Below are positions 1 through 64,000 of a DNA stretch of 64,000 nucleotides, piece after piece. The stretch is taken from the NCBI GenBank assembly GCA_016929515.1, contig JAFGIR010000016.1, positions 26,390 to 90,389 of the forward strand. Reading direction: 5' to 3'. The notes beneath the pieces are model-generated. The model was not told where the DNA came from. It made no database searches and saw nothing but the letters and a program-made list of their open reading frames with translations. This stretch comes from Pirellulales bacterium. GTDB lineage: Bacteria; Planctomycetota; Planctomycetia; Pirellulales; Thermoguttaceae. Numbering within the stretch: the stretch's first letter is position 1; each line of letters begins with the position of its first letter. The translations under genes and the position numbers were made by a program.

Positions 1-434
1 AGCGTCAACGCACCGCCGGTCGTCCACAGCAGCGTCAGACCGCCGGAAGAACCCTTGGTTTTGTGAGAGGACGTTTTCGGGGGCAAGACACGCTGCGAGG
101 CATTGTCCCCGGTGGCGAGCTTGTTCTTGGATGTCGCGTTCGGTCGGGCAGCGCCGACAGAGACGCGTTCGGCCGACGCATCGTAGGTCGCGCGAATCAC
201 GCCTGCATCGGTCGGGGGCAATGACGCTGCGTGCCGCAAATTGGGCATTGTGTCGAGCGGACAAGTAGCCTCGATCGGCGGCCATGCGGACACAGCTTTC
301 GAAAGGGTTCCCTCAATGAAGTGGGGGCTCCCGATCTGTTCATGCGTCTCGGCCGGGGCGCATACAGGCACGCTGATGGCTAGCAGCATCCCTACAGTAT
401 TGAAGAAAACAGCGATTTTCGCGTTTCCACGCAT
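1..434 (-). CDS. partial CDS (3' end beyond window): exported/membrane protein directly downstream of fliN, possibly FliO-like
   Basis: A minus-strand frame from ATG (432-434) is open to the window edge; I checked every in-frame triplet and found no tta/cta/tca. The N-terminus MRGNAKIAVFFNTVGMLLAISVPVCAPAE looks like a signal peptide. A second hydrophobic stretch, GGLTLLWTTGGAL, lies near the edge. AAGGG lies upstream of the ATG. The position after fliN is where fliO/P-type genes usually sit. It is absent from the ORF track because it is truncated. Confidence 0.4.
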   Translation of the reverse strand, partial: MRGNAKIAVFFNTVGMLLAISVPVCAPAETHEQIGSPHFIEGTLSKAVSAWPPIEATCPLDTMPNLRHAASLPPTDAGVIRATYDASAERVSVGAARPNATSKNKLATGDNASQRVLPPKTSSHKTKGSSGGLTLLWTTGGALT

Positions 435-545
435 CCGTGTGCCCTTTTTTCTTTTTCTCTGAAGCTACCCTGGCGACTAAGTCGATAGACGAACTGGGGA
501 AATCTTGCTTCTACCCATCATTCTAAGGACATTCTGTCCGTAATA

Positions 546-616
546 TCATCCTGGGCGTAGCGGAGGATCTCCTTGGCAGTGTAAACGTGCGATCCTTCGC
601 TTTGCTCAAAATAACC
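546..616. repeat. degenerate copy of the 'TCATCCTGAGCGAAGCGAAGGATC' inverted-repeat (REP-like hairpin) family
   Basis: The left arm is tcatcctgggcgtagcggaggatctcc and the right arm is gcgatccttcgctttgctcaaaataac. It is intergenic, between fliN and the next gene. It matches the arms at 11639, 23154 and 43166. Confidence 0.5.
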
Positions 617-654
617 AGTTGCCAAAAAAAAGGTTCTTGCTCGGTTCTCCTCAA

Positions 655-1077
655 TCAGACGGTGGCCACGCCGCCAGTCATTTCGCTCACGCGCACACAA
701 AACTTGTTGTTGAGCATGAAGATATCACCTCGGGCAATCAATCGACCGCCGACGAGAATCTCGACCGGTTCGTCGACCACTTTGTCCAAAGGCACGATGT
801 CACCTTGGCCCAGTTCAGACACGTTCTTTCGATGCATATAGGTGCGTCCCAAGTTGATCCTTGCGTCGAACTTCACGTCGCGCAACATGTCGAGTGTTGC
901 CGCCCGGGTCGTGGCGGCCGTGCCATGGAGTGGTGCCAGTTTGAATCGTCTCATTCCCGCCACCAATTCCTCGTGCGGATCGCGGCCATTCAAGTAGTCG
1001 CCTGCTGGCTTACTCGGGGTGGACAAGCCATCCGCATCCAGCTTCTCTCGACCGGCTAATTCGTTTCCATGTGTCAT
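655..1077 (-). CDS. fliN: flagellar motor switch protein FliN (SpoA domain)
   Basis: The C-terminal segment LGQGDIVPLDKVVDEPVEILVGGRLIARGDIFMLNNKFCVRVSEM is the typical FliN/SpoA surface-presentation domain. It lies in a flagellar gene run. Confidence 0.85.
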   Translation of the reverse strand: MTHGNELAGREKLDADGLSTPSKPAGDYLNGRDPHEELVAGMRRFKLAPLHGTAATTRAATLDMLRDVKFDARINLGRTYMHRKNVSELGQGDIVPLDKVVDEPVEILVGGRLIARGDIFMLNNKFCVRVSEMTGGVATV

Positions 1078-1119
1078 GACTGCCTGCTCTCGCCTTGTGT
1101 GCTGTGGCTTCCGTTCGAT

Positions 1120-1560
1120 TTACCGGGCGTACTGGATCACGGCCATTTCGTCGAGCATCCTGGTTTCGCGTCGTTCACCTCGCTCGCGGTAGGCATCCTG
1201 TTGCTTCGCTTCGAGTTTCTCCAGAATTCGGACCTCGCGGTTGGCGGCAAGCAGCTCTTTACGGTGCCAGTTGATTGTGAGAGTCGCATCTTGTCGTTGT
1301 TTGGCAAGTTCGTCTTGTTGTGCGGTGAGGTGCTGATCATAGTGTCGGTACTCGATCAACCGATCGAGGCGGACTGCGCCCGGGGCAGCCGCTTCGCGAC
1401 ATTGGTCTAGGAGTCCGCTGCGTTGCCGGTCTAATTCCTCTTGGCGTTGGCCGATGATCTCGTCGGTGTGGCATGACTGGACCAATTGAGTACGACACAT
1501 GTCGCGCCGAGTTTTACGCACCAACAGGAGTGCTGCCAATCGAAACGTAGAATGTCCCAT
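1120..1560 (-). CDS. fliJ: flagellar export chaperone FliJ-like coiled-coil protein
   Basis: 146 aa, heptad-rich and charged (QQDELAKQRQDATLTINWHRKELLAANREVRILEKLEAKQQ). It lies immediately after fliI (6-nt gap), the canonical fliJ position. Confidence 0.6.
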   Translation of the reverse strand: MGHSTFRLAALLLVRKTRRDMCRTQLVQSCHTDEIIGQRQEELDRQRSGLLDQCREAAAPGAVRLDRLIEYRHYDQHLTAQQDELAKQRQDATLTINWHRKELLAANREVRILEKLEAKQQDAYRERGERRETRMLDEMAVIQYAR

Positions 1561-1566
1561 GATTAC

Positions 1567-2919
1567 CTATTCGGTTTCTTGGTCTTGCGGTTGTTCGGCC
1601 CGTGCCCGCAGCGCGAGCAGCTTGTCGCGAGCTTCATTCGGTTCGGACGGTTTGTCAGCGGTTTGGGTCAAGTAATCGTGAATGGCTTCTTGCATCTGTA
1701 CGGCCCGATCGACGGTCAGATTGGTGCCGGGCTGATAGGCGCCGACGGAAATCATGTCTTCGTGATCGCGTTGGGTGGCCAGCAGTTCTCGCACCATTGC
1801 AGCAGCTTGGCGATGCTCTTCATTGGTCACTGTCGGCATGACGCGGCTGAGACTTTCGAGCACGTCGATGGCTGGATAATGTCCCCGCGAGGCTAGTGTT
1901 CGTGAGAGCCACACATGGCCGTCGAGCAATCCACGGACTGCGTCGCTGATAGGTTCATTCGGGTCGTCCGCTTCGACCAACACGTTGTAGAAGGCGGTGA
2001 TGCTACCCAATTCGGCCTGTCCAGCTCGTTCGACCAGCTTGGGCAATGCGGCGAAGACCGACGGTGGATAGCCGCGCGTCGTGGGCGGCTCGCCAGCGGC
2101 CAGGCCAATTTCGCGTTGGGCTAAAGCGACCCGTGTGAGCGAGTCCACCAGCAAGAGGACATCCTTTCCCTGGTCGCGAAAATATTCAGCGATGGCTGTG
2201 GCGGTAGCTGCCGCATTGACACGGAGCATGGCCGGCTCGTCGCTGGTGGCGACGACGACCACGCTTCGGGTGAGTCCTTCGGGGCCGAGGTCGCGCCGGA
2301 GAAATTCACCCACCTCGCGTCCTCGCTCACCGATCAATCCAATGACGATGACCTCGGCCGAGCTGAAGCGAGCCATCATACCCAAGAGCACGCTCTTTCC
2401 GACGCCTGAGGCGGCGAAGATCCCCATGCGCTGTCCACGGCCACAAGTCAGCAGTCCGTCGATGGCCCGAATGCCCGTCGCCAACGGCGCGTCGATCGGA
2501 GGTCGACGGCACGGATGGGGAGGGCGACGGTCGAATGGTGCGCGGTTGCGGAGTGCCGGTGCGGGTGTGCCGTCGACGGCGTTGCCTTCGGCGTCGAGCA
2601 CGCGGCCAAGCAGTTCGTTGCCCACACGCAACCATCGCGACGTGCGGGCGAGTCGCACACGATTTCCGCGACGCACACCGCTGGAGTTGCCGAGCGGATA
2701 AAGGATAGTAGAGCTGTCACGAAATCCAATTACCTGAGCTCGAAGCAATTGTCCTCGGTCACGCTTGATCTCGGCGATTGCACCGACCGGCGCTGGAAAG
2801 CCGACAGCCGACACGGTTGTACCGACGGTTTGAGTCACGCGACCTGATAGGGCAGTCGGCAGAATCGCGTCGAGTTGTTCGGCAATGTTCAACATGGTTT
2901 CGCGCAGTGATTTTTTCAC
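1567..2919 (-). CDS. fliI: flagellum-specific ATP synthase FliI
   Basis: Walker A is AASGVGKSVLLGMM and Walker B is DVLLLVDSLTR. The F1/T3SS-ATPase layout is present, including YPPSVFAALPKLVERAG. The start is GTG at 2919; ATG at 2895 is an alternative. Confidence 0.95.
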   Translation of the reverse strand: MKKSLRETMLNIAEQLDAILPTALSGRVTQTVGTTVSAVGFPAPVGAIAEIKRDRGQLLRAQVIGFRDSSTILYPLGNSSGVRRGNRVRLARTSRWLRVGNELLGRVLDAEGNAVDGTPAPALRNRAPFDRRPPHPCRRPPIDAPLATGIRAIDGLLTCGRGQRMGIFAASGVGKSVLLGMMARFSSAEVIVIGLIGERGREVGEFLRRDLGPEGLTRSVVVVATSDEPAMLRVNAAATATAIAEYFRDQGKDVLLLVDSLTRVALAQREIGLAAGEPPTTRGYPPSVFAALPKLVERAGQAELGSITAFYNVLVEADDPNEPISDAVRGLLDGHVWLSRTLASRGHYPAIDVLESLSRVMPTVTNEEHRQAAAMVRELLATQRDHEDMISVGAYQPGTNLTVDRAVQMQEAIHDYLTQTADKPSEPNEARDKLLALRARAEQPQDQETE

Positions 2920-3021
2920 TTGTTGATAGCTGCGTTTATGACGTTCAGGTCGTTACAGGTGAGAACCATCAATAAGCCGGGCTTCCGTCAGGCGTCCTGC
3001 CTTCATTTAGCTATGCAGGTC
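2916..3021 (-). repeat. intercistronic conserved element, copy A (fills the whole fliH stop - fliI start gap)
   Basis: About 75% identical by eye over ~106 nt to 11965-12071. Shared blocks (minus strand) are CTGCATAGCTAA(A)TGAA, ACGGAA, CCTG(T/A)AACGACCTGAACGTC and GCAG(C/T)TATCAA(C/T)AAGTGA. Confidence 0.6.
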
Positions 3022-3687
3022 TTAATAGACGAGCTCTTCTTCGATCCGTGCCAGTTGGGTTTCAAACTGCTGGTCGATTACGCCGAAACAAGTATTGACG
3101 CGGCATCCGCCTGGACTAACCCCTTCGTCGGCTACCACCTCGACCGATCCGAGTCCGACAAGTTCCTTGGCAATTTCGTCGACCCGTACACCAAGGGTCT
3201 GAAGGTCGGTTGGGTTCAGATAAACGCGGATCTCGTCGTTGCCGACGGCCAACTCGAGCGCCTCGCGTACCAACGTTAGCGGAACATCGGGATGTGTGTC
3301 GAGTGAGCGGCGGATCAGCCGTTCGGCGATGGATATGGCCACATGGACCGCGTTCTTTTCCCAGTGGTTCAGCCAGGCTTGCTTGGCGTCTTGTATTTCT
3401 TGGACGACTGCTTCGATCGCCGATGTCAAGGTGCCCCATTGTTCGTTATTGTGTTGCGTGAGCATTTCGTACGCGGTGCGGCGTCCTTGAGTGGCTGCAT
3501 CGAGGCGAATATGTTCGGCCTGTTGTTTGGCCGTAGCGATGAGTCGGGCCGCCTCGTTGGAAAACGAGGTTCGATCAGGATCGGCGCGTTGGGTCAAGTC
3601 CACTAGATCAACCGTCCAGGGGCGAACGCTTGCGCAAGAGTTGCTCGCTTTGATGATTGTCGGCATGCGTGTCTTTTCGGACCTCAT
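3022..3687 (-). CDS. fliH: flagellar assembly protein FliH
   Basis: The C-terminal segment VVADEGVSPGGCRVNTCFGVIDQQFETQLARIEEEL is the FliH/T3SS stator signature. It lies between fliF-G and fliI. Confidence 0.75.
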   Translation of the reverse strand: MRSEKTRMPTIIKASNSCASVRPWTVDLVDLTQRADPDRTSFSNEAARLIATAKQQAEHIRLDAATQGRRTAYEMLTQHNNEQWGTLTSAIEAVVQEIQDAKQAWLNHWEKNAVHVAISIAERLIRRSLDTHPDVPLTLVREALELAVGNDEIRVYLNPTDLQTLGVRVDEIAKELVGLGSVEVVADEGVSPGGCRVNTCFGVIDQQFETQLARIEEELVY

Positions 3688-3720
3688 GTTTTCTTGGTGT
3701 CCAATTCGCGTCTCGCGACG

Positions 3721-6045
3721 TTATGGCGTCACGGAAAAAGCCATTTGTCCCACGTCCTCAGGCAATGACAATGTGCCGACGCCGGCAAGTGATTGGGCCA
3801 ACTCGATCAACCGTGATCGCGCGGCGTCGACATCACTCAGCCGCGTCAGCTTCAGGTGATCAAGCGATCGGCGAATTGTCTTGGCTTGCTCACGCGACCG
3901 CGAACTGAGCATCCGGTCTACAACGTCCTCGGTGGCACCAATCAGAGCCAGCGTCAGGACTTCGTCGCCAGCCGCCTCACAGAGTCGGGCTAGCGATCGG
4001 TTATCCCATTGGGTGAAGTCCTCGAAGTCAAAGGAATACGTGCTCTGATAGGCAGAGGACTCGAATTGAGCAGCCAATCGGCCGTCGCGCGCGACTAGGT
4101 TGTTCAGCAACTGCCGGCGGACCGGTTGTGGCGAAGCGTCGAGAATTGCGCTGATTGCGCTCAGGCCAGCCACGCGCCGCTCACGCATCGGAACTTGCTT
4201 GGCCAGCCGGGTATTCAGGCTCTGGTCGATCTCGTGAAGGACCTCCGGATCGGCCTGTTCGAGGTCGATCCATCGATGGATCACGTCGATCTGCACCTCG
4301 GGCGCGAAGCACACGAGCACCTGGCCTGCCCGATCCGGCTCAAGATGCGAAAGCACTAGGGCAATCGTCTGAGGCAATTCGCCAGTCAGAATTTGCGCGA
4401 TCCGTGGACAATTGGTTTGGCTTAGCAGTCCGAACGGCGCCGGTGTGACATCGTCGGTCGTCAGGGCCCGGTGTTCGATTAGCTGACGGGCCAGTTGGCT
4501 GTCCAACTCGATTCCGGAAAGATCCTCGTGAGCATCAGTCGTCGTGGCCAGGTGTCGCGGCTTGACCTTGCCGAGTTGATCTGCGCGACAGCTTCGTGTC
4601 TTTTGTAAGACGCGTTTTGCGATAGGCCGCGATGCAATAAAACCAGCGGCGGCCAGCACAATGACGCCCAGCGTGCTTCCGTACTCGGCCAATCTGGCAC
4701 GCAGAGATGTGTCCGCTACTTGTTCGGAGGTCATCGCCACTGGCGAATCGCGAAAGGGTACGACCGCAACCCACTCGGTCAAATCATTCATGCCTTCAAC
4801 GGTTGGCAATGCGGAAGCCACCAGCCGCTTGATTTCGCCGATTTCTCGCATCTGGACGGTTCGGAATGTGGCCTTTTTCGATTGTCGAGTCGGCACGCCC
4901 GCGGTCGAGGCATTTTGGTCTTGATCTCGCCAAATCTTCTCGAAGTAGCTGATGGGCACGCGAATGGACACACGAAAGGGCGGCACGACAACCGTTGCCG
5001 AAACCCTCTCGCCAGTGCTGGCGACCTCTTCATTGGTTGCCATCCTGCTTCGATTAACGATGGTCTCACCACTCCTGGTCCTCGGCAGCTCCCTTGCACG
5101 ATTGGAAACTGTGGCTGACCGTTCGTCGACGCTATCGCTCTCAACGGCGTGGTTGCGATTCGGTTCGGCCTGTTGTTCCAACGAGCTTGGCTCGGGCGAG
5201 GCCGCACTCGTGTGTTTCATGCGCGGCTGTGGCCGGTCCTCTACGGCCGTGGCGACGACGCTCACCCCGGGGATGAAATGCAGCAACCGCAGAATTCGGT
5301 CCTCGCAGTCTTGCTCCGCGGCTCGTTGGTCTTGGAGGTGGCTCCTGTCTTTCGCACCGACGTCGCCGTTAGCGAAATCAGGATAGCGGATGTGGTTGAT
5401 CTTGTCGAAGACGCGAATATCCTCGGGTCTCATGCCGGCCCAACTATAGGCAACTCGGTCACAGATCATGGCGCCCAGTTTTGGGTCGAGTTTTTTGCCG
5501 TGTTTCATGGTCAGATCAACCAAAGCGGTTCGAAGTGTCCGTTTGTTCAATCCGTGTCCCTCTTCTCGACTGTCGAGCGTGACGGTCGCCTTGGCGATTT
5601 CGGGGAATTCAGAGATTCCCGTTTCGAGTTTCTTCTCCTTGGCGCGGATGCAAAGTGCCTTCCTTTGGTCAAGGGGCATCCAGATTGAGCCGGCGTCAAT
5701 TGCGTCGTCCATGGGATCGTTCGACTTGGACGGCAAGGCGCCCACCCGGTCTAACGCGGCCAGGTACGGGGACCGCTCGCCTTGTGGAATGAAAAGTTGC
5801 GAGTTGCGGATGTCGAAGCGTAAGTGTGCCTCAGCCAAGGCAACTCGAATCGTGTTGAGCTGATCCTGGGAAAGCACTTGCTCGCCGAAGAGTGATTCTT
5901 GGGAATCGCCCCACAACGAGATGCCCAGGTAGGCTAGGCCGATCGCAGCAACCAATAACAACCCTCCGGCGACGATCCGTGAGTTGGGGGTCATCGAACG
6001 AACGTGGTTGAGAATCTGAGTGGGGAGTTGGTTGAGAAAGTCCAT
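3721..6045 (-). CDS. fliF: FliF (MS-ring) fused in one ORF to FliG middle and C-terminal domains
   Basis: aa 1-473 carry a TM at aa 24-44, a FliF/YscJ-type periplasmic region (QDQLNTIRVALAEAHLRF, KATVTLDSRE, RTALVDLTM) and a second TM at aa 456-473. aa ~536-774 carry FliG_M (ELPQTIALVLSHLEPDRAGQVL) and FliG_C (FDFEDFTQWDNRSL...LTLALIGATEDVVDRMLSSRSREQAKTIRRSL...LSDVDAARSRLIELA). There is no stop codon between the two halves. Confidence 0.9.
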   Translation of the reverse strand: MDFLNQLPTQILNHVRSMTPNSRIVAGGLLLVAAIGLAYLGISLWGDSQESLFGEQVLSQDQLNTIRVALAEAHLRFDIRNSQLFIPQGERSPYLAALDRVGALPSKSNDPMDDAIDAGSIWMPLDQRKALCIRAKEKKLETGISEFPEIAKATVTLDSREEGHGLNKRTLRTALVDLTMKHGKKLDPKLGAMICDRVAYSWAGMRPEDIRVFDKINHIRYPDFANGDVGAKDRSHLQDQRAAEQDCEDRILRLLHFIPGVSVVATAVEDRPQPRMKHTSAASPEPSSLEQQAEPNRNHAVESDSVDERSATVSNRARELPRTRSGETIVNRSRMATNEEVASTGERVSATVVVPPFRVSIRVPISYFEKIWRDQDQNASTAGVPTRQSKKATFRTVQMREIGEIKRLVASALPTVEGMNDLTEWVAVVPFRDSPVAMTSEQVADTSLRARLAEYGSTLGVIVLAAAGFIASRPIAKRVLQKTRSCRADQLGKVKPRHLATTTDAHEDLSGIELDSQLARQLIEHRALTTDDVTPAPFGLLSQTNCPRIAQILTGELPQTIALVLSHLEPDRAGQVLVCFAPEVQIDVIHRWIDLEQADPEVLHEIDQSLNTRLAKQVPMRERRVAGLSAISAILDASPQPVRRQLLNNLVARDGRLAAQFESSAYQSTYSFDFEDFTQWDNRSLARLCEAAGDEVLTLALIGATEDVVDRMLSSRSREQAKTIRRSLDHLKLTRLSDVDAARSRLIELAQSLAGVGTLSLPEDVGQMAFSVTP

Positions 6046-6098
6046 CTATATTACAGACCCTTGATAGTTTTTTCCCGACAAAAGGGTTGCACGCGTTC

Positions 6099-6398
6099 CT
6101 ATACACGAATGTCCTGGACTTCGTGGTACGCACTGACCAATTGGTCTTGGATTTGCATCATTACGTGCACTGTCATGTCAGCCTGCCGCGAGGGGGCCAG
6201 CACGTTGGTCGGATTGATCGCACCGCCGGCCAATGAAGAGGCCGTCTGATCGGTATTCGCCGCCGAGACATTGAGTTTGCTCACACAGTCGATCAGCATG
6301 TCCTTGAACGCTGCAGGATCGTTCGGCATTTCGAGTTTGCCCAATCCTTGAATCGGTAGATGCCGGGAGAAGCAAGTAGGACTGATCGGGTTCATCAT
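6099..6398 (-). CDS. fliE: flagellar hook-basal body complex protein FliE
   Basis: 99 aa. The C-terminus ADMTVHVMMQIQDQLVSAYHEVQDIRV matches the conserved FliE tail. It lies directly upstream of fliF. Confidence 0.8.
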   Translation of the reverse strand: MMNPISPTCFSRHLPIQGLGKLEMPNDPAAFKDMLIDCVSKLNVSAANTDQTASSLAGGAINPTNVLAPSRQADMTVHVMMQIQDQLVSAYHEVQDIRV

Positions 6399-6420
6399 TT
6401 TCGATTTCCATGGCAGCGCG

Positions 6421-7275
6421 TCATGCGACGGCCTTCATGACCTGTTGCGGAATGCATAGAGTGAATGCAGCACCTCCATCGGGACAATTCACGGCGGTGA
6501 TGTGTCCGCCGTGAGCCTCGATCATGTGATGCACCAGCGCCAAACCCAGGCCTGTCCCAACCGACTTCGAACGAAAGAAGGGTTCGAACATTCTGTCGCG
6601 TGTCGCTTCGGACAGTCCAGGTCCCGTGTCGGCCACCTCCAATTCCAGGCCTCGGTCGGTCCACGCCGACGTGATAGTCAGCGTTCCGCCTTCGGGCATG
6701 GTGTCAACCGCGTTGAGCATCAGATTGACCAACGCCTGCCTAATCATGTCGCGGTCTGCCCACAACGTTTGCGACCCGGGCACGTCGACCACCGTGTCAA
6801 TCGACTGCGCGTCGATCCGCCGGGCCAGAGACTCCAGAATCTCGTCGATCAGTTTGGTCAACGAAAAAGCACATAGTCGCGGATTGCGATCCGAAGCGAG
6901 ATATAGAAATCCGCGCACCGAAGCATCGACCACCACGAGATGAGCTTCAATCTTGCCCAGGAGATCTGATCCGATTGGGTCATCGGTGATACGACGCCGC
7001 AGCAGACTCAGATTGAGCGAAACAGACGCGAGATGGTCTCGCACCTCGGCGGCGATTCGCGAGGCCAGCCGTCTCAGATTGGCCAGGCGACCATCGTGGG
7101 TGGGTTGGCCACGAGGGGCTTCCGCCTCGGTGGTCAGTCGCCGAATCTGTTCTCGCAGTGCTTCATGGGTTTGTTCCAACTGCAAAGTGGCTGTATGCCA
7201 TGCGGTCAGCATCGACTCCAAGTCGGACCGCATTGCATGGGGCGTTGCCTTAGCTATCGCGGCGCTCTTGTCCAT
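6421..7275 (-). CDS. soluble sensor histidine kinase (HisKA + HATPase_c)
   Basis: The H-box region is AAEVRDHLASVSL, the N box is LVNLMLNAVDTMPEGG and the G boxes are VADTGPGL / GTGLGLALV. There is no TM segment. I chose the start at ATG 7275 (MDKSAAIAK, GGAAAGAG upstream); the ORF stays open up to 7479. Confidence 0.8.
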   Translation of the reverse strand: MDKSAAIAKATPHAMRSDLESMLTAWHTATLQLEQTHEALREQIRRLTTEAEAPRGQPTHDGRLANLRRLASRIAAEVRDHLASVSLNLSLLRRRITDDPIGSDLLGKIEAHLVVVDASVRGFLYLASDRNPRLCAFSLTKLIDEILESLARRIDAQSIDTVVDVPGSQTLWADRDMIRQALVNLMLNAVDTMPEGGTLTITSAWTDRGLELEVADTGPGLSEATRDRMFEPFFRSKSVGTGLGLALVHHMIEAHGGHITAVNCPDGGAAFTLCIPQQVMKAVA

Positions 7276-7854
7276 CGGTTTCTTCTCTTTCCGACCCGAT
7301 CGCGTTGATCGTTGGTCTTCCAGCAAGCACGTCTCGCGCCTACCAAACCACTGCTTGCGTGCACGCGCTTCGATAATCAAGGCAGGGCGATGCAAACGAC
7401 GCCATGCCAACCAAACCGCTGAGATCGTTAAATGCAAAGTCTTCAAAAGTGCGAGGTCTCCGCCGAACCGCACCGTCATCGGCTGCGTCTGCCCGACGAG
7501 AGGAACGGGTCAGGTCCGGTGAGGACACCGAGCGCGAGCGTCGAGGAAAAGGTGGGCGGGTTGTACTCGAAAGACCGTTTGAGTGTCAATGCAAATTCGC
7601 CAGCCCCACCAGACGGGGGGCAGTAGTCTGCTTTGGTCAAGAACTTGGGCCAGACAAGAGACGTGTGGTGCGAATCAGGCTGTCGAAAGCCAACGAGAAG
7701 GGTGGCGGAGCATAGCGCTTATTCTGCCCCAGAGCACTCAGGATTGGGCGTTCATTACGCTTACTGTCACAGCACCTTGGATAGGCTGATTGAAGTCACA
7801 TGCTGAATCGAAGACTCTGGTTGGTTGGGGTCTCGGGCCATTGGCCCGTCAAAA

Positions 7855-8640
7855 TCACTCGTCGTCGTTGGCGATTTGTTCCATTACCCAGCGATCCATG
7901 CTCTGGAGCATTTGCGGACAGAGTTCTTGTCCGCAAGGATACTGTCGGAGCGTGATAGACAAACCAGCACTGTGGAGAAGACGTAGATCGTCACACACTT
8001 GGTTGGGGGGATAGCACGTGCTGTCACGTCCTGCTGCTAGAAAAATCGTCAGACGTCGTGCCTCGCTCAGGTGGCGAAGCGACCTTTGACCAACCGGAAA
8101 TGCACCACCCAAGGAGAGTACGCCGGCAAAATGCTGCGGGTAATTCATCGCGAGGTGAAAGGCCATGGTTCCGCCCGTGTCAAAACCAGCCAAAAAAACC
8201 CGTTTGGGCGAAATGTGATACTTCTGCCAGGCAATCGCGATACTATCGAAAACACGTTGTTCTGCTTGGGCGATGTTTTCGTCCGAAAGGCCCCACGAAG
8301 GTTGTGCTTGGCCCGATTCATCGAGTCTCTTGGTCGTGAAGCCGCGTGGGCTGACTGCCACGTAGTTGCGCATGCTGACGAGGGGCATGATCCGCGGGAG
8401 TTGTCGCTCGTCGTCGTTGGGTCCATGCAGCCAGACGATCAGTGGGTAAGCATAATTCGATTCATAGTGCTTTGGTGCGAAGAGAACATGTGGTACATCG
8501 CGAGAAATGGTCGAGAACTGGGCCGAACCAAGATCCCACCCTTGCTCCGCAGGTTCGAATTGCCGTGGTCGCACCGATGGTTGAATTCGGTTCATAATGC
8601 AATGATGCCAAGTTTGCTGTGAGAGATGATATTGAGGCAA
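7855..8640 (-). CDS. phospholipase/carboxylesterase-family alpha/beta-hydrolase fold protein with substituted catalytic triad
   Basis: The layout LIVWLHGPNDD ... RVFLAGFDTGGTMAF ... FLAAGRDSTCY ... YPCGQEL fits the Abhydrolase_2 pattern. The nucleophile elbow reads GFDTGG instead of GFSxGG, and the His position reads Gln. Confidence 0.7.
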   Translation of the reverse strand: MPQYHLSQQTWHHCIMNRIQPSVRPRQFEPAEQGWDLGSAQFSTISRDVPHVLFAPKHYESNYAYPLIVWLHGPNDDERQLPRIMPLVSMRNYVAVSPRGFTTKRLDESGQAQPSWGLSDENIAQAEQRVFDSIAIAWQKYHISPKRVFLAGFDTGGTMAFHLAMNYPQHFAGVLSLGGAFPVGQRSLRHLSEARRLTIFLAAGRDSTCYPPNQVCDDLRLLHSAGLSITLRQYPCGQELCPQMLQSMDRWVMEQIANDDE

Positions 8641-9167
8641 ATACGTGCCAGAAGGGCAACACGACGAGCTTTCCAGGAACGATCACCCAACCAAAGGGTG
8701 ACTTTTTCCCAACAAAGAGAGCGACCGGCAATGATTGTTCGTCGAACCACCGGTTAAACCCTCACGATCTTGACCGCAAACGTAAATGCCTGCGGATTTT
8801 CCAAGGCCAGACTCTAACGCATTGCCCGCTCCTCTGTCAAGCTCGGTCGGTTGGGTGGTGTGGAAGAGCGGAAAAAGGGAGCTTATTGAGATTCGCATTA
8901 GTAGTGGACTCAATGCGACCAACGGGAGCCCGATTTTCGGGACCATTCGGTGAAGCACCAGCCTCACTACTCTTGCGAAGATCAACGACACTTTTCGGCG
9001 GGGCTTCAAGATCAGAGCGATGTGAAAAGGCGTCTTGTCGAAACAGTACAGCGATGCAATGCTAGCACGTTTCAGCCTTGCCTTGAGCGAGACACACGTT
9101 CCACGATGTCGAGTTTTTAGACACCGCGTGTGGAAGGATACCTGTGCGAATGTCCATCGGCGAACGG

Positions 9168-10118
9168 TCAGCACGAGCATAGGTCGAGTTGCGTCATCTT
9201 TTCGACTAGTCGTTTCGTGGCGGCCACGCTCTTCTGAAACTGGGCGCGTTCCTCGTCGGTCATGTCAAATTCGACAATTCGTTCGACGCCTTGGGCTCCG
9301 AGTATAACAGGTACACCTACGCAGTAGCCGCCCACGCCGTATTCCTTGTCACAATAGGTGGAGCATGGAATTAGACGTTTCTCGTCGCGGATCACTGCCT
9401 CAATCATTCGCATCGTGGCCGCTCCCGCCGCGCAGGACGCACCGGTCTTCATCAAGCTGACAAGCTCTGCGCCGCTGTCGCGTGTGCGTTGGACCACTTG
9501 CTTCAGGCGGTTAGGCTTGATCAGTTGATCGACGGGAATACCGCCGACCGACGAACAACGAGTCAGTGGTACCATCGTGTCGCCATGACCGCCGATCAAC
9601 ATGGCATTGATGTCTTCAACGCGGACGCCCAATTCCATGGCTAGATAGGTGCGGAGCCGGGCCGTGTCAAGCAAGCCTGCCTGACCAATGACACGGTGAG
9701 GCGGAAAGCCGGTGGTCTGCAGTGCCTGCTGTGTCATGGTGTCGAGCGGATTGGTCACGACGATGACAATGGCCTCGGGGCTGGTGTCGCGCACTTGCCG
9801 GGATGCGAACGCGACGATCTTCGCGTTTACTTCGAGAAGCTCATCGCGGCTCATGCCCGGTGTCCGTGGTTTGCCGGCGGTGATGACGACTACGTCGCTA
9901 TCGACGGTATGCTCGTAACTGCCGGAGCCGATGATCGAGAGGTCGAATCGCATGATCGGGGCAGCATGGATCAAGTCAAGCGCTTTGCCTCGGGCGATGT
10001 CGCCTCCGTTGCGAGTGTCAACGAGAACCAGGTCGCCCAACTCGGCCGCCGCACACCAATGCGCCGTCGTGGTCCCGACGTGCCCGGCTCCGACGATCGT
10101 GATCTTCGGTCGCTTCAT
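9168..10118 (-). CDS. mdh: malate dehydrogenase (LDH-like type)
   Basis: Motifs KITIVGAGHVGTTTA, VVITAGKPRTPGMSRDEL, VVTNPLD and IGGHGDTMVP are near-canonical for LDH-like Mdh. Confidence 0.95.
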   Translation of the reverse strand: MKRPKITIVGAGHVGTTTAHWCAAAELGDLVLVDTRNGGDIARGKALDLIHAAPIMRFDLSIIGSGSYEHTVDSDVVVITAGKPRTPGMSRDELLEVNAKIVAFASRQVRDTSPEAIVIVVTNPLDTMTQQALQTTGFPPHRVIGQAGLLDTARLRTYLAMELGVRVEDINAMLIGGHGDTMVPLTRCSSVGGIPVDQLIKPNRLKQVVQRTRDSGAELVSLMKTGASCAAGAATMRMIEAVIRDEKRLIPCSTYCDKEYGVGGYCVGVPVILGAQGVERIVEFDMTDEERAQFQKSVAATKRLVEKMTQLDLCSC

Positions 10119-10120
10119 AA

Positions 10121-11581
10121 CTAGGTGTTCCTTGAGTTGGTCTCGGGATTGCTCTGGTTCGAACCGCCTTGCTCGATACTCGCAAAGTCAAACTGATTTT
10201 CGTCGTCCAGGCTCGACGCATCAGACTTTGCCAAGGGGCTGTGAGGGTTAATCCGGTTGCGTGTCGCTTGGCGAAAACGGCGGTCGGCCCGGCTGCGGAC
10301 AAGCAACCAGAGCCAAATACCTACCAGAATCAACACGAACATCACCCCGCCCACGGCGCCCCAAATCGACATAGCGTCTGTGGTGCTCCGCCCGCCCCAA
10401 ACTGGCTCGCTTCCAATCAGCAGCGGCGCCAACTGAAGCGGAGCATTGCCGTCAGCCGCCGCGCAAACGAGGGCCGAACGATAGGCTCTGCTCTTCAGAA
10501 AAAAACCGGCAACCGTCACCGGCTCGGAATACTCTGGGCCGTCACCGAGTGGCATGTTCTTCGGCACGTCGAGGACACAAAACACCAACGGGTTGCCCTG
10601 TGAATCTCTGGGGAACAGAGAGAGTTCGAAGTAATGATCGATGCCAAATCGCCGACGAATATCCGGATCCTCGACGCGTACTCGGAGCGCGCGGCGAACC
10701 GTGCCGGAGAACATTACCAGCTTGCCGTGTTGTCGGGCCGGATCGTTGAACAACGGCACAACCGAATAGCAACCGTCGCCGCGTTCGGCAAGCTGGCGAC
10801 GAGCTTCTTTTCGAAGTTGTCCCGGTTGAGCCCGTTTCACGGCGGCCAGCATCTGATAAAAGCACTCTCGCTCTTCGTTGCGGATGGGCTGCCGGTCGAC
10901 CAGATCGTCCAGTAGCCCCACGTCCATTCCGAGTTGTCCCAACAATTGATCGTCGGGAAAAAAGGCAAGTCGTGGCGCGGCAAATATCGGCAATTGCTGG
11001 GTGTCGTTGGCAAATCGCAAATACATCCCCCAGGCCTCGCCCGGCTGATTGATCGTGCCACCTTGATGCCACGTCTTCGGAACCGTCCTTGAGAAGACCA
11101 CGACGGGTTGCCCGGTGCCATTGAGCAGCATTTCGACGCGATAGTACTGCTTCACTTCAAAACGGCGAGCTACGTCAGCCGCCAGCCTCACCACGGCGAT
11201 TGAGCGGATGCGTCCACGCAGACGAAAGAACCGTCCTCGAAACGCGTTGGGATCGGCACGGATCCGGTCCCAATCGATCACATCGCTCGACCAACGCTCG
11301 AAATCGTCCGGCGAAAGCCTTGCCAATCGGAGGAGAATCCGTTGCAGTGTCTCGTCGGATTGCCCAGTCCAAGGGCGAGTATCCTGGAACTCGGCCCACT
11401 CGTCGTCATCGATGCCACCCAGCCGCAACCATTGTTGGGGCTCCGTCAATAAGTTGGCTGAAGAGTGATTCGACACATCGGCTCGAACGGTACCTATTGT
11501 CCAGAAAGCGGCAGCCGCCCAAAACAGTACCCTCGCAACGCGGAGTGAATTTGCGATCGTCGTGACATACATGATTGGCAA
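10121..11581 (-). CDS. hypothetical secreted/membrane-anchored protein (two internal copies of a module shared with 12072-12992)
   Basis: It has an N-terminal signal-like segment (RVLFWAAAAFWTIGTVRA) and a C-terminal TM (IWGAVGGVMFVLILVGIWLWLLV). The stop abuts the mdh start. The module G.LV..G...RA...Y....P.D..V.C.L..P...P.G..EP....GF..K is repeated. Confidence 0.7.
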   Translation of the reverse strand: MPIMYVTTIANSLRVARVLFWAAAAFWTIGTVRADVSNHSSANLLTEPQQWLRLGGIDDDEWAEFQDTRPWTGQSDETLQRILLRLARLSPDDFERWSSDVIDWDRIRADPNAFRGRFFRLRGRIRSIAVVRLAADVARRFEVKQYYRVEMLLNGTGQPVVVFSRTVPKTWHQGGTINQPGEAWGMYLRFANDTQQLPIFAAPRLAFFPDDQLLGQLGMDVGLLDDLVDRQPIRNEERECFYQMLAAVKRAQPGQLRKEARRQLAERGDGCYSVVPLFNDPARQHGKLVMFSGTVRRALRVRVEDPDIRRRFGIDHYFELSLFPRDSQGNPLVFCVLDVPKNMPLGDGPEYSEPVTVAGFFLKSRAYRSALVCAAADGNAPLQLAPLLIGSEPVWGGRSTTDAMSIWGAVGGVMFVLILVGIWLWLLVRSRADRRFRQATRNRINPHSPLAKSDASSLDDENQFDFASIEQGGSNQSNPETNSRNT

Positions 11582-11638
11582 ACGAGGCGTTCTCTGGCAT
11601 CAAAGGGCTAGGCCAAAACTCCTCCTGGGCTTTGTGTT

Positions 11639-11689
11639 GCATCCTGAGCAAAGCAAAGAAGCGATATCCTCCGCTATGCTCGGGATGAC
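11639..11689. repeat. REP-like hairpin of the 'CATCCTGAGCGAAGC' family (short copy)
   Basis: The sequence gcatcctgagcaaagcaaagaagcgat-atc-ctccgctatgctcgggatgac is an imperfect inverted repeat. It is intergenic. Confidence 0.55.
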
Positions 11690-11795
11690 CCGCTGCGAGC
11701 GACTAGGTGGCACGCGCTAGGTGTAATGGGTGACACGTTCTGAGGCACGAAGGGCATAGACGAGTCGGTTCGCTACGCCCTTCCCAGACAGAGTG

Positions 11796-11984
11796 TTACT
11801 CGGCACTTTGCTCGACCGTCGGTGCCGGGACGGGGAACACCTCGTCATCGCTAGCCACGTAGGCGAACATGGCCAACAGCATCATGGCAACAACTATGAT
11901 AGCCACCCACTTAGTGTTTCGTATCATTGTTTTCGTCTCGTTTTCAGGACCGGTGATCGTGGGGTCACTTATTGATAACTGCAT
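11796..11984 (-). CDS. possible small single-TM protein (43-62 aa)
   Basis: It has a hydrophobic core, WVAIIVVAMMLLAMFAYV. However, its first ~20 nt belong to repeat copy B, so the true start may be the internal ATG (MIRNTKW...). Confidence 0.35.
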   Translation of the reverse strand: MQLSISDPTITGPENETKTMIRNTKWVAIIVVAMMLLAMFAYVASDDEVFPVPAPTVEQSAE

Positions 11985-12071
11985 TTCAGACGTTCAGGTC
12001 GTTTCAGGCAAGAAACCTCAAAGAGAATTGGGATTCCGTTGGGCGCACTGCGTTCATTAGCTATGCAGTTT
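11965..12071 (-). repeat. intercistronic conserved element, copy B
   Basis: It begins right after the stop codon (12072-12074) of the upstream gene and runs into the first codons of the small ORF. It aligns with 2916-3021 (see copy A). Confidence 0.6.
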
Positions 12072-12992
12072 CTAATGGTCGACGCCAGGGTCTGATTGAC
12101 GTAGCGGCCGCGTCGTGCGACAGGTCCGTCTGAAAACATAGCTTGCGATGGCCGCCGCTATTAACGCTGCACTGCCGACGACAAGTATACCCCCCCAAAG
12201 GCCCAATGAGGGTTGGCTCAAAAACGACGATTCTGACGCTTGCTTCGTCCGGTCGCGCTCGACGGTCCGGGCAAGGACCACTGGGCATAGCTGGAGTCCC
12301 TCTTGCGTCTTCTTAAGCCACTGCTTGAAATAGAAGCCCGTGATGATTGCGGGCTCCGAAATATCCATGCCTTTCGGAAATCCGTCGGGCAGTTCGAGGC
12401 AGTAGACGACGATCGACCGGTCGGGGTCGTCATCAGGCTGCACCCACGTTTGATAGTAGCCGGTGATTCCGTAATCGTTCTTCGGTGCGTTGAGCCAGTG
12501 TGCTCGATGGATCGTACCGCGGATCGTCACCAACTCGCCGCGATAGGCCTTCGACTGCTCCGACAACTGGATGCGCGCGATCCGACCGATCGATGCGCGG
12601 CAAAGCTTCGCAGGATCGGCTGTCCGAAGAACGGCAAATAGATGGAACCAAGCGTCCTGTTCCTCGACGCGGAAGTGGGTCTTGTCGCGAATTGTCTCAA
12701 GAAACTCAGACTTGACACCGGGAAAATACTTGCCCGAGAATTCGTCGACATTTTCGTTTGGCTCGTTGTCTCGTTCGGCCCGTACTTCCGGGAAGAACAG
12801 TTCCCAGTTTTTCGGTTTGCGTGCCTCGTTCATTGCGATCAAGACGAGTCCCAGCGACATGACCAACAGCAACAAGCGCCCTTGTTCCCGCCGCCCAGAA
12901 TAATCGCGAGGTCTGCCGTTGCGCCGAGCGTTGACCATGGAAAGCATCCTCACAACACCAGGAACCATCGAGCGAGGTCCAGCGACCGGCAC
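12072..12992 (-). CDS. hypothetical membrane protein, paralog of the C-terminal module of 10121-11581
   Basis: It has an N-terminal TM (LLLLVMSLGLVLIAM) and a C-terminal TM (LWGGILVVGSAALIAAAIASYVF). RGELVTIRGTIHRA...IVVYCLELPDGFPKGMDISEPAIITGFYFK aligns with GKLVMFSGTVRRA...LVFCVLDVPKNMPLGDGPEYSEPVTVAGFFLK. Confidence 0.7.
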   Translation of the reverse strand: MPVAGPRSMVPGVVRMLSMVNARRNGRPRDYSGRREQGRLLLLVMSLGLVLIAMNEARKPKNWELFFPEVRAERDNEPNENVDEFSGKYFPGVKSEFLETIRDKTHFRVEEQDAWFHLFAVLRTADPAKLCRASIGRIARIQLSEQSKAYRGELVTIRGTIHRAHWLNAPKNDYGITGYYQTWVQPDDDPDRSIVVYCLELPDGFPKGMDISEPAIITGFYFKQWLKKTQEGLQLCPVVLARTVERDRTKQASESSFLSQPSLGLWGGILVVGSAALIAAAIASYVFRRTCRTTRPLRQSDPGVDH

Positions 12993-13007
12993 CGAATCGC
13001 TCCTCTA

Positions 13008-14069
13008 TTACTCGTCGAAGGGGCTGCGACGGCACGGCATGTACTTACAGAGCCCAATCCCGAGGAAATAGAGGATTATTAGCGGAACGGCCATCAGAAG
13101 CATACTGTACGGGTCGGCTGGCGTCAGGAACATCGCCAGAACGAAGATGACTAGAATGGCAACGCGCCATTTCGACAGGTAAGACTGAACATCAAACACG
13201 CCAATTCTCTCCAGAAAAAGCATGACCAGCGGGAGTTGGAAACTGATGCCGAACCCCAACGGCAGCACCAGTACGAAACTGAGCCATTCGGTGATCCGCG
13301 GCTCGATATCGATGCCCAACGAACGGTTGAACGCAAGGAGAAAATTCAAGACAGGCTCGAACACAAAGAAAAACGCTGTCGCCGCACCCGCCAGAAACAG
13401 ACCTAGGCTAAATGGCAAAAATACCCGGACGTAGCGCTGCTCGTGCGGATACAACCCGGCGGCCACGAACGACCAGATCTGATAGAAAATATAGGGGCTG
13501 GCCAGAAGCACGCCCACCAGAAGCGACGCTTTTACGTAGATGACGAACGCTTCGTGAGGATTGAGGCTCTTGGCTCGAATCCGGCTATCGTCCGCCGTCG
13601 GATGCCAAAGGAGCAACGGGATCATGTCCTTGATATTCTTTGGCTTAGCGTCTTCCACGTCCGCCGCCGGGAGGGTGGGGGTGTTGGCAGACTTCGAGTC
13701 GGGCCGATTGGCCACGGGAAGATTGCCAAACCGTTCTGGATCGAGCTGGCGAAGTTGGCAAATCACCTCGTCTGGGTCGACAAAGACTTTCTGTGGCAGA
13801 AGGTGGTTCTTCTTGACAAACTCGGACAGACCGGCCGGGCCGTCCGGCGAGGCTTCGCCGGCTTGGGTTTCGTAGTAGGTTGACAACGCCTTGACCAGTG
13901 GTGCCTGGATAAACTCAACTACATAGCCGCCCATCAACAGCCCGACTAGCGAAAAGGCCACCAACGCGATGAGTGATTTGAACAGGCATGTTCGCAGCTC
14001 TTCGAGGTGTTCCCCGAAAGTCATGGTGCTATCGGCAAACAGGTCGTCGTCGTGTTTGCGTGTTGCCAT
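13008..14069 (-). CDS. tatC: twin-arginine translocase subunit TatC (with ~100-aa loop insertion)
   Basis: Matches include FGEHLEELRTCLFKSLIA, SPYIFYQIWSFVAAGLYPHEQR and FLTPADPYSMLLMAVPLIILYFLG, with six TM segments. It is 353 aa versus ~250 aa typical. Confidence 0.9.
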   Translation of the reverse strand: MATRKHDDDLFADSTMTFGEHLEELRTCLFKSLIALVAFSLVGLLMGGYVVEFIQAPLVKALSTYYETQAGEASPDGPAGLSEFVKKNHLLPQKVFVDPDEVICQLRQLDPERFGNLPVANRPDSKSANTPTLPAADVEDAKPKNIKDMIPLLLWHPTADDSRIRAKSLNPHEAFVIYVKASLLVGVLLASPYIFYQIWSFVAAGLYPHEQRYVRVFLPFSLGLFLAGAATAFFFVFEPVLNFLLAFNRSLGIDIEPRITEWLSFVLVLPLGFGISFQLPLVMLFLERIGVFDVQSYLSKWRVAILVIFVLAMFLTPADPYSMLLMAVPLIILYFLGIGLCKYMPCRRSPFDE

Positions 14070-14486
14070 ATCATTAGGAGTGGAAGAAGAAACGAACCGT
14101 GTCGTGTCGATTCTCGGCGGCGACGGTGGGTTTCATTGGGTGGGTCATGGGGGACGATGCCGCCGCTGAACCTACAATCATACCACTGCGATGCCAACCC
14201 GGCAAATCCCGAAACGCTTGTCGCAACACTACTTTCGGCTTCCGGTTGTGCCGACTGACGGTTCGTTTCCTTGGGAGATCAAACAGGGTCGATATTCCTG
14301 TCGTCCCCCCCGTTGGCGCCGGCGGGATGTGACCAGCCCACGTTTCTTGCCAAAGCAATCGTGCTTCCAATGCAGCGGGACAATGCGGAATCCGGTCTAG
14401 CTTTGGTTGGTTGCGGTACCTATAATCGGCCGCCCTCGATTGGGCCCCGATCAACAACTGGCTTCGCCGGCCAAGGACGCCTCTTG

Positions 14487-14741
14487 ATGCAGAAATTTCT
14501 CTTGAGCTTGATTCTGACGGTTGCGGTTGCTTCCGGGTGCGGTCCTCGATTTGGTGTGCCGAACTGGTCTTCCCCCGGCCCGGCCGACATCCAGCGATTT
14601 CGTGCCGAGCGGTTTGATCCCTACCCAGAAGTCGTCTCGCGCTCTGAGATGACGGGTGTCCGTCCTCGAGAGTACGAGAAGCCGGAGTCCGTCCAGCAGG
14701 AACCGCGAATACCTGATTTTCTGAACGTGCCGCCGCAGTAG
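14487..14741 (+). CDS. small lipoprotein (84 aa)
   Basis: The internal start gives MQKFLLSLILTVAVASGC, a signal peptide with a lipobox (VASGC). The long antisense ORF 14074-14751 has an Arg/Ser/Pro-rich, non-protein-like composition. Confidence 0.55.
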   Translation: MQKFLLSLILTVAVASGCGPRFGVPNWSSPGPADIQRFRAERFDPYPEVVSRSEMTGVRPREYEKPESVQQEPRIPDFLNVPPQ

Positions 14742-14984
14742 GCCCGGTCAACCATTTGCCGAAAAAAGCCGTTTTCTTCGGTTGGGTGGCTGGCGGTGAA
14801 TGCCGGCGCGGGAAACGGCCAATTTGCCTTTATTTTGAGCACGGCTGTGCCATCCTTCGGCGACCCCCTTGGTTTTCCCGTGGGCCGGGTTCCAGCCGGT
14901 CTCCTCCTGTCTTTTTCGTTCCCGGCGACGTATGATGGGGTGGCTGTCACCTCGCGTTGTTCGTTTTCGAGAGCTTCCGCTGCC

Positions 14985-15854
14985 ATGCCGTCTCGCCCCC
15001 CTCGAAAGAAGCCAGTCTCTCGTACCGCCGGATCTAGATCGGCCAAGCCGTCTCGATCTCCTCGGAAGAAACGTTTGGTGCGTCAGACCAGGACGAGACC
15101 GGCCAAACCGGCTCTTCCGGGCGCGACCGCAGTCGAGGGTGAGCGTCTCCAGAAGGTCTTGGCCGCTTCTGGCCTGGGAAGTCGCCGTCAGTGTGAAGAA
15201 CTAATCCGCGCCGGACGCGTCGAGGTTGATCGGCAGGTCGTCACGGAACTGGGGACTCGGGTTAACGTTGAAGCACAGGAGATCCGGCTCGATGGCGCGC
15301 CGCTCGTCCGGTCCCGTCGCGTTTACTATGCCGTCAACAAGCCCGACGGCGTGATCTCGACCAATAGCGACCCGTCGGGTCGACCTCGGGTAATCGAGTT
15401 GGTGCCGAATGATACCATGCGATTGTTCACCGTGGGCCGGCTCGACCTGCACAGCGAGGGCTTGATCCTGCTTACCAATGACGGCGAGTTGGCCAATCGT
15501 TTGACCCATCCGCGCTACGGCATTGAGAAAACCTACCGAGTGATGGTCGCCGGGTGCCCGGAACGTGATGTCCTGGACCAACTGCGTCGTGGCATTCGGC
15601 TGGCCGAGGCGTGGGTCCGCGTGCCGGTTGTCAAAGTAATGTCGCGTCAGAAGAGGTGTGCCGTCTTGGAGATGGTGCTAGAAGAAGGACGCAACCGCGA
15701 GATTCGCCGCGTGTTGGCCAAGTTGGGCCACAAGGTGCTCCGGCTTGTGCGGATCGCGGTCGGACCAGTGCGGCTCGGGAAACTCGCGCCAGGCGAGTGT
15801 CGCCCCCTTAGTCGACAAGAAATCCAAGCTCTACGCAAGACGACAGGAATGTGA
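14985..15854 (+). CDS. rluB: 23S rRNA pseudouridine synthase, RluB/RsuA family
   Basis: It has a basic N-terminal tail, an S4 domain (RLQKVLAASGLGSRRQCEELIRAGRVEVD) and the catalytic block GRLDLHSEGLILLTNDGELANRLTHPRYGIEKTY. The start is taken at ATG 14985 (MPSRPPRKK). Confidence 0.85.
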   Translation: MPSRPPRKKPVSRTAGSRSAKPSRSPRKKRLVRQTRTRPAKPALPGATAVEGERLQKVLAASGLGSRRQCEELIRAGRVEVDRQVVTELGTRVNVEAQEIRLDGAPLVRSRRVYYAVNKPDGVISTNSDPSGRPRVIELVPNDTMRLFTVGRLDLHSEGLILLTNDGELANRLTHPRYGIEKTYRVMVAGCPERDVLDQLRRGIRLAEAWVRVPVVKVMSRQKRCAVLEMVLEEGRNREIRRVLAKLGHKVLRLVRIAVGPVRLGKLAPGECRPLSRQEIQALRKTTGM

Positions 15855-15935
15855 CACGCGGAACCCTCGATCCATGACAATTCTGTGCCGGCGTTGTTTG
15901 TCCAACGCCGAGCGAAGCAGAACAAACACGATTCC

Positions 15936-16817
15936 ATGAACCACGCATTCTCAAAGACGCCCGCCTATGCTGACTCCCCGTGGCAGGGTACTGTTTTGAT
16001 CGATCAAAGCGTCGAAATCGCTCGCCATACCTATCGAGTTCGTTTCCGTGCGCCGGAAATTGCTCGTCGGGTCGTGCCTGGCCAGTTTGTCATGCTCCGG
16101 TTGCCCGGCATGCTTGACCCGCTGTTGGGCCGCCCATTGGCGGTCTACGATGTTCTTGACGAACAAGGTGAACCGGCTGTTTTGGATGTTGTCTACGTGA
16201 CTGTTGGGCACATGACGCGGCAACTGGCCCAACTCGGACGTGGCAGCCTGTTGGAGATCTGGGGACCGCTAGGCAACGGATTTGCGCCCGACGCGGTGGG
16301 CCATCTTGTTATCGTGGCTGGTGGCATCGGCCAGACGCCCTTTCTAATGCTTTCACGCGAGTACCTTGGTTGGCGAACCTACGGCGATCCGCCGCGTGTT
16401 GTACCTCGGGCCGAGCAAGTAACCCTTTGCTACGGCGTCAAGTCGAAGCCTGAGCTGGCTTGCGTCGACGATTTTCGAGCAGCGGGTGTTGAGATTCGCC
16501 TAGCCACCGACGATGGTTCGGAGGGTCATCATGGGCTGGTCACCGAGTTGATACGCCCGGTTGTCAATGAATCGACCTCGCCGTGCCGGATCGTTAGTTG
16601 TGGGCCCGAACCGATGATGGCCGCCACGACCCGAATCGCGAAGGAATTGAACGTGCCCTGCGAGGTCTCGCTCGAGCGGCCCATGGCCTGCGGCATGGGT
16701 ATCTGTTTCAGTTGCGTGGCGAAGATCCGCGATCGGCAAGGGAATTGGGACTACCGGCGAACGTGTGTCGAGGGGCCGGTCTTCGACGCCGAGAACGTCG
16801 AGTTCGAGAAAGCATAG
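15936..16817 (+). CDS. pyrK: PyrK-like FAD/NAD-binding oxidoreductase with C-terminal 2Fe-2S site
   Basis: Features are VPGQFVMLRLPG, RPLAVYD, VAGGIGQTPF and the C-terminal cluster motif MACGMGICFSCV. There is no pyrD next to it. Confidence 0.75.
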   Translation: MNHAFSKTPAYADSPWQGTVLIDQSVEIARHTYRVRFRAPEIARRVVPGQFVMLRLPGMLDPLLGRPLAVYDVLDEQGEPAVLDVVYVTVGHMTRQLAQLGRGSLLEIWGPLGNGFAPDAVGHLVIVAGGIGQTPFLMLSREYLGWRTYGDPPRVVPRAEQVTLCYGVKSKPELACVDDFRAAGVEIRLATDDGSEGHHGLVTELIRPVVNESTSPCRIVSCGPEPMMAATTRIAKELNVPCEVSLERPMACGMGICFSCVAKIRDRQGNWDYRRTCVEGPVFDAENVEFEKA

Positions 16818-16941
16818 CACCCAGAGGATAATCTGGAAACGAATTGGCCGCAGGTGGTGCCTGGGGACAATTCCCAGCGCATTGGGAAAGGCCCAGTTTC
16901 TTGGATTCTCAGACACCCGATTAGCAGACGTGCGACTATGG

Positions 16942-17211
16942 CTAGGCTTTTTTGATGGCCTTGATTCGGGTGGAAAGGCGAGACTTCATCCGGGCAGCCG
17001 CGTTCCGGTGGATGATGTTTTGCGAACCGGCCCGATCGAGTTTCTTGGCTGCCAGGCGGAATTCGCTATCAGCCAGCTCGGCATTGCCAGCCGTGACGGC
17101 CTCGCGGACTTTGCGGATCTGAGTTCGTAATGCTCGCTTCATGGACAGCCGGTGCTCTTTCCGCGTTTCGGTCTGGCGAAGACGTTTTCTGGCGCTTTTC
17201 GTGTTGGGCAT
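16942..17211 (-). CDS. rpsT: 30S ribosomal protein S20
   Basis: MPNTKSARKRLRQTETRKEHRLSMKRALRTQIRKV is canonical bS20. Confidence 0.95.
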   Translation of the reverse strand: MPNTKSARKRLRQTETRKEHRLSMKRALRTQIRKVREAVTAGNAELADSEFRLAAKKLDRAGSQNIIHRNAAARMKSRLSTRIKAIKKA

Positions 17212-17288
17212 GGTCGTTATCTTGTTTAATCCGAAAGGGTTTCGCGGCCGGGGGCCGCCGTCAGGTTGGCGACTGTAGAAACAAGGAG

Positions 17289-18737
17289 TTACTCAGTATC
17301 GCGTAATTCGTTGATCTTGTCCAGCAGGGCCGAGACTTCCTTGTAGCCAAAATCCAGTCCGGCCAGCGTAGTCAAATGTTGGTCGGCTTTGTCCAGGTCT
17401 TTCATGTCAATGGCCAGCTTTCCCGCCCAGTAGAGGGCATCCTTGAGTAGTTCAGGGTCCTGGCCGCCCATTTCGGCCAGTGCCGCATCGAAGTTGTTAG
17501 CGGCCAGCCGGGGCTGGTTGATCTGACAAAAACACTGCCCAAGATACAAAAGGCACTCCCCCCTGTGATGTGGGTCATTGCGCCCTTTTTGGTAGTGTTC
17601 GATGGCTTCCTTGAATTGGCCAACCCGCTGATAGGCCTCGCCGAGTTGGAACTCGTAGGTGAGATTGTTGGGGTTGCGTTCGGCCAGGTGTTTAATCCTA
17701 TCGAGCGATTTCAAGTCAAACTGCTTTCGGACCTCCAACCACTTCTCCTTGACCTCTTTTTCGCCCGTTTTCTTGAACTGGGCCTCAAGGACGCGGAGTC
17801 TCTTTCGTAGAGCGCGTATCTCGACGTCTTCCAAATGAACAAGGATGTCAGGTGCGCGGTTCGAGACCTCGTAAGCCTTTTGGAGTACCTTGACGGCTCT
17901 TTCGTAGTCTTCCTTTTGGCAGAGCATTTCGGCCAGTTCGCGATAGGGCCCCATCTCCGATGGATTCGCACGGATCGCTTTTTCAAGCTTCTGCTGGGGG
18001 GTCAACTCTCCTCGGCCAATCTCTTTCTGACCCTGTTCGGTCTTGTCGTCGGCCTTTACGTCGCGCGACGACTCGGCTCCTTCGTAGCCCCCCTTGTCAA
18101 TGACCTTCTCGGTCGCCAATTCGCCCAGTTGTCGCCTAGCCTCGTCGTCGTCCTTCTTGACTTCCAAGACGCGAAGCCAGCAGGCACTAGCCTGGTCGTA
18201 TTGCTGTCGAGCCCGCAGAGCGTGGCCGGCGGCCCGATTGACATCTGGGTCCATTCGGTCAGCGTCCAGGGCCATGTGGAGAAAGATCAAAGGGACTTCG
18301 TCCAACTCGATTTGTTCGCCGGCGGCGGCCATCGCCATCAGCGTCGAGGTGTCCCAAGGATTGAGTTTGAGAACCTCCAGGCCGTGCTTGAACACACCGT
18401 CCCAGTCCTTCTGAAGCTGGCATTTCTTCACGGTCGCCCGCTCTTTGCCCGTGCGGACCGAGGCGAACTTGATCCCTTTCTTATTGTCGTTGTATTTCCG
18501 GCGAAGATTGCCGAGAAGGCTCTGCCAGTAAGCACTGTTGTCCTTGTCGCCCAATGCACACTGGCTGAAAAGTTCAGTGGCGTAGTCGAAGTTGCTCGCC
18601 GACGCCTGCTTGCTCGCGTGGACGAAGCACTTCTGGAACCGCTTGCGTTGAGCCTGCGAAAGAGGCTGTCGCCCTGAAGTCGGGGAGTCGTTGTCGTGGA
18701 CGTCGTCCGATGTCATGTTACGCCCGTCCCATTGCAC
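17289..18737 (-). CDS. TPR-repeat protein
   Basis: It has multiple TPR-like helical pairs (AYEVSNRAPDILVHL, GEAYQRVGQFKEAIEHYQKG, LYLGQCFCQINQPRLAANNFDAAL, LYWAGKLAIDMKDLDKADQHL). Confidence 0.8.
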   Translation of the reverse strand: MQWDGRNMTSDDVHDNDSPTSGRQPLSQAQRKRFQKCFVHASKQASASNFDYATELFSQCALGDKDNSAYWQSLLGNLRRKYNDNKKGIKFASVRTGKERATVKKCQLQKDWDGVFKHGLEVLKLNPWDTSTLMAMAAAGEQIELDEVPLIFLHMALDADRMDPDVNRAAGHALRARQQYDQASACWLRVLEVKKDDDEARRQLGELATEKVIDKGGYEGAESSRDVKADDKTEQGQKEIGRGELTPQQKLEKAIRANPSEMGPYRELAEMLCQKEDYERAVKVLQKAYEVSNRAPDILVHLEDVEIRALRKRLRVLEAQFKKTGEKEVKEKWLEVRKQFDLKSLDRIKHLAERNPNNLTYEFQLGEAYQRVGQFKEAIEHYQKGRNDPHHRGECLLYLGQCFCQINQPRLAANNFDAALAEMGGQDPELLKDALYWAGKLAIDMKDLDKADQHLTTLAGLDFGYKEVSALLDKINELRDTE

Positions 18738-19087
18738 GATGAATCAATTGCCGACCGACGGTCGTGCCCGACGACCTGCCTTGTTCCTCACTCAGTTCCT
18801 TACCGTCACTGACGCCATTCTAGAATAATCGGAGTCGTGCCGAAAGCCACGTCGGGCAGGCGGCCGGTCTGTTTTTCCGCGAGAAACGTCCCTCGCTTTC
18901 GCTAGGGTCTTCATCCGCGAAGTCTTCTGCATGTCAGTGCGTCAGGAAGGAATTTCCTAGGGAAGCTGCTCCGGGTCGAGGTCGCGAACGCATCGTCAGC
19001 CATATAGCCGTTTATCGTACACGTACGGATCTGCGGACCCTCTCGTGTTCGGGCGGGCAGCGGCATGCCATCGCGAGAAGATGCGGT

Positions 19088-19270
19088 TCAACTGATCTCG
19101 CGTAACGTGGACCAGCTCAAATAGACCAGAATGGCCGAAATGACGACAAAACTAATGCTCATCAACATATTGGCCCGGCCAAACGGGAATCCGATTGCCA
19201 AATCAAGACCAAAGACCAGCAACAACAGTCCTGAAATGGCCATTCCGGCAATCGTGAGAGCTTTCGGCAT
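19088..19270 (-). CDS. possible small two-TM membrane protein
   Basis: 60 aa, with two hydrophobic segments: IAGMAISGLLLLVFGLDLAIGF and MLMSISFVVISAILVYL. Confidence 0.4.
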   Translation of the reverse strand: MPKALTIAGMAISGLLLLVFGLDLAIGFPFGRANMLMSISFVVISAILVYLSWSTLREIS

Positions 19271-19464
19271 GGATCTGTTCCGACTAGACTTCCGTTCCGG
19301 CGACGAGATCGCACGTAGGGCAGAGAACGCCCCACGACTTCTTCCCTAGTATAGTCCACGAGTCGGGCATTTACCACAGGGTATGACGGTTGGACGTGGT
19401 CAAGCGATTAACGTAAGGTAGGCAGTTGGCCACGGATCGGTGCCCACGAAAGGAGATCAGCAAC

Positions 19465-20643
19465 GTGACATCCCCGTCGACAGAACATACCCATTTGGGT
19501 GGTGAGAAGCCTGCGCAAATCGATTGGGCAGCTTTTCGGCGCCAGATGCCTGTTGCCCAGCGATGGGCCTATATGGATCATGCGGCCGTGGCGCCTTTGC
19601 CCGAGCCGGCTCGGGCGGCCGTGCTCCGTTGGGTTGACGACGCCTCGACCAACGGCGACGCCCATTGGCCCGACTGGAGCAGCCAAGTCGACGCTGTTCG
19701 AACCACGGCGGCACGGATGCTCGGTTGCGGCGAGGAAGAAATCGCCCTGGTCAAGAGCACGACCGAGGGAATCAACTTCGTGGCCGAAGGCTATCCGTGG
19801 AAGCCGGGCGACAACGTGGTCACGCTGGCCGACGAATTTCCCGCGAACCAGTATCCCTGGATGAACCTGGCCGACCGGGGTGTCGAAACGCGCCGCGTGC
19901 CGACCGAACGCGGCCAGGTCGATCTCGACCGGCTGACGGCGGCCATGGATGAGCGGACGCGAATTCTCACGGTCAGTTGGGTCAGCTTTTCCAGCGGTTG
20001 GCGCAACGACGTCGACCGGCTGGCCCGGTTGGCCCACGACCGGGGTGCCCTGCTGTTTCTCGACGCGATCCAGGCGCTGGGTGTCTTCGAGTTGAACGTC
20101 GTCAAGACGCCGGTCGATTTTCTCGCGGCCGACGGCCATAAGTGGATGCTGGGGCCCGAGGGTGCCGGGCTGTTCTATCTGCGGCGCGAGCACCTCGATC
20201 AGCTGCGCCCCTTGGGCGTCGGCTGGCACAGCGTGGTTCACGCCCATGACTTCACGCGGATCGAACTCGATCTCCGCCGCGACGCCTCGCGCTACGAAGG
20301 CGGCTCGCAAAACATGGTCGGTATGATCGCCCTGGGCGAGAGCCTGAAGCTATTGAATTCCTACGGTCAGGCGGCCCTCTCGCGACGCATTATCGAAATG
20401 ACCGATCTAGCTTGCCGGCGACTGGACGAAATCGGAGCCACGATCGCGACCGACCGGCAGCCGGGCCACGAGAGCGGCATCGTGGTTTTCGAACTGCCCG
20501 GCCGCGACAGCCACGAGCTTGCCAAGCAGTGCTTCAACAGGGACGTGATTCTGAGCTGCCGCAGCGGCCGGCTGCGGATCAGTCTTCACGCCTACAACAA
20601 CGAAGAGGACGTCGGCCGGCTCGTCGACGCGCTGACATCGTAG
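19465..20643 (+). CDS. class-V aminotransferase / cysteine-desulfurase-like PLP enzyme
   Basis: The PLP-lysine block is FLAADGHKWMLGPEGAGLFY, with LFLDAIQALG upstream. I chose the GTG start at 19465, 9 nt after AGGAG (19451-19455); the ORF is open from 19426. Confidence 0.85.
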   Translation: MTSPSTEHTHLGGEKPAQIDWAAFRRQMPVAQRWAYMDHAAVAPLPEPARAAVLRWVDDASTNGDAHWPDWSSQVDAVRTTAARMLGCGEEEIALVKSTTEGINFVAEGYPWKPGDNVVTLADEFPANQYPWMNLADRGVETRRVPTERGQVDLDRLTAAMDERTRILTVSWVSFSSGWRNDVDRLARLAHDRGALLFLDAIQALGVFELNVVKTPVDFLAADGHKWMLGPEGAGLFYLRREHLDQLRPLGVGWHSVVHAHDFTRIELDLRRDASRYEGGSQNMVGMIALGESLKLLNSYGQAALSRRIIEMTDLACRRLDEIGATIATDRQPGHESGIVVFELPGRDSHELAKQCFNRDVILSCRSGRLRISLHAYNNEEDVGRLVDALTS

Positions 20644-20653
20644 GATGCAAGCT

Positions 20654-21952
20654 TCAATCTTCGGTTTCGCTGTCGGTCTGTTTCGAGTGTTTCTCCGGCG
20701 GGCCGAAGCCCCGGTCAAGGCCCTCCGTCTCTCGGTCGCCGAGGTCTCCGTCGTCGTCTTTCAGATCCGGGCCGACCGAGTAGATCAGCCAACCGCCGGG
20801 CACCTTCTTGACGATCAGCGGCTTGCCGTTGAACGCGTCGAGCGTTGCCTCTTTCGGAAGGCCCAGGTCTGAAAGGTCGGCCGCCGGCAGGGCGTCCGGA
20901 TCGCCACGACGCTCGAGCGCGTTGAGCACGCGAACGGCGCGCACCATCGATTCGGTGCGTGTCGCCGCCTTGCGAGTCGCCTCGAGGGCCGGAACCAGAA
21001 GCGAACTGAATATGTCGGTCGGCTCGGGCGGTGTCGCAGGCCCGCCGGGACCGGACGAAGCGGCCTTCTCGGTGTCGGTCAGATACCACTCGATGAGTCC
21101 GAGATAATTGAGTTTGTACCGGTTGTAGAACGCCCGGGCAAACCAGGTGCGAGCGCCCGGGAAGGTTAGGAATTGCTCCAAGCCGAATGCCCGCTCGGTC
21201 TTCAGGTTTTGCTGAAAGGCCCGCCTCAGGTCGTGCCTGGCCAGTTCTTCCTCCAATGCCTGATGGACTTCTTCCGAGACGGCTCTCGATTGCAGGGCTT
21301 CGTTCAAGGGCTCGAAGGCGTAACCCCGGCACGCGACCGCCACAAGGAAGGCCACTAGACTTGGCTCGTTGTCGAAATGTCGCGTGAGCTTCATCAGGGC
21401 GATGGCGCTCTTGGCTGCCTCATCGTACTGGCCTTCGGAAAGAAGCACACTGCACCGGTAGGAACCCAACAGTCGCGCGGCGGATCGGTATTCCCGAGAA
21501 CGCGACATGACCGTTTCAAGAGCCGCGTTGGGGTCGCCCGTGCCCGCCGGGCCAAACGGCTCGGCCACCGAGTACTCCGGGCAGTTGGCCGCTTTTTCGA
21601 GCAACGGAATCACTTCAGGATAGGCTTCCATGGCCGATCGAATCGCGGCGAGCCGCTTGCGGCTCCGCGGGTCGTCGTTGGCTTTCACGACGGGCGTAAG
21701 CTCATGTTCTATCGCCTTGAGATCCTCCTGCGCTCGCCGCAGATAGGTGACCGCGTTCTGCTCGGGCGCGACCGGCTTGGGCCGGAAATCGGCCAGCGAC
21801 GTCGGATCGCCCGCCGCGCGAATCTCGGCCAGCTTCCGCTCAAGCCGTGAACCGGTGGTCCACACGAAACAAGCGTTGACAACCAGTATGACCACCACCA
21901 AACTGCCGAGGATGATGAATGTCCACTTCAGCGGCTTTTTCAGAGACCTCAT
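20654..21952 (-). CDS. membrane-anchored helical-repeat protein with 'GWLIYSVGPDLKDDDGD' C-terminal motif
   Basis: It has an N-terminal TM (WTFIILGSLVVVILVVNACFVW). It is the last gene of the ECF sigma / anti-sigma run. Confidence 0.7.
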   Translation of the reverse strand: MRSLKKPLKWTFIILGSLVVVILVVNACFVWTTGSRLERKLAEIRAAGDPTSLADFRPKPVAPEQNAVTYLRRAQEDLKAIEHELTPVVKANDDPRSRKRLAAIRSAMEAYPEVIPLLEKAANCPEYSVAEPFGPAGTGDPNAALETVMSRSREYRSAARLLGSYRCSVLLSEGQYDEAAKSAIALMKLTRHFDNEPSLVAFLVAVACRGYAFEPLNEALQSRAVSEEVHQALEEELARHDLRRAFQQNLKTERAFGLEQFLTFPGARTWFARAFYNRYKLNYLGLIEWYLTDTEKAASSGPGGPATPPEPTDIFSSLLVPALEATRKAATRTESMVRAVRVLNALERRGDPDALPAADLSDLGLPKEATLDAFNGKPLIVKKVPGGWLIYSVGPDLKDDDGDLGDRETEGLDRGFGPPEKHSKQTDSETED

Positions 21953-22445
21953 GGGTCAATTCCTTTGCGATGGAGAGGGTTTGATTGAGAATGTCTTGGT
22001 ATCGCCGGAAGGCGTTTTCGCTCGGTTGGGCTCGTCTCGACCACCGGGCCGCCAGCAGCCGATTTTCCCAGTGATCGAAGCCGTCGTCGCCCTGGGCAAT
22101 CGCCGTGGCGATCTGGCTGATCGACAGAGGCTCAGGTTCCGAAGGGTCGTAGGCCGCAAGCCGCGCGTCGCCGATTCGAAACACGGCGACGTTGAGCACG
22201 ACCCCCAGCAAAAGCGCGGCCGCCACGCCCCATGCCAGACGGCTGTCCCACGCCGTGCGACGCCGTGCGCCACGAGCAGGTTGCTCAAACGGATTCTCGG
22301 CACTGCTGGACAAGCCAGCCGTGGCGCCCGACGTTGCCTCGCCGGCCAGCGCGTCGGCCACTCGTTTGAGCGTCTGGTCGCGCAACTCGGGCGGCGCGCC
22401 GCGTGGGCCGAGGTCGCTCAGTAGCTTTTCGACGTCGTCGTTCAT
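21840..22445 (-). CDS. putative anti-sigma factor
   Basis: Its start overlaps the ECF sigma stop (ATGA). It has a short N-terminal cytoplasmic part and one TM (LAWGVAAALLLGVVLNVAVF). The assignment rests on position and topology only. Confidence 0.5.
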   Translation of the reverse strand: MNDDVEKLLSDLGPRGAPPELRDQTLKRVADALAGEATSGATAGLSSSAENPFEQPARGARRRTAWDSRLAWGVAAALLLGVVLNVAVFRIGDARLAAYDPSEPEPLSISQIATAIAQGDDGFDHWENRLLAARWSRRAQPSENAFRRYQDILNQTLSIAKELTHEVSEKAAEVDIHHPRQFGGGHTGCQRLFRVDHRFTA

Positions 22446-22969
22446 AATTCTTCCTCCCGGAGAAGGACCTGGAGCCGGAACAGTGCCGCCCGATAGCGCG
22501 AGGCCACGGTTCCTTGAGGCAGCCCCGACACGTCGGCAATCTCGGCGAGCGTCAGCCCGGCGAATGCCTTGAGTTCGACCACCTCGCGTTGTTCGTCGCG
22601 GAGTTGGGCAAGTCCATGGGCAATCCGTTCGGCCGCGTCGTCCAGATGCGTTTGTTGGGCGGCCGGCACGAACAGCTCCTCGGGCGACAGGCGCGTCTGC
22701 TTGGCTCGACGGCGCGACGCTCGCTCGCGAAACCGCAAGGCCTCGTTGCGGGCGACCGTGAAGACATAGGCCGTCAGGTTCTTCGCGTCGCGGAGTTTCC
22801 GCCGGTGGCGCACGAGCCGGACGAACGTTTCCTGGAGCACGTCGTCGGCGTCGGCCCGCGAACCGAGCGTGGCGACCAGGTAGTGGTGCAGCCGATCGGC
22901 CAGCGCGTCGTAGAGCGCGGCGAAAGCCTCGTGCTGCCCGGCCGCCAACTCACTCCGCATTGGATCCAT
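22442..22969 (-). CDS. ECF-type RNA polymerase sigma factor
   Basis: The region 2 block is FAALYDALADRLHHYLVATLGSRADADDVLQETFVRLV and the region 4 block is LRDEQREVVELKAFAGLTLAEIADVSGLPQGTVASRYRAAL. The start is taken at ATG 22969 (GGGAGA upstream); the ORF is open to 23062. Confidence 0.85.
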   Translation of the reverse strand: MDPMRSELAAGQHEAFAALYDALADRLHHYLVATLGSRADADDVLQETFVRLVRHRRKLRDAKNLTAYVFTVARNEALRFRERASRRRAKQTRLSPEELFVPAAQQTHLDDAAERIAHGLAQLRDEQREVVELKAFAGLTLAEIADVSGLPQGTVASRYRAALFRLQVLLREEEL

Positions 22970-23153
22970 CACGTCTCCCGGTGTTGCCTTCCGAAGGAGG
23001 AGACCCGGCAGGCGGCTCGATTTATTGAAGTCTTTCATTAAATACTGCCAGTCCCCCGGCAAAACCGGGGGTTTCCTCGGATTAATAACTTCCCAGGCCT
23101 AGGGATAAAAACGTCGCCAATGCCCCCCATCCGGCCGTCTCTTTCGGCCACGT

Positions 23154-23224
23154 GTCATCCTGAGCGAAGCGAAGGATCTCGCGTCGTCTTGTGGGGCAAG
23201 ATTCTTCGCTTCGCTCAGGATGAC
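23154..23224. repeat. REP-like hairpin, 'GTCATCCTGAGCGAAGCGAAGGATCTC' family
   Basis: The arms gtcatcctgagcgaagcgaaggatctcgcg and aagattcttcgcttcgctcaggatgac are nearly perfect inverted repeats. It is intergenic, upstream of the ECF sigma gene. Confidence 0.75.
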
Positions 23225-23436
23225 AGGCCGGGGCACAGTCTCACGCTCGCCACGGACATGCTTTGCCGCTGCCCTTCCCGGCAAGGGGTTTTCCTGTCAA
23301 GGGTCATGTTATGGAACCGCTTCGCGGTAAGAGCTGGAACCACGACCGATTCGCGTGCCACTATAAGGGCCGCCACGCTCGGCTATCCCTGGTCCGTTCG
23401 CCATCCGACGAGGGGCCGTGGAAGAATCACTGGCTA

Positions 23437-24582
23437 CTATTCGCTACCGTAGCCGTAGCGCTCGATGAAGGAGCCCCAGCGGCGAGTGATCTCGTCGCGT
23501 GTTTCGGCCGGAAGCTCGTAGCGGTTCGTCTTGTAGCCGGCCGCGGCGGCCGTGTGTTCCCGCAGTGCCGGCAGCGCCTCGTCGAACTCGCCCAGTTCCA
23601 ATTCCTCATAGATCCGCCGTATCCCGTCGACCGGATCGGCCACGAGATCCTCGTAGCGAATCTCGCTGTAGCGGCCCGGCGGTATCAAATCGCGCTGGGC
23701 GTCGAACGTATCGTACATCCGGTTCAGCGTGTCGAAGACATGATCCTCCAGGCCCTCGCATTTCGGTATCTGGAAACCGTGTACGCGATAGAGTTGCCGC
23801 CAGAGATGCATCGTCGATGGGAACAGAACATAGGGATCGCGGACAATGTGCACGAATCGGGCGTCGGGAAACATCTCCAGAAGATGCTTGATCCGAAACG
23901 TATGCGGCGGCGACTTCAAAACGACCCGGCCCGGGTTGGCGGCCGTCAGGCATTTCAAAAACCAGGTGAACCGCTCCTTCCAGTGGGCCAACCGGTCGGG
24001 TGGCAGCGATTCGAGATCGAAGTACTCCTGATACTGCGGTGGCCGATTCGCAAAGGCAATCGTCAGATAGGGGCTCGGCACGCCCATGTTGCACAAGGCG
24101 AACTCGTCCTCCTGGGGGCGGTACCAGCCTAGTTTCATGTTGTCCATCGGACGGCGCGACGGCATCAGGAACCAGAGCATTCGCGGAAAAAGCCGACCCG
24201 TCAACACAAAATGGTTCGGCGCGAAGCAGCAGTAGTTGTTCGGGCAGGTGTGTCGGCGGTCGAGAACCAACAACTCGTGCAACAAGGTCGTGCCGCTTCG
24301 CCAATGGCCGATGATGAAAATCGGATGATGCTCGATCTGAGTGCGGCGGATTCTGCGGCCGAGAAAAAGTTCCTGGATTACCCAAAGCACGCTATTCAGC
24401 AAGCTCACGCCGCCGATGATCGTGGCCATACCCCAACGCTTCGGAGTCACGGCGAGGCGATTGCTCGTCATCAGACGCCAGTAGGCTCGCATGCCCATGC
24501 CGTCCCAAAAGCGTGGATACCAAAATCGGTCCTTCGATCCTCCGGTTCTTCCGGATGTTTTCGCATTGGGCTTTTTCGCCAT
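23437..24582 (-). CDS. sulfotransferase-family protein
   Basis: The 5'-PSB-type loop GHWRSGTTLLHELL is followed by the motif region RFVHIVRDP. Confidence 0.8.
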   Translation of the reverse strand: MAKKPNAKTSGRTGGSKDRFWYPRFWDGMGMRAYWRLMTSNRLAVTPKRWGMATIIGGVSLLNSVLWVIQELFLGRRIRRTQIEHHPIFIIGHWRSGTTLLHELLVLDRRHTCPNNYCCFAPNHFVLTGRLFPRMLWFLMPSRRPMDNMKLGWYRPQEDEFALCNMGVPSPYLTIAFANRPPQYQEYFDLESLPPDRLAHWKERFTWFLKCLTAANPGRVVLKSPPHTFRIKHLLEMFPDARFVHIVRDPYVLFPSTMHLWRQLYRVHGFQIPKCEGLEDHVFDTLNRMYDTFDAQRDLIPPGRYSEIRYEDLVADPVDGIRRIYEELELGEFDEALPALREHTAAAAGYKTNRYELPAETRDEITRRWGSFIERYGYGSE

Positions 24583-24697
24583 GGCGATTCCTTGAGATTG
24601 GCGAGTTATCGCAGGATGGGTAACTCTAGTGTTTTAAGAAGGAACCCTGCGGATCATTCGCTTGACGTGGGTCGCTGTTGGGCCGAAAAATGAAACC

Positions 24698-24734
24698 TCT
24701 GGGACAGCGCTGGCGCTATGCCCCAGCCACCCTG
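24698..24734 (-). repeat. isolated copy of the 'CAGGGTGGCTGGGGCATAGCG..GCGGTGCCCC' motif (reverse orientation)
   Basis: ctgggacagcgctggcgctatgccccagccaccctg is the reverse complement of the heads of the A-units at 43251 and 44983. Confidence 0.55.
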
Positions 24735-24924
24735 GGGTCTTTTCGACAGGCTGGTAACTAATTTGCCATGCTAACAGTTCGTGTTGTCCTTGGGCAAGCG
24801 GGCAGAGCCGCCCCCCTCGGCAAACCGATCTGGACATTCTCGACCTGATTCGGTACTGTCCCCCCTCTCTTCTTCTACCGAAAACCGATTCCTTCTCGAA
24901 CGAACCCCACCACCGGAGTGACGG

Positions 24925-27084
24925 ATGGCTACGGTGAGCAATCCTCGCGCAGATTTCCTTGGCTCGGCACAACGCGCTGCCGAGTTGATTCTGCCGATCG
25001 GCGTGGTTGCCAGCGTGCTGGTCATCATCGTGCCGATGTACGCCGGTTTGATGAGCTTGCTTCTGTCGGCCAATATTACGGTGGCCGTCATCATCCTGCT
25101 AACCACGATCTACGTGAAGACCCCGCTGGAGTTCAGCATTTTTCCGTCGCTGTTGTTGGCCACGACCTTGGCCCGACTCGTGTTGAATGTGGCCACGACG
25201 CGGCTGATTCTCACCGGCGCGGAAACCGAGGGACTGTACGCGGCCGGCGGGGTAGTCCGTGCGTTCGGTGAGTTCGTGGCCGGCGACAAAGTTGTGGTCG
25301 GGCTGATCATCTTTGTCATCATTGTCGTGATACAGTTCGTGGTCATCACCAAAGGGGCCACGCGGATCAGCGAGGTGGCCGCCCGATTTGCTCTCGACGG
25401 AATGCCTGGCCGGCAAATGGCCATCGACGCCGACCTGAACGCGGGTCTGATCGACGAACACGAAGCCCGGAGACGCCGCGAAGAGATCACGGCGCAGGCC
25501 GATTTTTTCGCGGCCATGGATGGGGCAAGCAAGTTTGTGCGGGGCGATGCGATTGCCGGAATTGTCATCACCTTGATCAATATCCTTGGTGGGCTATTCA
25601 TCGGCGTTGTTCAGACCGGCATGTCCGTGGGCGAAGCGGCTGAGTTGTTTACGAAGTTGACCATTGGCGATGGACTGGTCAGCCAAGTGCCCGCGTTATT
25701 GATCTGCCTAGCCGCCGGTCTGCTAGTAACACGAAGCACTACAGCAACGAATCTGCCAGGCGAGTTTGTCCACCAGTTGCTCCGCCATCCACAGACGTTG
25801 GTCACAGCCGGTCTCTTCTTAGGCCTTCTGGCCTTCACCTCGCTGCCGCGATTCCCGTTGTTGCTGCTTGGTTCGATTTGTGTCGCGCTGGCAATAGTCC
25901 TTTCGCGCCGGACCCGACAAACCAGACTGCGGTCCGAGGCCGATCGCGTCGCCCGGGAAGCCGTGTCTACGGACCAACGCGTCGAAGACTGTCTCACCAC
26001 GAGTCCTATCGAGTTCGAACTGGGACTCGGATTGCTTCGGCTGGCCGATCCCCGTCGGGGGGGCGATCTGATGCAGCGGATCCAGAACGTTCGCCGCAGC
26101 ATCGCCACGGACCTCGGTATCATCTTGCCCAAGGTGCGAATGCGCGACAATCTCCAGTTGCCCCACAACGAGTATCGGATCAAGCTCGATGGCATCCCTA
26201 TCGCCGGTGGACAGATTTCCGCCAACCAGCGTCTCGCGATCGATGCCGGAAACACGACCGGTCAGGTGCCCGGCACGTCGACTGTTGATCCGGTATCCGG
26301 GTCGCGTGCACTCTGGATCGATTCCAACCTGGGGGATCAGGCCGAGCGTTGCGGATACACGGTAGTCTTACCCGGCGACGTACTGGCCAACCACTTGACG
26401 GCTTTGGTTCACGAACACGCCGACGAGTTGCTCACCCGGGACGCCACGAAGCACCTGATCGACGAGTTGAAGCAGACTTCGCCGGCCGTGGTCGACGAGT
26501 TGGTGCCAAGCGTGATGAAATTGGCCGAGGTGCAGCAGATTCTCCAGATGCTGCTTCGCGAACAAGTGCCGATTCGGCAGTTGGGTGTCATCCTCGAAGC
26601 ACTCGGCGAGTGCGCATTGCGAACGAAGGACCCGACGCTACGAGCCGAACATGTCCGCAGCCGGTTGGCCCGGACACTTTGCTCAGCCCATCGTGATCCG
26701 GAAAACCGGCTTCATTTGGTCACACTCGATCCGGCCCTGGCAGATCGGATTCACTCAGCCGTGGAACACGACGAGCGAGGTATGTTTATCCGGATGTCAC
26801 CGCAAGTGATCGAGGAAATCGGCCGACTCATCGCCACGAAAATCGAGTTGTTGACCGAGGCCGATTATCCGCCCGTGCTCCTGGTCGACCCGCAAATTCG
26901 GCCCGCCGTTCGTCGCATTACTGAATTGCAGATTCCAAAGTTGACCGTGCTGAGCTACAACGAGATCACGCGGGACACGAAGCTCGAATCGGTAGCAATG
27001 GTTGGGAGTTCAGGGATTGGGGATTTTTGGATTGATGACCGTGGGCAAGAACCCGTGGAACGTCATGGACGATCGAAAAGTTGA
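24925..27084 (+). CDS. flhA: flagellar export apparatus protein FlhA
   Basis: The canonical FlhA block is FVVITKGATRISEVAARFALDGMPGRQMAIDADLNAGLIDEHEARRRREEI. There are 8 TM segments plus the cytoplasmic domain. Confidence 0.95.
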   Translation: MATVSNPRADFLGSAQRAAELILPIGVVASVLVIIVPMYAGLMSLLLSANITVAVIILLTTIYVKTPLEFSIFPSLLLATTLARLVLNVATTRLILTGAETEGLYAAGGVVRAFGEFVAGDKVVVGLIIFVIIVVIQFVVITKGATRISEVAARFALDGMPGRQMAIDADLNAGLIDEHEARRRREEITAQADFFAAMDGASKFVRGDAIAGIVITLINILGGLFIGVVQTGMSVGEAAELFTKLTIGDGLVSQVPALLICLAAGLLVTRSTTATNLPGEFVHQLLRHPQTLVTAGLFLGLLAFTSLPRFPLLLLGSICVALAIVLSRRTRQTRLRSEADRVAREAVSTDQRVEDCLTTSPIEFELGLGLLRLADPRRGGDLMQRIQNVRRSIATDLGIILPKVRMRDNLQLPHNEYRIKLDGIPIAGGQISANQRLAIDAGNTTGQVPGTSTVDPVSGSRALWIDSNLGDQAERCGYTVVLPGDVLANHLTALVHEHADELLTRDATKHLIDELKQTSPAVVDELVPSVMKLAEVQQILQMLLREQVPIRQLGVILEALGECALRTKDPTLRAEHVRSRLARTLCSAHRDPENRLHLVTLDPALADRIHSAVEHDERGMFIRMSPQVIEEIGRLIATKIELLTEADYPPVLLVDPQIRPAVRRITELQIPKLTVLSYNEITRDTKLESVAMVGSSGIGDFWIDDRGQEPVERHGRSKS

Positions 27085-27134
27085 TTTTTATGACGAGCAG
27101 ATACAAGACTGCTTTTCCGCAGGATGAAATAGCC

Positions 27135-28370
27135 ATGGAAGTAAAAACCTATCGCGCGGCAAGTATGTACGAAGCGTTGCAGATGGTGCGTTGCGACTTG
27201 GGACCAGAGGCCGTCGTGATGCAGACACGGAACGTACGGTCACGCCGGCTGCTTGGTTTATTTGCCAGGCCGCATCAGGTCGAGGTCACCGCTTCGGCCG
27301 GAGTCAACGTGCCTAGCCGTCTACCCTCGCTGCGACCGACAGTTGCGGCCGCGGCATCGGCCGGCCCCCAGGGTCTCGCAACGTCCGAGGGGCTGTCGGT
27401 GCTCGACGCCCATGCTCCCGCCCAGCCTATTGATCGCCCTGCTGCGGGCGCCACGGCCGGATCTCGACCAGCGTTGGAGGGACAACTGAGAGGACAGGCG
27501 ACGCGTTTGCAGGGCATGGTGCAGGATCTCTGCCGCCGGCCGGACGTCCGCTTGCGGCACGACTTGCCAGACTCACTCTTCCGGCTGTTTACCGATTTGA
27601 TCGACGTGGACATTGACGAGACAACGGCCGGCGCGCTAATCGAGCGGGTCCGTGCGGAGGCACCCAATGTCGAACTGACCGACCCGGTCTTGGTCAAATC
27701 GCGGATCGCGAGAATTATCGAGTCGGAAATCTCGGTCGCCGGACCGATCCACGTGATGCCCGGACAACACAGGCTTGTGGCTTTGGTGGGACCGACGGGC
27801 GTGGGCAAGACGACGACGATCGCCAAGTTGGCGGCCAACTATCGTCTCAAACGTCGCCTAAACGTGGGCCTGATCACGGTCGACACGTATCGCATTGCCG
27901 CTGTTGAGCAATTGCGAACGTATGCCGACATCATCGACTTGCCGATGCAAGTGGTTTCAACACCGCGCGAGATGCGTCAGGCCGTGCGACGATTGTCTGG
28001 ACTCGATCTGATTCTGATGGATACGGCCGGCCGCAGCCCACGCGATGAAATCAAGATTCAGGAACTCAAGGCATTTCTTACCGAAGCCGGGGCCGACGAA
28101 GTCCATCTCGTGCTCAGTAGCATGGCCGGGGCTCGAAGTCTGGAGCAAACGGTCGATCGATTCGCCGCAGTGGGAACCACGTCCCTGATCCTCACCAAGC
28201 TCGACGAAGCTGCGGGCTTGGGCAACCTCCTCCCCCTACTTCAATCAGACGCATTGCCTTTGAGCTACTTGACCAACGGCCAAAACGTGCCCGACGACAT
28301 CGAAACCGCAGAGCCAACGCGACTGGCTAATCTGATCCTGTCTGGAGAATCCTCTGGAAACGACTGGTAA
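27135..28370 (+). CDS. flhF: flagellar biosynthesis SRP-type GTPase FlhF
   Basis: The N-terminus is MEVKTYRAASMYEALQMVRCDLGPEAVVM. G1 is LVGPTGVGKTTTIAKLA, with DTAGRS and TKLDE also present. The start is taken at ATG 27135 rather than 27081. Confidence 0.9.
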   Translation: MEVKTYRAASMYEALQMVRCDLGPEAVVMQTRNVRSRRLLGLFARPHQVEVTASAGVNVPSRLPSLRPTVAAAASAGPQGLATSEGLSVLDAHAPAQPIDRPAAGATAGSRPALEGQLRGQATRLQGMVQDLCRRPDVRLRHDLPDSLFRLFTDLIDVDIDETTAGALIERVRAEAPNVELTDPVLVKSRIARIIESEISVAGPIHVMPGQHRLVALVGPTGVGKTTTIAKLAANYRLKRRLNVGLITVDTYRIAAVEQLRTYADIIDLPMQVVSTPREMRQAVRRLSGLDLILMDTAGRSPRDEIKIQELKAFLTEAGADEVHLVLSSMAGARSLEQTVDRFAAVGTTSLILTKLDEAAGLGNLLPLLQSDALPLSYLTNGQNVPDDIETAEPTRLANLILSGESSGNDW

Positions 28371-28385
28371 GCCAATCTTGTCCCA

Positions 28386-29336
28386 ATGATGGTCATATCT
28401 CCCGAGCAAGAAATCATGATCGATCAGGCGAATGAACTTCGGCAACTCATTCGGCAACAGACCGAGCAGTTGACCAGAGCGGCGAGCACCCGACCGAGAA
28501 TCATCGCCGTTACCGGCGGCAAAGGCGGCGTCGGCACCACCACGGTCGCGACCCATCTGGCCATCGCAATGTCGCGTCAATCCGATCGCGTGCTACTGGT
28601 CGATGCCGATCCCGATCGGGCTGACGTGGCCACGCTGTGCGGGCTCGCGACGGACTACGATTTGGCTGATCTGGTCGAAGCGCGCCGAACGCTCGATGAA
28701 GTGATTGCGCCGGGACCCAACGGAATCTTGGTGCTCACCGGCGCGGGACGTGCTGCAGCCACCGAGCCGTCAACCGATCGTTTCCATCAGCGGTGGATTC
28801 GAGCCGCACGCGAGGCGGAAGAGCCTTTTGACTGTGTGGTCGTCGACACGGGTAACCGCTCGGCGCGCTCGGTCAAGATGCTTTGGGAAGCGTCTGATCT
28901 GGTGCTCTTGGTGACTACAATCGAACTGCCCTCGATCATCGACACCTACGCTTCGATCAAGACATTGGCCAAGCGAACCTCTCCGCCGGCGATCCACACC
29001 CTGATTAATCGAGTTACCGAGACGGCGGTCGCCTACGACGCGCACGGGCGGCTTGCGCGAGCGGTTTGGCGATTCCTGGGCTTTCATTTAGATAGCGCCG
29101 GACACGTGATGGTCGGACAAGACCTATCGGCAAACTTGGCCGATCAGGATCTTGCGTCATCGGAATCGCTGTGGGCACGAGAATTCAACCAACTGGCACG
29201 GACCATGCGGATCGCCTTGCGCGGGGCGGAAGGGAGAGATAGGTGTATCTTCGCCGAAAGGTCTACGGCATGCTTCGCTCAGAATTTGCCGGTCCCCTTG
29301 TTGCCACCGGAAGCCAATCCGGGAACAGCCGTCTGA
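28386..29336 (+). CDS. flhG: MinD/ParA-type ATPase FlhG (FleN/YlxH-like) with non-canonical P-loop
   Basis: It has IAVTGGKGGVGTTTVATHLA plus VLLVDAD. It sits between flhF and fliA, the conserved flhG slot. Confidence 0.8.
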   Translation: MMVISPEQEIMIDQANELRQLIRQQTEQLTRAASTRPRIIAVTGGKGGVGTTTVATHLAIAMSRQSDRVLLVDADPDRADVATLCGLATDYDLADLVEARRTLDEVIAPGPNGILVLTGAGRAAATEPSTDRFHQRWIRAAREAEEPFDCVVVDTGNRSARSVKMLWEASDLVLLVTTIELPSIIDTYASIKTLAKRTSPPAIHTLINRVTETAVAYDAHGRLARAVWRFLGFHLDSAGHVMVGQDLSANLADQDLASSESLWAREFNQLARTMRIALRGAEGRDRCIFAERSTACFAQNLPVPLLPPEANPGTAV

Positions 29337-29770
29337 TCGGCCACCTGACGAGAAACCAAGAAAACCCGGAGCTATGACGGAAGAATGACTCAACCCGGGA
29401 CAATCGGCGTCCGATAGAGTGACCACCACCAATAGGCACTTTGCCGCTAAACTACATAAATCACGTCAGCTTTGAGCTATCGAGACCCTCAACGCCGTGT
29501 ATCAGATGCAAAGATTCGAGCGGGGACAGTGACGTTGGAACAACGTGGCGAGATGAGCCACGGGGCACCGTCTCGTGGTTCACCAAGCCCCTTTTGCTGC
29601 AAAGACACGATAGAAGCGATGCAGCCCGAGCGCCACGCGTCGCGTATCAAGGATTATCGGATCGGGAGGGTGCCGCCCGCCAAGGCCTTGTTCGCCGCGC
29701 GAGGTGAGCCAAAGCGGACCGCACGCTCTTGATCCCCTGGCTGCCGAAGAGCATGATCACGGAGGATTGC

Positions 29771-30553
29771 ATGGCAACCACTTTTGTATCCGAGGACGTC
29801 GAACAGCTTTGGGTCGAGTTCAAGAAGGATACGACGAATCAGGAACTGCGCAATCGGCTCATCGAAATCTACTTGCCCTTGGTCAAGTATAACGGTGAAC
29901 GGATTTGGGCTCGGCTGCCGGACGGCGTCGAGTTGGACGATCTGATTTCGGCCGGCGTCTTTGGGCTGATGGACGCGATCGACGCTTTTGATCTGTTGCG
30001 CGGGGTGAAATTTGAGACTTATTGCGTTCCTCGAATCCGTGGCGCAATGCTCGACGAACTCCGCACGATGGATTGGGTGCCCCGATTGGTCCGTTCGAAG
30101 GCCAGCAAACTCAACGAAGCCATGAAAACGCTTCAGGCCCAGTTGGGTCGCATGCCGAACGAAAATGAGTTGGCTCAGCACATGAACGTTACCTTACCCG
30201 AAATCGAAAAAATGCTGCTCGATGCCAACGCGGTCAGCCTGATCAGCTTGAACAAAAAATGGTATGAGACAGATAGCTACAAGGACGTCCGCGAAATTGA
30301 TATTCTCGAGGACAAGAAGGGCGAGGATCCCACGCGACGCGTCCAGAAGGCCGATCTCATGCGACTCGTGACCAAAGGCCTCAACCGCAACGAACGGCTT
30401 ATCATCATCCTCTATTACTATGAAGAGCTAACGATGAAGGAAATCGGTGCCACGCTGCGCTTGAGCGAAAGCCGCGTCAGCCAGATGCATAGCTCGATTG
30501 TCCAGCGACTTCAGGAACAACTCGGCCGACGGCGCCCCGAGTTCGGCGGGTAG
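29771..30553 (+). CDS. fliA: flagellar sigma factor FliA (sigma-28 family)
   Basis: Region 2 is LRNRLIEIYLPLVKYNGERI...GVFGLMDAIDAFD. Region 3 is present. Region 4 is ERLIIILYYYEELTMKEIGATLRLSESRVSQMHS. The ATG at 29771 is preceded by GGAGGA (29761-29766). Confidence 0.9.
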   Translation: MATTFVSEDVEQLWVEFKKDTTNQELRNRLIEIYLPLVKYNGERIWARLPDGVELDDLISAGVFGLMDAIDAFDLLRGVKFETYCVPRIRGAMLDELRTMDWVPRLVRSKASKLNEAMKTLQAQLGRMPNENELAQHMNVTLPEIEKMLLDANAVSLISLNKKWYETDSYKDVREIDILEDKKGEDPTRRVQKADLMRLVTKGLNRNERLIIILYYYEELTMKEIGATLRLSESRVSQMHSSIVQRLQEQLGRRRPEFGG

Positions 30554-30603
30554 TGTTCGGTCATGACAGACCACCAGATTCCCGGAAGCCAACTGGAAGC
30601 CTG

Positions 30604-30972
30604 TCATCCCTCGAAACAACGTCTCAAGAGAGATATCACCGTAGGTGATCTGGGTTGAATCCACTCCATCCCCACGCGATAATTCGTCTCGCCGTCGGCA
30701 AGAACGTACTTGATGATCGCTCGAATCACTCCCTCTTCAAAGTAGACCGTCACCTCCTGGCCGGGTAGAAGTCCCGAGGCGTCGGTTACCCTAAGGGCAA
30801 ATCCTCCTAACGCAACTTCTGTCAATTGTCCCCGCTGCTCGCCTAGCGTCGAGGTGGAGAATCGGACCGCCGAATTCTCTGCATCAGGAATCCGGCTCCA
30901 TTTCCGGCGGTCTTCAAGCTCAGCAGTCTGTGCCCGAGCGGTGTCTGCCACTTGGTTTTTTGGCGCGTTCAT
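30604..30972 (-). CDS. PilZ-domain protein (degenerate second motif)
   Basis: 122 aa. RRKWSR fits RxxxR. LTEVALGGFALRV aligns with the D/NxSxxG block but reads ExAxxG. Confidence 0.65.
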   Translation of the reverse strand: MNAPKNQVADTARAQTAELEDRRKWSRIPDAENSAVRFSTSTLGEQRGQLTEVALGGFALRVTDASGLLPGQEVTVYFEEGVIRAIIKYVLADGETNYRVGMEWIQPRSPTVISLLRRCFEG

Positions 30973-31359
30973 TGTTCCTCCCCTTGAACCGAAAAGAATG
31001 TGGACTCAGTCCACCGCCCTTTCAAATCTAGCTTACCTTTTCTGGAGGGGAGCTTTTCCTCGTTATGGGTACGGCCATCGCCAAAAACACCCCCTCCCGA
31101 GAGCTAGGTTGATTCTCAACACCCGTACGACAACCAAGCCTCGACCGAACGATCGCCGTCCAGCCCAGCGTAACGGTAAGGAAAGTCGATCAATCCGGCG
31201 TTCGGTCAACGCAGATACCTCGGCCATGTCCGCCGCCAAGATATCGAGCCGGCAGGACACACGATCCAAGGCCATCCCGCGAGGCACTTGGCGTGGGCGT
31301 GACAACCAGGACTTTCGTGCGCGTAGACCACACGCGTTACAGCACAGAATAGCACCCGA

Positions 31360-32121
31360 TTACACGACAAACCAGAAATAGCCTAAGACGATGGCTCCCA
31401 GGATCAGCAGCCCGACGCCAATCGCTACAACCCGGTTGTTGGATTCGACCAGAGGCTGGACAATCTGGTCCGATTCGAAACCCTCGTCGAACTCGTGATC
31501 GCACCAGGCACAGCGGCGTGGAAACTCTGGAAGAAACGGCTCGCTACACGTGGGGCACATCAACACGAGCCGCTCGGGCGTCGGGTCGTCGGGTTCGTCG
31601 GCTGAGTCGCCCGATTCGTGGTCTTCAACGGCCCGCGTGGAACCATGCCCGCCACAGGTGGCACAACTGGCGCAAGACCGTTTTTCGTCGGACACTTCGT
31701 CGAGGCCCATGCCCCAGACAAATTCGTCGTCGGCCTCGGGAAAGTCGATGCCCGTCGTCTTGCAGATTGGGCACTGCGTAATTCGCGGCGAGTTGCACTC
31801 GGGGCATCGGGGCCAGGCGTCGGGCAGTGACTTGGATCCGACGTCCGTGTCCTCGTCATCTTCAAGAGGTTGACCTTGGAGCGCCATCTGGGTCCCCTGG
31901 CAATCGTGAGACAATGCAATTCGCCGGGCCAGCGTGGCGTCTTTCTCGTCGACAACAACGCGAGGCAGGGTTGCCCAGCCCACGTAGTCCACGCCCGAGC
32001 CTTTCTCCAACGCCGCATTCGTAACGACCGCCTGGATCCCTTGCTCAGCCAGCCGGTTCTTGAGCATATGGGCCTGCTGCGTCGAGCCGGCCACATAAAC
32101 CACAACCTGACGGTCTTCCAT
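31360..32121 (-). CDS. DUF2007-like N-terminal domain + multiple zinc-ribbon CxxC pairs + C-terminal TM protein
   Basis: The N-terminus is VVVYVAGSTQQAHMLKNRLAEQGIQAVV. The CxxC pairs are CPECNS..CPICK, CASCATC and CPTCSE..CAWCD. The TM is VVAIGVGLLILGAIVLGYFWFV. The ATG at 32121 is preceded by GGGAGG. Confidence 0.65.
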   Translation of the reverse strand: MEDRQVVVYVAGSTQQAHMLKNRLAEQGIQAVVTNAALEKGSGVDYVGWATLPRVVVDEKDATLARRIALSHDCQGTQMALQGQPLEDDEDTDVGSKSLPDAWPRCPECNSPRITQCPICKTTGIDFPEADDEFVWGMGLDEVSDEKRSCASCATCGGHGSTRAVEDHESGDSADEPDDPTPERLVLMCPTCSEPFLPEFPRRCAWCDHEFDEGFESDQIVQPLVESNNRVVAIGVGLLILGAIVLGYFWFVV

Positions 32122-32407
32122 CGGAAACCTCCCGGCGAAAGTTTGAAAACGGTGAACTCGCACCCAGGCAAATCATACCAATTCGCCGGCCCGAGGAAAA
32201 CCGCATGTACGAACAGCGTCCGACGGACACCGGGGTGAGAAGGTCTGAACCGCACCAGAATTGGAAATCGGGTTCGACAGCCAGAATACGCCGACAGCAA
32301 GAAATCAGCACCTACTCACCTTCGAACCAGCGGGCAATCGTCGCTTGGCACTTGGGCGCGGCGCGGTTATTGTCTCGGTTCGTTACGGCCCTCCGCCAGG
32401 CAAACTC

Positions 32408-32611
32408 TTAGCGTGGTTGGGACGGATGGAAAGGGCGATCCCGATCGGACGGTTTCACGGCGAGGTGCAACCAACGACGCTCCAACTTGGCCAGTTCTCC
32501 GTCAAGCCATCGACTGAACTGGGCGAACGAGCGGATCTTGCATTGAACCGCCGAAGTACAATGATCCAAGTCGCCCCAGTCATCCTGTCGGCCGAATCTG
32601 TCAGTACTCAT
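32408..32611 (-). CDS. hypothetical small protein (67 aa)
   Basis: The ATG at 32611 lies 5 nt after a strong GAGGAGG. No recognisable domain. Confidence 0.4.
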   Translation of the reverse strand: MSTDRFGRQDDWGDLDHCTSAVQCKIRSFAQFSRWLDGELAKLERRWLHLAVKPSDRDRPFHPSQPR

Positions 32612-32933
32612 GACGACCTCCTCTCGCACGCGGCTTCCATCTGGTTTGCCCATCGCGAATCGTTGTCGTGGACCCGATAGGGTCGTTCACACTGGCCCGT
32701 CGTCCCCATGCCCTCCTTTACGCAAGACGCCGATATCCGGTTCAGGTTCACTTGGACAGTACTCAGCCCAGAAAGGGTCATCCAAGGGACCCTCCGCGAA
32801 TCGCACTGTTCCGAAATGATGAGAGTGCGACCGGCCCATGAGATTCCTCTTGGCGTGGCCGCACCGATTTCATTATACGGAGCGGTTGTTTGTGCAAGAT
32901 GACAAACCGGTTATCGTCAAGTGCCGCGCAACA

Positions 32934-32965
32934 GAAACCCGCCGTAATCTTGGGATTACGGCGGG
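32934..32965 (-). terminator. intrinsic-terminator-like hairpin
   Basis: CCCGCCGTAATC-ttgg-GATTACGGCGGG is a perfect 12-bp stem, followed on the minus strand by TTTCTGTT. Confidence 0.4.
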
Positions 32966-33029
32966 TACTGATGTGGCAGATTTTTTCATGCCGCCTAAAG
33001 AGACAGTTTTTTGTCGACAAAAACCGTTC

Positions 33030-33059
33030 CGAAAACGAGCCGGCCAAGGACGGCTCGTT
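33030..33059 (-). terminator. intrinsic-terminator-like hairpin downstream of the EF-hand gene
   Basis: AACGAGCCG-(8 nt)-CGGCTCGTT is a 9-bp stem that runs into TTTTCGG on the minus strand. It lies ~125 nt after the stop at 33185. Confidence 0.4.
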
Positions 33060-33184
33060 CTCTTCGTCTCGGTGGCAAACGTGTTATGATCGTGTTATGA
33101 CACGTTGACAACCAAATCACTACTCCCTTAAATCGTCCCGAGCGGCTCGCTTTAGTCGACGGACCGCTTCCGACCCCCAGGCTT

Positions 33185-34870
33185 TTAATCCTTCTTCTTT
33201 GCCTTGGGGCAACCTTTCTTTGCCGCATCCTTGTGATGAGCCGCGAAGGCTGCCTTCAGTTCTTTCTCGGTCAGTTGGCCGTCGGCGTCCGTGTCGATTT
33301 TGCTAAAACGCTCCTTCATGCTTTCGGGCACTTCATCACGACCGAGCGTACCATTTCCGTCCTTGTCGACTTTCTTGAATCGAGCGGCCATGACAGCCTT
33401 GATCTTCTCGCGGTCGATCTTGCCGGGTTTCTTGCCGGCCTTCTTGCCCTTCATGCCGTGGTGCATGCCAGGACCTTTCATGCCACCCGCTCGGGCAGCG
33501 TGAAATCGCTTGACCATCGAGACCAAGGCCACCTTGGCTTCCTGCTTGCTGATCGCCTTGTCGTCGTCCTTGTCAACCTTTTTGAGGATGCGGACAAAGC
33601 ACTCCTTGTGCGCAACGGCAGCTTCCTTGGCATCAACCTTGCCGTCCTTGTTGGCGTCGATCTTGTCGAAGACCTTGTTGGCGCCCATCATGATCCGCCC
33701 AACAATGGCGACATTCGGACGTTGCGGACTACCCTTGCCGGGACCCTTCATGCCAGATCCGCCCATGCCGGGCCGCTTGGCGGGCTTCATCCACGGGTGT
33801 CCGCCGGGGCTCTTCATGCCGGGACCACGCGTGCCCGGGCCGCCACGCATCGCAAGCGCCTTGGGATAACCCTTGCCGGGACCCATGGCCGGACGACCGG
33901 GACCACGCGTGCCCGGGCCGTGTTTGCCGTGCACGCCGAGACCGCGCATCCCAGGTTGTAGTTTGCCGCCCTCGAGTTGATACATGGCCAAATGATACTG
34001 GGCCAGATGGTACAACGCCTCGCGATTCGGACCACGCATGCCTGGGCCCTTCTTGCCATGGCCACGCTGACCAGGACCACGCATCGCCAACGCCTTGGGG
34101 TGACCCTTGCCAGGCCCCTTCATACCGAAGCCCTCCTTGCCATGGCCACGCTGACCAGGACCACGCATCGCCAACGCCTTGGGGTGACCTTTGCCAGGCC
34201 CCTTCATACCGGGGCCCTTCTTGCCATGGCCACCTTTGCCAGGGCCGAGCATGGCATGATCGGGACCGCCGCAGTGCTTTTTCATTTGAGCGTGCAGTTT
34301 TTGCATGCCCTGCTTGAATTCGTCCAAACTCAGTTGGTTGTTGCCATCCTTGTCGAGCCGCTTGAAAATTTGCTCGGGATTGGGCTTCTTGCCCTTGCCT
34401 TTCATGCCGGGCGCCTCGGAGCCGCGCCGGGCCAATTTCGCCATGCCAGGCTTGCCCTTGTTGGCAGACCACCAGACGTGCGCCGGCGCGGCTTTCGCGT
34501 CGCGGTCACGTCCCGGGTGTCCTTCATGATGCTCACGGTTGCCCACCTTCGGACCGTCGGGTCGGTGCCGACCCGGTGCTCCGAGGCTCTTCCGCGACGC
34601 CTTCAGTTGCGACAGCTTCAGTTCGTCGAGCGAGATTTTCTTGTCGCCGTTCTTGTCGACGCGCTCGAGCAGTCTTCCGAAATGCTCCTTCATCGGGCCG
34701 GGCATTTCGTCGAGAGTGATTTGGCCGTCGTTGTTGGCGTCCAGACGCTTGAAGAAGCCTTCGGGACCAGGCCGCGCCATCGGTGGACGTTTGGCTTCCT
34801 CGGCCATCAAGAGCGACGGCAGCAGCACGATCGCCAGGGCAATCGTCAGAATGGGGAGTGGTCGATACAT
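33185..34870 (-). CDS. secreted multi-EF-hand calcium-binding protein with Gly/Pro/Lys-rich repeat core
   Basis: The signal peptide is MYRPLPILTIALAIVLLPSLLMA. There are seven DxDxDG-type loops: DANNDGQITLDE, DKNGDKKISLDE, DKDGNNQLSLDE, DANKDGKVDAKE, DKDDDKAISKQE, DKDGNGTLGRDE and DTDADGQLTEKE. Confidence 0.85.
   Translation of the reverse strand: MYRPLPILTIALAIVLLPSLLMAEEAKRPPMARPGPEGFFKRLDANNDGQITLDEMPGPMKEHFGRLLERVDKNGDKKISLDELKLSQLKASRKSLGAPGRHRPDGPKVGNREHHEGHPGRDRDAKAAPAHVWWSANKGKPGMAKLARRGSEAPGMKGKGKKPNPEQIFKRLDKDGNNQLSLDEFKQGMQKLHAQMKKHCGGPDHAMLGPGKGGHGKKGPGMKGPGKGHPKALAMRGPGQRGHGKEGFGMKGPGKGHPKALAMRGPGQRGHGKKGPGMRGPNREALYHLAQYHLAMYQLEGGKLQPGMRGLGVHGKHGPGTRGPGRPAMGPGKGYPKALAMRGGPGTRGPGMKSPGGHPWMKPAKRPGMGGSGMKGPGKGSPQRPNVAIVGRIMMGANKVFDKIDANKDGKVDAKEAAVAHKECFVRILKKVDKDDDKAISKQEAKVALVSMVKRFHAARAGGMKGPGMHHGMKGKKAGKKPGKIDREKIKAVMAARFKKVDKDGNGTLGRDEVPESMKERFSKIDTDADGQLTEKELKAAFAAHHKDAAKKGCPKAKKKD
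34052..34245. repeat. 84-bp tandem repeat (2.3 copies) inside the EF-hand gene
   Basis: Units 34052-34135 and 34136-34219 differ at 4 of 84 positions, and a third partial unit follows. Each encodes the 28-aa unit GPGKGHPKALAMRGPGQRGHGK(E/K)G(F/P)GMK. Confidence 0.85.
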
Positions 34871-35730
34871 GTTCCTTTTCTCCTAATGCGGGAACAGAAT
34901 AGGGGGACCAGTCGTGCGCGCTAGCGCGTAGACAGCCAGCGAATCACCTTCATAAACCGCGTGATCGCTCAGGAGTGTCGATTAATTCCAAAGGAATCGT
35001 CAGCTCTAGTCTGTTTGGGGGGATCTATTTAATCTGTAGTAGCAAAGTAAGTAAATTGGGAGACTTGGCGTACATTCTCGTGGCCATTTTCTCGCCGACA
35101 ATAGCCTGGAGCGACGGTTTCGTCCCAGACATAACACAAGACTTTGCCAATGTTGTCCGCCCCCCGGCTAGCCCCTATAATCCACCGATTTTCGCCAACG
35201 AACTCTTCTTACTGAAGATGCGTATAGTAGTCCGGCGGCTGGCTCATCAGGTTTTCCGCCTTGGAGAACAGGCCACCTGATGACACAATAGACCGGTGGC
35301 AGAGGATGTTGCAGCGAAGCCCCATCGTCGTGTTGCCGATTGTCGACAAGGTCGACCAAGAACAACCGACCTGGAGTGATTTTCGAAGACGTGTGTGTGT
35401 TGCAGTGGCCACCTTGAATACGATTGACAACGTTGGCACTCTTGCCCGAGACTGTCACAGACGTTACAAGTCATTAAGAAACCAGTATTTGATACGACTC
35501 GGGCATTAGAGAATTGTTTGGACCGAAATCACGGGGTGGTCGATGATCCGGATGGGCCGAGTTCACTTGCACCCGTCAGGAACTGCCCACGATAGATTTG
35601 CGCGGTGCTCCTTAGCCGCCGGTGAACAATCGCATAGCGAACGAAAAGGTATGATTTCGAGACGTTGAAGGAGGCCGGGCATTCGTTCCGGCGCGTCTTG
35701 CCCACTGCGATCCTTGGGAGAAACAAAGGG

Positions 35731-36009
35731 ATGCATATTCACGGCCCGTCTCATTTGCACGGCCCTCAGCCGGTCGGCGCGCCACACTCATCTCGCGTGG
35801 CGAAGTCCGACACGACGACCTTTTCGGGTCCGATTCAAGACGAACTCCAGATTTCCGATGCGGCTCGACTAATTGAACAAGTCAAGCAGACTCCTGACAT
35901 CCGTCAAGATCGCGTTGACGCCATCCGGCAGCAGATTGCAGCCGGCACTTACGAGACGCCCGAGAAGCTTGACATTGCGTTGGATCGGCTTCTGGACGAG
36001 ATCGGTTAG
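35731..36009 (+). CDS. flgM: anti-sigma-28 factor FlgM
   Basis: 92 aa. The C-terminal segment IRQDRVDAIRQQIAAGTYETPEKLDIALDRLLDEI is the FlgM signature. The start is taken at ATG 35731 (MHIHG). Confidence 0.75.
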   Translation: MHIHGPSHLHGPQPVGAPHSSRVAKSDTTTFSGPIQDELQISDAARLIEQVKQTPDIRQDRVDAIRQQIAAGTYETPEKLDIALDRLLDEIG

Positions 36010-36018
36010 CGCCTTGGC

Positions 36019-36498
36019 ATGTCAAAGGACTACTCACTTCGCACCGTGAAAGTCCCGCTGTCGCCGCGAGAACGGTTTGCCCAGTTTCTGCAGGCCAAGG
36101 GCAAACGAATGACCCGGCAACGACAGCTCATCGTCGATGTTGTCTTCAGCCATCATGATCACTTCGATGCCGACGAACTGATGGCTCATCTCCAGGGGTT
36201 GCTCCGCCGGCGCGAGTTGAGCCGGCCGACCGTCTACCGCACGCTCGGTGAACTGACCGAGGCAGGCCTGATTCGCAAGATGGTGCTCTCTGGCCGCAGT
36301 GTCTACGAACATCAATACGGCTACCCACGGCACGACCATCTGCACTGCGAGGTCTGCAACCGGCTGATCGAATTCCACAGCCCCGAGTTGGAACGGCTCG
36401 TCCGCGAAGCGGCCGTGCAGCACGAATTCCAGGTGAACAGCCACCGGACATTCGTCACGGGTATCTGCGCCGACTGCCAGCGAAGGGAATCGCGGTAG
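36019..36498 (+). CDS. fur: Fur-family metalloregulator
   Basis: The winged-helix block is RMTRQRQLIVDVVFSHHDHFDADEL...SRPTVYRTLGELTEAGLI. The metal sites are HDHLHCEVCNRLIEF and GICADC. Confidence 0.85.
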   Translation: MSKDYSLRTVKVPLSPRERFAQFLQAKGKRMTRQRQLIVDVVFSHHDHFDADELMAHLQGLLRRRELSRPTVYRTLGELTEAGLIRKMVLSGRSVYEHQYGYPRHDHLHCEVCNRLIEFHSPELERLVREAAVQHEFQVNSHRTFVTGICADCQRRESR

Positions 36499-36508
36499 TC
36501 CGATTAGC

Positions 36509-38083
36509 CTACGCCTCTTCGAGCATCTTCCATCCCAGCGCGTCGGCCAGGGTGAAGACGGGCTCCTTCAGGTCGCCGTAGTAGGTCACCCGGTGCCAGC
36601 CCCATTTGTCCCACTGGCGGAGCAACTTCTCCAGGTCGCCGACCGGCTCCACGGCCAGTTTCGTCCGGCACGCCCGATCGTCGTCCACGTTGGCCATCGC
36701 CTTGCCCTGGTGGAAAGCGATCGCCTTTCGGGCAGGGTTGAATTTGACCGTGGTCGTCATGTAACCCAGCGGGCAGAGTGATCGAACCGCCGCCCCCCGG
36801 CGATCCTCGCTGTGCGTGAGGATCTCGAATGGGCTGGTCTCACCCTCCGGCCCGAACACCTTGTTCGACGCAACGCAATGGGCGTAAATGATCTGCCGCG
36901 TCGATGTATCGATGACCGGATCGGAAATGAAGCCGGGCCGTCCTCGTGTCAAGGCCGTCATGGCGATCATCGTGGCGGTCGACAGCAGATCGCACTCGCA
37001 CGCGCCAATGAGCCCCTCGTTATTCAACTCGTGGAAACCCATACACGGATAGGCGTGGATATGTCCTCCATAGAACCCGCCGAGGCAATTGATCGTGATC
37101 GCATTCGCGCCGTGCCGCTTGAGGACTTCCTTTTGGGCTAGGTACATGGCGGCCGACTGTTTAAGTGTTTCTGGTGAGACATTTTCGATTCTTCGAGCCG
37201 TCTTCTGCCACTTTTCGGCTATTTCGATCGACTGATCCCTGTCGGCCGACTGCCAGGCTGCGTTCAATTCGGCGTACGGCACGTCGACCACTTCAATGCC
37301 CATCTCTTTCTTGATGGCACTCCAGAGTCCCCCGTGTCTTCCACCCACCGCGAGGATCTTGCCCCGCTTCATTGCGGCCAAGCAGTCTTTCATATCGAGC
37401 GTCGCGACGGGATCGGGCAGCGAGGAAAGATCTCCGGGTGCGGGCGTTCGTTGCCGGCGCACCCGTTCGGTCGCCTCGACGAATTGTCCCATCGCACCTC
37501 CCCTGGCAACGATTTCAAAACACTGGACGGCCGCCGACAAGTCGTCCGGATCGGACGAGGCGACATAGCCAACGTTGGGTCGCTTCTGCCGAAGCATTTT
37601 GGCCGTGTATAGAAGGAACCCGCCGCTGCCGCCATAGGTGAAGTCGGCAAAAAGCGTCGGTTTACCCGAGGTCACCACCGTCTGCACCACGCGGGGCCAG
37701 TTGTTCATTTGCATGACTAAATAGCCGTCGACCGGCGACGATTTGTCTTGAGCGAGAATCTTCTTGGCCTGCTCAGACCCATCGGCCATCGACGTGACGA
37801 ACTCGAAACCAGGACACGCCGCCTTCAATTGTGTCTCGATGCCGGCCATGACCGGCCTAAAATCGTACCCCACGTGTGGCCAGGTCGGACGTGGTTGGAC
37901 CTTGTCATACAAGCTGTAGATGATTCGGATCCGCGGCTTGTCAGCGGCCACGGCTGCCCGAGCCAGACGATCAGTGGCCAGCAAGCCCGTCACCCCGGCG
38001 CAGGCCGCGCAGCCGGCTGCCAGGAATCGCCGCCGGCTCAGAGGACAACAGGAACACGAAGAAACTAATTCGGAGTGTTTCAT
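36509..38083 (-). CDS. Tat-signal, L-fucose/L-arabinose-isomerase-like (COG2407-like) protein, paralog 1 (524 aa)
   Basis: The N-terminus is MKHSELVSSCSCCPLSRRRFLAAGCAACAGVTGLLATDRLARA|A. The core AYPCMGFHELNNEGLIGACECDLLSTATM...GRPGFISDPVID...WGWHRVTYYGD resembles the metal-site layout of FucI/AraA-like isomerases. The ATG at 38083 follows AGGAAA. Confidence 0.8.
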   Translation of the reverse strand: MKHSELVSSCSCCPLSRRRFLAAGCAACAGVTGLLATDRLARAAVAADKPRIRIIYSLYDKVQPRPTWPHVGYDFRPVMAGIETQLKAACPGFEFVTSMADGSEQAKKILAQDKSSPVDGYLVMQMNNWPRVVQTVVTSGKPTLFADFTYGGSGGFLLYTAKMLRQKRPNVGYVASSDPDDLSAAVQCFEIVARGGAMGQFVEATERVRRQRTPAPGDLSSLPDPVATLDMKDCLAAMKRGKILAVGGRHGGLWSAIKKEMGIEVVDVPYAELNAAWQSADRDQSIEIAEKWQKTARRIENVSPETLKQSAAMYLAQKEVLKRHGANAITINCLGGFYGGHIHAYPCMGFHELNNEGLIGACECDLLSTATMIAMTALTRGRPGFISDPVIDTSTRQIIYAHCVASNKVFGPEGETSPFEILTHSEDRRGAAVRSLCPLGYMTTTVKFNPARKAIAFHQGKAMANVDDDRACRTKLAVEPVGDLEKLLRQWDKWGWHRVTYYGDLKEPVFTLADALGWKMLEEA

Positions 38084-38341
38084 CACAGGTTTCCTTTTTG
38101 TGAGGACCGGTAACAAAGGGGGGCTACAAACATGGTCACCACCGGCTCGCGCCACCTCCAACGGTTTCTGGCCGTGGAAGGCCCTTACGAACCGACGGGT
38201 GGTTAGGGAATAAACGCGATGAGGCCCCGGTTTTCGGTCCTCCGGGCACCGCTTCGCCATGGCCTGATCACCGTCAGGATGTTCCACAAGGCTTTCTGCT
38301 TGCTTTCTCGTATCGTCTTGTGAGCGTTTCCACGACCGCGA

Positions 38342-39916
38342 CTACGCCTCTTCGAGCACTTTCCAACCCAGTGCGTCGGCCAGAGCGTAGACGGGCTCTT
38401 TCAGATCGCCATAGTAGGTCACTCGGTGCCACCCCCATTGGTCCCACTGGCCAAACAACTTCTCGATATCGCCGACCGGCTCAACCGCCAGTTTCGTGCG
38501 ACACGCCCGATCGTCGTCCACGTTCTCCACCGCCTTGCCTTGGTGAAAGAGAATGGTCTTCCACTCCGGACCGAACTCGACGGTCGTGGTCATATAGCCC
38601 GTCGGAAAGATCGACCGAACCGCAGCGCCCTTGCGGTCTTCGCTGTGGGTGAGGATTTCGAACGGGTTGGACGGGCCCTCCGGTCCGAATACCCTGTTCG
38701 AGGCGACACAATGGGCATAGATGATTTGCCGCTTCGCCGCGTCGATCACCGGATCGGAGATGAAACCGGGACGGCCCCCGGCAAGTGCCGTCATCGCAAC
38801 CATGGTCGAGGCCGACCGTACGTCGCACTCGCACCCGCCGATCATCCCCTGGTTATTCAACTCATGAAACCCCAAGCAAGGATACGCGTGCAGATGACCT
38901 CCGTAGAACCCACCGAGGCAGTGGATCGTGATCCCGGTGGCGTCGTGCCGCTTGAGCAGCTCTTTTTCGGCCAAGTACATCGCGGCCGACGCTTCGAGCG
39001 TCTCGCGCGAGACGTCTTCGATACGCCGGGCCGCCTGCTGCCAGCGGTCGGCGATTTCCTGCGATTGGTCCTTGTCGGCTGCCCGCCAGGCTGCGTCGAG
39101 CTCGGCGAACGAAACCTGGACGACCTGAATACCCATTTGCTCTTCGATCGCCTGCCAGAGCCGTCCTCGCCCACGACCCACGGCCAGAATCTTGCCTCGT
39201 TTCATCGCGGCAAGGCAGTCTTTCGGCTCCAGCGCGCGCGGTGCATCGGGCTTGCACGAGAGATCGCCGGGTGCGGGCGTGCGCTCGCGGCGAGTCTGGG
39301 CGACCGCCGCGGCGAACTGCTCCCTGGAACCGCCTTGCTCGACGACGTGGAAACACTTGACCGCCGCGACCAGATCATCCAAGTCGGAGGACGAGACAAA
39401 ACCGAGTCGCGGCTGCGTCTCGCGCAACGATCGCGCCGTGTTGCTGAGAAATCGGCCCGTACCGCCATACGGGAAATCGGCGTAAAGCGTCGGCTTGCCC
39501 GCGGCAAGCACGGTCCGTACCGCGCGGGTCCGGTTGTTCAATTGATAGACCAGATAGCCGTCGACGGGCAACGCCTTGTCCTGTTCGAGGATTTTCTTGG
39601 CCTGCTCGGCGCCATTGACCGTCGCGGTGACGAACTCGAACTCCGGGCAATCCTCCTTGAGCTTGGCGTCGATTCGGGCGATGACCGGCCGAAAGTCAAA
39701 CCCAACGTTCGGCCAGTCCGGGCGGACCTGCTTCAGATCCTGGAACGCATAGATGACCCGAATCCGAGTCTTCTTCGTCTTCTCGGCCGCTCGGGCAAGG
39801 CTGCCCGCCCTCAGAAGACCGGTCGCCCCGGCACACGCCGCGCAGCTGGCTTCAAGAAACCGACGGCGGTTCACCGAACAACAAGCACACATGGAAGAAG
39901 ACTCGGAGTGTTTCAT
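38342..39916 (-). CDS. Tat-signal isomerase-like protein, paralog 2 (524 aa)
   Basis: The N-terminus is MKHSESSSMCACCSVNRRRFLEASCAACAGATGLLRAGSLARA|A. It has the same core motifs as paralog 1. The ATG at 39916 lies 6 nt after GGAAG; ATG 39919 is an alternative. Confidence 0.8.
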   Translation of the reverse strand: MKHSESSSMCACCSVNRRRFLEASCAACAGATGLLRAGSLARAAEKTKKTRIRVIYAFQDLKQVRPDWPNVGFDFRPVIARIDAKLKEDCPEFEFVTATVNGAEQAKKILEQDKALPVDGYLVYQLNNRTRAVRTVLAAGKPTLYADFPYGGTGRFLSNTARSLRETQPRLGFVSSSDLDDLVAAVKCFHVVEQGGSREQFAAAVAQTRRERTPAPGDLSCKPDAPRALEPKDCLAAMKRGKILAVGRGRGRLWQAIEEQMGIQVVQVSFAELDAAWRAADKDQSQEIADRWQQAARRIEDVSRETLEASAAMYLAEKELLKRHDATGITIHCLGGFYGGHLHAYPCLGFHELNNQGMIGGCECDVRSASTMVAMTALAGGRPGFISDPVIDAAKRQIIYAHCVASNRVFGPEGPSNPFEILTHSEDRKGAAVRSIFPTGYMTTTVEFGPEWKTILFHQGKAVENVDDDRACRTKLAVEPVGDIEKLFGQWDQWGWHRVTYYGDLKEPVYALADALGWKVLEEA

Positions 39917-40076
39917 CATGATCTTCCTTTGATTGAGGTGGGCAGGACGCATGCCGCGAAATGGGAGGAATATGGGTTGATGCCGCAAGAAACAGTAGGG
40001 CCGATCGGCGCGACTCGGCCAAGGCAAAACAAAGCGGTGTGCGGTTTCCTTGTTGTAAACGCTCTCGACGACGTGA

Positions 40077-41651
40077 CTACGCCTCCTCCAATACCTTCCA
40101 CCCCAACGCGTCGGCCAGGGCGAAGACAGGCTCTTTCAGGTCACCGTAGTAGGTCACGCGGTGCCAGCCCCACTGGTCCCACTGGCGGAAGAGTTTCTCG
40201 ATGTCACCCACCGGTTCGACCGCCAGCTTCGTGCGACACGCCCGATCGTCGTCGACGTTCTCCACGGCCTTGCCTTGGTGAAAGAGAATGGCCTTCCGCT
40301 CGGAACTGAACTTGACCGTCGTCGTCATGTAGCCCACGGGGAAGATCGAGCGGACTGCGGCACCGTTGCGATCTTCGCTGTGCGTGAGAATCTCGAATGG
40401 GTTTGTTTCGCCTTGTGGTCCGAAGACCCGGTTCGATGCGACGCAATGGGCGTAAATAATTTGCCGCTTGGCGGTGTCAACGACCGGATCGGAGATGAAC
40501 CCCGGCCGACCCCCGGTCATAGCCGTCATGGCCACCATCGTCGCAGTAGCTCGCAAGTCGCACTCGCACGCCCCGATGAGGCCTCGGTTGTTCAATTCGT
40601 GGAAACCCAGGCACGGATAGGCGTGGATATGCCCTCCGTAAAAGCCTCCGAGGCAATTGATCGTGATCGCGTTGGCGCCGTGCTTCTTGAGCACCTCTTT
40701 TTCGGCTAGATACATGGCCGCCGACTGTTCCAGCGTCTCGCGCGAAACATCCTCGATCTTTGCAGCCGTTTTCTGCCAGCGGTCGGCGATTTCTCGCGAC
40801 TGGTCCTTGTCGGCCGCCTCCCAAGCCGCGTTCAACTCGGCAAAGGGCACCTCGACGATTTCGATGCCCATCTGCTCGGTGACGGCCGGACCGATCTTCG
40901 GAAAAAAGCGACCCACCGTCAGAATCTTGCTCTGCTTCATCGCCGTGAGGCAGTCTTTTGTATCGAGCGTCTTGAGCGGGTCGGGTTTGCAGATCAAGTC
41001 ACTCGACGCGGGCGTCCCGTTCTTGCGCACCCGCTCGGTGGCCGCGACAAAGTCCGCAACCGAGCCGCCTTTCTTGATCAGTTCAAAACAACCCACCGCC
41101 GCGACCAGATCGTCCGGGTTCGACGAGGCGACGAAACCCAAGTTCGGCGTGTTGCGACGCAGCAAGCTCGCCGTGTAAACGAGGAATCCGCCGCTGCCAC
41201 CGAATTGAAAGTCGGCGTAGAGCGTCGGCTTGCCGGTGGTAACCACAGGCTGCACCACGTGATTCCAGCAGTTCATCTGATAAACGAGGTAGCCGTCGAT
41301 CTTGGCCGACTTGTCCTGTTCGAGGATCTCCTGGGTCTGCTTCGCGCCGGTGGCCATCGACGTGACGAACTCGATGTTTGGGCATCCCCTCTTCAACACG
41401 GCCTCGATTTGCGCCATGACGGGCCGGAAATCGAACCCAACGTTCGGCCAGTCCGCGCTCAGCTGTGTGGGGCCATGCAGAGCGTAGATGATCCGGATCC
41501 GCGTCTTATCCGTTTTCTCGGCTGCCCGAGCAAGGCCGCTGCCCGCCATAAGCCCCGTCGCGCCGGCACACGCCGCGCAACCGGCAGCAAGAAATCGACG
41601 CCGGCTGACCGGACAACAGGCGCACGCGGAAAGGCTCTCAAGGCGATTCAT
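40077..41651 (-). CDS. Tat-signal isomerase-like protein, paralog 3 (524 aa)
   Basis: The N-terminus is MNRLESLSACACCPVSRRRFLAAGCAACAGATGLMAGSGLARA|A. The C-terminus is nearly identical to paralog 2. Confidence 0.8.
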   Translation of the reverse strand: MNRLESLSACACCPVSRRRFLAAGCAACAGATGLMAGSGLARAAEKTDKTRIRIIYALHGPTQLSADWPNVGFDFRPVMAQIEAVLKRGCPNIEFVTSMATGAKQTQEILEQDKSAKIDGYLVYQMNCWNHVVQPVVTTGKPTLYADFQFGGSGGFLVYTASLLRRNTPNLGFVASSNPDDLVAAVGCFELIKKGGSVADFVAATERVRKNGTPASSDLICKPDPLKTLDTKDCLTAMKQSKILTVGRFFPKIGPAVTEQMGIEIVEVPFAELNAAWEAADKDQSREIADRWQKTAAKIEDVSRETLEQSAAMYLAEKEVLKKHGANAITINCLGGFYGGHIHAYPCLGFHELNNRGLIGACECDLRATATMVAMTAMTGGRPGFISDPVVDTAKRQIIYAHCVASNRVFGPQGETNPFEILTHSEDRNGAAVRSIFPVGYMTTTVKFSSERKAILFHQGKAVENVDDDRACRTKLAVEPVGDIEKLFRQWDQWGWHRVTYYGDLKEPVFALADALGWKVLEEA

Positions 41652-41920
41652 GATCGTTCTCCTCTAATCGCGGCGGGAAGGAGGAGGCAGAAGCGCGACA
41701 AGTAGGTGGGAAACTCGTGCCGCGCAGGAAACGAGAGTCTGCCACCTCCAGTTTCATCCTGTCATTCTACAGGTCTTTCCTGTTCGTTTCAAACGTTTCT
41801 CCATCTCCCGCGCGCACGGCACTCAAGGCCAACAGTGGCAAGCCTTTGTGGAAAGTCTCGGGGGCCAAAACGCCTTTTGCGGTGAATCAAAACCGGCGGC
41901 CACTCGGCTTTCTGACGCGG

Positions 41921-42862
41921 TCAGTCAACAACGGTCTTCTCGTCCGAGTCAAGAGCAAACGTCTCGACCGATGAAAACCGCCGGCGGATGGTTCGTTGAA
42001 ACTCGACGCTTGGGTAGCCGAGAATCAGGGCCATGGCCGGCGTGTTTCCCTCGGGCACCCCCAGCTTCCGGCACAGTGCCTTGTTGCGCTGGATGATCGG
42101 CGCGGCGCCGCCGATCATCGTCGTGCCCAGCCCGAGCGACTCGGCCGCCAGCATCGCGTAGGTGCATGCGATCATCGCATCGGGCACGTCGGTATAGGGC
42201 GAGTGGTGGAAAACAATCACGGCCGGCGCGTCGTAGAAGACCGCGTCGCGGCCCGCGCGGTGGTGCTGGACGTAAGTTTCAGCCAATGGGCGAATGAAAT
42301 CGCGAAACTGCTCGTATTTGGCCCGGCTCATCATCGGACGCATCAACGTCAGAACCCAGGGCCTGAAGAACTTCAGGAATCCCTCGTATCCTTCGATGAT
42401 CTGGTCGGCAAGCTCCCGCACGGCCTTCCGCCCGCGGACTACCACGCAGCCGACGTCCCACGGCGGAATGCCCATTGGGGCCGACGAGGCCATTTCGACT
42501 ACTCGATCGAGAAGCTCCTGGTCGACCGCCTGGTCGGTGAAATGGCGAACGCTGCGGCGACCGCGCATCAGCGCGGCAAGCGCGTCGGCCGTGGCCTTCT
42601 CGCCTGATTGCGGCGCCGGCAGCAGATCGTCCGGCGAGATGCCGCGACCGCTTACTCGAATCGCTCCCTCGGGGCAGACCATCATGCAGTGGCCGCAGGC
42701 GATGCAACCGAAAGGGCTGTCGGCGTGGACCACGATCCGCCCGTCGTCCAGGCTCAACACCTCGCCCGCGCAGACCTCGGCACACTGCCCACACTGGATG
42801 CAAGCGGCTTCGTCTACCCGAACGGTGCCCGCCTCGCGATAAAGACTATGCATGATGGCCAT
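41921..42862 (-). CDS. 2x[4Fe-4S] ferredoxin domain fused to nitroreductase-family domain
   Basis: It has CIQCGQCAEVC and CIACGHCMMVCP, followed by RRSVRHFTDQAVDQELLDRVVEMASSAPMG and the nitroreductase fold. Confidence 0.85.
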   Translation of the reverse strand: MAIMHSLYREAGTVRVDEAACIQCGQCAEVCAGEVLSLDDGRIVVHADSPFGCIACGHCMMVCPEGAIRVSGRGISPDDLLPAPQSGEKATADALAALMRGRRSVRHFTDQAVDQELLDRVVEMASSAPMGIPPWDVGCVVVRGRKAVRELADQIIEGYEGFLKFFRPWVLTLMRPMMSRAKYEQFRDFIRPLAETYVQHHRAGRDAVFYDAPAVIVFHHSPYTDVPDAMIACTYAMLAAESLGLGTTMIGGAAPIIQRNKALCRKLGVPEGNTPAMALILGYPSVEFQRTIRRRFSSVETFALDSDEKTVVD

Positions 42863-43092
42863 GAATGAGTTCCTTGTGCGGTCTCGGAAGTATTGTCCCC
42901 ACCCCCTCGATTTGGACTTTAATTTGCGTTGATTGGTTTTTCTGTAACCTGATGTTTTGTAATGCTTTGCGTCATGTCATATCGTCGTAAAATCGAGTGG
43001 CTCATTTTTTTCTTGGGACTAAATCCCCCGGGTTGAGGGAGACCACTGCGACTTTTTCTCCCCCATCCGGTCGATCCTTCGGGAAAAATCCC

Positions 43093-43114
43093 GGTGGGCG
43101 ATGCCCACCCTACG
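43093..43114. repeat. 'GGTGGGCGATGCCCACCCTACG' palindromic repeat
   Basis: It is identical to 57246-57267 and near-identical to both arms at 51828-51903. GGTGGGC / GCCCACC form a 7-bp stem. Confidence 0.75.
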
Positions 43115-43165
43115 TCTCTTTGACCGCACGTCGAGCAGGGCGTCACCTGTCATACCGAACGATCT

Positions 43166-43237
43166 GTCATTCCGAGCGAAGCGAGGAATCTCGTCCCCAC
43201 CAGACCATGCGAGATCCTTCGCTTCGCTCAGGATGAC
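43166..43237. repeat. REP-like hairpin, 'GTCATYCYGAGCGAAGCGA' family
   Basis: The arms are gtcattccgagcgaagcgaggaatctcg and gcgagatccttcgcttcgctcaggatgac. Confidence 0.75.
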
Positions 43238-43250
43238 AAACACGTCGCCG

Positions 43251-43460
43251 GCAGGGTGGCTGGGGCATAGCGGAGCGGTGCCCCGGAAGTCCGAGAACTG
43301 GGCCATGGCCCAGCGGCGGCCCAGGGCTCCTGCCGCCCGGCGACCGTGGTCCGGCCCTTCGACCTGATCATGCATGAGACGTCCCTCGTGGATCATGGTA
43401 GTCTGTATACCATGGGCACACAGGTTTTTTCAAGTCAACTTTTTGGCCACCCCTCTTTGT
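43251..43460 (+). repeat. dispersed repeat unit A, copy 1
   Basis: It starts with gcagggtggctggggcatagcggagcggtgcccc and ends around tttttggccacccc. It aligns with 44983-45155 (about 70% by eye, with a ~40-nt indel). Confidence 0.6.
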
Positions 43461-43601
43461 TGCCGCGTGCCCGACGACGAACGGGAACCACGGATGGACA
43501 CGAATCGACACAAGATGGAGGGAAAAACTGGAGAGGACGTACGCCGGGCCGGTGGTCGAGCGACGAAGATTGGCCACGAAAAACACGAAGACGGTAGGTG
43601 G

Positions 43602-43739
43602 CCTTGATGGATTGGCCGGACAGATCTCGGTGTGCGACTGCTTGCGGAGTTTCTCGTGGCGTTGAATCGGTGCGACGGCACTGCTTGCCGGAGACCATTA
43701 ACCAGGAGATAATCGGCAAGCAGTGCGGCCCCGTCTCGG
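43602..43739 (+). repeat. dispersed repeat unit B, copy 1 (contains 13-bp-stem hairpin)
   Basis: About 85-90% identical by eye to 44845-44983. The internal hairpin is GCACTGCTTGCCG-(23 nt)-CGGCAAGCAGTGC. Confidence 0.7.
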
Positions 43740-43833
43740 ACATCGACGTTCTTCGAGGCAAGCAGCGACACCGGAGCAAGTGTTTGTGACGCAAACGGAA
43801 TCGTAGCGGATCGTCGGTGGCCGAAAAAGGTAC

Positions 43834-43862
43834 TTGACAACGGATATTGCAGAACAGAGAAT
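43834..43862 (+). promoter_or_regulatory. candidate sigma-70-type promoter for the SHD1 gene
   Basis: TTGACA (43834-43839), a 17-nt spacer, then GAGAAT (43857-43862), about 65 nt upstream of the start. Confidence 0.3.
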
Positions 43863-43925
43863 TCTTCTTGACTAAAGACGCTACTCCCAGCTTATTGAAA
43901 TGGCATTCTGTCAAAGGGGTTCACT

Positions 43926-44828
43926 GTGGCAACGATGGATCAATCTCACAAGTACTGTAAGAAGTGTCAAGAACAGTCTCTCCATGCACGACCGGGAACT
44001 AATCATCTTCTCCATGCTTTCTTGACCTTTTTTCTCTGCGGATTCTGGTTGCCGGTTTGGATTCTGGCTTCCATCCGAATTGGTGGCTGGCGTTGTCAGA
44101 CTTGTGGCTATGGAGGTAGCACACTTCTGCGGTTTGGTCCACCGGTACTTGCTCTTGGTGGCTTCCTTCTTGTTCTATCGATCGTTGTGGCAAGCCTTGA
44201 TATGTCAAGCCCCGTGGCTGCAACTACGCCCGGCCGCGATTCTTCCAGCGACACCGCGGCACCCGATGTGGCTACCGCCAAGCCGGTATACGACGTTCCT
44301 TCCCTCATCGGCAAGACCATTGACGAAATCCGAAGCACACTTGGCAAACCTCTGGACTCGGAAATTGAGCCGTCGGAACTACAACTGGATACCGGCGTTG
44401 ACCAATGGGAAAATGTCTTTGAGAAAAACGGTTGTCAGTTGCTGGTAACCTTTGACCCACGGACTCGGAAAGTGGTGGATTTCTTCCTCGAAGGGAACAA
44501 ACAAGAATCCGTGTTGCGGATTGGGCAGTTGTCAGCCGATGCGACGGACTATCGGATTGAGTATGTCAAGGCGATTCGTGATCCTTCGGCTATCACTGGA
44601 GTCAAGGCTATTCCAACACCCAAGGTAGTGGTCCGAGAGCCGGCACCCAAGGTGCCAACAGTGAGAACGTGGACCGATGCTACCGGCCGTTACAAGACGG
44701 AAGGCACGTTTGCTGGGGTTGAATCCGGAAAGGTCAAGTTGATAAAGGCGGACGGAACGTCTATCAACTTGCCGCTTGAGAAACTGTCGCAAGAAGACAG
44801 GCAATGGATAAAGAACCAAGGTAACTAG
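43926..44828 (+). CDS. membrane protein with N-terminal Zn-ribbon/TM region and C-terminal SHD1 (SLA1-homology) domain
   Basis: It has YCKKCQEQ...CQTCG flanking TM segments. The C-terminal RTWTDATGRYKTEGTFAGVESGKVKLIKADGTSINLPLEKLSQEDRQWI is the bacterial SHD1 signature. The start is GTG 43926 or ATG 43935. It is visibly AT-richer than neighbouring genes. Confidence 0.8.
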   Translation: MATMDQSHKYCKKCQEQSLHARPGTNHLLHAFLTFFLCGFWLPVWILASIRIGGWRCQTCGYGGSTLLRFGPPVLALGGFLLVLSIVVASLDMSSPVAATTPGRDSSSDTAAPDVATAKPVYDVPSLIGKTIDEIRSTLGKPLDSEIEPSELQLDTGVDQWENVFEKNGCQLLVTFDPRTRKVVDFFLEGNKQESVLRIGQLSADATDYRIEYVKAIRDPSAITGVKAIPTPKVVVREPAPKVPTVRTWTDATGRYKTEGTFAGVESGKVKLIKADGTSINLPLEKLSQEDRQWIKNQGN

Positions 44829-44844
44829 CTGGGCGCGCGGGTGC

Positions 44845-44983
44845 CCTTGATTGATTGGCCGTACAAATCTCGGTGTGCCACCGCTTGCGGAAGCTCCTCG
44901 TGGTGTTGAATCAGAGCGACGGCACAGCTTGCCGGAGACCATTGGCCAGGAGATAATCTGCAAGCAGTGCGGCCCAGTCTCGG
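44845..44983 (+). repeat. dispersed repeat unit B, copy 2
   Basis: See 43602-43739. It is in the same orientation and lies immediately 3' of the SHD1 gene. Confidence 0.7.
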
Positions 44984-45155
44984 CAGGGTGGCTGGGGCAT
45001 AGCGTAGCGGTGCCCCAGAGCGTCACCGCCCGGCAACCGTGGTTCGACGTTTCGACCTGACCAACCATGGGAAATCCCTCGCCGATCCTAGGTCCATGCA
45101 TACCACAGCCCAATCGGATTTTCCAGTCGAGTTTTTGGCCACCCCCCTTCTTTCA
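44983..45155 (+). repeat. dispersed repeat unit A, copy 2
   Basis: It runs from gcagggtggctggggcatagcgtagcggtgcccc to gtttttggccacccccc, contiguous with B copy 2. Confidence 0.6.
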
Positions 45156-45353
45156 CCACGAAGTTCGCGAAGGACACGAAGATGGACGGGTACCATGACG
45201 ACAAGAGATTCACGACGGAGAACACGGAGGACGCAGAGGAAAGGTCTGAACGTGCAAGGCACGTGTTTGCACACACCATGTCCTTCTTGCCGAGAAGGCC
45301 ATGAAGACGCAGGACATCTGATGAGCGACACGGGAGCGGCACAACGGCTCGCC

Positions 45354-45421
45354 TTGCTTCTGCGAGAAGCAGTGCCACGCAAAAAGTGACCACGTTGAAG
45401 CAAGGACGCCCGGCGCGAGTC
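45354..45421 (+). repeat. dispersed repeat unit C, copy 1
   Basis: The sequence ttctgcgagaagcagtgccacgcaaaaagtgaccacgttgaagcaaggacgcccggcgcgagtc is about 75% identical by eye to 47966-48030. Confidence 0.5.
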
Positions 45422-45442
45422 CGACCAGACCGTTGGCTTGGC

Positions 45443-47200
45443 TTACTCCTTCGGCTTGTCGATCTCCGTCGGCTCTCGATAGTTGATCCCCGCGGCGTCG
45501 AGACGTTTGAAATGGGTCCGCAGGCGCCGGAAGAACTCGGCGTAGTCGCGGCGCTGGTCGGGCTCCGGCGACCAGGCGACCTCGCATAGGGCGCACGCGC
45601 GGGGGTAGGTCTGGTAAAGGAGATGAGGGAAGCTCTTCATCGCCTCGCCCCACAGCGCGCCTTCGACGCCGACGACCAGATCGGGATTGACCCGCTTGAT
45701 GTCGTCGGGCAGCGGCTCGAATTCGTAGGCCCGGCGGAGCGTGATGATACGGCCGACGCCCTTCGGCTCGTTTTGTTTCTCGGGCGACTGCCAGTAGTCA
45801 AAATAGCAGTGCGTGAACGGGGCCATCACGAGAAGCTGACCGTTGGCCGCGGCCTTTTGGATTTGTTCCTGGGCTTTGCGGTTCAAACGGTAGCACATGG
45901 CGATTGACCCGGGCTTGGCCCCGCTTTCAAGAATCTCATCCCAGCCGACGAGCGTGCGACCCTTCTTCTTGAGGTAGTCGGCCATGCGGCGGACGAAATA
46001 GCCGTGCAACTCGGCGACGCTCTTGAGTCCTTCGTCCTTCATCCGCTTGCGGCAGTGGTCGCATTTCTTCCAGTTCGTTTTCATGGATTCATCGGCGCCG
46101 ATGTGGATGTATTGGCTGGGAAAGACCTCCAGTATCTCGTCAAGGATGTTTTGCACGATCTCGTAGGTCGCTTCCCGGCCGGGACAGAGCTCGCCGCGGT
46201 CCGGCCCTGTCAAGTCAACCGTGCAGCCACACTCCGGGCAACCTCGCAGCAAACCGTCGGCGTGGCTCGGCATCTCGATCTCGGGCACGATCGTGACAAA
46301 ACGCTTCCGGGCAAAGGCGACCAGTGATTTCAGCTCGTCTTGCGTATAATAATGCCGAGCCAGGCGGTAATAGGTCTGGTTCTTCTCACGCTCCGGGTCG
46401 GCCGCGTTGAGCGCCTTCTGGGGAGTCAGGCTAGGATAGCGCCGCACTTCGACCGTCCAATTGCTGTCATCGGTGAAGTGGATCTGCAGTACGTTCAACT
46501 TGTGAAGCGCCAGGTAATCGACGTACTGCTTCAGCTCGTCGATCGTCCAGAAGTGCCGGGCCGGGTCGATCAGCAGCGCCCGCCATGCAAACCGGGGCTT
46601 GTCCCGGATCGTCGCACAAGGAACCACCAGTTTCTCGACGGGAAGCGTCTTCGAGACGTTCGGCTCGTCGGCCGGGCGCGGCGGAGGAATCGTCTGCCGA
46701 CCGCCCAACTTCCCTTCGACCATCGCCGGTGAGCGAAACGCCTCGGGCGGAGCGAGTTGCAGGAGCGTTATCCCGCCGTAAAACACGCCGGCCGCTTTCG
46801 GGGCGCGGATAACGGTGCCGTTGTCCGTCACCACAAGAGAATAGCCTTCCTCGCCCAGGGTTCGGTCGGCTCCGGCCGTCGTCATCAGGATGGCCCCGGG
46901 CACGGCGTCGGTCGCGCCGGTGGGCGCGGCCGTCACCTGCTCTCCGAGAGCCAGCGACAAACGACTTGCCAGGTAATCGGCCGCATCGGCCAGACGCGCG
47001 TCGCCCTTGGTGTAGAGGACTTTCGTCGCGGGCGTAATGGTGAACTCACCCGATTCGATTGCGATCTCGACCGGCCGCGGAACAAGCGCCGGTCCTTCGG
47101 CGGCAAGCGATGCCGATGCAAAACACGCAAGCGAAACGGCCAGACCGGCCAGCATCGCGGGAACGACCGTGCAACAAAGCGGGCGATTACGGATGGTCAT
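45443..47200 (-). CDS. beta-N-acetylhexosaminidase (GH20)
   Basis: It has LHKLNVLQIHFTDDSNW and YIHIGADE, with signal peptide CCTVVPAMLAGLAVSLACFASASLA. The ATG at 47200 is preceded by AGGAGA; the ORF is open to 47275. Confidence 0.9.
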   Translation of the reverse strand: MTIRNRPLCCTVVPAMLAGLAVSLACFASASLAAEGPALVPRPVEIAIESGEFTITPATKVLYTKGDARLADAADYLASRLSLALGEQVTAAPTGATDAVPGAILMTTAGADRTLGEEGYSLVVTDNGTVIRAPKAAGVFYGGITLLQLAPPEAFRSPAMVEGKLGGRQTIPPPRPADEPNVSKTLPVEKLVVPCATIRDKPRFAWRALLIDPARHFWTIDELKQYVDYLALHKLNVLQIHFTDDSNWTVEVRRYPSLTPQKALNAADPEREKNQTYYRLARHYYTQDELKSLVAFARKRFVTIVPEIEMPSHADGLLRGCPECGCTVDLTGPDRGELCPGREATYEIVQNILDEILEVFPSQYIHIGADESMKTNWKKCDHCRKRMKDEGLKSVAELHGYFVRRMADYLKKKGRTLVGWDEILESGAKPGSIAMCYRLNRKAQEQIQKAAANGQLLVMAPFTHCYFDYWQSPEKQNEPKGVGRIITLRRAYEFEPLPDDIKRVNPDLVVGVEGALWGEAMKSFPHLLYQTYPRACALCEVAWSPEPDQRRDYAEFFRRLRTHFKRLDAAGINYREPTEIDKPKE

Positions 47201-47350
47201 GACCGTCTCCTGAACAGGCGGGCGATTGGGCCGGCGTCCTCGTTTCAATCTCCCATCCGAACCCCGGCAAGTCAAGCTCCGACTTCAGATCTTCCCTTCC
47301 GACGCTCTCTGGGACGTCTGAGACGGGAATACACTACCGAATTGAAGCCT

Positions 47351-47851
47351 CTACGCTTCTTCCTCCACTCGACCGCCGCGGACAACAAAATGACGTTTCT
47401 CGCTCGCCGGGCGGAACAGCCGCCAGTCTTCGCCCTGCGTGCCGGCGGGAAAGAGAACGAGACGGTACGTGCCCGACAACTGCATGACGGCGCCTCCGTG
47501 AGCATCGGTGGCAACGTCTTCGACGGTGGGGCACGCCGTCTCGATGAACTGCCTGACTTTTCGGTCTTGGAGCGTTTCGTTCTCGGTCCAATCCCAGGCG
47601 TCGGCGTCGAACTCGTCGGTCTCTTCCGCCGGGTGGAACAGATCATGCCGTCCGGTGAGAATCCGATCCGCCGTCTCGATACGCCACGGACATTGCACGT
47701 GGAGCGCGTACTGGCCGCATTCCCCTTTTTCATACGGACGCAACTCACCAAAGTCGAACATGCGCATGTCGCACGCGCGGCCGGTGCCCGAGAGCTTCAG
47801 GCCAATGAGCACTCGAAGCTGCTCAAACGTTGCTTGCGCGGTGTCTGCCAT
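47351..47851 (-). CDS. hypothetical protein (166 aa, no recognised domain)
   Basis: It has a clean ORF and a protein-like composition (GQYALHVQCPWRIETADRILTGRHDLF...TYRLVLFPAGTQGEDWRLF). Confidence 0.55.
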   Translation of the reverse strand: MADTAQATFEQLRVLIGLKLSGTGRACDMRMFDFGELRPYEKGECGQYALHVQCPWRIETADRILTGRHDLFHPAEETDEFDADAWDWTENETLQDRKVRQFIETACPTVEDVATDAHGGAVMQLSGTYRLVLFPAGTQGEDWRLFRPASEKRHFVVRGGRVEEEA

Positions 47852-47965
47852 GTTGCTCTGATCCAGAAATCTTCACGCCGGGAAATGGAGTCCTTCCGCC
47901 CCATCGGTGCGTGCAAGCACGCGCGCTACGGCTCGGCCATTCCCATTGCGGGACGAGGGCACGCG

Positions 47966-48030
47966 CTGTTTCTGCGAAGGAATGCCACACAAGAATTAAC
48001 CGCGTTGCAGCAAGGGCATCCGGCGCATTC
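47966..48030 (+). repeat. dispersed repeat unit C, copy 2
   Basis: See 45354-45421. It lies at the left border of the AT-richer toxin-antitoxin/peptidase cassette. Confidence 0.5.
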
Positions 48031-48091
48031 TGCTTGTATTGAGGCCCATTGGGAAGTCAATCAGACAACTGGCCATCAGAGCAGTAGCCGC

Positions 48092-48943
48092 TCATGTCTT
48101 CGGCGTTAGCAGACAGAAAATGTTGTACGTGTTGAAGAAGAACTCCGCCTGGAATATGGTCTGCTTGTCGGTAGCAGAATCAGAAACACTGATCTCACAT
48201 ACATAGCTATCCTCTATGCCTTTCCCCGATTGTGTAACCGCCGCAACTGCCTCCGGGGGCACTTCACCCCGCAGCTTCTCAAAAAACCTCGTTTTGAAAA
48301 TGGGTGATGCGGCGCAGTAGCGAACGTCCCAGCTTGGAGTGGCGTCCACGTCGATATTGTGCTGACGGTTCTTCTGCTTGAAGACGATCAACATGCACGG
48401 GCGAAAGTTCTTCTCGACCAGCCTTCTCGCAGTTGCTTCAAAGGAACTCTGATATCGCGTAGCGAGCTCCTTAACAGTGGAAGTACTGATCTGGCGGGAA
48501 TTGGCCTCTGCGGAGAAACGGTCGCCGAGAAACAGCAGATCGGCGGCAAAATCGTTCGCCTCCTTCTCCAGCATCAGCCGCGTACCAAAGCTGAGTCCGA
48601 TATCATCACACACATACAGTGCATGCTCGTGATGCGGTAGGACGTAGTGGCCGATCTCATGCAGCACGCTGAAGCGCTCGCGCTTGACGCTCAAGGAATC
48701 GTCCGTCGCAATCAGACGGTCGGCAAACGACAGAAGAGCACGGGGCGATGCCCCCGCCAGCGTGCATCTGGCCTCCTCTGGCAGTTCGGTGGCGAAATGG
48801 AAGCTCGTATAGTCGAGCTTCAGGAACTCCAGCAACTCCTGGGGATTGATATACTCTCGGTCGAACTGACCAGCGTTGCGGAGCAGGTAGCGCACCAGTT
48901 CCCGCGGCTCGATTTCCAGATAACCTGCACGGAACGAAGTCAT
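48092..48943 (-). CDS. ImmA/IrrE-family (COG2856/DUF955) zinc metallopeptidase with ~130-aa C-terminal extension
   Basis: The HExxH motif lies in SVLHEIGHYVLPHHEH. Its ATG overlaps the stop of the upstream HTH gene (ATGA at 48940-48943). Confidence 0.8.
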   Translation of the reverse strand: MTSFRAGYLEIEPRELVRYLLRNAGQFDREYINPQELLEFLKLDYTSFHFATELPEEARCTLAGASPRALLSFADRLIATDDSLSVKRERFSVLHEIGHYVLPHHEHALYVCDDIGLSFGTRLMLEKEANDFAADLLFLGDRFSAEANSRQISTSTVKELATRYQSSFEATARRLVEKNFRPCMLIVFKQKNRQHNIDVDATPSWDVRYCAASPIFKTRFFEKLRGEVPPEAVAAVTQSGKGIEDSYVCEISVSDSATDKQTIFQAEFFFNTYNIFCLLTPKT

Positions 48944-49518
48944 GACGGGAGCACCCTGTCCTTGCGAAGTACGCCAAGCGATTTGCGGACAGCTTCTAGT
49001 CCCTCGGTACTCATGTCCGCTCCGTGCGCAGCCATCGCCAGCCGGTTGCTGCCTTTGAGTTCCTCCAACTCCGTAAAGTACCGACCGATGAGTGCATCGC
49101 GGCCCGGCTCGCGTTCGGCGTCGACAATCGCAAACATCTCGGCATTTCTGTCGATCAGTCGGATGAGTGTGTCGCTGGCCTTCGTCTGCAGGGAGCGACC
49201 GTTCTCCCAGCGGGTGTAAGTCTTTTCACCCACACCCAACAGGTGACTCATGTCGACGGCCGACAGCCCAGTCTTCTCGCGGACACCACGAATGTCCTCG
49301 GGTGCGAGTAAGCCGAGGCGTCGATACCTTTCCTGGCCGATCACCGTATCGAGTTCATGGGACAAAATGTCCTCGCCGCACGATCTGCAATGGAGCCACG
49401 AGGCGTCGGGAATGATGATCACACCGCCAGGGATATTCGGCGGGGGATCCATCCGGAACTCGCCCTGCATGTCCACGAGCGTATTCTCGCCACACAGGGG
49501 GCAGTGTTTTGTAGCCAT
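48940..49518 (-). CDS. MqsA-like antitoxin: YgiT-type zinc ribbon + XRE-family HTH
   Basis: The zinc ribbon is HCPLCGE...(29 aa)...HCRSCGE. The HTH is IRGVREKTGLSAVDMSHLLGVGEKTYTRWENGRSLQTKASDTLIRLI. A ~60-aa C-terminal tail follows. Confidence 0.8.
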   Translation of the reverse strand: MATKHCPLCGENTLVDMQGEFRMDPPPNIPGGVIIIPDASWLHCRSCGEDILSHELDTVIGQERYRRLGLLAPEDIRGVREKTGLSAVDMSHLLGVGEKTYTRWENGRSLQTKASDTLIRLIDRNAEMFAIVDAEREPGRDALIGRYFTELEELKGSNRLAMAAHGADMSTEGLEAVRKSLGVLRKDRVLPS

Positions 49519-49553
49519 GGCGTACCTCCCATCATCACGGCTGCCGCGCGTTC

Positions 49554-49883
49554 TCAGTAGTCGGGATGGACCGAAATGAGCAGCGCGTACTCGCCAGGTT
49601 CACCTAACTCACAGAGCGTTAGCTTGAAATAGAAGAGCACATTGTTGATGCGGGGCTTCATCTCGAACGCCGCTTGCCCCACGTGCCGGCCACGCAAAAC
49701 GACCTTCTTCACCCGGTTGCCGGTGTCAATCCACGCCACGATCTCATCGCACACATCTTCCTTGCTAAGATGGTGCGTCAGCAAGCTGTACTCGACGGAC
49801 TTCGTCACACGGACTTCGGTCGGGTCCGACGCCAGCCGACGGATCTCCGCACGTTCATTTGAATCAGCCGAGTTGCCGGCCAT
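49554..49883 (-). CDS. MqsR-like toxin candidate (109 aa)
   Basis: It is encoded first, directly upstream of the MqsA-like gene (35-nt gap), as in mqsRA. EVRVTKSVEYSLL...DVCDEIVAWI...VLFYFKLTL...ALLISVHPD aligns loosely by eye with the MqsR segments VRTTRSALL...MCNVIIGL...VYLKITV...VLIVSFKEK. The start is taken at ATG 49883. Confidence 0.5.
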   Translation of the reverse strand: MAGNSADSNERAEIRRLASDPTEVRVTKSVEYSLLTHHLSKEDVCDEIVAWIDTGNRVKKVVLRGRHVGQAAFEMKPRINNVLFYFKLTLCELGEPGEYALLISVHPDY

Positions 49884-49924
49884 TGCTTGCTCCCCCGCAA
49901 CGCCGTTGCACACCCGCAAGCAAC

Positions 49925-49967
49925 TCATATGGTACCATATGATACCTTATTCGTCCTTGCGAGGCAA
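49925..49967 (-). promoter_or_regulatory. candidate promoter with overlapping perfect 18-bp palindromic operator for the toxin-antitoxin-peptidase cassette
   Basis: On the minus strand: TTGCCT (49962-49967), a 17-nt spacer, then TATCAT (49939-49944). The palindrome TCATATGGTACCATATGA (49925-49942) overlaps the -10 element and lies ~42 nt upstream of ATG 49883. Confidence 0.45.
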
Positions 49968-50058
49968 GTTCTTGAACCACTTTGGTTCCGTTGTCTCCTA
50001 GAAACCCACCGTCACTAATACATAAGTTGTATAATAACAGTTATTTGTGTAATGAACG

Positions 50059-51495
50059 TCAGACGTTCACCTCGGCCGAGCCGCCCAGGGCGTCGGGATA
50101 ACGTTTTCGGATCGGTTCGACGACCGTCGCGAGGAACTCGTCGACTTGTTCGGGCGCGCGGCCGACGAACGTCGCCGGGTCGAGGGCCGCCTCAAGGTCG
50201 ACCGACGAAAAAGCCTTGTCGCCGGCCAGCCGTTCCAACAGGTCGTTCGCCCTGCCCTGCTCTTTGACGACCGCGGCGGCGGCCTGGCTGTGTTTTCGAA
50301 TACGCTCGTGCAGGTCTTGCCGATCGCCGCCCGCCGCGACGGCCGCCATGAGGATGTTTTCGGTCGCCATGAAGGGCAATTCGGCGGCCAGGCCGGCCGC
50401 GATCACCTTGGGATAGACGACCAACCCTTCGGTCACGTTTTGATAGAGAATCAGCACGGCGTCGACCGCCAAGAAGGCCTGGGGCAGCATCAGCCGCCGG
50501 TTGGCGCTGTCGTCCAACGTCCGCTCGAACCACTGCGTGGCGGCGGTCGCGTCGGCGCTCGACTGCAGGCTCATCGCGAAACGCGCCAACGAGCAGATCC
50601 GCTCGCTGCGCATCGGATTGCGCTTGTAGGCCATGGCCGACGAGCCGATCTGGCTCTTCTCGAACGGCTCCTCGACCTCCTTGCGGTGTTGCAGCAACCG
50701 CAGATCGGTGGCCATTTTGTGCGCGCTCTGGGCGATGCCCGAGAGGACCGCGAGCACTTGCGAGTCGACTTTGCGCGAGTAGGTCTGGCCGGTCACGGCG
50801 TAGGTCTCGTCGAAGCCCATCTTCTGGCAGACCAACTCGTCGAGCCGGCGGACTTTTTCGTGATCGCCGTCGAACAGTTGCAGAAAGCTCGCCTGGGTGC
50901 CGGTCGTGCCCTTGACACCCCGGGCCTTTAGCTGACTGAGCCGATGTTCGAGCTCGGCCAGATCGAGCGCCAGCTCATAGGCCCAGAGACACGCCCGGCG
51001 TCCGACCGTCGTCGGCTGGGCCGGTTGCATGTGGGTAAAGGCCAGGCACGGCAGATCGCGATAGTCGGCGGCGAACCGGCCCAGCCGATCGATCACCCCG
51101 ACCAGCCGGTCGCGGACCAGCCGGAGGGCGTCGCGGATTTGCAGCAAATCGGTGTTGTCGCCGACGAAACAACTCGTCGCGCCCAGGTGGATGATGGCTC
51201 GCGCGTCGGGACACGCGTCGCCGAAGGCGTGCACATGGGCCATGACGTCGTGGCGGAGTTGCTTTTCATATCGGGCGGCCGTCGCGAAATCAACGTCGGC
51301 GGCGTGGGCCTTGAGTTGATCGATCTGCTTCTGGCGGACCGGCAAGCCCAGTTCGGCCTCCGCTTCGGCCAGCGCGATCCAAAGCCGGCGCCACGTGGTG
51401 AATTTGCGCCGAGGGCTAAAGATCGCGCTCATCTCGGACGAAGCGTAGCGCGAAATCAACGGGTTTTCGTATTGATCGAGTTCTGGCATAGTCAA
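50059..51495 (-). CDS. purB: adenylosuccinate lyase
   Basis: The N-terminus [38 protein letters not shown], the signature [15 protein letters not shown] and the 478-aa length fit PurB. Confidence 0.95.
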
Positions 51496-51827
51496 TCACA
51501 ATGCGGATGAAGATAAGGAACCACAGATGAACACAGATATACATAGATATGTCTTTGAGGCCGTCCGAGGATTCACATTCCGGGTAGCACCGATGATTTT
51601 CCGCCAGCGATGCTGCAACTTCTCGGTCGCTTTTCGGAAAATCGTCGGTGTTGCGAAGCAACAAGAGGTCTTGTTGGTCAACGGTCCAACGCCTCTTGCC
51701 GCTCGGCGGCACCGACGATTCCGCGGCGTAGTCTTGTCCGAGTAGCAGACTTTGCTCCGCGGAATCATCGGTGTCACCCTCTGGAATACACGGTCTGAAT
51801 TCCCGGACGGCCTCATGTCTTTGTCGT

Positions 51828-51903
51828 CGTAGGGTGGGCACCGCCCACCGTGAATCTTCCGTTGTTGAAAGCGGTGATTTCGGTGGGCGGTGCCCACCCT
51901 ACG
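51828..51903. repeat. pair of inverted 'CGTAGGGTGGGCACCGCCCACCG' palindromic repeats
   Basis: The arms are cgtagggtgggcaccgcccaccg (51828-51850) and cggtgggcggtgcccaccctacg (51881-51903), separated by 30 nt. It belongs to the same family as 43093 and 57246. Confidence 0.75.
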
Positions 51904-51926
51904 CGCGAATCCCGAAATCCCCCGCC

Positions 51927-53327
51927 TCACATATTCGTTACCTCGTCGGCGTCGCCCGACGTGAGCAATCGGTCCATGGCGCCGGCCAACTCGCGGTCGT
52001 GACGGTTGTCGCGTGCATAGATGCGGCAGATGCGGCAACTGACGGGCAACTGGCGGAACAAGGCTCGGTCGTCCAGGCTGCGAATCTGGTCGCTCGCCGA
52101 ATCGTAAAGGAAATTCTGGCCGGCCGCCGGCGTGCTCGAACCGGGCCGGTGAACGTGCCGCGCCGTGTCGACGCGCAGCGGCATGTCGCGCAACGGTTTC
52201 GGCAAATGGCCGCGCACCGCCGCTTCGAAAACCTCCGGGCCGCTGAAGACGCTGCTTTGCTCCGGCTGGTCGGGCTGAAAGAAGATCGTCCGCTCGCAGG
52301 CCATTTTCCACTGCACCTCGCGCCGCAGCAGACGTTGCCACCGCCGGCCCAACTCGCACAACACGGGATCGTCGCCTCGCGCCCAATCGCCCACCCGAAC
52401 CAGAATCGACCACTCGGTCAATCGCGAGTACTCCTCCAAGTGGTCCAACGGATTGCCGGGGAACAGATGGGACTTACTGTCGGTGAACAGTTCTTCAAGA
52501 TCCAAGTCGATCGCTCGAACCGTGCGGTGAAAGTAGATCGCCTGGAACAACTCGCCGCGAACCGCGAGAAACCGGACCAGCGCGGCCAGGCCCCGGTCGT
52601 GGATCGTCAGTCCGGCCTGGGTAAACGTGCTGTAACGCAGCAGGCGCTGCAGGTCGAACGATCGAGCGCTGTAGCCCGACATGTAGGCGTCGCGCAACAC
52701 GAAATCCATGTTGTCGATCGTGTAGAGGCCGCTGAACAGGCATCGCAACAGACGTAGCCAGTCGGGAATCGACTCGCCCGAGTTGGCCTTGGGACGCGTG
52801 ATGAGAATGACGATCTGCTCGGGGTCGAGCGTTTCGCCGTCTTCCATCGCCGCGCACGGACTCCGCCGGATGCCGCGGAGCAACGCGCCCAACTCGCGGC
52901 AGATGATCTGGCCGCCGAGCACCTCGTGATTCAGCCCATAGTCTTGGAGAAAATGAGCGTCGAAAAAGTGGCCGAACGGTCCATGGCCCACGTCGTGCAA
53001 GAGTCCGGCCATTCGCAGCAACGATTCGACGTAACCCCGGCTGGGCACGTCGGGGCAGACTTCGCGCAGACTGCCGTAGAGCGACTCGGCCGCGCGGCTG
53101 GCCAAATGCATCGCGCCGAGCACGTGCTGGAATCGCGTGTGCTCGGCCGCCGGAAAAACCCACCACGCCGTCTGGAGTTGATGAATCTGGCGGAGCCGTT
53201 GCAGCCACGGGTGATCGATGATCTGTTGTTCGGCAACCTCGCCCTCCGGCACACCCCCGGTCGAGGTAAAGGGAATGTACCCGTGGATCGGATCGTTGAT
53301 CAGGCTTTCACGTTGGAACGGATTCAT
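51927..53327 (-). CDS. HD-domain phosphohydrolase (dNTP-triphosphohydrolase/SAMHD1-like, COG1078-type)
   Basis: It has INDPIHGYIPF, HTRFQHVLGAMHLA and LLHDVGHGPFGHFFD. The start is taken at ATG 53327 (MNPFQRES); the ORF is open to 53654. Confidence 0.85.
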   Translation of the reverse strand: MNPFQRESLINDPIHGYIPFTSTGGVPEGEVAEQQIIDHPWLQRLRQIHQLQTAWWVFPAAEHTRFQHVLGAMHLASRAAESLYGSLREVCPDVPSRGYVESLLRMAGLLHDVGHGPFGHFFDAHFLQDYGLNHEVLGGQIICRELGALLRGIRRSPCAAMEDGETLDPEQIVILITRPKANSGESIPDWLRLLRCLFSGLYTIDNMDFVLRDAYMSGYSARSFDLQRLLRYSTFTQAGLTIHDRGLAALVRFLAVRGELFQAIYFHRTVRAIDLDLEELFTDSKSHLFPGNPLDHLEEYSRLTEWSILVRVGDWARGDDPVLCELGRRWQRLLRREVQWKMACERTIFFQPDQPEQSSVFSGPEVFEAAVRGHLPKPLRDMPLRVDTARHVHRPGSSTPAAGQNFLYDSASDQIRSLDDRALFRQLPVSCRICRIYARDNRHDRELAGAMDRLLTSGDADEVTNM

Positions 53328-53991
53328 AAGGCAGATTATGACCGGCCGCGAAGCGTGCGTCCAGCAGGCGGTTGATCCGACGAGAATGTCGGCCGGCCGT
53401 CGGCACGGACTTCGCCGGGACCAAAAAGATCGTGACTGCATGAGCGAATAGACAAACAAAGCAAGAGATGTGCGAATGAAAGCATGGGCAAGATGAGGCG
53501 TCTGGGGGTGCATGTTTGCGGTTTGTTTGCCGACCAACGACATGGCCAGGCTCGATACACCGATCGTTGGTGGTAGAGCCACGCCTCCGGCAGCGGTGTA
53601 GGCAGGCGTCGCGTGGGCCGTTTTGGCCCGAACGATCTGGTATCGATTCGCCACTCCGACTAAACTGCGTTAGCTGTTCTATTTTGAACAAGCCCCCAAC
53701 CGTCTTGCTGAGGTTTGCATGTTGGTCCGCAGTGGGCGGTTGCCGATTGCTCTGAAGTGGAGCTTCGGTCACTTGCCTTTCGATCGTACGAGATGCGAGG
53801 GGCGAAAGTACAATCACAACGACCCGAAAGTGGCGCGACGGCCAACGGATTGGCGAATCACCACCGTCGTCACCGACTAGCCATTTTCCCCTTGCGCGAG
53901 GTTTTCTTGCGTCTTTTGGCCGACCGGCTCTCTCGGCTCGGCCACGAGACGTGTATTCTCGAAGCCATACGGCATTCCCAGGAGATCTATT

Positions 53992-55953
53992 GTGCCCCGA
54001 TTCCTTTCCCGTCTATTGCTCGTTTTCGCCATCGTGTTGGTTTTCGGCCCCCCGGTTCGTGCTGGGCAATCCGGTTTCGGTGAACGTCTTCTGCCGAAGA
54101 GCACCAAGGGCGTTTTCTTGGTGACCAACGTCGAATATCTCACCAGCCAATGGGAACAAACGCAGTTGGGCCAATTGATGAACGACCCCGCCATGGAGCC
54201 GTTCGCCAAGGACCTTCGGCGACAATTTCAGGATCGGTTTTCTCGGCTCCGCGAGCGGCTCGGGCTGAAACTCGACGATCTCCGTGGGGTACCCAGCGGC
54301 GAGATGGACGTGGCGATGATCCAGCCCGCCAAGGAACAGGCCGCCGTTGCCTTGCTGGTGGACGTGGCGGGCCATCTGCCCCAGGCCAAGGAACTGCTCG
54401 GCAAGGTATCGGCGAATCTCATCGCGCAGGGCGCGAAGCGAAGCGAAGACTCGGTCGGCAGCTTGATGCTCATCGTGTTCGACGTGCCGGAGAGTCGCGA
54501 CTATCCGGCCGGCCAGGTGGCCTACTTCCTCTGCGAGGAAGACAGCCTGTTGGGAGCCGCCGACAACATGGAAGTGATGAAGGGCATTATCAGGCGGAAG
54601 ATGGGTCAAGGCACGCCCGGCGATTCGTTGGGCGACGTGCCGTCCTTCAAACACGTGATGGGCCGGTGCCAGAAACACACCGGCGAAACCAAACCTCAGA
54701 TTCGCTGGTTCATCGACCCGCTGAGCTATATCGAGTGCGTCCGCACCGTCACGCCCGAGAGCAAACGCCGCCAGGGCGTCACCGTGCTCGACGTGTTCCG
54801 CGACCAGGGTTTCTGCGCGATTCAAGGAATCGGCGGATACATCGATTTCAAGGTGGGGCAGTACGAGATTCTCCATCGCACGTCGGTCTACGCCCCGGGC
54901 CCCTACGTCAAGGCGCCCGAGCCGTACAAGGACAAAGTCTCGATGGACATGCTTACCTTCCCGAACAGCGCCAACTACGCGCTGCCGTCGTTCATCCCCA
55001 ACGACGTGGCCACGTGCACCATGTTCCACTGGGACATTCTCAAGGCGTTCGACAATTTCGGGCCGACATTCGACGAGCTGTTCGGCGAGGGCGAGACAGG
55101 CATCTGGGACGACGTGCTCGAAAGCTTGAAGGAGGACGAGGACGGCCCGCAAATCGACCTCCGCAAGGAACTGATTCAGCACCTCGACCATCGCGTCACG
55201 GTCATCAGCGACTACGTGTTGCCGATTACGACGAAGAGCGAGCGGCTGCTGTTTGCCATAAGGATCAAGCCGGACAAGGTTCAAGACGTCGCCGACGGCG
55301 TCAAGAAGATGCTCAAGGACGATCCGACGATCCGGCGCCGTGTGCTCGGGAATCTCGAGATTTGGGAAACGGTCGAGCAAGAACAAATGAAGCTGCCCGA
55401 CGCCCCGACGATCGACCTGCCCAACCTGGCGCCCAAGAAGAAGGAAACGGTGATCAAGCGGGAACGGCGATTCCGGGGTGAAGCGGAAGACGAGGAGGAA
55501 TTGCTGTTGCCCCACGCCGCGGTTACCGTGGCCAATGGCCACCTGTTGATCGCGTCGCACTACGATTTCCTGGTCGACATTTTGGAGCGGGCCAAGAAGT
55601 CGGACCTGCTGGCCGACAGCCCCGACTACAAGACGGTCGACTCGGCCATGCGGAATCTGGGTGCCCGGCAAGATTGTCTGCGAGCCTTCTCGCGAACCGA
55701 CGAGGAGTATCGGCCGACCTATGAACTGATCCGCATGGGCAAGATGCCCGAGGCCGAAACCATGTTTGGCCGGATGCTCAATTCGCTCTTCGGGCCGCAC
55801 AAGAAAGGCTTTGTCCGCAAGCAGCAAGTCGACGGAAGCGAGATGCCCGACTACGACCTCGTGCGTGGCTACCTGGGCCCCGCCGGCACGTTCGGCAAGA
55901 CCGAGGAAGACGGTTGGTTCGTCGTCGGGTTCATGCTGAAGAAGGGCGAATGA
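53992..55953 (+). CDS. hypothetical secreted protein (653 aa)
   Basis: The GTG start lies 6 nt after AGGAGA. The signal peptide is VPRFLSRLLLVFAIVLVFGPPVRAGQ. Its composition is protein-like, unlike the antisense 791-aa ORF. Confidence 0.75.
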   Translation: MPRFLSRLLLVFAIVLVFGPPVRAGQSGFGERLLPKSTKGVFLVTNVEYLTSQWEQTQLGQLMNDPAMEPFAKDLRRQFQDRFSRLRERLGLKLDDLRGVPSGEMDVAMIQPAKEQAAVALLVDVAGHLPQAKELLGKVSANLIAQGAKRSEDSVGSLMLIVFDVPESRDYPAGQVAYFLCEEDSLLGAADNMEVMKGIIRRKMGQGTPGDSLGDVPSFKHVMGRCQKHTGETKPQIRWFIDPLSYIECVRTVTPESKRRQGVTVLDVFRDQGFCAIQGIGGYIDFKVGQYEILHRTSVYAPGPYVKAPEPYKDKVSMDMLTFPNSANYALPSFIPNDVATCTMFHWDILKAFDNFGPTFDELFGEGETGIWDDVLESLKEDEDGPQIDLRKELIQHLDHRVTVISDYVLPITTKSERLLFAIRIKPDKVQDVADGVKKMLKDDPTIRRRVLGNLEIWETVEQEQMKLPDAPTIDLPNLAPKKKETVIKRERRFRGEAEDEEELLLPHAAVTVANGHLLIASHYDFLVDILERAKKSDLLADSPDYKTVDSAMRNLGARQDCLRAFSRTDEEYRPTYELIRMGKMPEAETMFGRMLNSLFGPHKKGFVRKQQVDGSEMPDYDLVRGYLGPAGTFGKTEEDGWFVVGFMLKKGE

Positions 55954-55971
55954 GGGATCGCGGCTTTCGGC

Positions 55972-56304
55972 GTGGAAGATTGGCGTCGAGGAACCGTGGA
56001 TAACGGTGTCTCCCTTCCCCTCGGAACTTCTGAAATGGGGTTGCTCGACAAAACCAACCCGAAAGCCACGCCGTGGAGCGTTCTGCGACACGCGGCGATC
56101 ACGGGCGCCGCCGGTGCCGTGATTTACGTGGTCGGCTGGTGGCTCAAAGGGGCGTTTCGCGAACACTGGCCGGTTGAATTGGCGATCTGGAGCGGTCTGT
56201 GCGCGCTGGTCGGGGCCGTTTGGGAGTGGCAGGTTCCCGACAAGAACGACCCCGACGACGTCGACCAAGACGATCGGCCCCCTGGTGGTCTGTCGCTCAA
56301 ATAA
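55972..56304 (+). CDS. possible small membrane protein
   Basis: It has two hydrophobic segments (AAITGAAGAVIYVVGWWL and LAIWSGLCALVGAVW) and an acidic tail. The start is uncertain; ATG 56035 is an alternative. Confidence 0.45.
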   Translation: MEDWRRGTVDNGVSLPLGTSEMGLLDKTNPKATPWSVLRHAAITGAAGAVIYVVGWWLKGAFREHWPVELAIWSGLCALVGAVWEWQVPDKNDPDDVDQDDRPPGGLSLK

Positions 56305-56305
56305 T

Positions 56306-57238
56306 TCAGCGCGCCACGGGCATCTTGCCCGTGTGGGCACTGCCGCACGCACGAACCAGCGAGCCGAACAAGGCCTGGCGGTGCGCACGGTCCATCTGCT
56401 CCGGATGCCATTGGACGAAGACGGCCCAGCGGTGGTCGGGTATTTCCAGGGCTTCGATCACTCCGTCGTCGCTGTGTGCGGCGGCACGAATGCCTCGGCC
56501 GAGACGCCTGGCCGCCTGATGATGCGACGAGACGACCGTGAGCTGATCGACTCCGAGAATCTCGCGTAGCCGGCTGTCGGCCGCAAGCGTCACGCGATGG
56601 GTTATTGGTTCTTTTTCGACGGCTTTCTTTTTTCCGTCGCTCTCGGCACGGGTTTTTTTCTTCTCCGAGTCTTTCTTGTCGGGCGGATGGGCGTGGACGA
56701 CCGAACGGCCCACCTCGCCGGGAACGTCCTGCACGAGCGAGCCGCCTTGGACCACGTTGACCATCTGCGCCCCGAGACACACGCCCAACAGCGGCTTGCC
56801 TGAGTCGAGCCACTGGTCGATCAGTTTCGGTTCGAAATTCCACCGGGCCTCGGTCATGAGTTTGACCGTCGCGTGCGGTTCCTCGCCATAGGCCGACGGC
56901 GGAACGTCGCCGCCGCCGGTCAACACGAGACCATCGAGCCGCCGAACGAATTCCGCGCGAAGCGCATCATCGTCGACCGCCGGCACGATCACAGGCGCGC
57001 CGCCCGCCTCGTAGACGGCCCTGGCATAGGCCAAAGGAACGGTGACCGATCGCTTCCTGACCGTCGAGGTGATTCCGATCAGAGGCCGGGCGCCGGAGCG
57101 GGCTGCCACGGGCGGCTCGGCCGAAGGAGCCGTGCAAGCCGCCGCCGCGAGCGCCATGAGCAAAACGGCAAGGCGACCACGGGCCGCTCGTGTACGTTTC
57201 TCGCGTTGTCTCTTCACAAGATTCCCTTGTATGGTCAA
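56306..57238 (-). CDS. class-I glutamine amidotransferase / peptidase C26 (gamma-glutamyl hydrolase-like), predicted lipoprotein
   Basis: It has LLGVCLGAQMVNVVQGG (nucleophile Cys) and VSSHHQA. The N-terminal segment LAVLLMALAAAAC is lipobox-like. Confidence 0.8.
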   Translation of the reverse strand: MTIQGNLVKRQREKRTRAARGRLAVLLMALAAAACTAPSAEPPVAARSGARPLIGITSTVRKRSVTVPLAYARAVYEAGGAPVIVPAVDDDALRAEFVRRLDGLVLTGGGDVPPSAYGEEPHATVKLMTEARWNFEPKLIDQWLDSGKPLLGVCLGAQMVNVVQGGSLVQDVPGEVGRSVVHAHPPDKKDSEKKKTRAESDGKKKAVEKEPITHRVTLAADSRLREILGVDQLTVVSSHHQAARRLGRGIRAAAHSDDGVIEALEIPDHRWAVFVQWHPEQMDRAHRQALFGSLVRACGSAHTGKMPVAR

Positions 57239-57245
57239 GGGTTGC

Positions 57246-57267
57246 GGTGGGCGATGCCCACCCTACG
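57246..57267. repeat. 'GGTGGGCGATGCCCACCCTACG' palindromic repeat
   Basis: It is identical to 43093-43114. It sits between the prmC stop and the amidotransferase start. Confidence 0.75.
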
Positions 57268-58249
57268 GCTTTGCCTGCTCAGAATGACGGTTCTGAGATG
57301 TCTTTTCACGTTTCTTAGCTTGAACGATCCGCGGCAGTCGTGCAAGGTCTTTGGTGGTCACAGGCGAGCCGAAATTCGGGTCGGCTTCGATCAGTGTGCA
57401 GACCGCTTCGTGGATCATCGGGCCGATTTCCAACAGAAGATGCCCGGCCGGTTTGAGATAGGCCGCGGCCTGGGGCAAGAGCCGCTCGATCACCTCGGTA
57501 CCGCGTTGGCCGGCGACCAGCGCGGCGCGCGGCTCGTGCTCGCGGACTTCGGGCACCAATTCGGCCCATTCCGACTCTTTCACGTAGGGCGGGTTGCTCA
57601 CCACAAGATCGAACCGCAACTCGGCCGGCAGCGCGTCGAGCAGGTCGCTTTCCACGAATCGGATTCGCTCGGCCACGCCGTGCCGCTGGGCGTTTGCCTG
57701 GGCGACACCCAACGCCGCCGCGCTCAGGTCGACGGCCGTCACGCGAGCGCGCGGCAGATGTTTTGCCAGGCAAACGGCGATCGCGCCGCTGCCGGTGCCC
57801 ACGTCGCAAATCGTCACCGGCCCGCCGTCGCCGTATTCCCTCGCCCGATCCAACGCGGCGACGACCAGCAGTTCGGTCTCGGGCCGGGGAATGAGCACCT
57901 CGGGCGTGACGCGAAACGAGAGCGAGTAGAACTCGCGACGGCCGACCAGATAGGCCACCGGCACATGTTTCGCCCGGCGCTGGATCAACTCGCGAAACAG
58001 ACTCCGGGGCGCGTCGTCGGGCACGTCGTCGAAACGCGTGTACAGATCGATCCGCTGGCACCCAAGCGCCTCGGCCAGAAGCACCTCGGCGTCCAGCCGA
58101 GGGCTGTCCGCCCCGCGCGAGGCAAGATAGTCTTGCGTCCACGCAAGCAATCGGCCGACGGTCCATGTTTCGGTATCGGGCACGACAGAAGTATCAAGTG
58201 TGAAGTATAGAGTGTGAAATCCCCACCTACTCGATGGTGCCGAACGCAT
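57263..58249 (-). CDS. prmC: release-factor glutamine N5-methyltransferase PrmC (HemK)
   Basis: It has the SAM motif [12 protein letters not shown] and the catalytic VVSNPPYV. It follows prfA; the exact start is uncertain, and the ORF overlaps the prfA end by 23 nt. Confidence 0.85.
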
Positions 58250-59300
58250 CGCGGAGCGCTTGGCGTTCGTACTCCAACAGTCCTTCGATCACCGGATCGA
58301 CTCCACCGGCCAGGATGCTGTCGAGCTTGTAGAGCGTCAGGTTGATGCGATGGTCGGTCAGCCGATTCTCGGGGAAGTTGTACGTCCGGATTCGTTGGCT
58401 CCGGTCGCCCGAGCCGATCTTGGTCTTGCGTTCGTCGGAGCGTTTGGCGTCGGCTTCTTGCTGCTTGTGTTCATAGAGGCGAGTTTTCAAGACGCGAAGC
58501 GCCTTGGCCAGGTTCTTGTGTTGACTTTTTTCGTCCTGGCACGAGACGACAATGCCCGATTCGTAATGGGTGAGCCGAATCGCCGAGGCCGTTTTGTTGA
58601 CGTGCTGTCCGCCGGGTCCGCTGGCGTGGAAGATGTCTTTTCGATAGTCGTCCGGTTTGATGTTGACTTCGACGTCCTCGGGCTCGGCCATCACCGCCAC
58701 GGTGGCCGCCGACGTGTGGATTCGGCCCTTGGCTTCGGTCTCGGGCACGCGTTGGACCCGATGGCCGCCGCTTTCGTACTGCAGATGGCGATAAACGCCC
58801 TCGCCTTCGAGGCCCAGCGAGATTTCCTTGAACCCACCCAACTCGGTCGGATTCATGCCCAGGATTTCGACCTTCCAGTGCTTCTGCTCCGCGTAGTGTT
58901 TGTACATCTCGTACAAGTCGCGAGCGAACAGGGCCGCCTCCTCGCCGCCCGTGCCCGCGCGAATCTCCATCACGCATCGCGAACGGTTGGCGTCCTCGCC
59001 GCCGATGGTCAGGTCCAACAGTTCGTTCCAGTAGCCTTCTCGCTCGCTTTTCAACTCGGGCAGTTCCGCTTCGGCCAGTTCGCGCATCTCGGCGTCGGGG
59101 TTCTTGGCGAGCTCGCGAGCTTCGTTGATTTCGGCGTTGAGCTCTTTGAAGCGGCGATATTTCATGGCCAATTTGGCCAACGAGCCGTGTTCGCGCGCCA
59201 CGGCCGACAGACGCGCCGAATTGGCCAACACGTCCGGGTCGACCAACAGCTTCTCCAACTCTTCGAAACGTCGGAGTTTCTGCTCCAGCAGATCGCGCAT
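58227..59300 (-). CDS. prfA: peptide chain release factor 1
   Basis: It has the GGQHVN motif ([11 protein letters not shown]) and the PET tripeptide (RVPETE), which is the RF1 type. Confidence 0.95.
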
Positions 59301-59372
59301 AAATTCACGCTTGGGTGAAAACCATCACCAATCGGCAGGGATAAGAAAACGAAGTCCAAGCAAGGACGCGCT

Positions 59373-59642
59373 CTACAGCTCGTCGTCGTCGACCGGTGCC
59401 GGTCTGACCGGTTTCTTCTTCTTTGGCTTCAGGCTGGCGTAACCGCCGCCGCCGAATTTCTTGTTGAACTTTTCGATCCGGCCCGCCGTGTCGACGTACT
59501 TGAGTTTGCCCGTATAAAACGGATGACACACGTTGCAGATATCGACCTTGAGTTCGGCCTGGGTGCTTCGGGTCGTAAAGGTGTTGCCGCAACCGCAGGT
59601 GACTTTGGTCTCGACGTACTTGGGATGGATGCCGTCTTTCAT
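59373..59642 (-). CDS. rpmE: 50S ribosomal protein L31 (Zn-ribbon type) with Lys/Pro-rich tail
   Basis: The sequence is [46 protein letters not shown]. The start is taken at ATG 59642. Confidence 0.9.
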
Positions 59643-59859
59643 GGTTTCACCGTGTCGTGCTTCAGCCGTGAAAGCGACCCGCGTTGCGTCAGACAACCGT
59701 CCGCCTGGCTCGGTCCGGTGCCATCGCTTCCACTAGATATTCAGAATCTCATAGTTTACCGCCCACGACACGGCTCGACAAGGGCATCGCCGTCCGGGGG
59801 AAGCTAATGCCCCCCGTTAGGCTAATGCAAGCTCGCCGCTGCCGAGTGGCCATTCCAGT

Positions 59860-61155
59860 CTACCGCAACACGGCCGAGTCCTTGCGATAGGGAATCGGCT
59901 TGGGATCCATCATCGCGACCAGCCGGTCCTTGATCGCAAACGCACAGAAATGATTCCCTCTCGGGTTGTAGTGCCCGACGAAGTATTGTCTGAGGTATTC
60001 CTTCACGTCGATCTTGTACTTCTCGAAATCCTTCAAATGGGCGTCGATCATGTCGACCACGGGCAGGTTCTTCCGTTTAAGGAAGTCGACAAAGGGCTGG
60101 TCCCAACGTGAGCCCTCCTTGATTCTTCTCGCGATGGACGTGGGCGGATAGGAGAGCACATAGAGGACCTTCTTGCCATGAGCACGCGCGTAGGCCTCGA
60201 TCTTCTCCACGATCTTCCGCGTTGAAAACAACGCTGCTTGATTGTGTATTCCATGAGCGGTCTGCGAAAGATGCTCGTTGGTTTCAATCGACGTTTCAAT
60301 GCCATGGGTCGACGCCAGTGCCATGACGTCCCGGTAACTCTGAAACGGATTTCTGGTCTTCGCGTTGTTGTGCGCCAGGATGATCTTCAACACGAAATCG
60401 TCCTTGAAGAGCTCATGGGTCTTCTCCAGGTCGCACAGGTCGTAGAGCGATTCCGGTGTGGGGCACGGGTTGGGCCGTTCCTCGAACGCATCCCGTGCCA
60501 AGTTCACGCGCACGTGCGGCAACGTCGGCTCAATGAACCGCACGTGCTTTCCCCTGCGAATATTCCGCCACGAATCCAGATTTCTGCGATGATCGTCGTC
60601 GTAGATATTGAAGATGATGACCTTGGCCGGCTTTCTCTGTTCTTCTTTGAGCATCCGCAGATAGGCCTGATAAACCGACCACCCACCGATCCCGAAATTG
60701 CGCACCGGCTCCTGGAGATGCGCCGCCAGTTGCTCTTGCCACGTTTCGTGGTCACTGACCTGATGACACTGGGTGAAACTGTTGCCGTACGTGTTGATTC
60801 GGCAAGGTTGATCCGCGTAGTTGCCCAACGTTCGCTCTCCGTCCGGCTGGACGTAGGTGTAGACACAAACGCTCTTGTCAACGCCGTCGCGGAACCTCGC
60901 GTTGGGAAGCAACCATCCGAAGTCGCTGTGGTACTTGGCGAACGGAAATGCCTTGCCTGCAAGCCATCGCTCGACCTCTTCGCGAGTATACAGCCGTGAT
61001 TCAAGAAATTCGCGTGCCGTAAGTTGTCGCCTTCGGTGCTTGCCAGCCCCGGCGAGAACGGCTGCGGGAAAGCATGAAGCCACACCGACACCAAAAGCCG
61101 ATTGCGTGGCCGCTTCGAGAAATCGTCTTCGATTCATGTTGATCGCAATGCCCAT
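59860..61155 (-). CDS. Tat-signal protein, SGNH/GDSL-hydrolase-like
   Basis: The N-terminus is MNRRRFLEAATQSAFGVGVASCFPAAVLAGAG. The block INTYGNSFTQC resembles SGNH block I (GDS) and contains Ser. The family assignment is tentative. Confidence 0.65.
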   Translation of the reverse strand: MGIAINMNRRRFLEAATQSAFGVGVASCFPAAVLAGAGKHRRRQLTAREFLESRLYTREEVERWLAGKAFPFAKYHSDFGWLLPNARFRDGVDKSVCVYTYVQPDGERTLGNYADQPCRINTYGNSFTQCHQVSDHETWQEQLAAHLQEPVRNFGIGGWSVYQAYLRMLKEEQRKPAKVIIFNIYDDDHRRNLDSWRNIRRGKHVRFIEPTLPHVRVNLARDAFEERPNPCPTPESLYDLCDLEKTHELFKDDFVLKIILAHNNAKTRNPFQSYRDVMALASTHGIETSIETNEHLSQTAHGIHNQAALFSTRKIVEKIEAYARAHGKKVLYVLSYPPTSIARRIKEGSRWDQPFVDFLKRKNLPVVDMIDAHLKDFEKYKIDVKEYLRQYFVGHYNPRGNHFCAFAIKDRLVAMMDPKPIPYRKDSAVLR

Positions 61156-61477
61156 TCTTGCTGACCCCGCGATTGGAAGAAATCGCCAACACGGCCGAAA
61201 GTCCTTCGACGGTCATCCATTCTAATCGTGGCAGGCCATGACTGCAAGTTTCATTGATGATTGCATATTCACCGAACGGCCAGCCGCGGCCCAACTGCTT
61301 GAAACCGGGCTCCCGTTGGTCGCCCTCCGTTCATTCAATATGCAAGGGCCAATAAGTGTTACGACCAGTTGCTGCCGTCGCTCGCGCGGTTGCGCGAGTT
61401 CGGATACCGACGGCCTTACCACGGTCACGCGGCAGCCACACGACTTCGATCCAGGCGAGCCGAACGCCGGCCAATGA

Positions 61478-61744
61478 CTATCGCGTCACGGACAAACGAA
61501 ACAACAAGTCGCCTGTGGGATTCCTCGTTCCGAGGCCCCACTCCGTGCGTGCCCGATCGTCCTTGCCGTCGAGTCCGACCGAGTAGACCACCGGTTGCCC
61601 GTCGACGGTCGTCATCCGCATCGGCCGATCGGAGTAGGGGTCCGTGGGGATTTCCGACAAGACCGAAGCCTGGAACACCGAACCGGCAGCAAGTCGCATA
61701 AACGGGTCTCTGGCCAGCACGACCGGAACAAAAATCGGACGCAC
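61478..61744 (-). CDS. short ORF encoding only a 'DPx..P....YSVGxDGxDD' C-terminal-type domain (possible gene remnant)
   Basis: PTDPYSDRPMRMTTVDGQPVVYSVGLDGKDDRA resembles the C-terminal motif of the 432-aa protein at 20654-21952. There is no room for an N-terminal part, because the lepA stop is at 61748. Confidence 0.3.
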   Translation of the reverse strand: MRPIFVPVVLARDPFMRLAAGSVFQASVLSEIPTDPYSDRPMRMTTVDGQPVVYSVGLDGKDDRARTEWGLGTRNPTGDLLFRLSVTR

Positions 61745-61747
61745 TCG

Positions 61748-63544
61748 TTAGTCCCTGTCGGCGCAAAGGACCGAGACGAACGCTTTCTGGGGTATATTGA
61801 CTTTGCCGATCAACTTCATCTTTGCCTTGCCCTTCTTTTGCTTGTCGAGGAGCTTATTCTTGCGCGTCACGTCGCCCCCGTAGAGTTTTGCGGTCACGTC
61901 TTTTCGATAAGGCTGGATCGTCGATCGCGCGATGATCGTGCCGCCAATCGTGCCCTGGATCGGGATCTTGAACTGGTGACGGGGAATCGCTTCGGCCAGT
62001 TGTTCACAGTAGTGGAGTGCCCGAGTTCGCGCCTTGTCGCGGTGAACCAGGTAAGAAAGCGTGTCGACCGGCTCCTTGTTTACCAGGATGTCGACCTTCA
62101 CCACGTCGGTGTCTCGATACTCGATCGGCGCGTAGTCAAACGATCCGTATCCCCGGGTGATCGTCTTGAGCTTGCCGTAAAAATCGAAGAGCACCTCGCC
62201 GAGCGGCATCTCGCTGATCACTTCGACCCGCCCCACGGAAAGGTAAGTCATCGTCTGACTCTCCGAGCGATGTTCGCGGCACAGTTCCATGACGGGACCG
62301 ACGTACTCTTCGGGCGTAAGGATCGACGCCTTGATGTAGGGCTCGGTGACCGAGTCGACCTTCGTCGGATCGGGCCAGTGGCTGGGATTGTCCACCTCGA
62401 TCGAACGGCCGTCCTTTAAGGTCACTTTGTACTTGACCGACGGGGCGGAGATAACCAAGCCGATGTCGAATTCTCGCTGCAAACGCTCCTGGATCACGTC
62501 CAGGTGAAGAAGGCCGAGAAACCCACAGCGAAATCCAAAACCGAGAGCCGCCGAACTGTCTTTTTCGTAGGTGAGCGCCGCGTCGTTGATCGCCAGCTTG
62601 TCCAGGGCCTTCGTGAGATCCCTGTACTCGTCCGCGTTCATCGGATAGATCGAGGAGAAAACGACCTGCTTGGCTTTCTTGTAGCCTGGCACCGGTTCGG
62701 CCGCCTGGCGATCGAGGTGAGTGATGGTATCGCCGATTTCGATTTCCCGCACGCTCTTGATTCCGGCGACGATATAGCCCACCTCGCCGGAGCTGAGTTG
62801 CTCTCTTGGATCGAGCCTCAACCGATGGTAGCCCAATTCCTCCACCGTGTAATTGCAGCCCCGGTGCATGAAATGAATGGTGTCGCGTGGTTTGAGCGTG
62901 CCTTCCATGACGCGGCATTGAAGGATCACTCCGCGATACCGATCGAAATGGGCGTCGAAGACCAAGGCTTTCAGCGGCGCGGCCGGGTCGCCCTTGGGAC
63001 TGGGCAGCTTTTCGACGATGCCGGCAAGCACGTCTTCGATGCCGGCGCCCGTCTTCGCGGAAACCGCGATCGCCTCGAACGGATCGAGCCCCAAATCCGC
63101 GTCAATCTCCTCGCGCACGCGCTCGACGTCCGCGGCCGGAAGATCGATCTTATTGATCACGGGCAGAAGCTCCAGATTGTTGTCGAGGGCCAGATAGAGG
63201 TTGGCGACCGTCTGCGCCTCGACGCCCTGGGAAGCATCGATCACGATCAACGCCCCTTCACAAGCCATCAGGGAACGCCGCACTTCGTGCGAAAAGTCGA
63301 CATGGCCCGGCGTATCGATGAGGTTCAGCAGATAGTCCTGGCCGTCCGGCGCGCGGTAGGAGAGCGTAATCGTATTGCTCTTGATCGTAATACCACGTTC
63401 ACGCTCGATATCCATCGCGTCGAGCAACTGGTCGCGGAACTCACGTTGCGTAACGCCGCCACACGCCTGGATCAACCGATCGGCCAGAGTCGACTTTCCA
63501 TGATCGATATGGGCGATAATGCAGAAGTTCCGAATTTGTTTCAT
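61748..63544 (-). CDS. lepA: translation elongation factor 4 (LepA)
   Basis: It has IRNFCIIAHIDHGKSTLADRL, DTPGHVDF and NKIDLP, plus the LepA C-terminal domain (TIGGTIIARSTIQPYRKDVTAKLYGGDVTRK). Confidence 0.95.
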   Translation of the reverse strand: MKQIRNFCIIAHIDHGKSTLADRLIQACGGVTQREFRDQLLDAMDIERERGITIKSNTITLSYRAPDGQDYLLNLIDTPGHVDFSHEVRRSLMACEGALIVIDASQGVEAQTVANLYLALDNNLELLPVINKIDLPAADVERVREEIDADLGLDPFEAIAVSAKTGAGIEDVLAGIVEKLPSPKGDPAAPLKALVFDAHFDRYRGVILQCRVMEGTLKPRDTIHFMHRGCNYTVEELGYHRLRLDPREQLSSGEVGYIVAGIKSVREIEIGDTITHLDRQAAEPVPGYKKAKQVVFSSIYPMNADEYRDLTKALDKLAINDAALTYEKDSSAALGFGFRCGFLGLLHLDVIQERLQREFDIGLVISAPSVKYKVTLKDGRSIEVDNPSHWPDPTKVDSVTEPYIKASILTPEEYVGPVMELCREHRSESQTMTYLSVGRVEVISEMPLGEVLFDFYGKLKTITRGYGSFDYAPIEYRDTDVVKVDILVNKEPVDTLSYLVHRDKARTRALHYCEQLAEAIPRHQFKIPIQGTIGGTIIARSTIQPYRKDVTAKLYGGDVTRKNKLLDKQKKGKAKMKLIGKVNIPQKAFVSVLCADRD

Positions 63545-63700
63545 GCGTACTGTTCTTGTGGAGAATGACCTGCGGCTTCGCGCATCGCAGCTAGGATTCT
63601 AGTGAATGACGCCGGCAACCGATAGGGATCGGTGGGAATTTGAATCCCGAGCGAAAATCGCCATGAACGCTCGTCTTGATGTACCGTCAACTCGATTTAA

Positions 63701-64000
63701 TCAAGGCGACTCGTCCTGTTTGCCGGCATAGTCAAAATGGCATTGCGTGATGCCGCATTGCATGAGCGTCGCGCACAATCCAACCGCTTCCTCCGATGGT
63801 GTAAGCCCGCCTTCCGGGGCCCGCACGCCCTTGGATCGTATGATCACTCTGCCTCGCGCGACCCACTTGGCAACGTTTGGATCTTCGAGCGACGCGCCGA
63901 CGGCATCGCAATCGCCGACCGTCGTCAGGACGGTTCCCGCATGGTCGATCAGGTCGAAAACGCCGTCGTGCACATGGATGACCAAGGTCGGCGGCAGGGC
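63701..64000 (-). CDS. partial hypothetical CDS (5' end probably beyond window)
   Basis: The frame stays open upstream of the listed TTG at 63985 to the window end (..ALPPTLVIHVHDG..). No recognisable domain. Confidence 0.35.
   Translation of the reverse strand, partial: ALPPTLVIHVHDGVFDLIDHAGTVLTTVGDCDAVGASLEDPNVAKWVARGRVIIRSKGVRAPEGGLTPSEEAVGLCATLMQCGITQCHFDYAGKQDESP

Follow-up and report, generated by a model that had tools for sequence, protein, structure and literature searches.

IS630-family transposases are DDE enzymes of the Tc1/mariner type which act by cut and paste at the dinucleotide TA. The elements collected under this family in ISfinder insert at TA, often within CTAG, and duplicate the TA. 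To our knowledge, no parent insertion sequence (IS) of the Correia elements has been described, and we know of no demonstrated transposase partner or target duplication for ERIC. Effects exerted through promoters, IHF sites and RNase III or RNase E have been documented for Correia/NEMIS and for ERIC (PMC10969869).

The repeat analysed here was noticed in a window of 64,000 nt (the whole stretch of DNA that was analysed), where copy A lies between the flagellar genes fliH and fliI and copy B follows a gene for a 306-aa membrane protein. On the sequence comparisons described below, we assign the repeat family to the IS630-type MITEs and take copies A and B to be its decayed copies, with a probability of about 0.87. 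A miniature insertion element was one of several options raised by a sequence-only reading of the window, and it is the one which the analysis supported.

Results

Two homologous stretches and their family

The stretches 2916-3021 and 11965-12071 of the window are homologous (78% identity over 103 nt, E=2.7e-16; BLAST), as the sequence-only reading had noted. The minus strand is the coding strand of the neighbouring genes for both of them, which was confirmed on the sequence, and the conserved blocks listed in that reading were found in both stretches. The repeat is not confined to these two copies as had been supposed. A starting profile built from copies A and B alone recovers about ten more copies in the same assembly (4.6 Mb, 503 contigs, 92% complete), and four nhmmer rounds (E<1e-3) gave 117 non-overlapping matches in this genome, 83 of them near full length. 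The features of the window which are referred to below are as follows.

1567..2895, minus strand: fliI from its probable true start, ATG 2895-2893 (Pfam ATP-synt_ab and T3SS_ATPase_C)
2921..3027, minus strand: copy A, putative MITE of 107 nt, type III (nhmmer E=7.7e-14 against the family profile, model positions 6-118); left terminus TATTAAG, holding the last fliH codon TAT (Tyr) and the stop TAA at 3024-3022; right terminus ATCAACA
3022..3687, minus strand: fliH (Pfam FliH, 1.6e-20)
8884..8987, plus strand: further family copy, type I (nhmmer E=5.7e-18)
11970..12077, minus strand: copy B, putative MITE of 108 nt, type III (nhmmer E=3e-12; 78% identical to copy A); left terminus CATTAGA, in which the gene for the 306-aa membrane protein ends (last codon, then the stop TAG at 12074-12072); right terminus ATCAATA
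53706..53807, minus strand: degenerate family copy (nhmmer E=1.9e-4, a weak match)
61252..61354, minus strand: further family copy, type II, near consensus, with the core GGCGACCAACGGGAGCC intact (nhmmer E=5.7e-25; exact core match)

Measured against the family consensus, the boundaries drawn before were about 6 nt off, and the copies span 2921-3027 and 11970-12077. The stretches had been thought to start just after the upstream stop codon, whereas the left terminus of the element contains that codon: the consensus reads TATTGAG there, copy A TATTAAG and copy B CATTAGA. The AAGTGA which the two loci had been reported to share is indeed present past the right ends of both copies, but it lies outside the family element. 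Its first base fits the purine seen family-wide after the terminus, AAG occurs at this place in two other members of the subfamily, and the remaining 3 nt are within chance. AAGTGA was rejected as a sign that A and B are a segmental copy of one another since it is within chance.

Anatomy of the repeat

The family consensus reads cTATTGAcgCTTGCATggccAATGAACgcAGGGCGACCAACGGGAGCCCGGtttc...ATGCAAacATCAATAg, and of 160 copies taken from several genomes, 121 measure 102-105 nt. No family-wide open reading frame was found in the repeat, which is thus both small and non-coding in the sense usual for MITEs (under ~300 bp). A few copies reach ~137 nt owing to a 33-nt hairpin, tcgtcctccgccatgggcttcggccgacggcgg, between GACCA and ACGGGA. 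In the genome studied, this UUCG-type hairpin occurs in the elements on contigs C59, C92, C293, C348 and C445, which belong to different subfamilies and carry it at an identical position within the core loop; it was never found outside the elements. Its occurrence fits either an ancestral long form or an exchange between copies.

The logo of 135 non-redundant copies gives the termini as Y|TATTG...CAATA|R, i.e. with TA at both element ends inside Y-TA...TA-R. No outer direct repeat is present beyond the termini in this logo and the flanks are random. From the Y-TA-TTG...CAA-TA-R pattern, together with what is known of the IS630 family, we infer a duplication of TA in a YTAR target.

The terminal inverted arms are ~27 nt long. 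RNAalifold gave no consensus for 62 copies of this genome, since MAFFT cannot align the arms across subfamilies; hence, the arms were compared by ungapped counting of mirror positions. Watson-Crick pairs occupy 62% of the cells at mirror positions 1-28. Mirror pairing at positions 7-28 reaches 56.6%, in comparison with 40.4±1.0% when each arm is set against the partner arm of a different copy and 19-26% when the register is shifted. Many arm positions display two or three Watson-Crick pair types (TA 53 and CG 48 at position 10; AT 40, GC 34 and CG 11 at position 24), which demonstrates that the arms covary between subfamilies. G.T mismatches (229) are not in excess over A.C mismatches (306), and the symmetry of the arms is thus one at the DNA level, with no strand singled out as it would be in a functional RNA.

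The best-conserved block lies left of the centre and forms an asymmetric hairpin, GGGC-GACCAACGGGA-GCCC, with a 4-bp stem and an 11-nt loop. Compensatory variants of the stem, GGCC/GGCC and AGGC/GCCT, were found in five copies each. The core hairpin remains constant across subfamilies with different arms.

Relation to IS630-family insertion sequences

Two long-read Thermoguttaceae MAGs proved to be rich in IS630-family insertion sequences. One of these, a 1,104-bp IS, is located at L164:957-2060, with copies also in L166 and L168, and the NCBIfam model NF033545 'IS630 family transposase' matches both halves of its transposase (1.6e-22 and 1.5e-31). Its ends are TATTGACGGTCGCAGAAGTAGTGAAC and TACTGAGTGTCGCAGAAGTAGTGAGTC. 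The arms of type-I repeats match these ends at 20-22 of 26 positions, both in the genome studied (C92, C31) and in the MAG which carries the IS (L064, L036, L086, L027), and it is this match to the TIRs of an IS630-family element which leads to the assignment of the whole family. A match of this kind is the standard signature of a MITE plus its autonomous relative. It was seen for type I and not for type III, the subfamily of copies A and B, the arms of which are degraded (ends TATTGAGGCCTGCATGGCTAAT) and agree with the 1,104-bp IS at only 10-11 of 30 positions.

Other candidate parents were rejected. A 1,166-bp IS630-family IS of the MAG CAXXFH01, flanked C-TA...TA-G in four of four copies, has different TIRs (ends C-TA-GTACG...). 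This IS is present in ~50 near-identical copies in its MAG (L163, L165, L167, L169). A lone DDE_3 remnant of 125 aa in the assembly studied (C244:1015-1326) is unrelated and has no matching ends. A tblastn search of this fragmented, 92%-complete assembly, in which absence is not proven by a missing hit, detected no homologue of the 1,104-bp IS transposase at E<0.01, and a loose regular-expression search of the same genome for pairs of termini with a spacing of 0.7-4 kb returned background only.

The hairpin-like shape of the whole element might also suggest a palindromic element of the REP/BIME or IS200/IS605 type, moved by a Y1 enzyme (RAYT/TnpA) and not by a DDE transposase. TTGAT is the target of ISDra2, an IS200/IS605 element. 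The termini of the repeat do contain TTGA(T), and a slight orientation bias of the copies points the same way. Such elements would be expected to show subterminal hairpins and a one-sided target, but the repeat has symmetric inverted-repeat ends with TA on both sides, and its arms directly match the TIRs of an IS630-family IS. We give this explanation almost no credence.

The internal core hairpin is absent from the 1,104-bp IS. Plain MITEs do not usually have a conserved asymmetric core without a counterpart in the IS, and the MITE model does not account for it. The hairpin GGGC-GACCAACGGGA-GCCC could be a functional cargo spread on IS630 ends, such as a binding site for a host protein or sigma factor, or an RNA hairpin. 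Besides its absence from the IS, the core is the best-conserved part of the element, tolerates the 33-nt insert in its loop, shows compensatory stem changes and is retained both in subfamilies which differ in their arms and in at least two families of Planctomycetota. We consider a cargo function rather unlikely.

Distribution and age

The 20-nt core was found at more than 111 loci of a species-level genome collection, nearly all of them in Planctomycetota MAGs, which are labelled Thermoguttaceae, Pirellulales or Planctomycetaceae. Full elements of equal length are present in these MAGs; their right half is sometimes quite different, with termini and core kept. Among 400 genomes sampled evenly from the phylum, a multi-copy core occurred only in the genome studied and in members of one other family. 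The distribution of the family is patchy. In two genomes of this sample (G205 and G443), core matches are often paired ~90-120 nt apart, mostly on opposite strands, which suggests adjacent or head-to-head pairs of elements.

In the genome studied, the median identity of a copy to its nearest neighbour is 73%, and no two copies reach 95% or more. In the alignment of the subfamily to which copies A and B belong, the ten members are 47-73% alike, and A and B are mutually closest. These copies look old and fossil-like. Two other MAGs, from a sample picked by the intact core, contain copies at different loci which are identical or at least 95% identical (CAZWWC01 is a MAG with identical copies), and to judge from these copies, mobility is recent there.

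The fliH-fliI junction

The element had been described as filling the fliH-fliI gap exactly, up to a GTG start codon of fliI. The longest fliI frame (1567-2919) does open at GTG 2919-2917, but this codon is not conserved as a start. The tblastn alignments of FliI in 20 relatives mostly begin at query residue 8-10, the corresponding junctions mostly read ATGCTC or ATGTT, and FliI of the relatives begins with ML... The true start of fliI is probably ATG 2895-2893, from which the proteins of the relatives align, and a 25-nt spacer is thus left between the element and the conserved ATG.

The distance from the fliH stop to the fliI ATG is 3-10 nt, with no element, in the same-genus genomes G003 and G001. 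Five further relatives have a fliH-fliI gap of a few nucleotides, or the two genes overlap. The spacer in the genome studied is 126 nt long. The presence or absence of the element at this junction among relatives (it is empty in G001 and G003) and the dispersal of the copies are as known for MITEs. The nearest relatives are 73-78% identical in FliI, which is too distant for an empty site to be compared at the nucleotide level.

The end of fliH itself carries a further trace. FliH ends ...IEEELVY* in this genome and ...IEEEIS*, ...IEEELS* or ...IEEELT* in the same-genus relatives, the former being one residue longer. The first six positions of the element, TAT TGA in the family consensus, supply the extra codon TAT (3027-3025) and the stop TAA (3024-3022). 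Such an ending is what would result if the element had inserted at the TA of an earlier stop codon. Copy B stands in the same frame, with CAT TAG at 12077-12072. At least two other copies of this genome terminate a called gene in this manner, and three terminate one with their mirror end. Open frames ending in the terminus number 60, compared with 45-46 in the other frames, a difference which is weakly informative at 60% G+C.

The fliH-fliI junction seems, from its sequence in this group, to be a recurrent landing site. The fliH-fliI spacers of several other relatives (L145 of G011, L156 of G002, and L139, L141, L143 and L146) hold different palindromic inserts of 90-230 nt; the insert in L145 also has TATTG...CAATAG termini. 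Upstream of fliH, a single 774-aa open reading frame (window 3721-6045, minus strand) with a YscJ_FliF domain and the middle and C-terminal domains of FliG represents a FliF-FliG fusion.

The 306-aa gene and open reading frames overlapping copies

The 306-aa membrane protein gene which precedes copy B has no annotation and lies near tatC and mdh. No family match was found beside its orthologues in G002, G003 and G004. A small membrane open reading frame of 43 aa (MIRNTKWVAIIVVAMMLLAMFAYVAS...) runs from ATG 11927 on the minus strand (window 11796-11927), and its counterpart in the same-genus genome G004 likewise lies downstream of the 306-aa gene (L172: MMRYTKWIAVAAVVLMLLSMVAYVV). Since G004 conserves the frame from ATG 11927, the 62-codon open reading frame which starts inside copy B is probably an over-extended artefact.

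The type-I copy at 8884-8987 is located between mdh and the next gene and is oriented opposite to both. It is spanned by a 165-aa open reading frame on the minus strand (window 8683-9180), for which Pfam gave no match and which is unlikely to be a gene.

Placement in the genome

Ninety-five copies lie in spacers, 51 of them tandem, 6 convergent and 38 divergent. When spacers are weighted by base pairs, the copies are enriched in divergent (38/95) and depleted in convergent spacers (6/95; p=0.004). The density of YTAR sites per kb is, however, 5.2 in divergent, 3.9 in tandem and 2.7 in convergent spacers and 1.1 in coding sequence. The expectation based on these sites (51.8 tandem, 9.9 convergent, 33.3 divergent) agrees with the observed 51/6/38 (p=0.33). 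The density of YTAR target sites explains the placement of the copies, and no regulatory explanation is needed for it. Intercistronic gaps are not targeted as such, contrary to what had been suggested, for the copies are distributed like YTAR tetranucleotides; the stop codons TAA and TAG are YTAR sites when they follow a pyrimidine, which brings copies to stop codons without any targeting of gaps. In tandem spacers, the orientation leans to the gene strand (33:18, p=0.049), a weak effect which lies outside the MITE account.

This lean, which becomes 20:7 at scores of at least 40, is mild and would fit a selected cis-acting RNA (a leader, a processing site, a translation-control hairpin or a small RNA) regulating fliI and the other downstream gene. 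Copies A and B both lie on the coding strand within operons, the core hairpin is conserved with its two compensatory variants, and MITEs of similar size in Neisseria and Yersinia are substrates of RNase III or RNase E (PMC10969869). However, the orthologous junctions of same-genus relatives lack the element, its mRNA-sense strand folds no better than shuffled sequences (z=0.0 for copy A and -0.57 for copy B), G.U pairs do not exceed A.C in the arms, and target-site density accounts for the placement. Copies A and B are also among the most decayed, and the core hairpin of copy B is broken. Rfam gave no match in the window at the gathering score and none at E<=1 for copy A and three loci whose copies resemble the consensus. 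A somewhat better fold was obtained for the antisense strand of copy A (z=-1.86 against shuffles). The option of a regulatory RNA is very unlikely on this evidence.

A promoter carried by the repeat, either internal or facing outwards and of sigma-28, sigma-70 or ECF type, is less probable still. Correia and other MITEs do carry promoters (PMC10969869), and, as judged by reading the alignment, a GAAC motif stands ahead of the core in most subfamilies. By base pairs, the copies are enriched in divergent spacers, which might also be taken for promoter evidence; this was rejected, because the enrichment vanishes with YTAR density as the expectation. A scan of window positions 2700-3200, which does not cover planctomycete promoter types, found neither a sigma-70-like promoter nor an intrinsic terminator. 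The resemblance to a sigma-28 site which had been pointed out gives no support either. The presumed -10 element, ACGGAA, is the family core ACGG(G/A)A (ACGGGA in the consensus) and recurs in more than 100 copies at loci unrelated to flagellar genes, unlike a flagellar-specific FliA site of the TAAA-N15-GCCGATAA kind.

Discussion

According to the MITE reading, copies A and B would be decayed copies of a non-autonomous transposable element of 102-105 nt with IS630-type TIRs of ~27 nt, which would insert into YTAR sites as its Y-TA-TTG...CAA-TA-R termini indicate. Such sites are rare within the genes of a genome with 60% G+C and concentrated in promoter regions and at TAA and TAG stop codons. 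An element inserted at the TA of a stop codon would convert ...TA(A/G) into ...TAT TGA, with one tyrosine added and a new stop codon supplied by the element. The ends of fliH (now TAT TAA) and of the 306-aa gene (now CAT TAG) appear to have been rewritten in this manner. At fliH-fliI, the insertion would have separated two genes which in close relatives meet at a compact, probably translationally coupled junction, and the resulting 126-nt spacer would be co-transcribed with the operon. The mobilising transposase of the type III subfamily and an effect on fliH/fliI expression belong to what we infer.

For annotation, the repeat is a recurrent source of false open reading frames and wrong starts in these genomes, such as the GTG of fliI, the 62-codon frame after copy B and the 165-aa frame across 8884-8987. 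It also illustrates how the end of a gene can be altered by an element that targets TA: the protein gains one residue, and its stop codon is now provided by the element. The family profile can be useful for masking repeats in MAGs of the Pirellulales/Thermoguttaceae type, in which such repeats break assemblies. The fliH and fliI genes, adjacent or overlapping in the relatives and 126 nt apart here, provide a natural experiment. The finding of a MITE leaves current concepts unchanged. The kind of mobile DNA is ordinary, and the family is apparently not yet described in Planctomycetota: we found no published description of such a MITE family in this phylum in a literature coverage which is incomplete and leaves novelty unproven.

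The repeat resembles the MITEs derived from IS630/Tc1-mariner elements in being small, non-coding and dispersed, in its TIRs matching an IS630-family IS, in its TA ends within YTAR and in its presence or absence among relatives. It differs from them in the conserved asymmetric hairpin, which has no counterpart in the IS, and, as concerns the known IS630-derived MITEs, in its host phylum, the Planctomycetota.

Similarly to Correia/NEMIS of Neisseria, which are ~105-155 bp long, occur in more than 100 copies per genome next to or between genes, are co-transcribed with them and have termini starting TATAG or TATTG with a TA duplication (PMC10969869 and general knowledge), the repeat is short, numerous and intergenic, its own TA duplication being the one deduced from the logo. 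There is no sequence relation between the two, and in contrast to Correia/NEMIS a matching IS630-family IS exists for the repeat. The promoter, IHF-site and RNase III functions are ones shown for Correia. The sequences of the ERIC/IRU elements of enterobacteria (~127 bp) are likewise unrelated to it. In their architecture, however, these elements are analogous, since they too are imperfect palindromes with a conserved central core in transcribed intergenic regions, and their internal-insertion variants are comparable to the 33-nt insertion variant of the repeat.

Follow-up and report, generated by a model that had tools for sequence, protein, structure and literature searches.

We have found a gene that encodes the MS-ring protein FliF and the rotor protein FliG as one polypeptide, consisting of an apparently whole FliF (TM1, RBM1-3 and TM2), a disordered linker and the middle and C-terminal domains of FliG. 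FliF's C-terminal tail and the N-terminal ARM domain of FliG normally fold together, docking the C ring to the MS ring, and both of these modules are missing here. The gene is located at 3721..6045 on the minus strand of the window, i.e., the whole 64-kb stretch of DNA analyzed, where it occupies the ancestral position of fliF and fliG, and the same architecture is conserved in divergent relatives. On balance, we favor the view that it is a deletion fusion serving a working but streamlined flagellum as its only FliG.

Domain architecture and junction

The fusion gene is a single ORF of 774 codons without interruption, as a preliminary description of this DNA had proposed, with an ATG start and no N; the coordinates given there were also right, and only the strand had to be corrected to minus. 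The protein is identical to NCBI protein JW888_00545, from a Pirellulales MAG. The host is an uncultured planctomycete. The HMM scan suggested in the preliminary description detected YscJ_FliF (PF01514, aa 57-215, E 5e-12, 46.5 bits, cut-off 24.4), FliG_M (PF14841, aa 548-617, E 7e-20, 71.4 bits) and FliG_C (PF01706, aa 671-761, E 4e-15, 56.3 bits, cut-off 23.3), and neither FliG_N (PF14842) nor YscJ_FliF_C (PF08345) was matched by Pfam. Like these two FliG domains, placed at the C-terminal end from the beginning, the TIGR00207 fliG model aligns to this part of the protein (model positions 92-326 of 338 over aa 516-759), leaving model positions 1-91 unmatched. The equivalog scores are below the cut-offs both for TIGR00207 (120.8 bits, cut-off 226.7) and for TIGR00206 (12 bits, cut-off 129.75). 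The AlphaFold2 (AF2) model, with a mean pLDDT of 74, matched FliF structures and FliG-MC structures alike in Foldseek, and PDB FliG-MC matches for the C-terminal domain reached E 1e-24.

The FliF layout expected for the N-terminal half was recovered by hydropathy, HMMs and AF2, all features being on the minus strand. TM1 (aa 24-46, 5908..5976) corresponds to an AF2 helix at 20-46. It is followed by RBM1 (aa 47-105, 5731..5907), found with a canonical planctomycete FliF HMM at E 1e-23 and modeled at 49-101 with a pLDDT of about 90, and by RBM2 (aa 120-225, 5371..5688; modeled at 125-221), which is covered by PF01514, matches its HMM at E 3e-36 and is structurally similar to FliF RBM2 and EscJ by Foldseek. 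The putative RBM3 or S-ring domain (aa 228-435, 4741..5364) carries a disordered insert at 271-350; PF08345 gave no match to it, and HMMs of the two halves of the canonical planctomycete domain did (E 2e-17 and 6e-27), its alpha/beta elements being modeled at 231-267 and 357-431 with a pLDDT of 80-93. TM2 (aa 452-474, 4624..4692) lies in an AF2 helix spanning 452-487. The spacing between TM1 and TM2, 410 aa, is the same as in canonical planctomycete FliFs. The C-terminal tail of the latter, '...DPDxAANILRxWI', is absent from the fusion protein.

After TM2 comes a linker of about 35 disordered residues (aa 475-507, 4525..4623; pLDDT <50, AF2 disorder at 482-514), the length of which is conserved while its sequence is not: identity to relatives was 9-19% with zero indels, and the distance from TM2 to the GIELD motif was 36-42 aa across 10 fusions. 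The first FliG element kept is the helix 'SGIELDxxLARxLI' (aa 508-525, 4471..4524; modeled as a short helix at 516-524), which is 50-78% identical among fusions and in stand-alone Pirellulales FliG comes directly after FliG_N. A 10-aa spacer completes the junction. Thus, a link does exist as described before, and it is disordered in the structure prediction that had been recommended, but the length of about 60 aa originally assigned to it included this FliG helix. FliG_M was 56-74% identical among fusions, and selection on the family is domain-specific, as the values for FliG_M, the GIELD helix and the linker show.

There is no trace of the missing modules at the junction. The AF2 model had no folded domain from TM2 to FliG_M, and tblastn searches with the FliF tails and the FliG N domains of canonical planctomycetes gave no match in any frame near the junction, indicating that both modules have been deleted and not masked by a frameshift. 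The GC3 across the junction remains coding-like. In the fusion family 13 of 21 members did match PF14842, in overlap with FliG_M, which is why we interpret these matches as ARM-repeat cross-hits and reject the idea that FliG_N was retained in the family. The only true FliG_N was that of P0030 (836 aa), on a single contig, and its junction resembles an out-of-frame read-through from a normal fliF into fliG. The earlier claim that the FliG N-terminal domain is missing is therefore upheld. With both modules absent and the gene in the ancestral fliF/fliG position, the proposal of a covalent link in place of the FliF-C/FliG-N interface is supported as well.

From SGIELD to the C-terminus the fusion aligns with stand-alone Pirellulales FliG at 40-45% identity. 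In the middle domain (aa 536-620, 4186..4440; PF14841, modeled at 539-614, PDB matches 4fhr and 1lkv) the FliM-binding motif residues E556, P558, Q559 and R591 align with E. coli E125, P127, Q128 and R160, the equivalent of E. coli H126 being L. In the C-terminal or torque-helix domain (aa 671-762, 3760..4035; PF01706, modeled at 640-756) the equivalents of E. coli K264, R281, D288, D289 and R297 are I, E, R, S and R, with only R297 kept. A 'charge swap' specific to the fusion was considered and rejected: stand-alone Pirellulales FliGs have the same atypical residues, and hence these are a trait of the clade and not an effect of the fusion. Conservation of the torque region equals that seen in canonical relatives.

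Gene neighborhood and relatives

Directly upstream of the fusion, on the same minus strand, is fliE (99 aa, 6099..6398; PF02049, E 2e-10), and behind it a histidine kinase gene (6421..7479; HATPase_c only) of 352 aa, versus 456 aa in the canonical neighbor (L012). The sigma-54 response-regulator partner of this kinase is absent here. On the other side, also on the minus strand, are fliH (3022..3687; PF02108), fliI (1567..2919; ATP-synt_ab and T3SS_ATPase_C), fliJ (1120..1560; PF02050 on the identical L004 gene) and a short fliN (655..1077; PF01052) of 140 aa versus 219 aa in canonical relatives (L012). No fliG lies between the fusion and fliH, as had been noticed, and there is no second fliF or, by tblastn, fliG within the 64 kb. 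A further set of genes is found on the plus strand, made up of flhA (24925-27084; FHIPEP, E 1.6e-240), flhF (27081-28370; SRP54 GTPase), flhG (28386-29336; MinD/ParA-type ATPase) and fliA (29729-30553; sigma-70 regions r2/r3/r4), a cluster spanning 24925..30553, together with the anti-sigma-28 gene flgM (35665..36009; PF04316, E 2e-12). Rod, hook, filament, stator and fliM genes were found neither in the 64 kb nor in any fused locus, and the large unannotated ORFs of the window gave no matches to rod, hook or filament proteins even at E values up to 1.

The comparison with related genomes that had been called for revealed the same architecture repeatedly. The identical protein was present twice, in the MAG at NCBI and in a Logan assembly separate from it. 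P0002 (768 aa, 49% identity) has the same architecture and neighbors in three independent assemblies, and about 20 clusters at <50% identity combine YscJ_FliF, FliG_M and FliG_C within one protein. In canonical relatives the gene order is HK, RR, flgB, flgC, fliE, fliF, fliG, fliH, fliI, fliJ, and these loci lie behind the same esterase/HK neighbors as the fused locus, the fusion being located in the ancestral fliE-fliF-fliG-fliH slot. In about 30 canonical loci fliF-fliG is flanked by flgB, flgC, fliK, flgD, flgE and the sigma-54 regulator, all of which are absent in the 11 fused loci examined.

The reduced flagellar cluster and the variable loss of ring domains among relatives are a context that the preliminary description did not contain. 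Sister lineages that carry the fusion have a truncated FliE (L001) or none, the NPTH cleavage site of FlhB is changed to GPGS or FlhB_CC is deleted, L087/L088 have lost fliHIJ, fliN has only 70-140 aa and the HK gene is cut down to a remnant. By HMMs, RBM2 is universal in the family, and RBM1 and RBM3 are each missing from some members, RBM3 from P0027, P0031, P0042 and L091. The flagellar gene cluster of the host lineage is shrinking. The organism of the window is the least reduced of the fusion carriers, with matches to the three RBMs, an intact fliE, and flhF, flhG, fliA and flgM. Not every compact operon is fused, as L009 has the same one with separate genes and a full FlhB, and in some Pirellulales the flagellar genes are scattered, e.g., a lone fliG behind mdh-esterase (L037, L122). 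Two loci had looked like frameshifted fusions. In L015 this was rejected, the locus having a normal FliG and a short FliF that lacks RBM3 but ends in a normal tail; L014, for which it was likewise a first impression, is a long-read assembly in which many genes are split. In a neighbor-joining tree of FliG_MC the fusions were not monophyletic, P0042 grouping with L009 and P0031 with L015, both of which are unfused. With the long branches of this tree and no support values, the fusion may have occurred once or more than once.

Origin and role of the fusion

Since the fusion fills the ancestral slot, in which fliF and fliG are adjacent, it arose by an in-frame deletion that joined these neighbors, taking FliF's C-terminal tail (about 55 aa) and the N-terminal ARM domain of FliG (about 70 aa). 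The product would be a complete MS-ring subunit whose TM2 is tied, through a tether that is flexible, about 35-40 aa long and constrained in length, to FliG_M, which binds FliM, and to FliG_C, which faces the stator. Being one covalent chain, it would provide every MS-ring subunit with a FliG of its own, and the C ring would lack the inner sub-ring formed by FliG_N and FliF_C. The FliF:FliG ratio is 34:34, as settled by cryo-EM. The fusion agrees with a 1:1 ratio, as had been anticipated, without being a test of it; the symmetry mismatch that it had been thought to bear on is an outdated question now that 34:34 is established, and the fusion leaves the matter closed. What the fusion does suggest is that a direct tether between FliG and the MS ring makes the whole FliF_C-FliG_N inner sub-ring dispensable. 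In addition, the family distinguishes the parts of FliF that can be lost (RBM1 and RBM3) from the indispensable one (RBM2).

In the organism of the window the fusion most likely serves a working, streamlined flagellum, because fliE, flhA, flhF, flhG, fliA and flgM have been kept. The absence of rod, hook, filament, stator and fliM genes from the 64 kb and from the fused loci and the decay in sister lineages count against this reading. They could be accounted for if the fusion were the core of a flagellum-derived relic without rod, hook or filament, in which a FliPQR/FlhB/FlhA gate, with or without FliHIJ, sits inside a FliF ring carrying FliG and FliN and has a role in secretion or in another process different from motility, in parallel to the proposal made for the chlamydial FliF-FliG/FliI/FlhA set. 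We take this possibility seriously while judging it rather unlikely. It is favored by the consistent lack of flgB, flgC, fliK, flgD, flgE and the sigma-54 regulator (11 of 11 fused loci), by the graded losses in FliE, FlhB, fliHIJ and fliN described above, by the disappearance in four members of RBM3, which forms the S ring and the collar around the rod, and by a precedent within the same PVC superphylum. However, the organism of the window is the least affected, and its flhF, flhG, fliA and flgM make sense only together with late flagellar genes. Scattered flagellar genes in some Pirellulales mean that absence at the locus is not absence from the genome, the compact operon with full FlhB occurs also in the unfused L009, and the torque region of FliG_C is conserved as in canonical relatives.

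A broader idea, more doubtful still, is that a Pirellulales clade marked by the fusion, and one or more lineages besides it in which the gene context differs, are rebuilding the basal body into a rod-less inner-membrane machine, an RBM2-centered FliF ring that bears FliG and FliN in covalent attachment and surrounds the FliPQR/FlhBA gate. If so, this path would have reached its end point within PVC in the FliF-FliG relic of Chlamydiaceae, and FliG_MC would have a conserved role that does not depend on an external flagellum, e.g., in docking the gate or the ATPase or in rotating something else. The graded series of reduced clusters may connect true flagella with the chlamydial FliF-FliG remnant.

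That the fusion is probably the only FliG of the organism would not hold if a canonical FliF/FliG pair coexisted elsewhere in the genome, the fusion then being an accessory component or part of a second system. Some Pirellulales do have divergent FliG-like genes that stand alone (L024, L036, L037, L044), but the fusion fills the ancestral slot beside the only fliH, fliI, fliJ, fliN and fliO-R/flhB set seen, and the window has no second fliF or fliG. A profile search of contigs gave at least 600 matches, those listed being stand-alone FliGs only. In two separate lists of FliG homologues, one giving 120 of 620 and the other not including the fusions themselves, no stand-alone FliG was tagged JW888 or JW719, a weak negative. 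We consider such coexistence quite improbable. It is extremely improbable that an error of assembly or sequencing, or a recent pseudogene, falsely merges fliF and fliG through a frameshift or a chimeric join, and an artefact and a frameshift were both rejected: the source is a metagenome-assembled genome and P0030 does look like a read-through, but independent assemblies and about 20 divergent clusters share the architecture, the missing modules leave no trace in any frame, GC3 is coding-like over the junction and linker length is conserved.

Comparison with known systems

The canonical FliF and FliG of Pirellulales/Thermoguttaceae (L007, L012) share with the fusion the locus, the neighbors and the atypical torque-helix pattern, at identities of 25-30% for the FliF part and 38-45% for the FliG part. 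They differ in being two genes, FliF having the '...DPDxAANILRxWI' tail and FliG the PF14842 FliG_N domain, and in the extra genes of their operon, which has an RR gene with flgB and flgC on its upstream side and, downstream, fliK, flgD and flgE. An engineered full-length FliF-FliG fusion of Vibrio (PDB 8z4d/8z4g, 945 aa; PMC11481574), matched by our protein at E 1.6e-23, is also one chain and assembles into rings. Unlike the window fusion, it is man-made and retains FliF_C and FliG_N.

Whether natural fusions had been catalogued was a question raised at the outset, and the answer is that they have been once, in Chlamydiaceae (Bergeron, 2016; PMC4768692). This is the only natural precedent, in a much more reduced form, and we found no report of planctomycete FliF-FliG fusions in the literature that we searched. 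The chlamydial protein (CT719 family, PRK05934), also from the PVC superphylum, is likewise a natural FliF-type ring protein joined to FliG_M without FliG_N, and the C-terminal positions ~290-338 of PRK05934 match the start of FliG_M in the Pirellulales fusions. However, it has about 330 aa, with RBM2 and one RBM-like domain and without RBM1/RBM3, and it keeps only a FliG_M fragment of about 50 aa and no FliG_C, whereas the window protein has complete FliG_M and FliG_C. Its host is non-flagellated, with few flagellar genes. Against PRK05934 the window protein scored 33.9 bits, below the cut-off of 297.

A fliF-fliG deletion-fusion mutant of Salmonella was reportedly described by Francis et al. 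in 1992 and Thomas et al. in 2001. The closest analogue of our fusion, and one that it closely resembles at the junction, is the motile Salmonella deletion fusion, in which FliF has lost 56 C-terminal residues and FliG 94 N-terminal residues (PMC6445934), i.e., FliG_N and the start of HelixNM. Like that fliFGd-f product, the window protein is a single chain without FliF_C and FliG_N and with FliG_MC intact. Taking the Salmonella TM2 at 445-470 (PMC4768692), about 34 residues are left between TM2 and FliG, versus 36-42 in the natural fusions. The Salmonella mutant is flagellated and motile, with a CW bias, a smaller C ring and lower speed (PMC6445934; Sakai et al., 2019). It arose spontaneously in the laboratory and its motility is impaired, whereas the window fusion belongs to a natural, conserved family with a length-conserved linker and with the helix that follows FliG_N in canonical Pirellulales. 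The 36-42-aa tether, the GIELD helix and the short FliN may be natural compensatory solutions, to be compared with the suppressor mutations of Salmonella, and evolution has repeated and long kept a rotor design otherwise known only from a handicapped laboratory mutant.

A single FliF-FliG gene in Pirellulales

Window 3721-6045 (-) is a single unbroken ORF of 774 codons with zero ambiguous bases and a GC3 that is coding-like over its full length. Pfam identified YscJ_FliF (aa 57-215), FliG_M (aa 548-617) and FliG_C (aa 671-761; window 3760-4035 (-)) and matched neither FliG_N nor YscJ_FliF_C in the protein. The NCBIfam fliG equivalog aligned over model positions 92-326 only (aa 516-759), scoring below cut-off. 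Sequence matches in the PDB were all FliG middle-plus-C-terminal constructs, together with an engineered Vibrio FliF-FliG fusion, and Foldseek recovered FliF and FliG-MC structures. Hydropathy placed the transmembrane segments at aa 24-46 and 452-474 (TM2). The AlphaFold2 model (45 aligned sequences, mean pLDDT 74) contains the ring-building domains RBM1 (aa 49-101), RBM2 (aa 125-221) and an RBM3-like alpha/beta domain split by a disordered insert (aa 231-267 and 357-431), then the TM2 helix, a disordered stretch (aa 482-514), a short helix (aa 516-524), a short spacer and the confidently modeled FliG_M (aa 539-614) and FliG_C (aa 640-756), with no folded domain at the place expected for FliG_N. 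The preliminary description of one FliF-FliG polypeptide without the FliG N-terminal domain was thus borne out by both the sequence and the structure matches. HMMs built from canonical planctomycete FliFs, i.e., those encoded separately from FliG, matched RBM1, RBM2 and both RBM3 halves (E 1e-17 to 1e-36), so that the FliF part appears to be whole, cytoplasmic tail aside.

The comparison with related genomes proposed at that stage revealed the same architecture elsewhere. JW888_00545, from a Pirellulales MAG, is identical to the fusion protein, which is also found on a separately assembled Logan contig. A relative of 768 aa and 49% identity (P0002) was recovered from a JGI metagenome, an NCBI MAG and a Logan assembly, each time with matching architecture and neighbours. 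When 1.84 billion representatives were searched exhaustively with HMMER, about 20 clusters (576-818 aa, mutually less than 50% identical) matched both halves, and a metagenome scan provided two further fused loci, L089 and L091. Given independent assemblies and some 20 divergent clusters, an assembly artefact is excluded for practical purposes. The named members belong to Pirellulales, Thermoguttaceae or Pirellulaceae MAGs, and YscJ_FliF, FliG_M and FliG_C were detected in 21/21 aligned members. PF14842 (FliG_N) matches in 13 members were rejected as repeat cross-hits because they overlap FliG_M. Two odd relatives may both be sequencing artefacts: P0031 (L173 10001-12211), whose long-read contig has several genes split and in which a HATPase_c remnant, FliF and FliG_MC share one ORF, and P0030, in which FliF and a complete FliG are joined via an apparently out-of-frame stretch.

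The junction and its origin

The FliF tail and the FliG N-terminal domain fold together, and FliG is thereby docked on the MS ring. Canonical planctomycete FliF (about 550 aa) ends about 80 residues past TM2 with a conserved '...SLRDELxxxVxEDPDxAANILRxWI...' tail. In stand-alone Pirellulales FliG (330-345 aa) the N-terminal domain (PF14842, about 70 aa) comes first, then a conserved 'PSG(I/V)ELDxRLARRL' motif and, past a proline-rich spacer, FliG_M. The fusion protein aligns with stand-alone FliGs at 40-45% identity, starting at this GIELD motif (aa 509-525, 'LSGIELDSQLARQLIEH') and continuing up to the C-terminus, and tblastn queries made of the tails of canonical FliFs and the N domains of canonical FliGs gave no match in any frame of the window. 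Judging by these sequence comparisons, both docking modules have been deleted, which is why the protein fails the equivalog tests for full-length FliF and full-length FliG.

About 35 non-conserved residues separate TM2 from the first FliG element. The distance from TM2 to GIELD is 36-42 residues in ten fusions and 75-84 in a second group. Linker identity within the close subfamily is just 9-19%, with zero indels, versus 50-78% for the GIELD helix, 56-74% for FliG_M and 41-53% for FliG_C. Equivalents of R297 and of the residues that bind FliM (E125, P127, Q128 and R160 in E. coli) are conserved. FliG_N together with FliF_C makes up an inner sub-ring described as 'relatively separated', which a disordered loop and HelixNM connect to FliG_M (PMC11528121). 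From the near-constant length of a diverged linker and the FliG residues kept, as well as from a laboratory analogue, we infer that the fusion protein would act as an MS-ring subunit bearing its own FliG on a length-constrained tether, the remaining switch proteins (FliN, and FliM where there is one) and the surface facing the stator presumably being as in relatives.

The 'SGIELDxxLARRLI' helix (window 4471-4524 (-), aa 508-525), which in stand-alone Pirellulales FliG comes directly after FliG_N, is conserved in the fusions too, with no FliG_N to pack against. Besides, Pirellulales FliG, fused or separate, lacks the torque-helix charges K264, R281, D288 and D289 (E. coli), keeping only R297, but the deeper planctomycete FliGs P0243 and P0244 retain them, which suggests a different rotor-stator interface in Pirellulales.

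In about 30 related unfused loci, often with an esterase gene upstream, the order is HK, sigma-54 response regulator, flgB, flgC, fliE, fliF, fliG, fliH, fliI, fliJ, x, fliK, flgD, flgE, x, fliN and fliO onwards. The fused genes lie 3' of mdh, esterase and HK and 5' of fliH, fliI and fliJ, which is the place of fliF-fliG in the unfused loci, and the simplest history would be an in-frame deletion reaching from the 3' part of fliF into the 5' part of fliG. When the FliG_MC parts were placed in a neighbour-joining tree, the fusions did not all fall in one group, two of them pairing with unfused proteins of the reduced operons L009 and L015, and the divergent fusions P0143 and P0153 are located behind a MerR gene instead. 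Recurrent fusion is thus plausible, although this tree is too weak to settle the matter.

Reduced clusters and the state of the flagellum

We examined 11 fused loci (the window, L001, L085, L086, L087/88, L089, L091, L172, L173, L169 and L170), and all were in reduced clusters. Upstream, every one of them has lost the response regulator along with flgB and flgC; downstream, fliK, flgD and flgE are gone and fliJ is directly followed by fliN. Within the family decay has gone to different degrees. Across L012 (3667-6458), the window (6421-7479 (-)) and L085-L088, the HK shrinks stepwise from 456 aa (canonical) to 352 (window), 284-292 and finally 165-179 aa, with only HATPase_c left at the end and its sigma-54 response-regulator partner missing from all fused loci. 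Only the window and L091 keep an intact FliE; in L001 it is cut to 66 aa, and the other members have none. FlhB retains its full length in L001 (18880-19959), with GPGS replacing the NPTH autocleavage site, and is reduced to 246-265 aa without FlhB_CC in L085 (17333-18130), L086 (18781-19548) and L087 (15351-16133). L087/L088 lack fliHIJ. FliN has 140 aa in the window (655-1077 (-)) and 70-119 in more reduced relatives, versus 219 in canonical Pirellulales, its N-terminal extension being lost together with the other reductions. In the periplasmic part RBM2 alone is universal, since by HMM RBM1 was undetectable in P0023-27, L089 and L091 and RBM3 was absent in P0027, P0031, P0042 and L091.

Two operons are reduced and yet unfused. 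L009 has a normal FliF and a normal FliG in separate genes (its FlhB, 9338-10420, reads NPTE), and L015 encodes a FliF of 374 aa (2965-4089) with RBM1, RBM2, TM2 and a normal FliG-binding tail, without RBM3, adjoining a normal fliG. The L015 FliF resembles SctJ with a tail added. Compaction of the operon therefore preceded the fusion or was independent of it.

This graded decay in 11 reduced loci, together with the failure to find rod, hook, filament, stator or fliM genes in the window or the related loci read, would fit a flagellum-derived relic. However, of all fusion carriers the window organism is the one with the least reduction, and it has a flhA-flhF-flhG-fliA cluster (24925-30553 (+)), including a fliA-type sigma factor, and, apart from it and beside fur, flgM (35665-36009 (+)), regulators that are sensible only with late flagellar genes. 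Some Pirellulales moreover scatter flagellar genes; in L037 and L122, for instance, a fliG stands alone behind mdh-esterase. Weighing these points against the axial and stator genes missing from the sequence read, we consider a streamlined working flagellum reasonably probable in this organism and a relic rather unlikely.

The gene behind mdh-esterase (L037 7395-8387, L122 5346-6002; also L024, L036 and L044) is full length, divergent (25-27% identity to the FliG part of the fusion) and without other flagellar genes nearby, and may be a scattered fliG or a paralogue. A sulfotransferase gene (23437-24582 (-)) directly precedes flhA in the window, and likewise in related loci, in which it comes after flhB; this implies an inversion relative to L085/L086. 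Elsewhere in the window, 33185-34870 (-) encodes a 561-aa protein built of many EF-hand calcium-binding repeats, and 36509-41651 (-) holds three large ORFs (592, 561 and 524 aa) without Pfam family, the last two sharing the same weak matches and looking like paralogues.

Comparison with known fusions

Whether natural fusions had been catalogued was left undecided by the preliminary description. In the literature searched we found one, in Chlamydiaceae, and no report of planctomycete ones. The chlamydial protein (about 330 aa, from a non-flagellated host) consists of RBM2, one RBM-like domain and a FliG_M fragment (PMC4768692). Its NCBIfam model gave with the planctomycete fusions a weak match at the start of FliG_M, far below the cut-off, and the fusion protein does not belong to that family. 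The suggested bearing on the symmetry mismatch is outdated, as the 1:1 FliF:FliG ratio was already established, and the fusion agrees with it. With these amendments the observation is confirmed and its interpretation supported.

As a functional analogue, the Salmonella deletion fusion comes closest. This mutant is flagellated and swims, albeit at lower speed, with a strongly CW-biased motor and a smaller C ring, defects eased by suppressors in FliG, FliM and FliN (PMC6445934). With TM2 at 445-470 (PMC4768692), about 34 residues follow it there, versus 36-42 in ten natural fusions. What we describe is a natural, conserved and internally variable form of this classic rotor mutant, from a lineage that is paring down its flagellar apparatus.

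Follow-up and report, generated by a model that had tools for sequence, protein, structure and literature searches.

The sulfoquinovose isomerase SftI, which belongs to the sulfofructose transaldolase pathway of Bacillus aryabhattai, is an aldose-ketose isomerase by experiment (PMC7491151). We compare SftI, along with AraA and FucI, to the products of three tandem genes (paralogs A, B, and C) found in the window, by which we mean the whole 64,000-nt stretch of Pirellulales DNA analyzed here. What is known from such systems is the isomerase fold of cytoplasmic enzymes; what is new at this locus is probably an exported variant with an unusual cysteine-bearing leader. On balance, we lean toward the reading that the three genes are old paralogs for periplasmic, metal-dependent aldose-ketose isomerases of the AraA/FucI superfamily, in a clade whose nearest characterized sequence relative is SftI.

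Organization and age of the three copies

Counted from their conserved ATG codons, A, B, and C are each 1575 nt long (524 codons plus a stop) and lie co-directionally on the minus strand (Table 1), with an AAAGGA or AGAGGAG ribosome-binding site ahead of each ATG. Longer versions of the ORFs (561 and 592 aa, from upstream TTG or GTG starts) were discarded given that homologs are 520 to 525 aa long; because most family members have this length, the equal length of the three copies is not special. The proteins align from end to end without gaps at 69 to 72% amino acid identity (71% for A and B, 72% for A and C), and the genes share 72 to 73% nucleotide identity. The ORFs and the gapless alignment thus bear out the original prediction of three tandem, co-directional homologs of 1575 nt. 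The motifs it named are all found in the sequence: the twin-arginine signal (SRRRFL in A and C, NRRRFL in B), the ARA/A site, the ACECD-type motif (ACECD in A and C, GGCECD in B), and WGWHRV in all three copies. Two details differ in part. The intergenic gaps, 160 nt between A and B and 258 nt between B and C, are as described, but 269 nt rather than 270 nt separate A from the nitroreductase gene; the near-identical C-termini are also as quoted, and the pair they come from is A and B. Database entry P0001, from a Pirellulales metagenome-assembled genome, is identical to A, and entry P0015 is identical to C. An Rfam scan of the window returned zero matches.

Table 1. Positions in the window of the three paralogs, their leaders, and the flanking genes
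Feature	Position	Strand	Description
Paralog A	40077..41651	(-)	524-aa precursor, Tat leader, AraA/FucI/SftI-like isomerase fold (modeled); most canonical copy
Paralog B	38342..39916	(-)	Same family as A; most derived copy
Paralog C	36509..38083	(-)	Same family as A and B
Leader of A, residues 1-43	41523..41651	(-)	C10-A-C-C13, S16-R-R-R-F-L, C25-A-A-C28, A41-R-A43
Leader of B, residues 1-43	39788..39916	(-)	From sequence
Leader of C, residues 1-43	37955..38083	(-)	From sequence
2x[4Fe-4S] ferredoxin-nitroreductase fusion	41921..42862	(-)	Pfam Nitroreductase E 8.4e-21, Fer4_7 E 1.6e-9
Fur-family regulator	36019..36498	(+)	Pfam FUR E 7e-24

The duplications are old and confined to one lineage. 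Between copies, Ka/Ks is 0.16 to 0.19 and Ks exceeds 1, and each copy forms a separate subclade with orthologs in other genomes; C, for example, clusters with its own orthologs P0114, P0048, and copy 2 of locus L026. More than one family copy was present in 3 of 84 related loci. The predicted three-fold amplification therefore holds for the number of copies, but it is old and lineage-specific. The copies have diverged to different degrees: at the 182 alignment columns that are at least 95% conserved, A deviates at 2 and B at 14 (family mean, 1.9). When identity was followed in sliding windows across A, B, and C, for all nucleotides and for third positions, there were no identical tracts and a mild rise at the 3' ends, and recent gene conversion between copies was rejected.

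Fold and relationship to isomerases

According to the structural model, the mature domain is an AraA/FucI isomerase fold. The AF2 model of A (pLDDT 91.3, pTM 0.87; residues 1 to 46 at pLDDT <50) alternates beta and alpha elements up to residue 380 and is all-beta from 385 to 480, in keeping with the three-domain AraA/FucI architecture of two alpha/beta domains followed by a C-terminal beta-barrel. When the model was compared with the PDB using Foldseek, the top 41 matches were exclusively AraA, D-arabinose isomerase, or FucI entries, with E values from 2.4e-18 to 1.2e-12 over approximately 525 columns, and the best match was AraA (E 2.4e-18, probability 1.0). Identity to the solved isomerases is just 12 to 14%, with global TM-scores of approximately 0.5.

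Sequence comparisons point the same way at lower scores. A PDB search with a single sequence found nothing meaningful, and a profile was required for a match; the family profile matched E. coli AraA with an E value of 1.6e-5. The best curated sequence match of A, B, and C was the NCBIfam SftI model (NF048012), with E values of 1.4e-11 to 3.9e-10 over approximately positions 147 to 329 of the 443 in the profile. Because these matches score 39 to 44 bits against a cutoff of 700, the three proteins are not SftI orthologs. Cytoplasmic relatives match nearly the whole SftI profile, with E values up to 1e-16, and an hhalign comparison with the SftI-like isomerase of Monoglobus, which adjoins transketolase genes, gave 97.5% probability over 363 columns. 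The NCBIfam AraA model (NF002795) gave an E value of 2e-3 and 15.8 to 16.7 bits against a cutoff of 622. Pfam AraA_central (PF24856) gave 16.6 to 16.9 bits for A and B against a threshold of 24 and no match for C, while the relative P0176 scored above the threshold. No curated cutoff was reached by A, B, or C for SftI, AraA, or AraA_central, and the Pfam Fucose_iso_N1, N2, and C models had no match to them at E <=1. The isomerase fold that had been proposed from sequence is upheld by the full-length Foldseek matches and the AraA profile match; no other well-characterized periplasmic family displaces it for the mature domain, and the proposal therefore stands.

Active-site residues and invariant cysteines

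In the alignment to AraA, E363 corresponds to ligand E306, H402 to H350, and S387-D388 to E333-D334. Where AraA has ligand E333, a Ser is found here and the neighboring Asp is kept, so that the ligand would be shifted by one residue; H497 aligns with a His of the SftI-like isomerase. This predicted metal-site set (E363, D388, H402, and H497) is kept in 182 of 202 diverse members. The original prediction had placed a metal-binding E/D pair and a late His in these proteins, and the alignment to AraA and the conservation of the ligand positions agree with it, metal binding itself being predicted.

We considered whether the proteins could be descendants of an isomerase that bind or sense sugars without catalysis. 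The N-terminal domain weakly matches periplasmic sugar-binding proteins (Foldseek E ~1e-4) and no pathway partner is encoded nearby; however, the full-length fold matches are enzymes, hundreds of diverse members share the catalytic and metal residues, and the 64 to 79% identity among homologs in at least six phyla spans the entire active-site region. We judge a non-catalytic role very unlikely.

The full set of five cysteines (C333, C347, C362, C403, and C472) occurs in 193 of 202 members, some of them as distant as approximately 27% identity, and even B retains them together with the E-D-H-H residues. They adjoin active-site elements: the loop that aligns with AraA F279, E363 (immediately before it), and H402 (immediately after it). 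Such cysteines are foreign to the AraA/FucI mechanism; together with the cysteine-bearing leader, they could signal another cofactor or chemistry. On an isomerase scaffold, the five cysteines, possibly with the CxxC pairs of the leader, might bind an Fe-S cluster or thiolate metal assembled in the cytoplasm, and the enzyme would then carry out, e.g., a periplasmic dehydration, redox, or sulfur-related reaction on a sugar. Cofactor assembly in the cytoplasm would explain the use of Tat, given that Tat substrates are often cofactor proteins, and the family-specific CxxC before the twin arginines, which is conserved at the protein level, also fits. The cysteines are, however, spaced by 13, 14, 40, and 68 residues, a pattern unlike any known Fe-S motif; the E/D/H/H isomerase metal site is retained in full, and four of the five cysteines also occur in the cytoplasmic SftI-like isomerase that adjoins transketolase genes. 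SftI itself, purified by His-tag under aerobic conditions, works as a plain isomerase (PMC7491151). Overall, these data make a different chemistry rather unlikely, and we continue with the isomerase reading.

The twin-arginine leader

The leaders of A, B, and C probably direct Tat export, judging from their sequence. RR.F is kept in 116 of 120 close homologs, and A41-R-A43 followed by A44, with predicted cleavage after the ARA, is near-invariant among close homologs. Shorter relatives (median 437 aa), which are leaderless and cytoplasmic, start directly at the first beta strand of the core; the leader is an addition to this core. The twin-arginine signal noted originally is thus borne out as a leader sequence. 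The uncharged stretch comprises 22 residues in A, where it holds C25-A-A-C28, 18 residues in C, and 13 residues after E22 in B, whose hydrophobic stretch includes the charged residues E22 and R36. Of the curated Tat-signal models, TIGR01409 matched C alone, weakly, at 12.1 bits against a cutoff of 16.7, and PF10518 did not match A, B, or C. Among homologs, P0084 and P0331 are named Tat-signal proteins by NCBI, and P0387 carries PF10518.

Leader Ka/Ks is 0.21 to 0.32, indicating purifying selection. The CxxC sits just ahead of the RR pair; homologs encode it with both Cys codons, a sign of conservation at the level of the protein, and Cys residues within the hydrophobic stretch are conserved in them as well. 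We found a CxxC before twin arginines in no other protein family, and a literature search yielded no report on cysteines in Tat n-regions or on a CxxC leader of this kind. Such conservation is unusual for a cleaved signal and, with the Cys residues inside the hydrophobic stretch, would suit an uncleaved leader that serves as an N-terminal anchor and tethers the enzyme to the cytoplasmic membrane on its outer side. Lipid anchoring may take its place in some lineages, as the leader of Aminicenantes homologs ends in LFQAC/S, which resembles a lipobox. However, the near-invariant A41-R-A43/A44 is a standard signal peptidase I site, and the Ala/Gly-rich uncharged stretch, with a mean hydropathy of 1.45 to 1.76, is typical of a cleaved Tat signal and not of an anchor. 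We therefore regard an anchor as improbable. C25 was rejected as a lipobox cysteine because just five uncharged residues precede it.

A more speculative role for the leader cysteines is that the CxxC pairs, the five cysteines of the cargo, and the His/Glu site could together coordinate a metal or cluster in the precursor. The leader would then act as a chaperone or plug that loads the cofactor, blocks activity in the cytoplasm, and is freed to Tat once the site is filled. We consider this doubtful; if true, Tat quality control would here be encoded by the cargo, and the mature product, as a thiolate-metal enzyme, would perform a new chemistry on an isomerase scaffold.

For the preferred reading, in which A, B, and C are periplasmic isomerases, export, leader cleavage, metal binding, and isomerase activity are steps that we infer, as would be any division of labor among the three copies. 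The precursor would fold in the cytoplasm, where it would probably oligomerize and take up a divalent metal, and the folded precursor would leave by the Tat pathway via its SRRRFL leader, with cleavage behind A-R-A. Once periplasmic, the enzyme would interconvert aldose and ketose by moving a proton between C1 and C2 with the help of the metal, with E363 and D388 as acid and base and the metal held by E363, D388, H402, and H497. The original suggestion was that such enzymes may act on glycans of the envelope or outside the cell.

Genomic context

The identities of the adjacent genes for a 2x[4Fe-4S]-nitroreductase fusion and a Fur-family protein are confirmed by Pfam (Table 1). A functional tie between the paralogs and these genes had also been suggested, and here the data disagree. 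In tblastn searches of 84 related loci, the nitroreductase-ferredoxin gene lay next to a family member in one locus (L026) and the Fur gene likewise in one (L005), and L026 and L005 are close relatives. The nitroreductase fusion protein is cytoplasmic and lacks a signal peptide. The Fur gene is convergent with C, their stop codons 10 nt apart, and lies 9 nt downstream of flgM. A scan for Fur boxes upstream of A, B, and C found no such site, with the best candidates matching 9 to 10 of 19 positions; the ribosome-binding region was the sole common part of the aligned upstream regions, and a promoter and terminator scan gave counts near the shuffle expectation. Given the adjacency in 1 of 84 loci each, a partnership with the nitroreductase or Fur was rejected, and the suggested link of the paralogs to these two genes is unsupported. 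The tandem triplication and these neighbors are local accidents of one lineage.

These observations also bear on whether the N-termini were miscalled and the proteins are cytoplasmic, or whether Fur controls the genes and the ferredoxin-nitroreductase gene as one functional unit. Physical adjacency in the window and the same neighbors in L005 and L026 speak for such an arrangement. Against it stand the rarity of both neighbors, the convergent Fur gene behind flgM, and the lack of a Fur-box-like site, and the N-termini are backed by the ribosome-binding site ahead of each ATG and the protein-level conservation of the leader, including the use of both Cys codons. In addition, no downstream in-frame start in A, B, or C would retain the first beta strand. 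We find either version scarcely credible.

All-against-all clustering of 1051 ORFs from the 84 loci produced no conserved neighbor. The most common neighbor families were Gfo/Idh/MocA (14 loci) and sulfatase (8 loci), at scattered distances and orientations, and the best immediate neighbor recurred in 5 closely related loci out of 84. Neither the window nor the 84 related loci offered substrate-indicating genomic context; sulfofructose transaldolase or transketolase and sulfolactaldehyde enzymes were absent beside the copies in both.

Distribution and significance of the family

The family comprises thousands of sequences in more than 4500 clusters at 90% identity, and a scan of species-representative genomes gave at least 575 matching stretches. 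Members occur in Planctomycetota, Verrucomicrobiota/Kiritimatiellae, Hydrogenedentota, Aminicenantes/Acidobacteriota, and Chloroflexi. The family has no Pfam model and is annotated only as "hypothetical protein," while distant relatives bear the IMG name "L-fucose isomerase-like protein" and a Bacteroides relative the NCBI name "fucose isomerase." Loci of the cytoplasmic relatives are sugar-utilization loci, with AraC, GH1, a Gfo/Idh/MocA gene, an SSF symporter, or transketolase, and one Tat-bearing relative has a C-terminal F5/8 type C glycan-binding domain. A literature search found no paper on exported fucose-isomerase-like proteins and nothing relevant under COG2407.

A large, very strongly conserved, multi-phylum enzyme family sits in an annotation gap. 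In sediments and bioreactors, the host lineages are major degraders of glycans. If the family consists of periplasmic aldose-ketose isomerases, sugars would be isomerized outside the cytoplasm, a step that models of polysaccharide use do not currently contain. With its cysteines, the family-specific Tat leader is an oddity that could reveal coupling between signal peptide and cargo.

Comparison with known systems

With SftI, the three proteins share the presumed chemistry, aldose-ketose isomerization, and the SftI-like Monoglobus protein has C333, P346-C347, C362-E363-x-D365, D388, H402-C403, and H497 in common with the family. SftI is a cytoplasmic protein of approximately 443 aa encoded in sulfoquinovose operons, whereas A, B, and C have a 43-residue Tat leader, no operon partners, a longer N-terminal half, and the extra invariant residues C472-R473-x-K475 and H424. 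AraA (PDB 4r1p, 2ajt, and 4f2d) is the best structural match, its E306, H350, and probably H450 corresponding to E363, H402, and H497; however, it is cytoplasmic, lacks four of the five cysteines, and has E333 where A, B, and C have Ser. FucI and D-arabinose isomerase (PDB 1fui and 3a9r) have the same fold (E 9e-15 to 1e-12). The metal triad of FucI is Glu/Asp/His (1fui), which resembles E363/D388/H497, but FucI is cytoplasmic and approximately 590 aa long, while A, B, and C have no Fucose_iso match and no fucose-utilization genes nearby. Folded enzymes loaded with a metal or cofactor are exported by Tat in other cases, such as periplasmic Gfo/Idh/MocA-type sugar oxidoreductases and the Mn protein MncA. 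To our knowledge, the leaders of these proteins have no conserved CxxC before the twin arginines. Their folds are unrelated to those of A, B, and C, and their export follows the same logic that we propose for the three paralogs.

Three tandem paralogs of equal length

The original prediction of three homologous, codirectional ORFs was borne out by the coordinates obtained from the conserved ATG of each ORF, and all the motifs quoted in it were found in the sequences of the three paralogs, here called A, B, and C. Each consists of 524 codons plus a stop, with a ribosome-binding site (AAAGGA or AGAGGAG) ahead of every ATG. Together with the ferredoxin-nitroreductase gene, they make four minus-strand genes reading in the same direction, and the intergenic distances among the paralogs are 160 and 258 nt. 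The alignment of the three copies is gap-free, with 69 to 72% amino acid identity and 72 to 73% nucleotide identity. A and C each have an exact match among the database entries of a Pirellulales MAG; B equals a third entry except for one additional N-terminal Met. Because close homologs are nearly all 520 to 525 aa long, the equal length of A, B, and C is a trait of the family. Stop-free antisense "shadow" ORFs of up to 627 aa lie over the paralogs, and at 23 related loci naive longest-ORF calling settled on the antisense frame; these ORFs are a possible source of misannotation.

Coordinates of features in the window
Feature	Position	Strand	Remark
Paralog A	40077-41651	-	ORF from conserved ATG, 1575 nt
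Paralog B	38342-39916	-	ORF from conserved ATG, 1575 nt
Paralog C	36509-38083	-	ORF from conserved ATG, 1575 nt
Ferredoxin-nitroreductase gene	41921-42862	-	End 269 nt upstream of A
Leader with CxxC pair, A	41523-41651		Sequence
Leader with CxxC pair, B	39788-39916		Sequence
Leader with CxxC pair, C	37955-38083		Sequence
Antisense shadow ORF (example)	38426-40309	+	
flgM and Fur-family gene	35665-36498	+	9 nt apart
Flagellar cluster	24925-30553		Upstream of flgM
EF-hand protein gene	33185-34870	-	561 aa
SHD1-domain gene	43926-44828		
Direct repeats	43597-43739/44840-44983		~145 nt, 88-89% identical
Shorter repeat pieces	43249-43287/44981-45019; 43427-43457/45119-45149		
GH20 beta-hexosaminidase gene	45443-47275	-	2.6 kb from nitroreductase gene

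Fold and family assignment

Searches of A, B, and C with Pfam and NCBIfam gave nothing above threshold. Sub-threshold matches were to AraA_central (Pfam, 16.6 to 16.9 bits, cutoff 24), the sulfoquinovose isomerase SftI (NCBIfam, 39 to 44 bits, cutoff 700), and the L-arabinose isomerase AraA (NCBIfam, 16 bits, cutoff 622). Against the PDB, a profile of the family matched the E. coli and Geobacillus L-arabinose isomerases (E 1.6e-5 to 2e-4). An AlphaFold2 model of copy A, built from a 38-sequence alignment, had a pLDDT of 91.3 and a pTM of 0.87, with disorder limited to residues 1 to 46. The top 41 Foldseek matches in the PDB were exclusively L-arabinose, D-arabinose, or L-fucose isomerases (E 2.4e-18 to 1.2e-12, approximately 525 columns, 12 to 14% identity), after which came sugar-binding proteins, matched over part of their length (E approximately 1e-4). 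These structural and profile matches therefore confirm the isomerase fold that had been proposed, and no different periplasmic family displaced it in the Foldseek search. A, B, and C lie outside AraA, L-fucose isomerase (FucI), and SftI as curated, and belong to an uncharacterized branch of the same superfamily, which includes a predicted exported clade with a family-specific leader.

History of the three copies

Pairwise Ks values of 1.06 to 1.25 are close to saturation (Ka/Ks 0.16 to 0.19), and there was no sign of recent gene conversion among A, B, and C. In a neighbor-joining tree of 125 sequences, the copies fell in three separate subclades, each with proteins of other genomes and all inside one 20-member clade; two paralog types also occur side by side on other contigs. 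Given the near-saturated Ks, the proteins of other genomes in each subclade, and the single 20-member clade, we interpret the copies as an old expansion confined to a Pirellulales sublineage. The proposed three-fold amplification thus stands as to the three copies, is dated as old, and is restricted in extent, with more than one family copy in just 3 of 84 related loci. All copies are kept by selection.

Divergence was measured at 182 columns conserved in at least 95% of the family, where members deviate at a mean of 1.9 positions and a maximum of 8; A deviates at 2, C at 6, and B at 14. We regard A as the canonical copy, C as intermediate, and B as clearly derived, with a weakened leader. Examples of the substitutions in B at these conserved positions, all from the N-terminal domain, are W129R, Q134R, G155R, and Y159N; B retains every putative catalytic residue. 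The divergence among copies is compatible with a putative subfunctionalization, and that of B may reflect neofunctionalization or altered export.

Genomic surroundings

A functional tie to the redox gene and to the nearby Fur-family regulator, which had also been suggested, did not hold up. Each of these genes is adjacent in only 1 of the 84 related loci, in both cases a close relative (L026 for the nitroreductase-ferredoxin gene, L005 for Fur), and clustering all flanking ORFs of the related loci gave no conserved neighbor. The regions upstream of A, B, and C contain no Fur-box-like sequence and no shared upstream element, and the nitroreductase protein sequence has no signal peptide. In the window, the Fur gene and C converge, and flgM lies immediately ahead of Fur, at the end of a flagellar cluster that comprises flhA, flhF, an flhG-like ATPase gene, and a gene for a fliA-like sigma factor. 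The features that first drew notice, namely the triplication and the neighboring redox and Fur genes, are incidental; a genuine nitroreductase/Fur unit, even taken jointly with miscalled N termini, is very unlikely to be correct.

The surroundings hold several other features. The unusual pairing of flgM, which encodes an anti-sigma-28 factor, with a Fur-family gene on the same strand suggests that the two are cotranscribed. Direct repeats and shorter repeat pieces flank the SHD1-domain gene; just two copies occur in the window, Rfam gives no match, and they may be an intergenic repeat element. The 561-aa protein carries a hydrophobic segment at its N terminus and several EF-hand calcium-binding motifs; its interior has long repeats rich in Gly, Pro, and Lys, of the type GPGMKGPGKGHPKALAMRGPGQRGHGK. 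The GH20 beta-hexosaminidase has a signal-like segment at its N terminus and is the sole clear glycan-degrading enzyme near A, B, and C.

Distribution of the family

A word-indexed protein search scored 8000 candidates, 4528 of them significant; the top 120 are all 67 to 79% identical and nearly all unnamed or "hypothetical protein." When the 50%-identity representatives were searched exhaustively, 1680 clusters passed an E threshold of 1e-3 and 211 a threshold of 1e-30. Scanning one genome per species gave at least 575 matching stretches, of which the best 80 all come from MAGs (64 to 79% identity) of Planctomycetota, Hydrogenedentota, Kiritimatiellae/Verrucomicrobiota, Aminicenantes/Acidobacteriota, and Anaerolineales. 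In these phyla, cytoplasmic-type sugar enzymes exported through Tat are an established theme, and the family offers a large, conserved, accessible target for enzyme discovery with an odd leader.

A cysteine-bearing twin-arginine leader

Residues 1 to 43 of copy A (MNRLESLSACACCPVSRRRFLAAGCAACAGATGLMAGSGLARA) comprise a twin-arginine consensus and an uncharged Ala/Gly-rich stretch, then A-R-A before A. The uncharged stretch is 22 residues long for A and 18 for C; in B, E22 and R36 interrupt it. Of 120 close homologs, 116 have RR.F, some homologs carry a Tat-signal label at NCBI, and the curated Tat models did not reach their cutoffs on A, B, and C. Predicted Tat export of the three paralogs is well supported by this sequence logic. 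As a minor alternative, the leader could serve as an uncleaved anchor, which we consider improbable. In two Aminicenantes homologs (L061 and L073), the leader ends at approximately residues 30 to 40 in a lipobox-like LFQAC|S, and the exported protein may be lipid-anchored in some lineages.

Shorter relatives (427 to 452 aa; Bathyarchaeia, Thermoprotei, and Bacteroides, among others) start exactly at the first beta strand (approximately residue 49 of A, B, and C), so the leader has been added onto a core of cytoplasmic type. Across the wider family, Tat-bearing and leaderless members are intermingled (21 versus 36 full-length representatives at 50% identity, and 44 versus 75 in a second clade), and one Tat-bearing relative has an F5/8 type C glycan-binding domain at its C terminus.

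Among the 116 RR-bearing homologs, 104 have a CxxC 2 to 4 residues ahead of the twin arginines, and 108 have a second CxxC within the hydrophobic stretch. Because both Cys codons are in use, the residues between the cysteines vary, and leader Ka/Ks among the paralogs is 0.21 to 0.32, the leader cysteines are under protein-level selection. The pattern C..C.{0,6}RR.F occurs 78 times in 1.46 Mb (the window plus related loci), each time in this family (78/78), and the pre-RR CxxC also appears in deeply diverged Tat-bearing clades, though not in every one. A literature search on such cysteine-bearing leaders found nothing. Of everything at the locus, the CxxC-bearing leader is the most novel.

Active site and proposed function

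Alignment with E. coli AraA by hhalign places E363 on the ligand E306, H402 on H350, and S387-D388 on E333-D334. In 202 diverse family members, reaching down to approximately 27% identity, the full E363/D388/H402/H497 set is present in 182 and the full set of five cysteines (C333, C347, C362, C403, and C472) in 193; the five cysteines also occur in a protein of Bacteroides finegoldii that bears the annotation "fucose isomerase." Most economically, the family is read as a predicted metal-dependent isomerase, and a noncatalytic binding protein is a minor alternative that seems very unlikely. The main rival is a thiolate-metal or Fe-S enzyme performing different chemistry on the same scaffold; the five invariant cysteines and the cysteine-bearing leader would suit it, but four of the five also occur in cytoplasmic SftI-like isomerases, and we judge it unlikely.

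We lean, by a little, toward a folded, metal-loaded aldose-ketose isomerase that a glycan-degrading bacterium exports by Tat and uses in its periplasm. Such an isomerase would fold and take up its metal, probably as an oligomer, ahead of Tat export, and the periplasm would be the site of aldose-ketose isomerization. SftI is an aldose-ketose isomerase by experiment (PMC7491151). A Monoglobus SftI-like protein, which scores 115 bits across the entire SftI profile and whose gene adjoins two transketolase subunit genes, aligns with the family over 363 columns at 97.5% probability and shares with it C333, P346-C347, C362-E363-x-D365, D388, H402-C403, and H497.

Follow-up and report, generated by a model that had tools for sequence, protein, structure and literature searches.

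Conserved cysteine pairs flanking the twin arginine of Tat-like signal peptides in an isomerase-fold superfamily: a possible disposable metal-binding tail

A 64,000-nt window from the genome of a Pirellulales bacterium (assembly GCA_016929515.1, contig JAFGIR010000016.1, positions 26,390–90,389) carries three tandem paralogous genes whose Tat-type signal peptides contain cysteines on both sides of the twin arginine. Judged by sequence comparison, the cysteine pattern in these signal peptides is far beyond chance. The explanation favored here, held tentatively and at a little under an even chance, is that the cysteines make up a disposable metal-binding tail through which the enzyme is metallated in the cytoplasm, ahead of export by Tat; they may also gate export.

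Each gene encodes a 524-aa precursor, and the ORF list places all three on the minus strand. Coordinates and N-termini given for them in an earlier note on this DNA proved exact against the ORF list and an alignment, with minus as the strand; plus-strand coding of the quoted ranges was rejected, as the genes sit on the minus strand and the plus-strand translation is meaningless. Paralog 3 (40077–41651) joins a Tat-type signal (residues 1–43/44) to a predicted AraA/FucI-fold domain (from the ORF list, AF2, and Foldseek) and begins MNRLESLSACACCPVSRRRFLAAGCAACAGATG. Paralog 2 (38342–39916; 71% identity to paralog 3) begins MKHSESSSMCACCSVNRRRFLEASCAACAGATG, and paralog 1 (36509–38083; 72% identity to paralog 3) begins MKHSELVSSCSCCPLSRRRFLAAGCAACAGVTG, all three N-termini being taken from the ORF list and alignment. 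Their layout is common: methionine, eight residues, C-x-C-C, then S-RR-R-F-L-x-x-x-C-A-A-C, a weakly hydrophobic stretch, and A-R-A/A, the slash marking the presumed cut. On the same minus strand, with coordinates checked, the signal-peptide coding region of paralog 3 (MNRLESLSACACCPVSRRRFLAAGCAACAGATGLMAGSGLARAA) occupies 41520–41651. It includes the n-region motif C10-A-C12-C13 at 41613–41624, the twin arginine R17-R18 inside S-R-R-R-F-L at 41598–41603, the early h-region motif C25-A-A-C28 at 41568–41579, and A41-R-A43, a predicted signal peptidase I site with cleavage before A44, at 41523–41531. The signal peptide of paralog 2 (39785–39916) has CACC at 39878–39889, RR at 39863–39868, CAAC at 39833–39844, and ARA at 39788–39796; that of paralog 1 (37952–38083) has CSCC at 38045–38056, RR at 38030–38035, CAAC at 38000–38011, and ARA at 37955–37963, again all on the minus strand.

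The cysteine-rich segment is translated. By sequence inspection, a Shine-Dalgarno-like GAGGAG lies upstream of the paralog 3 ATG (41659–41664, minus strand), and GAGGAG or AAAGGA is found 6–9 nt 5′ of the ATG in each of the three paralogs, which are no longer alignable upstream of it. In 55 of 60 non-identical related loci, the distance from the ATG to RR is exactly 16 codons. At these 60 loci the cysteine codon at position −7 is TGT in 38 and TGC in 22, that at −4 is TGC in 32 and TGT in 28, and all four codons are in use for the neighboring glycine; this synonymous variation argues for selection on the amino acids, not on DNA or RNA. The concern that the true starts might lie downstream of the cysteines is thus answered: they are upstream, with the ATG at −16 and ribosome-binding-like sites before it. 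These features, together with the upstream divergence of the paralogs and the synonymous variation, exclude both a mis-called start and a conserved RNA or DNA element. Several homolog gene calls (P0046, P0062, and others) begin at a methionine right before SRR, and look mis-called.

Homologs outside the source genome keep the pattern. Among 110 full-length homologs from several phyla (67–79% identity), C10 is kept in 108, C13 in 106, C25 in 107, and C28 in 106, or 96–98% for these four; C12, the middle cysteine of CxCC, is kept in only 82 (~75%). Five cysteines are indeed present in the signals of all three paralogs, as was first noted, but they are not five equals: conservation centers on two CxxC pairs, C10/C13 and C25/C28. 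In the same sample RR is kept in 110 of 110, F20 in 107, L21 in 108, and A43 in 104, with A, L, or V at position 41. Mean pairwise identity is 79% over residues 17–34 (RR and early h-region), against 72% for the enzyme. A count of the CxxC pairs across 76 species of this subfamily (subfamily 1) gave 40 with both, 23 with the first only, 11 with the second only, and two with neither; the full CxxC-x11-CxxC is found in all three paralogs and 40 of the 76 species and is incomplete in 34. Since either pair can be lost independently, a fixed four-cysteine site is not universal.

Conservation of this kind need not imply metal. The cysteines could be small, weakly hydrophobic residues kept for Tat reasons (low hydrophobicity, packing against TatB/TatC, or GCxxCxGxxG helix contacts), or a thiol redox switch, with any tails on relatives unrelated. 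Conservation is unusually high across the entire h-region, Gly24, Gly30, and Gly33 included, and the cysteines there are swapped for Ala, Gly, or Ser in some clades, as this reading would have it. We nevertheless consider it decidedly unlikely: it leaves unexplained an n-region pair that lies outside the membrane-inserting part and is kept at more than 96%, the invariant CCP and histidine runs of a distant subfamily, and the tails of non-exported members (both described below), and other Tat signals in the same genomes do without cysteine. In 1.2 Mb of flanking DNA, CxxC next to RR is absent from about 22 other Tat-like ORFs, the one exception being a distant member of the same superfamily, so that cysteine pairs as a trait common to these organisms' Tat signals can be excluded. 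From these comparisons, the motif is one that tracks the enzyme superfamily rather than the organism or Tat signals generally.

Tat signals are recognized by consecutive arginines where the n- and h-regions meet, in an S/T-R-R-x-F-L-K-like motif, and an h-region of at least 12 residues is expected of them (PMC7317946). That h-region should be moderately hydrophobic and lead into a c-region with an A-x-A cleavage site. S/N-R-R-R-F-L is found in all three paralogs, and the h-region, FLAAGCAACAGATGLMA, is uncharged, rich in Ala and Gly, and followed by A41-R-A43. Unlike known Tat signals, these score at or below profile cutoffs: for TIGR01409 (cutoff 16.7 bits), paralog 3 scores 13.7, paralog 1 16.6, and paralog 2, the only one above, 19.2; for PF10518 (cutoff 22.7 bits) the three score 13.3–16.2. 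On the motifs, the precursors would be exported by Tat and cleaved at A-R-A/A.

The same features bear on a suggestion that C25 is a lipobox cysteine (LAAG/C), or that the N-terminus is thioether-modified or retained as an anchor. AAGC, which is LAGC in some homologs, does resemble a lipobox ([LVI][ASTVI][GAS]-C closing a full h-region), and in Aminicenantes and Acidobacteria members the h-region ends in lipobox-like LFQAC or FTAC. As a lipobox, though, AAG-C25 fails because only 3–5 residues separate RR-x-F-L from the cysteine, where an h-region of at least 12 is expected (PMC7317946); the real h-region and the A-x-A site come later, and the conservation of that site (A43 in 104 of 110) argues against a retained anchor. 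Moreover, in clades whose C-terminal lipobox is real, the n-region CxxC is kept but the early h-region one is gone. Altogether this reading has very little probability. Heme attachment (CxxCH) was also rejected, neither pair being followed by histidine.

The AF2 model of paralog 3 has a pLDDT of 91, with residues 50–524 above 90. At full length, Foldseek matches it to L-arabinose isomerase (4r1p_F, E 2.2e-19; 2ajt, ~2e-19) and to FucI (1fui_A, 6.9e-14); on this model the mature protein is a three-domain L-arabinose/L-fucose isomerase (AraA/FucI) fold. Sequence identity to AraA/FucI is only 12–14%, and a sequence-profile search of the PDB with the enzyme gave no match. Pfam AraA_central, at 16.6–16.9 bits, stays under its cutoff of 24 for family membership by sequence; AraA PRK02929 gives 16 bits against a cutoff of 622, and the nearest sequence model, NCBIfam SftI (sulfoquinovose isomerase), 39–44 bits against 700. 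C333, C347, C362, C403, and C472 are invariant across the superfamily, cytoplasmic members included, as are E363, D365, H402, and H497. An hhalign alignment to E. coli AraA, with a probability of only 42%, pairs E363 with E306, S387/D388 with E333, and H402 with H350, H497 falling beyond the aligned range; E306, E333, H350, and H450 of E. coli AraA we take to be its metal (Mn) ligands. The five invariant cysteines would then adjoin a presumed metal site. AraA, FucI, and SftI are cytoplasmic. The proteins described here share the full-length three-domain fold and the alignment of E363/H402 with AraA E306/H350, but differ in having five invariant cysteines around the presumed site and in their predicted export. 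The superfamily comprises thousands of sequences from at least 589 species in several phyla, is wholly unannotated, and occurs in phyla common in sediments and anoxic habitats; the sugar-isomerase fold, the apparent periplasmic location, and the odd invariant cysteine set together hint at unknown carbohydrate chemistry.

In the metal-tail explanation, each gene would yield the precursor of a periplasmic metalloenzyme of AraA/FucI fold, exported folded by Tat. The built-in tail would consist of the cysteines on the part of the signal that faces the cytoplasm: the n-region CxxC and, in this subfamily, another CxxC where the h-region begins. During cytoplasmic folding of the enzyme, a thiophilic metal (Fe, Ni, Co, Zn, or a small Fe-S unit) would be taken up by the tail and kept close to the Cys/His/Glu/Asp-rich active site, which would have to be loaded before export. 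On the Tat model, the twin arginines are retained at the cytoplasmic side of the membrane (PMC7317946); the cysteine part of the signal would likewise remain on that side during transport, all four cysteines thus sitting in a reducing, metal-buffered compartment. Signal peptidase would then cut at A-R-A/A to give a mature enzyme without the tail. In this scheme, metal binding by the tail, hand-off to the active site, Tat export itself, and the cleavage site are inferences.

Subfamily 2 (at least 4570 proteins), with a mature domain 20–24% identical to that of subfamily 1 (about 25% by tblastn), has a long n-region rich in Cys and His, in which CCP is invariant (118 of 118), usually as HCCPC, with a mean of 3.8 histidines; the cysteine cluster lies 13–21 residues upstream of RR, with none downstream and none in the h-region. 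A third clade has (P/S)CxxC before RR and one cysteine after RRxFLKx. In siblings within this clade that lack both RR and h-region, a Cys/His tail persists and runs straight into the first beta-strand. Non-exported relatives of this sort include P0392 (N-terminus MIRNTNACTSCMDHTH...), P0393 (MNQNGNACMSCMGH...), and P0405 (MGQHQEKGCHAHSHTHQH...), along with P0430 and P0135, whose tails contain ...KCCHSHRH... and ...HHCGGCGHAGSHGH..., respectively. Two of the starts were verified, that of P0392 by AGGAGG and upstream in-frame stops and that of P0405 by an in-frame stop three codons upstream. Since these related enzymes keep a Cys/His tail without an export signal, the motif may well serve to bind the enzyme's metal prior to signal removal. 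There is also a separate third group of Tat-bearing members with cysteine-free signals, and the tail is missing from many cytoplasmic members; both keep the invariant active-site residues, so the tail is not obligatory for loading the site.

In sum, amino-acid-level selection, specificity of the motif to the enzyme, analogous tails in distant members, and the lack of a neighboring chaperone speak for a metal tail; Cys-free members, independent loss of the pairs, and the absence of docking in AF2 models, which are uninformative for a metal-mediated contact, speak against it. A metal tail alone does not account for the 79% conservation around the h-region.

The first proposal for these cysteines had been transient binding of a metal or Fe-S center, as a handle for export proofreading or for a chaperone. 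Its metal part gains comparative support from the subfamily 2 n-region and the non-exported tails; as the motif follows the enzyme and not its export, proofreading would be at most a secondary role. In a rival reading, an export checkpoint, the CxxC pairs would clamp a metal or ligate the empty active site, hiding RR-x-F-L from TatBC until completion of the cofactor frees the signal, which would act as its own REMP. The pairs do bracket RR at a fixed 11-residue spacer, residues 17–34 are better conserved than the enzyme, the cargo has a Cys-rich and probably cofactor-bearing site, no REMP-like gene is conserved nearby (80 loci), and a metal tail could take on a checkpoint as an extra role. Even so, a checkpoint appears rather unlikely. 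Cys/His tails on non-exported relatives argue that export control is not the primary role, the subfamily 2 cluster lies well before RR with nothing after it, and 23 of 76 species keep the first pair and lack the second. Nor do AF2 models dock the tail onto the mature domain: residues 1–46 of paralog 3 (pLDDT <50 for 1–17 and 24–46) and residues 1–45 of a subfamily 2 member are disordered and undocked.

An unlikely but more far-reaching combination would make the signal a single-use metallochaperone and checkpoint at once. Metal on the CxxC pairs would lock the RR loop, and its transfer to the presumed five-cysteine active site would unlock the loop for TatBC; only holo-enzyme would be exported, with no separate chaperone, and Planctomycetota, Verrucomicrobiota, Acidobacteriota, and others would possess a periplasmic, Cys-ligated metallo-isomerase of a new class. 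Tat signals are regarded as simple address tags whose sequence, beyond RR, is thought almost free to vary. A signal with its own conserved metal site would, if real, be a new link between cofactor loading and export of folded proteins, and would bear on an open question in the Tat field, namely how export of apo-enzyme is avoided without a dedicated chaperone.

Such a chaperone might instead be encoded in trans. Tat signals that depend on a chaperone typically have conserved n-regions (TorA/TorD, DmsA/DmsD, NapA/NapD, HyaA/HyaE), and the n-region here could likewise dock a REMP-like, SlyD-like, or Fe-S/Ni-carrying partner, with the cysteines as recognition or metal-bridging residues. In E. coli HyaA (RRSFLKYC) and HybO (RRDFMKLC), moreover, a cysteine stands at RR+7, as it does in third-clade RRxFLKxC and in short subfamily 1 variants that read RRxFLAGC. 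A REMP-type gene was sought beside the gene in 80 loci and none was found: by Pfam, the 132 flanking ORFs show no enriched chaperone-like family, the top families (5 of 132 each) being unrelated, and no conserved operon partner was found. Gene contexts of five loci (L001–L005) are unrelated. In the window, a ferredoxin-nitroreductase gene lies upstream and a Fur-family gene downstream; neither is conserved beside homologs. That the three clades have quite different motifs (CxxC; HCCPC plus His; PCxxC) also fits metal chemistry more readily than a single protein partner, and a trans-encoded handle is distinctly unlikely.

The metal-tail reading can be set beside several known systems. In common with Tat signals of the S-R-R-x-F-L-K type (E. 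coli TorA, SufI, HyaA, HybO), these signals have a tripartite layout, S-R-R-x-F-L, a weakly hydrophobic Ala/Gly-rich h-region, A-x-A, and a folded, metalloenzyme-like cargo. They differ in the two conserved CxxC pairs that flank RR, in an n- and early h-region as conserved as the cargo or more so, and in having no associated chaperone gene. No such motif is described in the literature searched on Cys-/His-rich or metal-binding Tat signal peptides, which included a Tat review (PMC7317946).

Also comparable are the Cys/His metal-binding segments of Ni and Zn proteins: the N-terminal CxxCGC of HypB, the C-terminal tail of HspA, and the HCxxPCG hook of NiSOD. SlyD has a C-terminal tail of this type and also binds Tat signals (PMC3292732, PMC11198818). 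All are short, disordered, Cys/His-dense terminal segments like those described here, and the H-rich...HCCPCG(C/H) of subfamily 2 and the ACTSCMDHTH or GCHAHSHTHQH of non-exported relatives resemble them further. Unlike them, the putative tail sits within a cleavable export signal and is carried by the client enzyme itself instead of a separate chaperone; its spacing differs from the HypB and NiSOD motifs, and its metal binding is putative.

CxxC-x11-CxxC also recalls the knuckles of zinc ribbons and rubredoxins, including the Gly or Pro after the first knuckle: at 60 related loci, this residue is Gly in 21 and Pro in 20. Unlike those domains, the segment has no predicted structure (pLDDT <50), its inter-knuckle loop is the Tat motif, and its second knuckle, placed in a hydrophobic segment, is absent from about one-third of species.

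The three segments on which the earlier note rested correspond to codons 1–45 of three tandem minus-strand genes of 524 aa each (ORF list): paralog 3 at 40077-41651, paralog 2 at 38342-39916, and paralog 1 at 36509-38083, which align at 71–72% identity to one another. The N-termini quoted in that note match exactly when read on the minus strand; plus-strand translation of the same ranges gives nonsense. Each ATG is preceded by GAGGAG or AAAGGA 6–9 nt 5′ of it, and the three genes align in frame downstream of this site and are unalignable upstream. In paralog 3, whose precursor supplies the residue numbers used here, verified minus-strand coordinates place a CACC motif at 41613-41624, the twin arginines at 41598-41603, a CAAC motif at 41568-41579, and an ARA site at 41523-41531. 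By description the segment qualifies as a Tat signal. Its profile scores lie around or under the cutoffs: 13.7, 16.6, and 19.2 bits for paralogs 3, 1, and 2 against TIGR01409 (cutoff 16.7) and 13–16 bits against PF10518 (cutoff 22.7). Tandem family genes also occur in other Planctomycetaceae MAGs, with two copies each at loci L006 (proteins P0002 and P0003) and L016, where one copy is apparently frameshifted.

A search of 5.8 billion proteins yielded over 4528 homologs. The top 120 of these (67–79% identity) are almost all named “hypothetical protein”, and the MAGs that encode them are assigned to Planctomycetota (Pirellulales, Thermoguttaceae, Phycisphaerae, Sedimentisphaerales), Hydrogenedentota, and Chloroflexi. 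With one genome scanned per GTDB species, relatives turned up in at least 589 species, adding Verrucomicrobiota/Kiritimatiellae, Aminicenantes/Acidobacteria, Omnitrophota, Nitrospirales, and Anaerolineales. In a codon census of 60 non-identical loci with canonical spacing, 55 have an ATG that precedes RR by 16 codons; the cysteine at −7 is encoded by TGT in 38 and TGC in 22, that at −4 by TGC in 32 and TGT in 28, and all four glycine codons are in use at −8. Conservation therefore acts at the protein level, and the cysteine segment is translated and under selection.

Five conserved cysteines had been proposed, and for four of them this holds among 110 full-length close homologs: 108 retain C10, 106 C13, 107 C25, and 106 C28. 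C12 is retained in only 82, with glycine in its place in 17. These counts, like the others made across homologs, are not phylogenetically independent. The conserved unit is two CxxC pairs separated by an 11-residue spacer containing S-R-R-x-F-L. Mean pairwise identity within the same 110 is 47% for residues 1–16, 79% for residues 17–34 (RR and the early h-region), and 35% for the c-region, vs. 72% for the mature enzyme, which one part of the signal peptide thus exceeds in conservation. This exceptional conservation of residues 17–34, and the bracketing of the RR motif by the two pairs, leave room for an export checkpoint as a second role of the cysteines. A lipobox at C25 or a retained membrane anchor, both raised earlier, are contradicted by the layout: C25 lies only three residues after RRRFL, and a normal h-region and an AxA site follow it.

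The cysteine motif is specific to this enzyme family. About 1.2 Mb of flanking DNA was scanned for ORFs with RR-x-F-L followed by an uncharged stretch; among some 22 non-family candidates, only two have a single upstream cysteine and none has CxxC near RR. The sole exception in the scan, on the minus strand of locus L018, is itself a superfamily relative, though a very distant one. It led to a second subfamily (P0271–P0390) of at least 4570 proteins, with mature domains 20–24% identical to those of the first (by tblastn, ~25% over roughly 300 C-terminal residues). The Tat n-region of subfamily 2 is ~31 residues long and His-rich (means of 3.8 His and 3.5 Cys), with CCP invariant in 118 of 118, usually as HCCPC(G/C/S); its h-region is without cysteine. 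The L018 gene (3358-4920, minus strand) is convergent to a subfamily-1 gene, an adjacency seen in L018 only.

Within extended subfamily 1 (36–100% identity), 40 of 76 species have both pairs, 23 the n-region pair only, 11 the h-region pair only, and two neither; the two pairs can be lost independently. Aminicenantes/Acidobacteria members have lost the h-region pair, and their h-region ends in a lipobox-like LFQAC or FTAC; GC(P/A)GCP is retained before RR.

A third clade, around protein P0135 (P0391–P0450; loci L087 139-1626 and L088 120-1601, the latter with a LacI-family regulator directly 3′), has Tat-lipoprotein-like precursors of the form M..(P/S)CxxCxxG(V/I)(T/S)RRxFLKxCG...FT(A/S)C. The cysteine at RR+7 in RRxFLKxC, and in some subfamily-1 RRxFLAGC, matches in position that in the Tat signals of the E. 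coli [NiFe]-hydrogenase small subunits HyaA (RRSFLKYC; hyaA, L090 640-819) and HybO (RRDFMKLC; hybO, L091 3083-3262), a resemblance only. Clade 3 siblings lacking RR and h-region retain a Cys/His tail that runs directly into the first beta-strand: MIRNTNACTSCMDHTHQSEKRKVRVGL in P0392, MNQNGNACMSCMGHTPGTDRRQVRVGL in P0393 (11 member sequences), MGQHQEKGCHAHSHTHQHTSVRVGL in P0405, MSSEWKKCCHSHRHADQH.. in P0430, and MIPSIHHCGGCGHAGSHGHVD.. in P0135. Some such “no-signal” entries are truncated gene calls, and those relied on here have checked starts or belong to multi-member clusters. The checked starts are genuine: that of P0392 is preceded by AGGAGG at 7 nt and by in-frame stops at 17 codons, and that of P0405 by an in-frame stop at three codons. 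A further Tat-bearing group has a signal without cysteine, and the tail is missing from many cytoplasmic members.

Three clades of one enzyme superfamily, deeply diverged from each other, all have a Cys or Cys/His cluster at the very N-terminus, with a different sequence in each. Its recurrence, and its persistence where there is no export signal, argue that its function is linked with the enzyme in the cytoplasm and not with the Tat machinery. A purely structural or Tat-packing role could explain the cysteines of the h-region, but would leave unexplained the n-region pair and the tails of the non-exported members. It is possible that the motif is a handle for a trans-acting chaperone, although no conserved candidate was found among 132 neighbouring genes at 80 loci. 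The dense Cys/His content, CxxC knuckles followed by Gly/Pro, and His runs match metal-binding tails in composition and do not resemble a protein-recognition epitope.

The cargo represents a branch of the AraA/FucI superfamily that lacks annotation; its presumed metal site is ringed by five invariant cysteines. No Pfam or NCBIfam model matches the family above cutoff; the sub-threshold matches are to AraA_central and to the sulfoquinovose isomerase SftI (E 1e-11, 44 bits vs. a cutoff of 700). An AlphaFold2 model from a 43-sequence alignment has pLDDT >90 for residues 50–524 and <50 for residues 1–17 and 24–46; full-length Foldseek matches are to L-arabinose isomerases (4r1p, 2ajt; E ~2e-19) and L-fucose isomerases (1fui; E 7e-14). 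Aligned by profile to E. coli AraA, at a probability of only 42%, E363 pairs with E306, S387/D388 with E333, and H402 with H350; the three AraA residues are Mn ligands. When 1.84 billion cluster representatives were searched exhaustively, 1680 relatives emerged. Among the full-length representatives, cytoplasmic members at about 30% identity included, C333, C347, C362, E363, D365, H402, C403, C472, and H497 are essentially invariant. Beside residues aligning with AraA metal ligands, this set points to an AraA/FucI fold that houses a Cys-ligated metal or Fe-S site. The five cysteines would be consistent with a metal or cofactor inserted in the cytoplasm, and hence with export by Tat.

During Tat transport the twin arginines, with the whole segment on their N-terminal side, remain at the cytoplasmic face (PMC7317946), and thus all four conserved cysteines of the window proteins would share the compartment in which the enzyme has to be loaded with metal. 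The favoured reading, held tentatively, is of a disposable, built-in metal-capture tail, its metal binding putative, which would be discarded afterwards at the conserved A-x-A site (A43 is kept in 104 of the 110 homologs). All functional statements here are inferences drawn from sequence comparison. Full-text literature searches of incomplete coverage and a recent Tat review yielded no account of conserved native Cys or His motifs in Tat signal peptides; the finding is a Tat signal peptide with an embedded, putatively metal-binding Cys motif, and it belongs to a large uncharacterized enzyme family.

Several neighbouring features may be recorded. Immediately 5′ of paralog 3 and codirectional with it is a fusion of a 2x[4Fe-4S] ferredoxin and a nitroreductase domain (41921-42862), not found beside homologs elsewhere in a flanking-gene census of 80 loci. 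An FlgM-like anti-sigma-28 gene (35665-36009, plus strand) is followed by a Fur-family regulator (36019-36498, plus strand), convergent with paralog 1 and ending 11 nt from its stop codon. At one locus (L001), feoAB lies two genes from a homolog; the other loci showed no general connection with metal regulation. The gene at 33185-34870 (minus strand) encodes a protein of 561 aa that has multiple EF-hand calcium-binding domains, unusual in bacteria. Direct repeats of ~145 nt, 88–89% identical (43597-43739 and 44840-44983), with shorter repeated pieces (43249-43287/44981-45019 and 43427-43457/45119-45149), are intergenic elements flanking an SHD1-domain gene (43926-44828).
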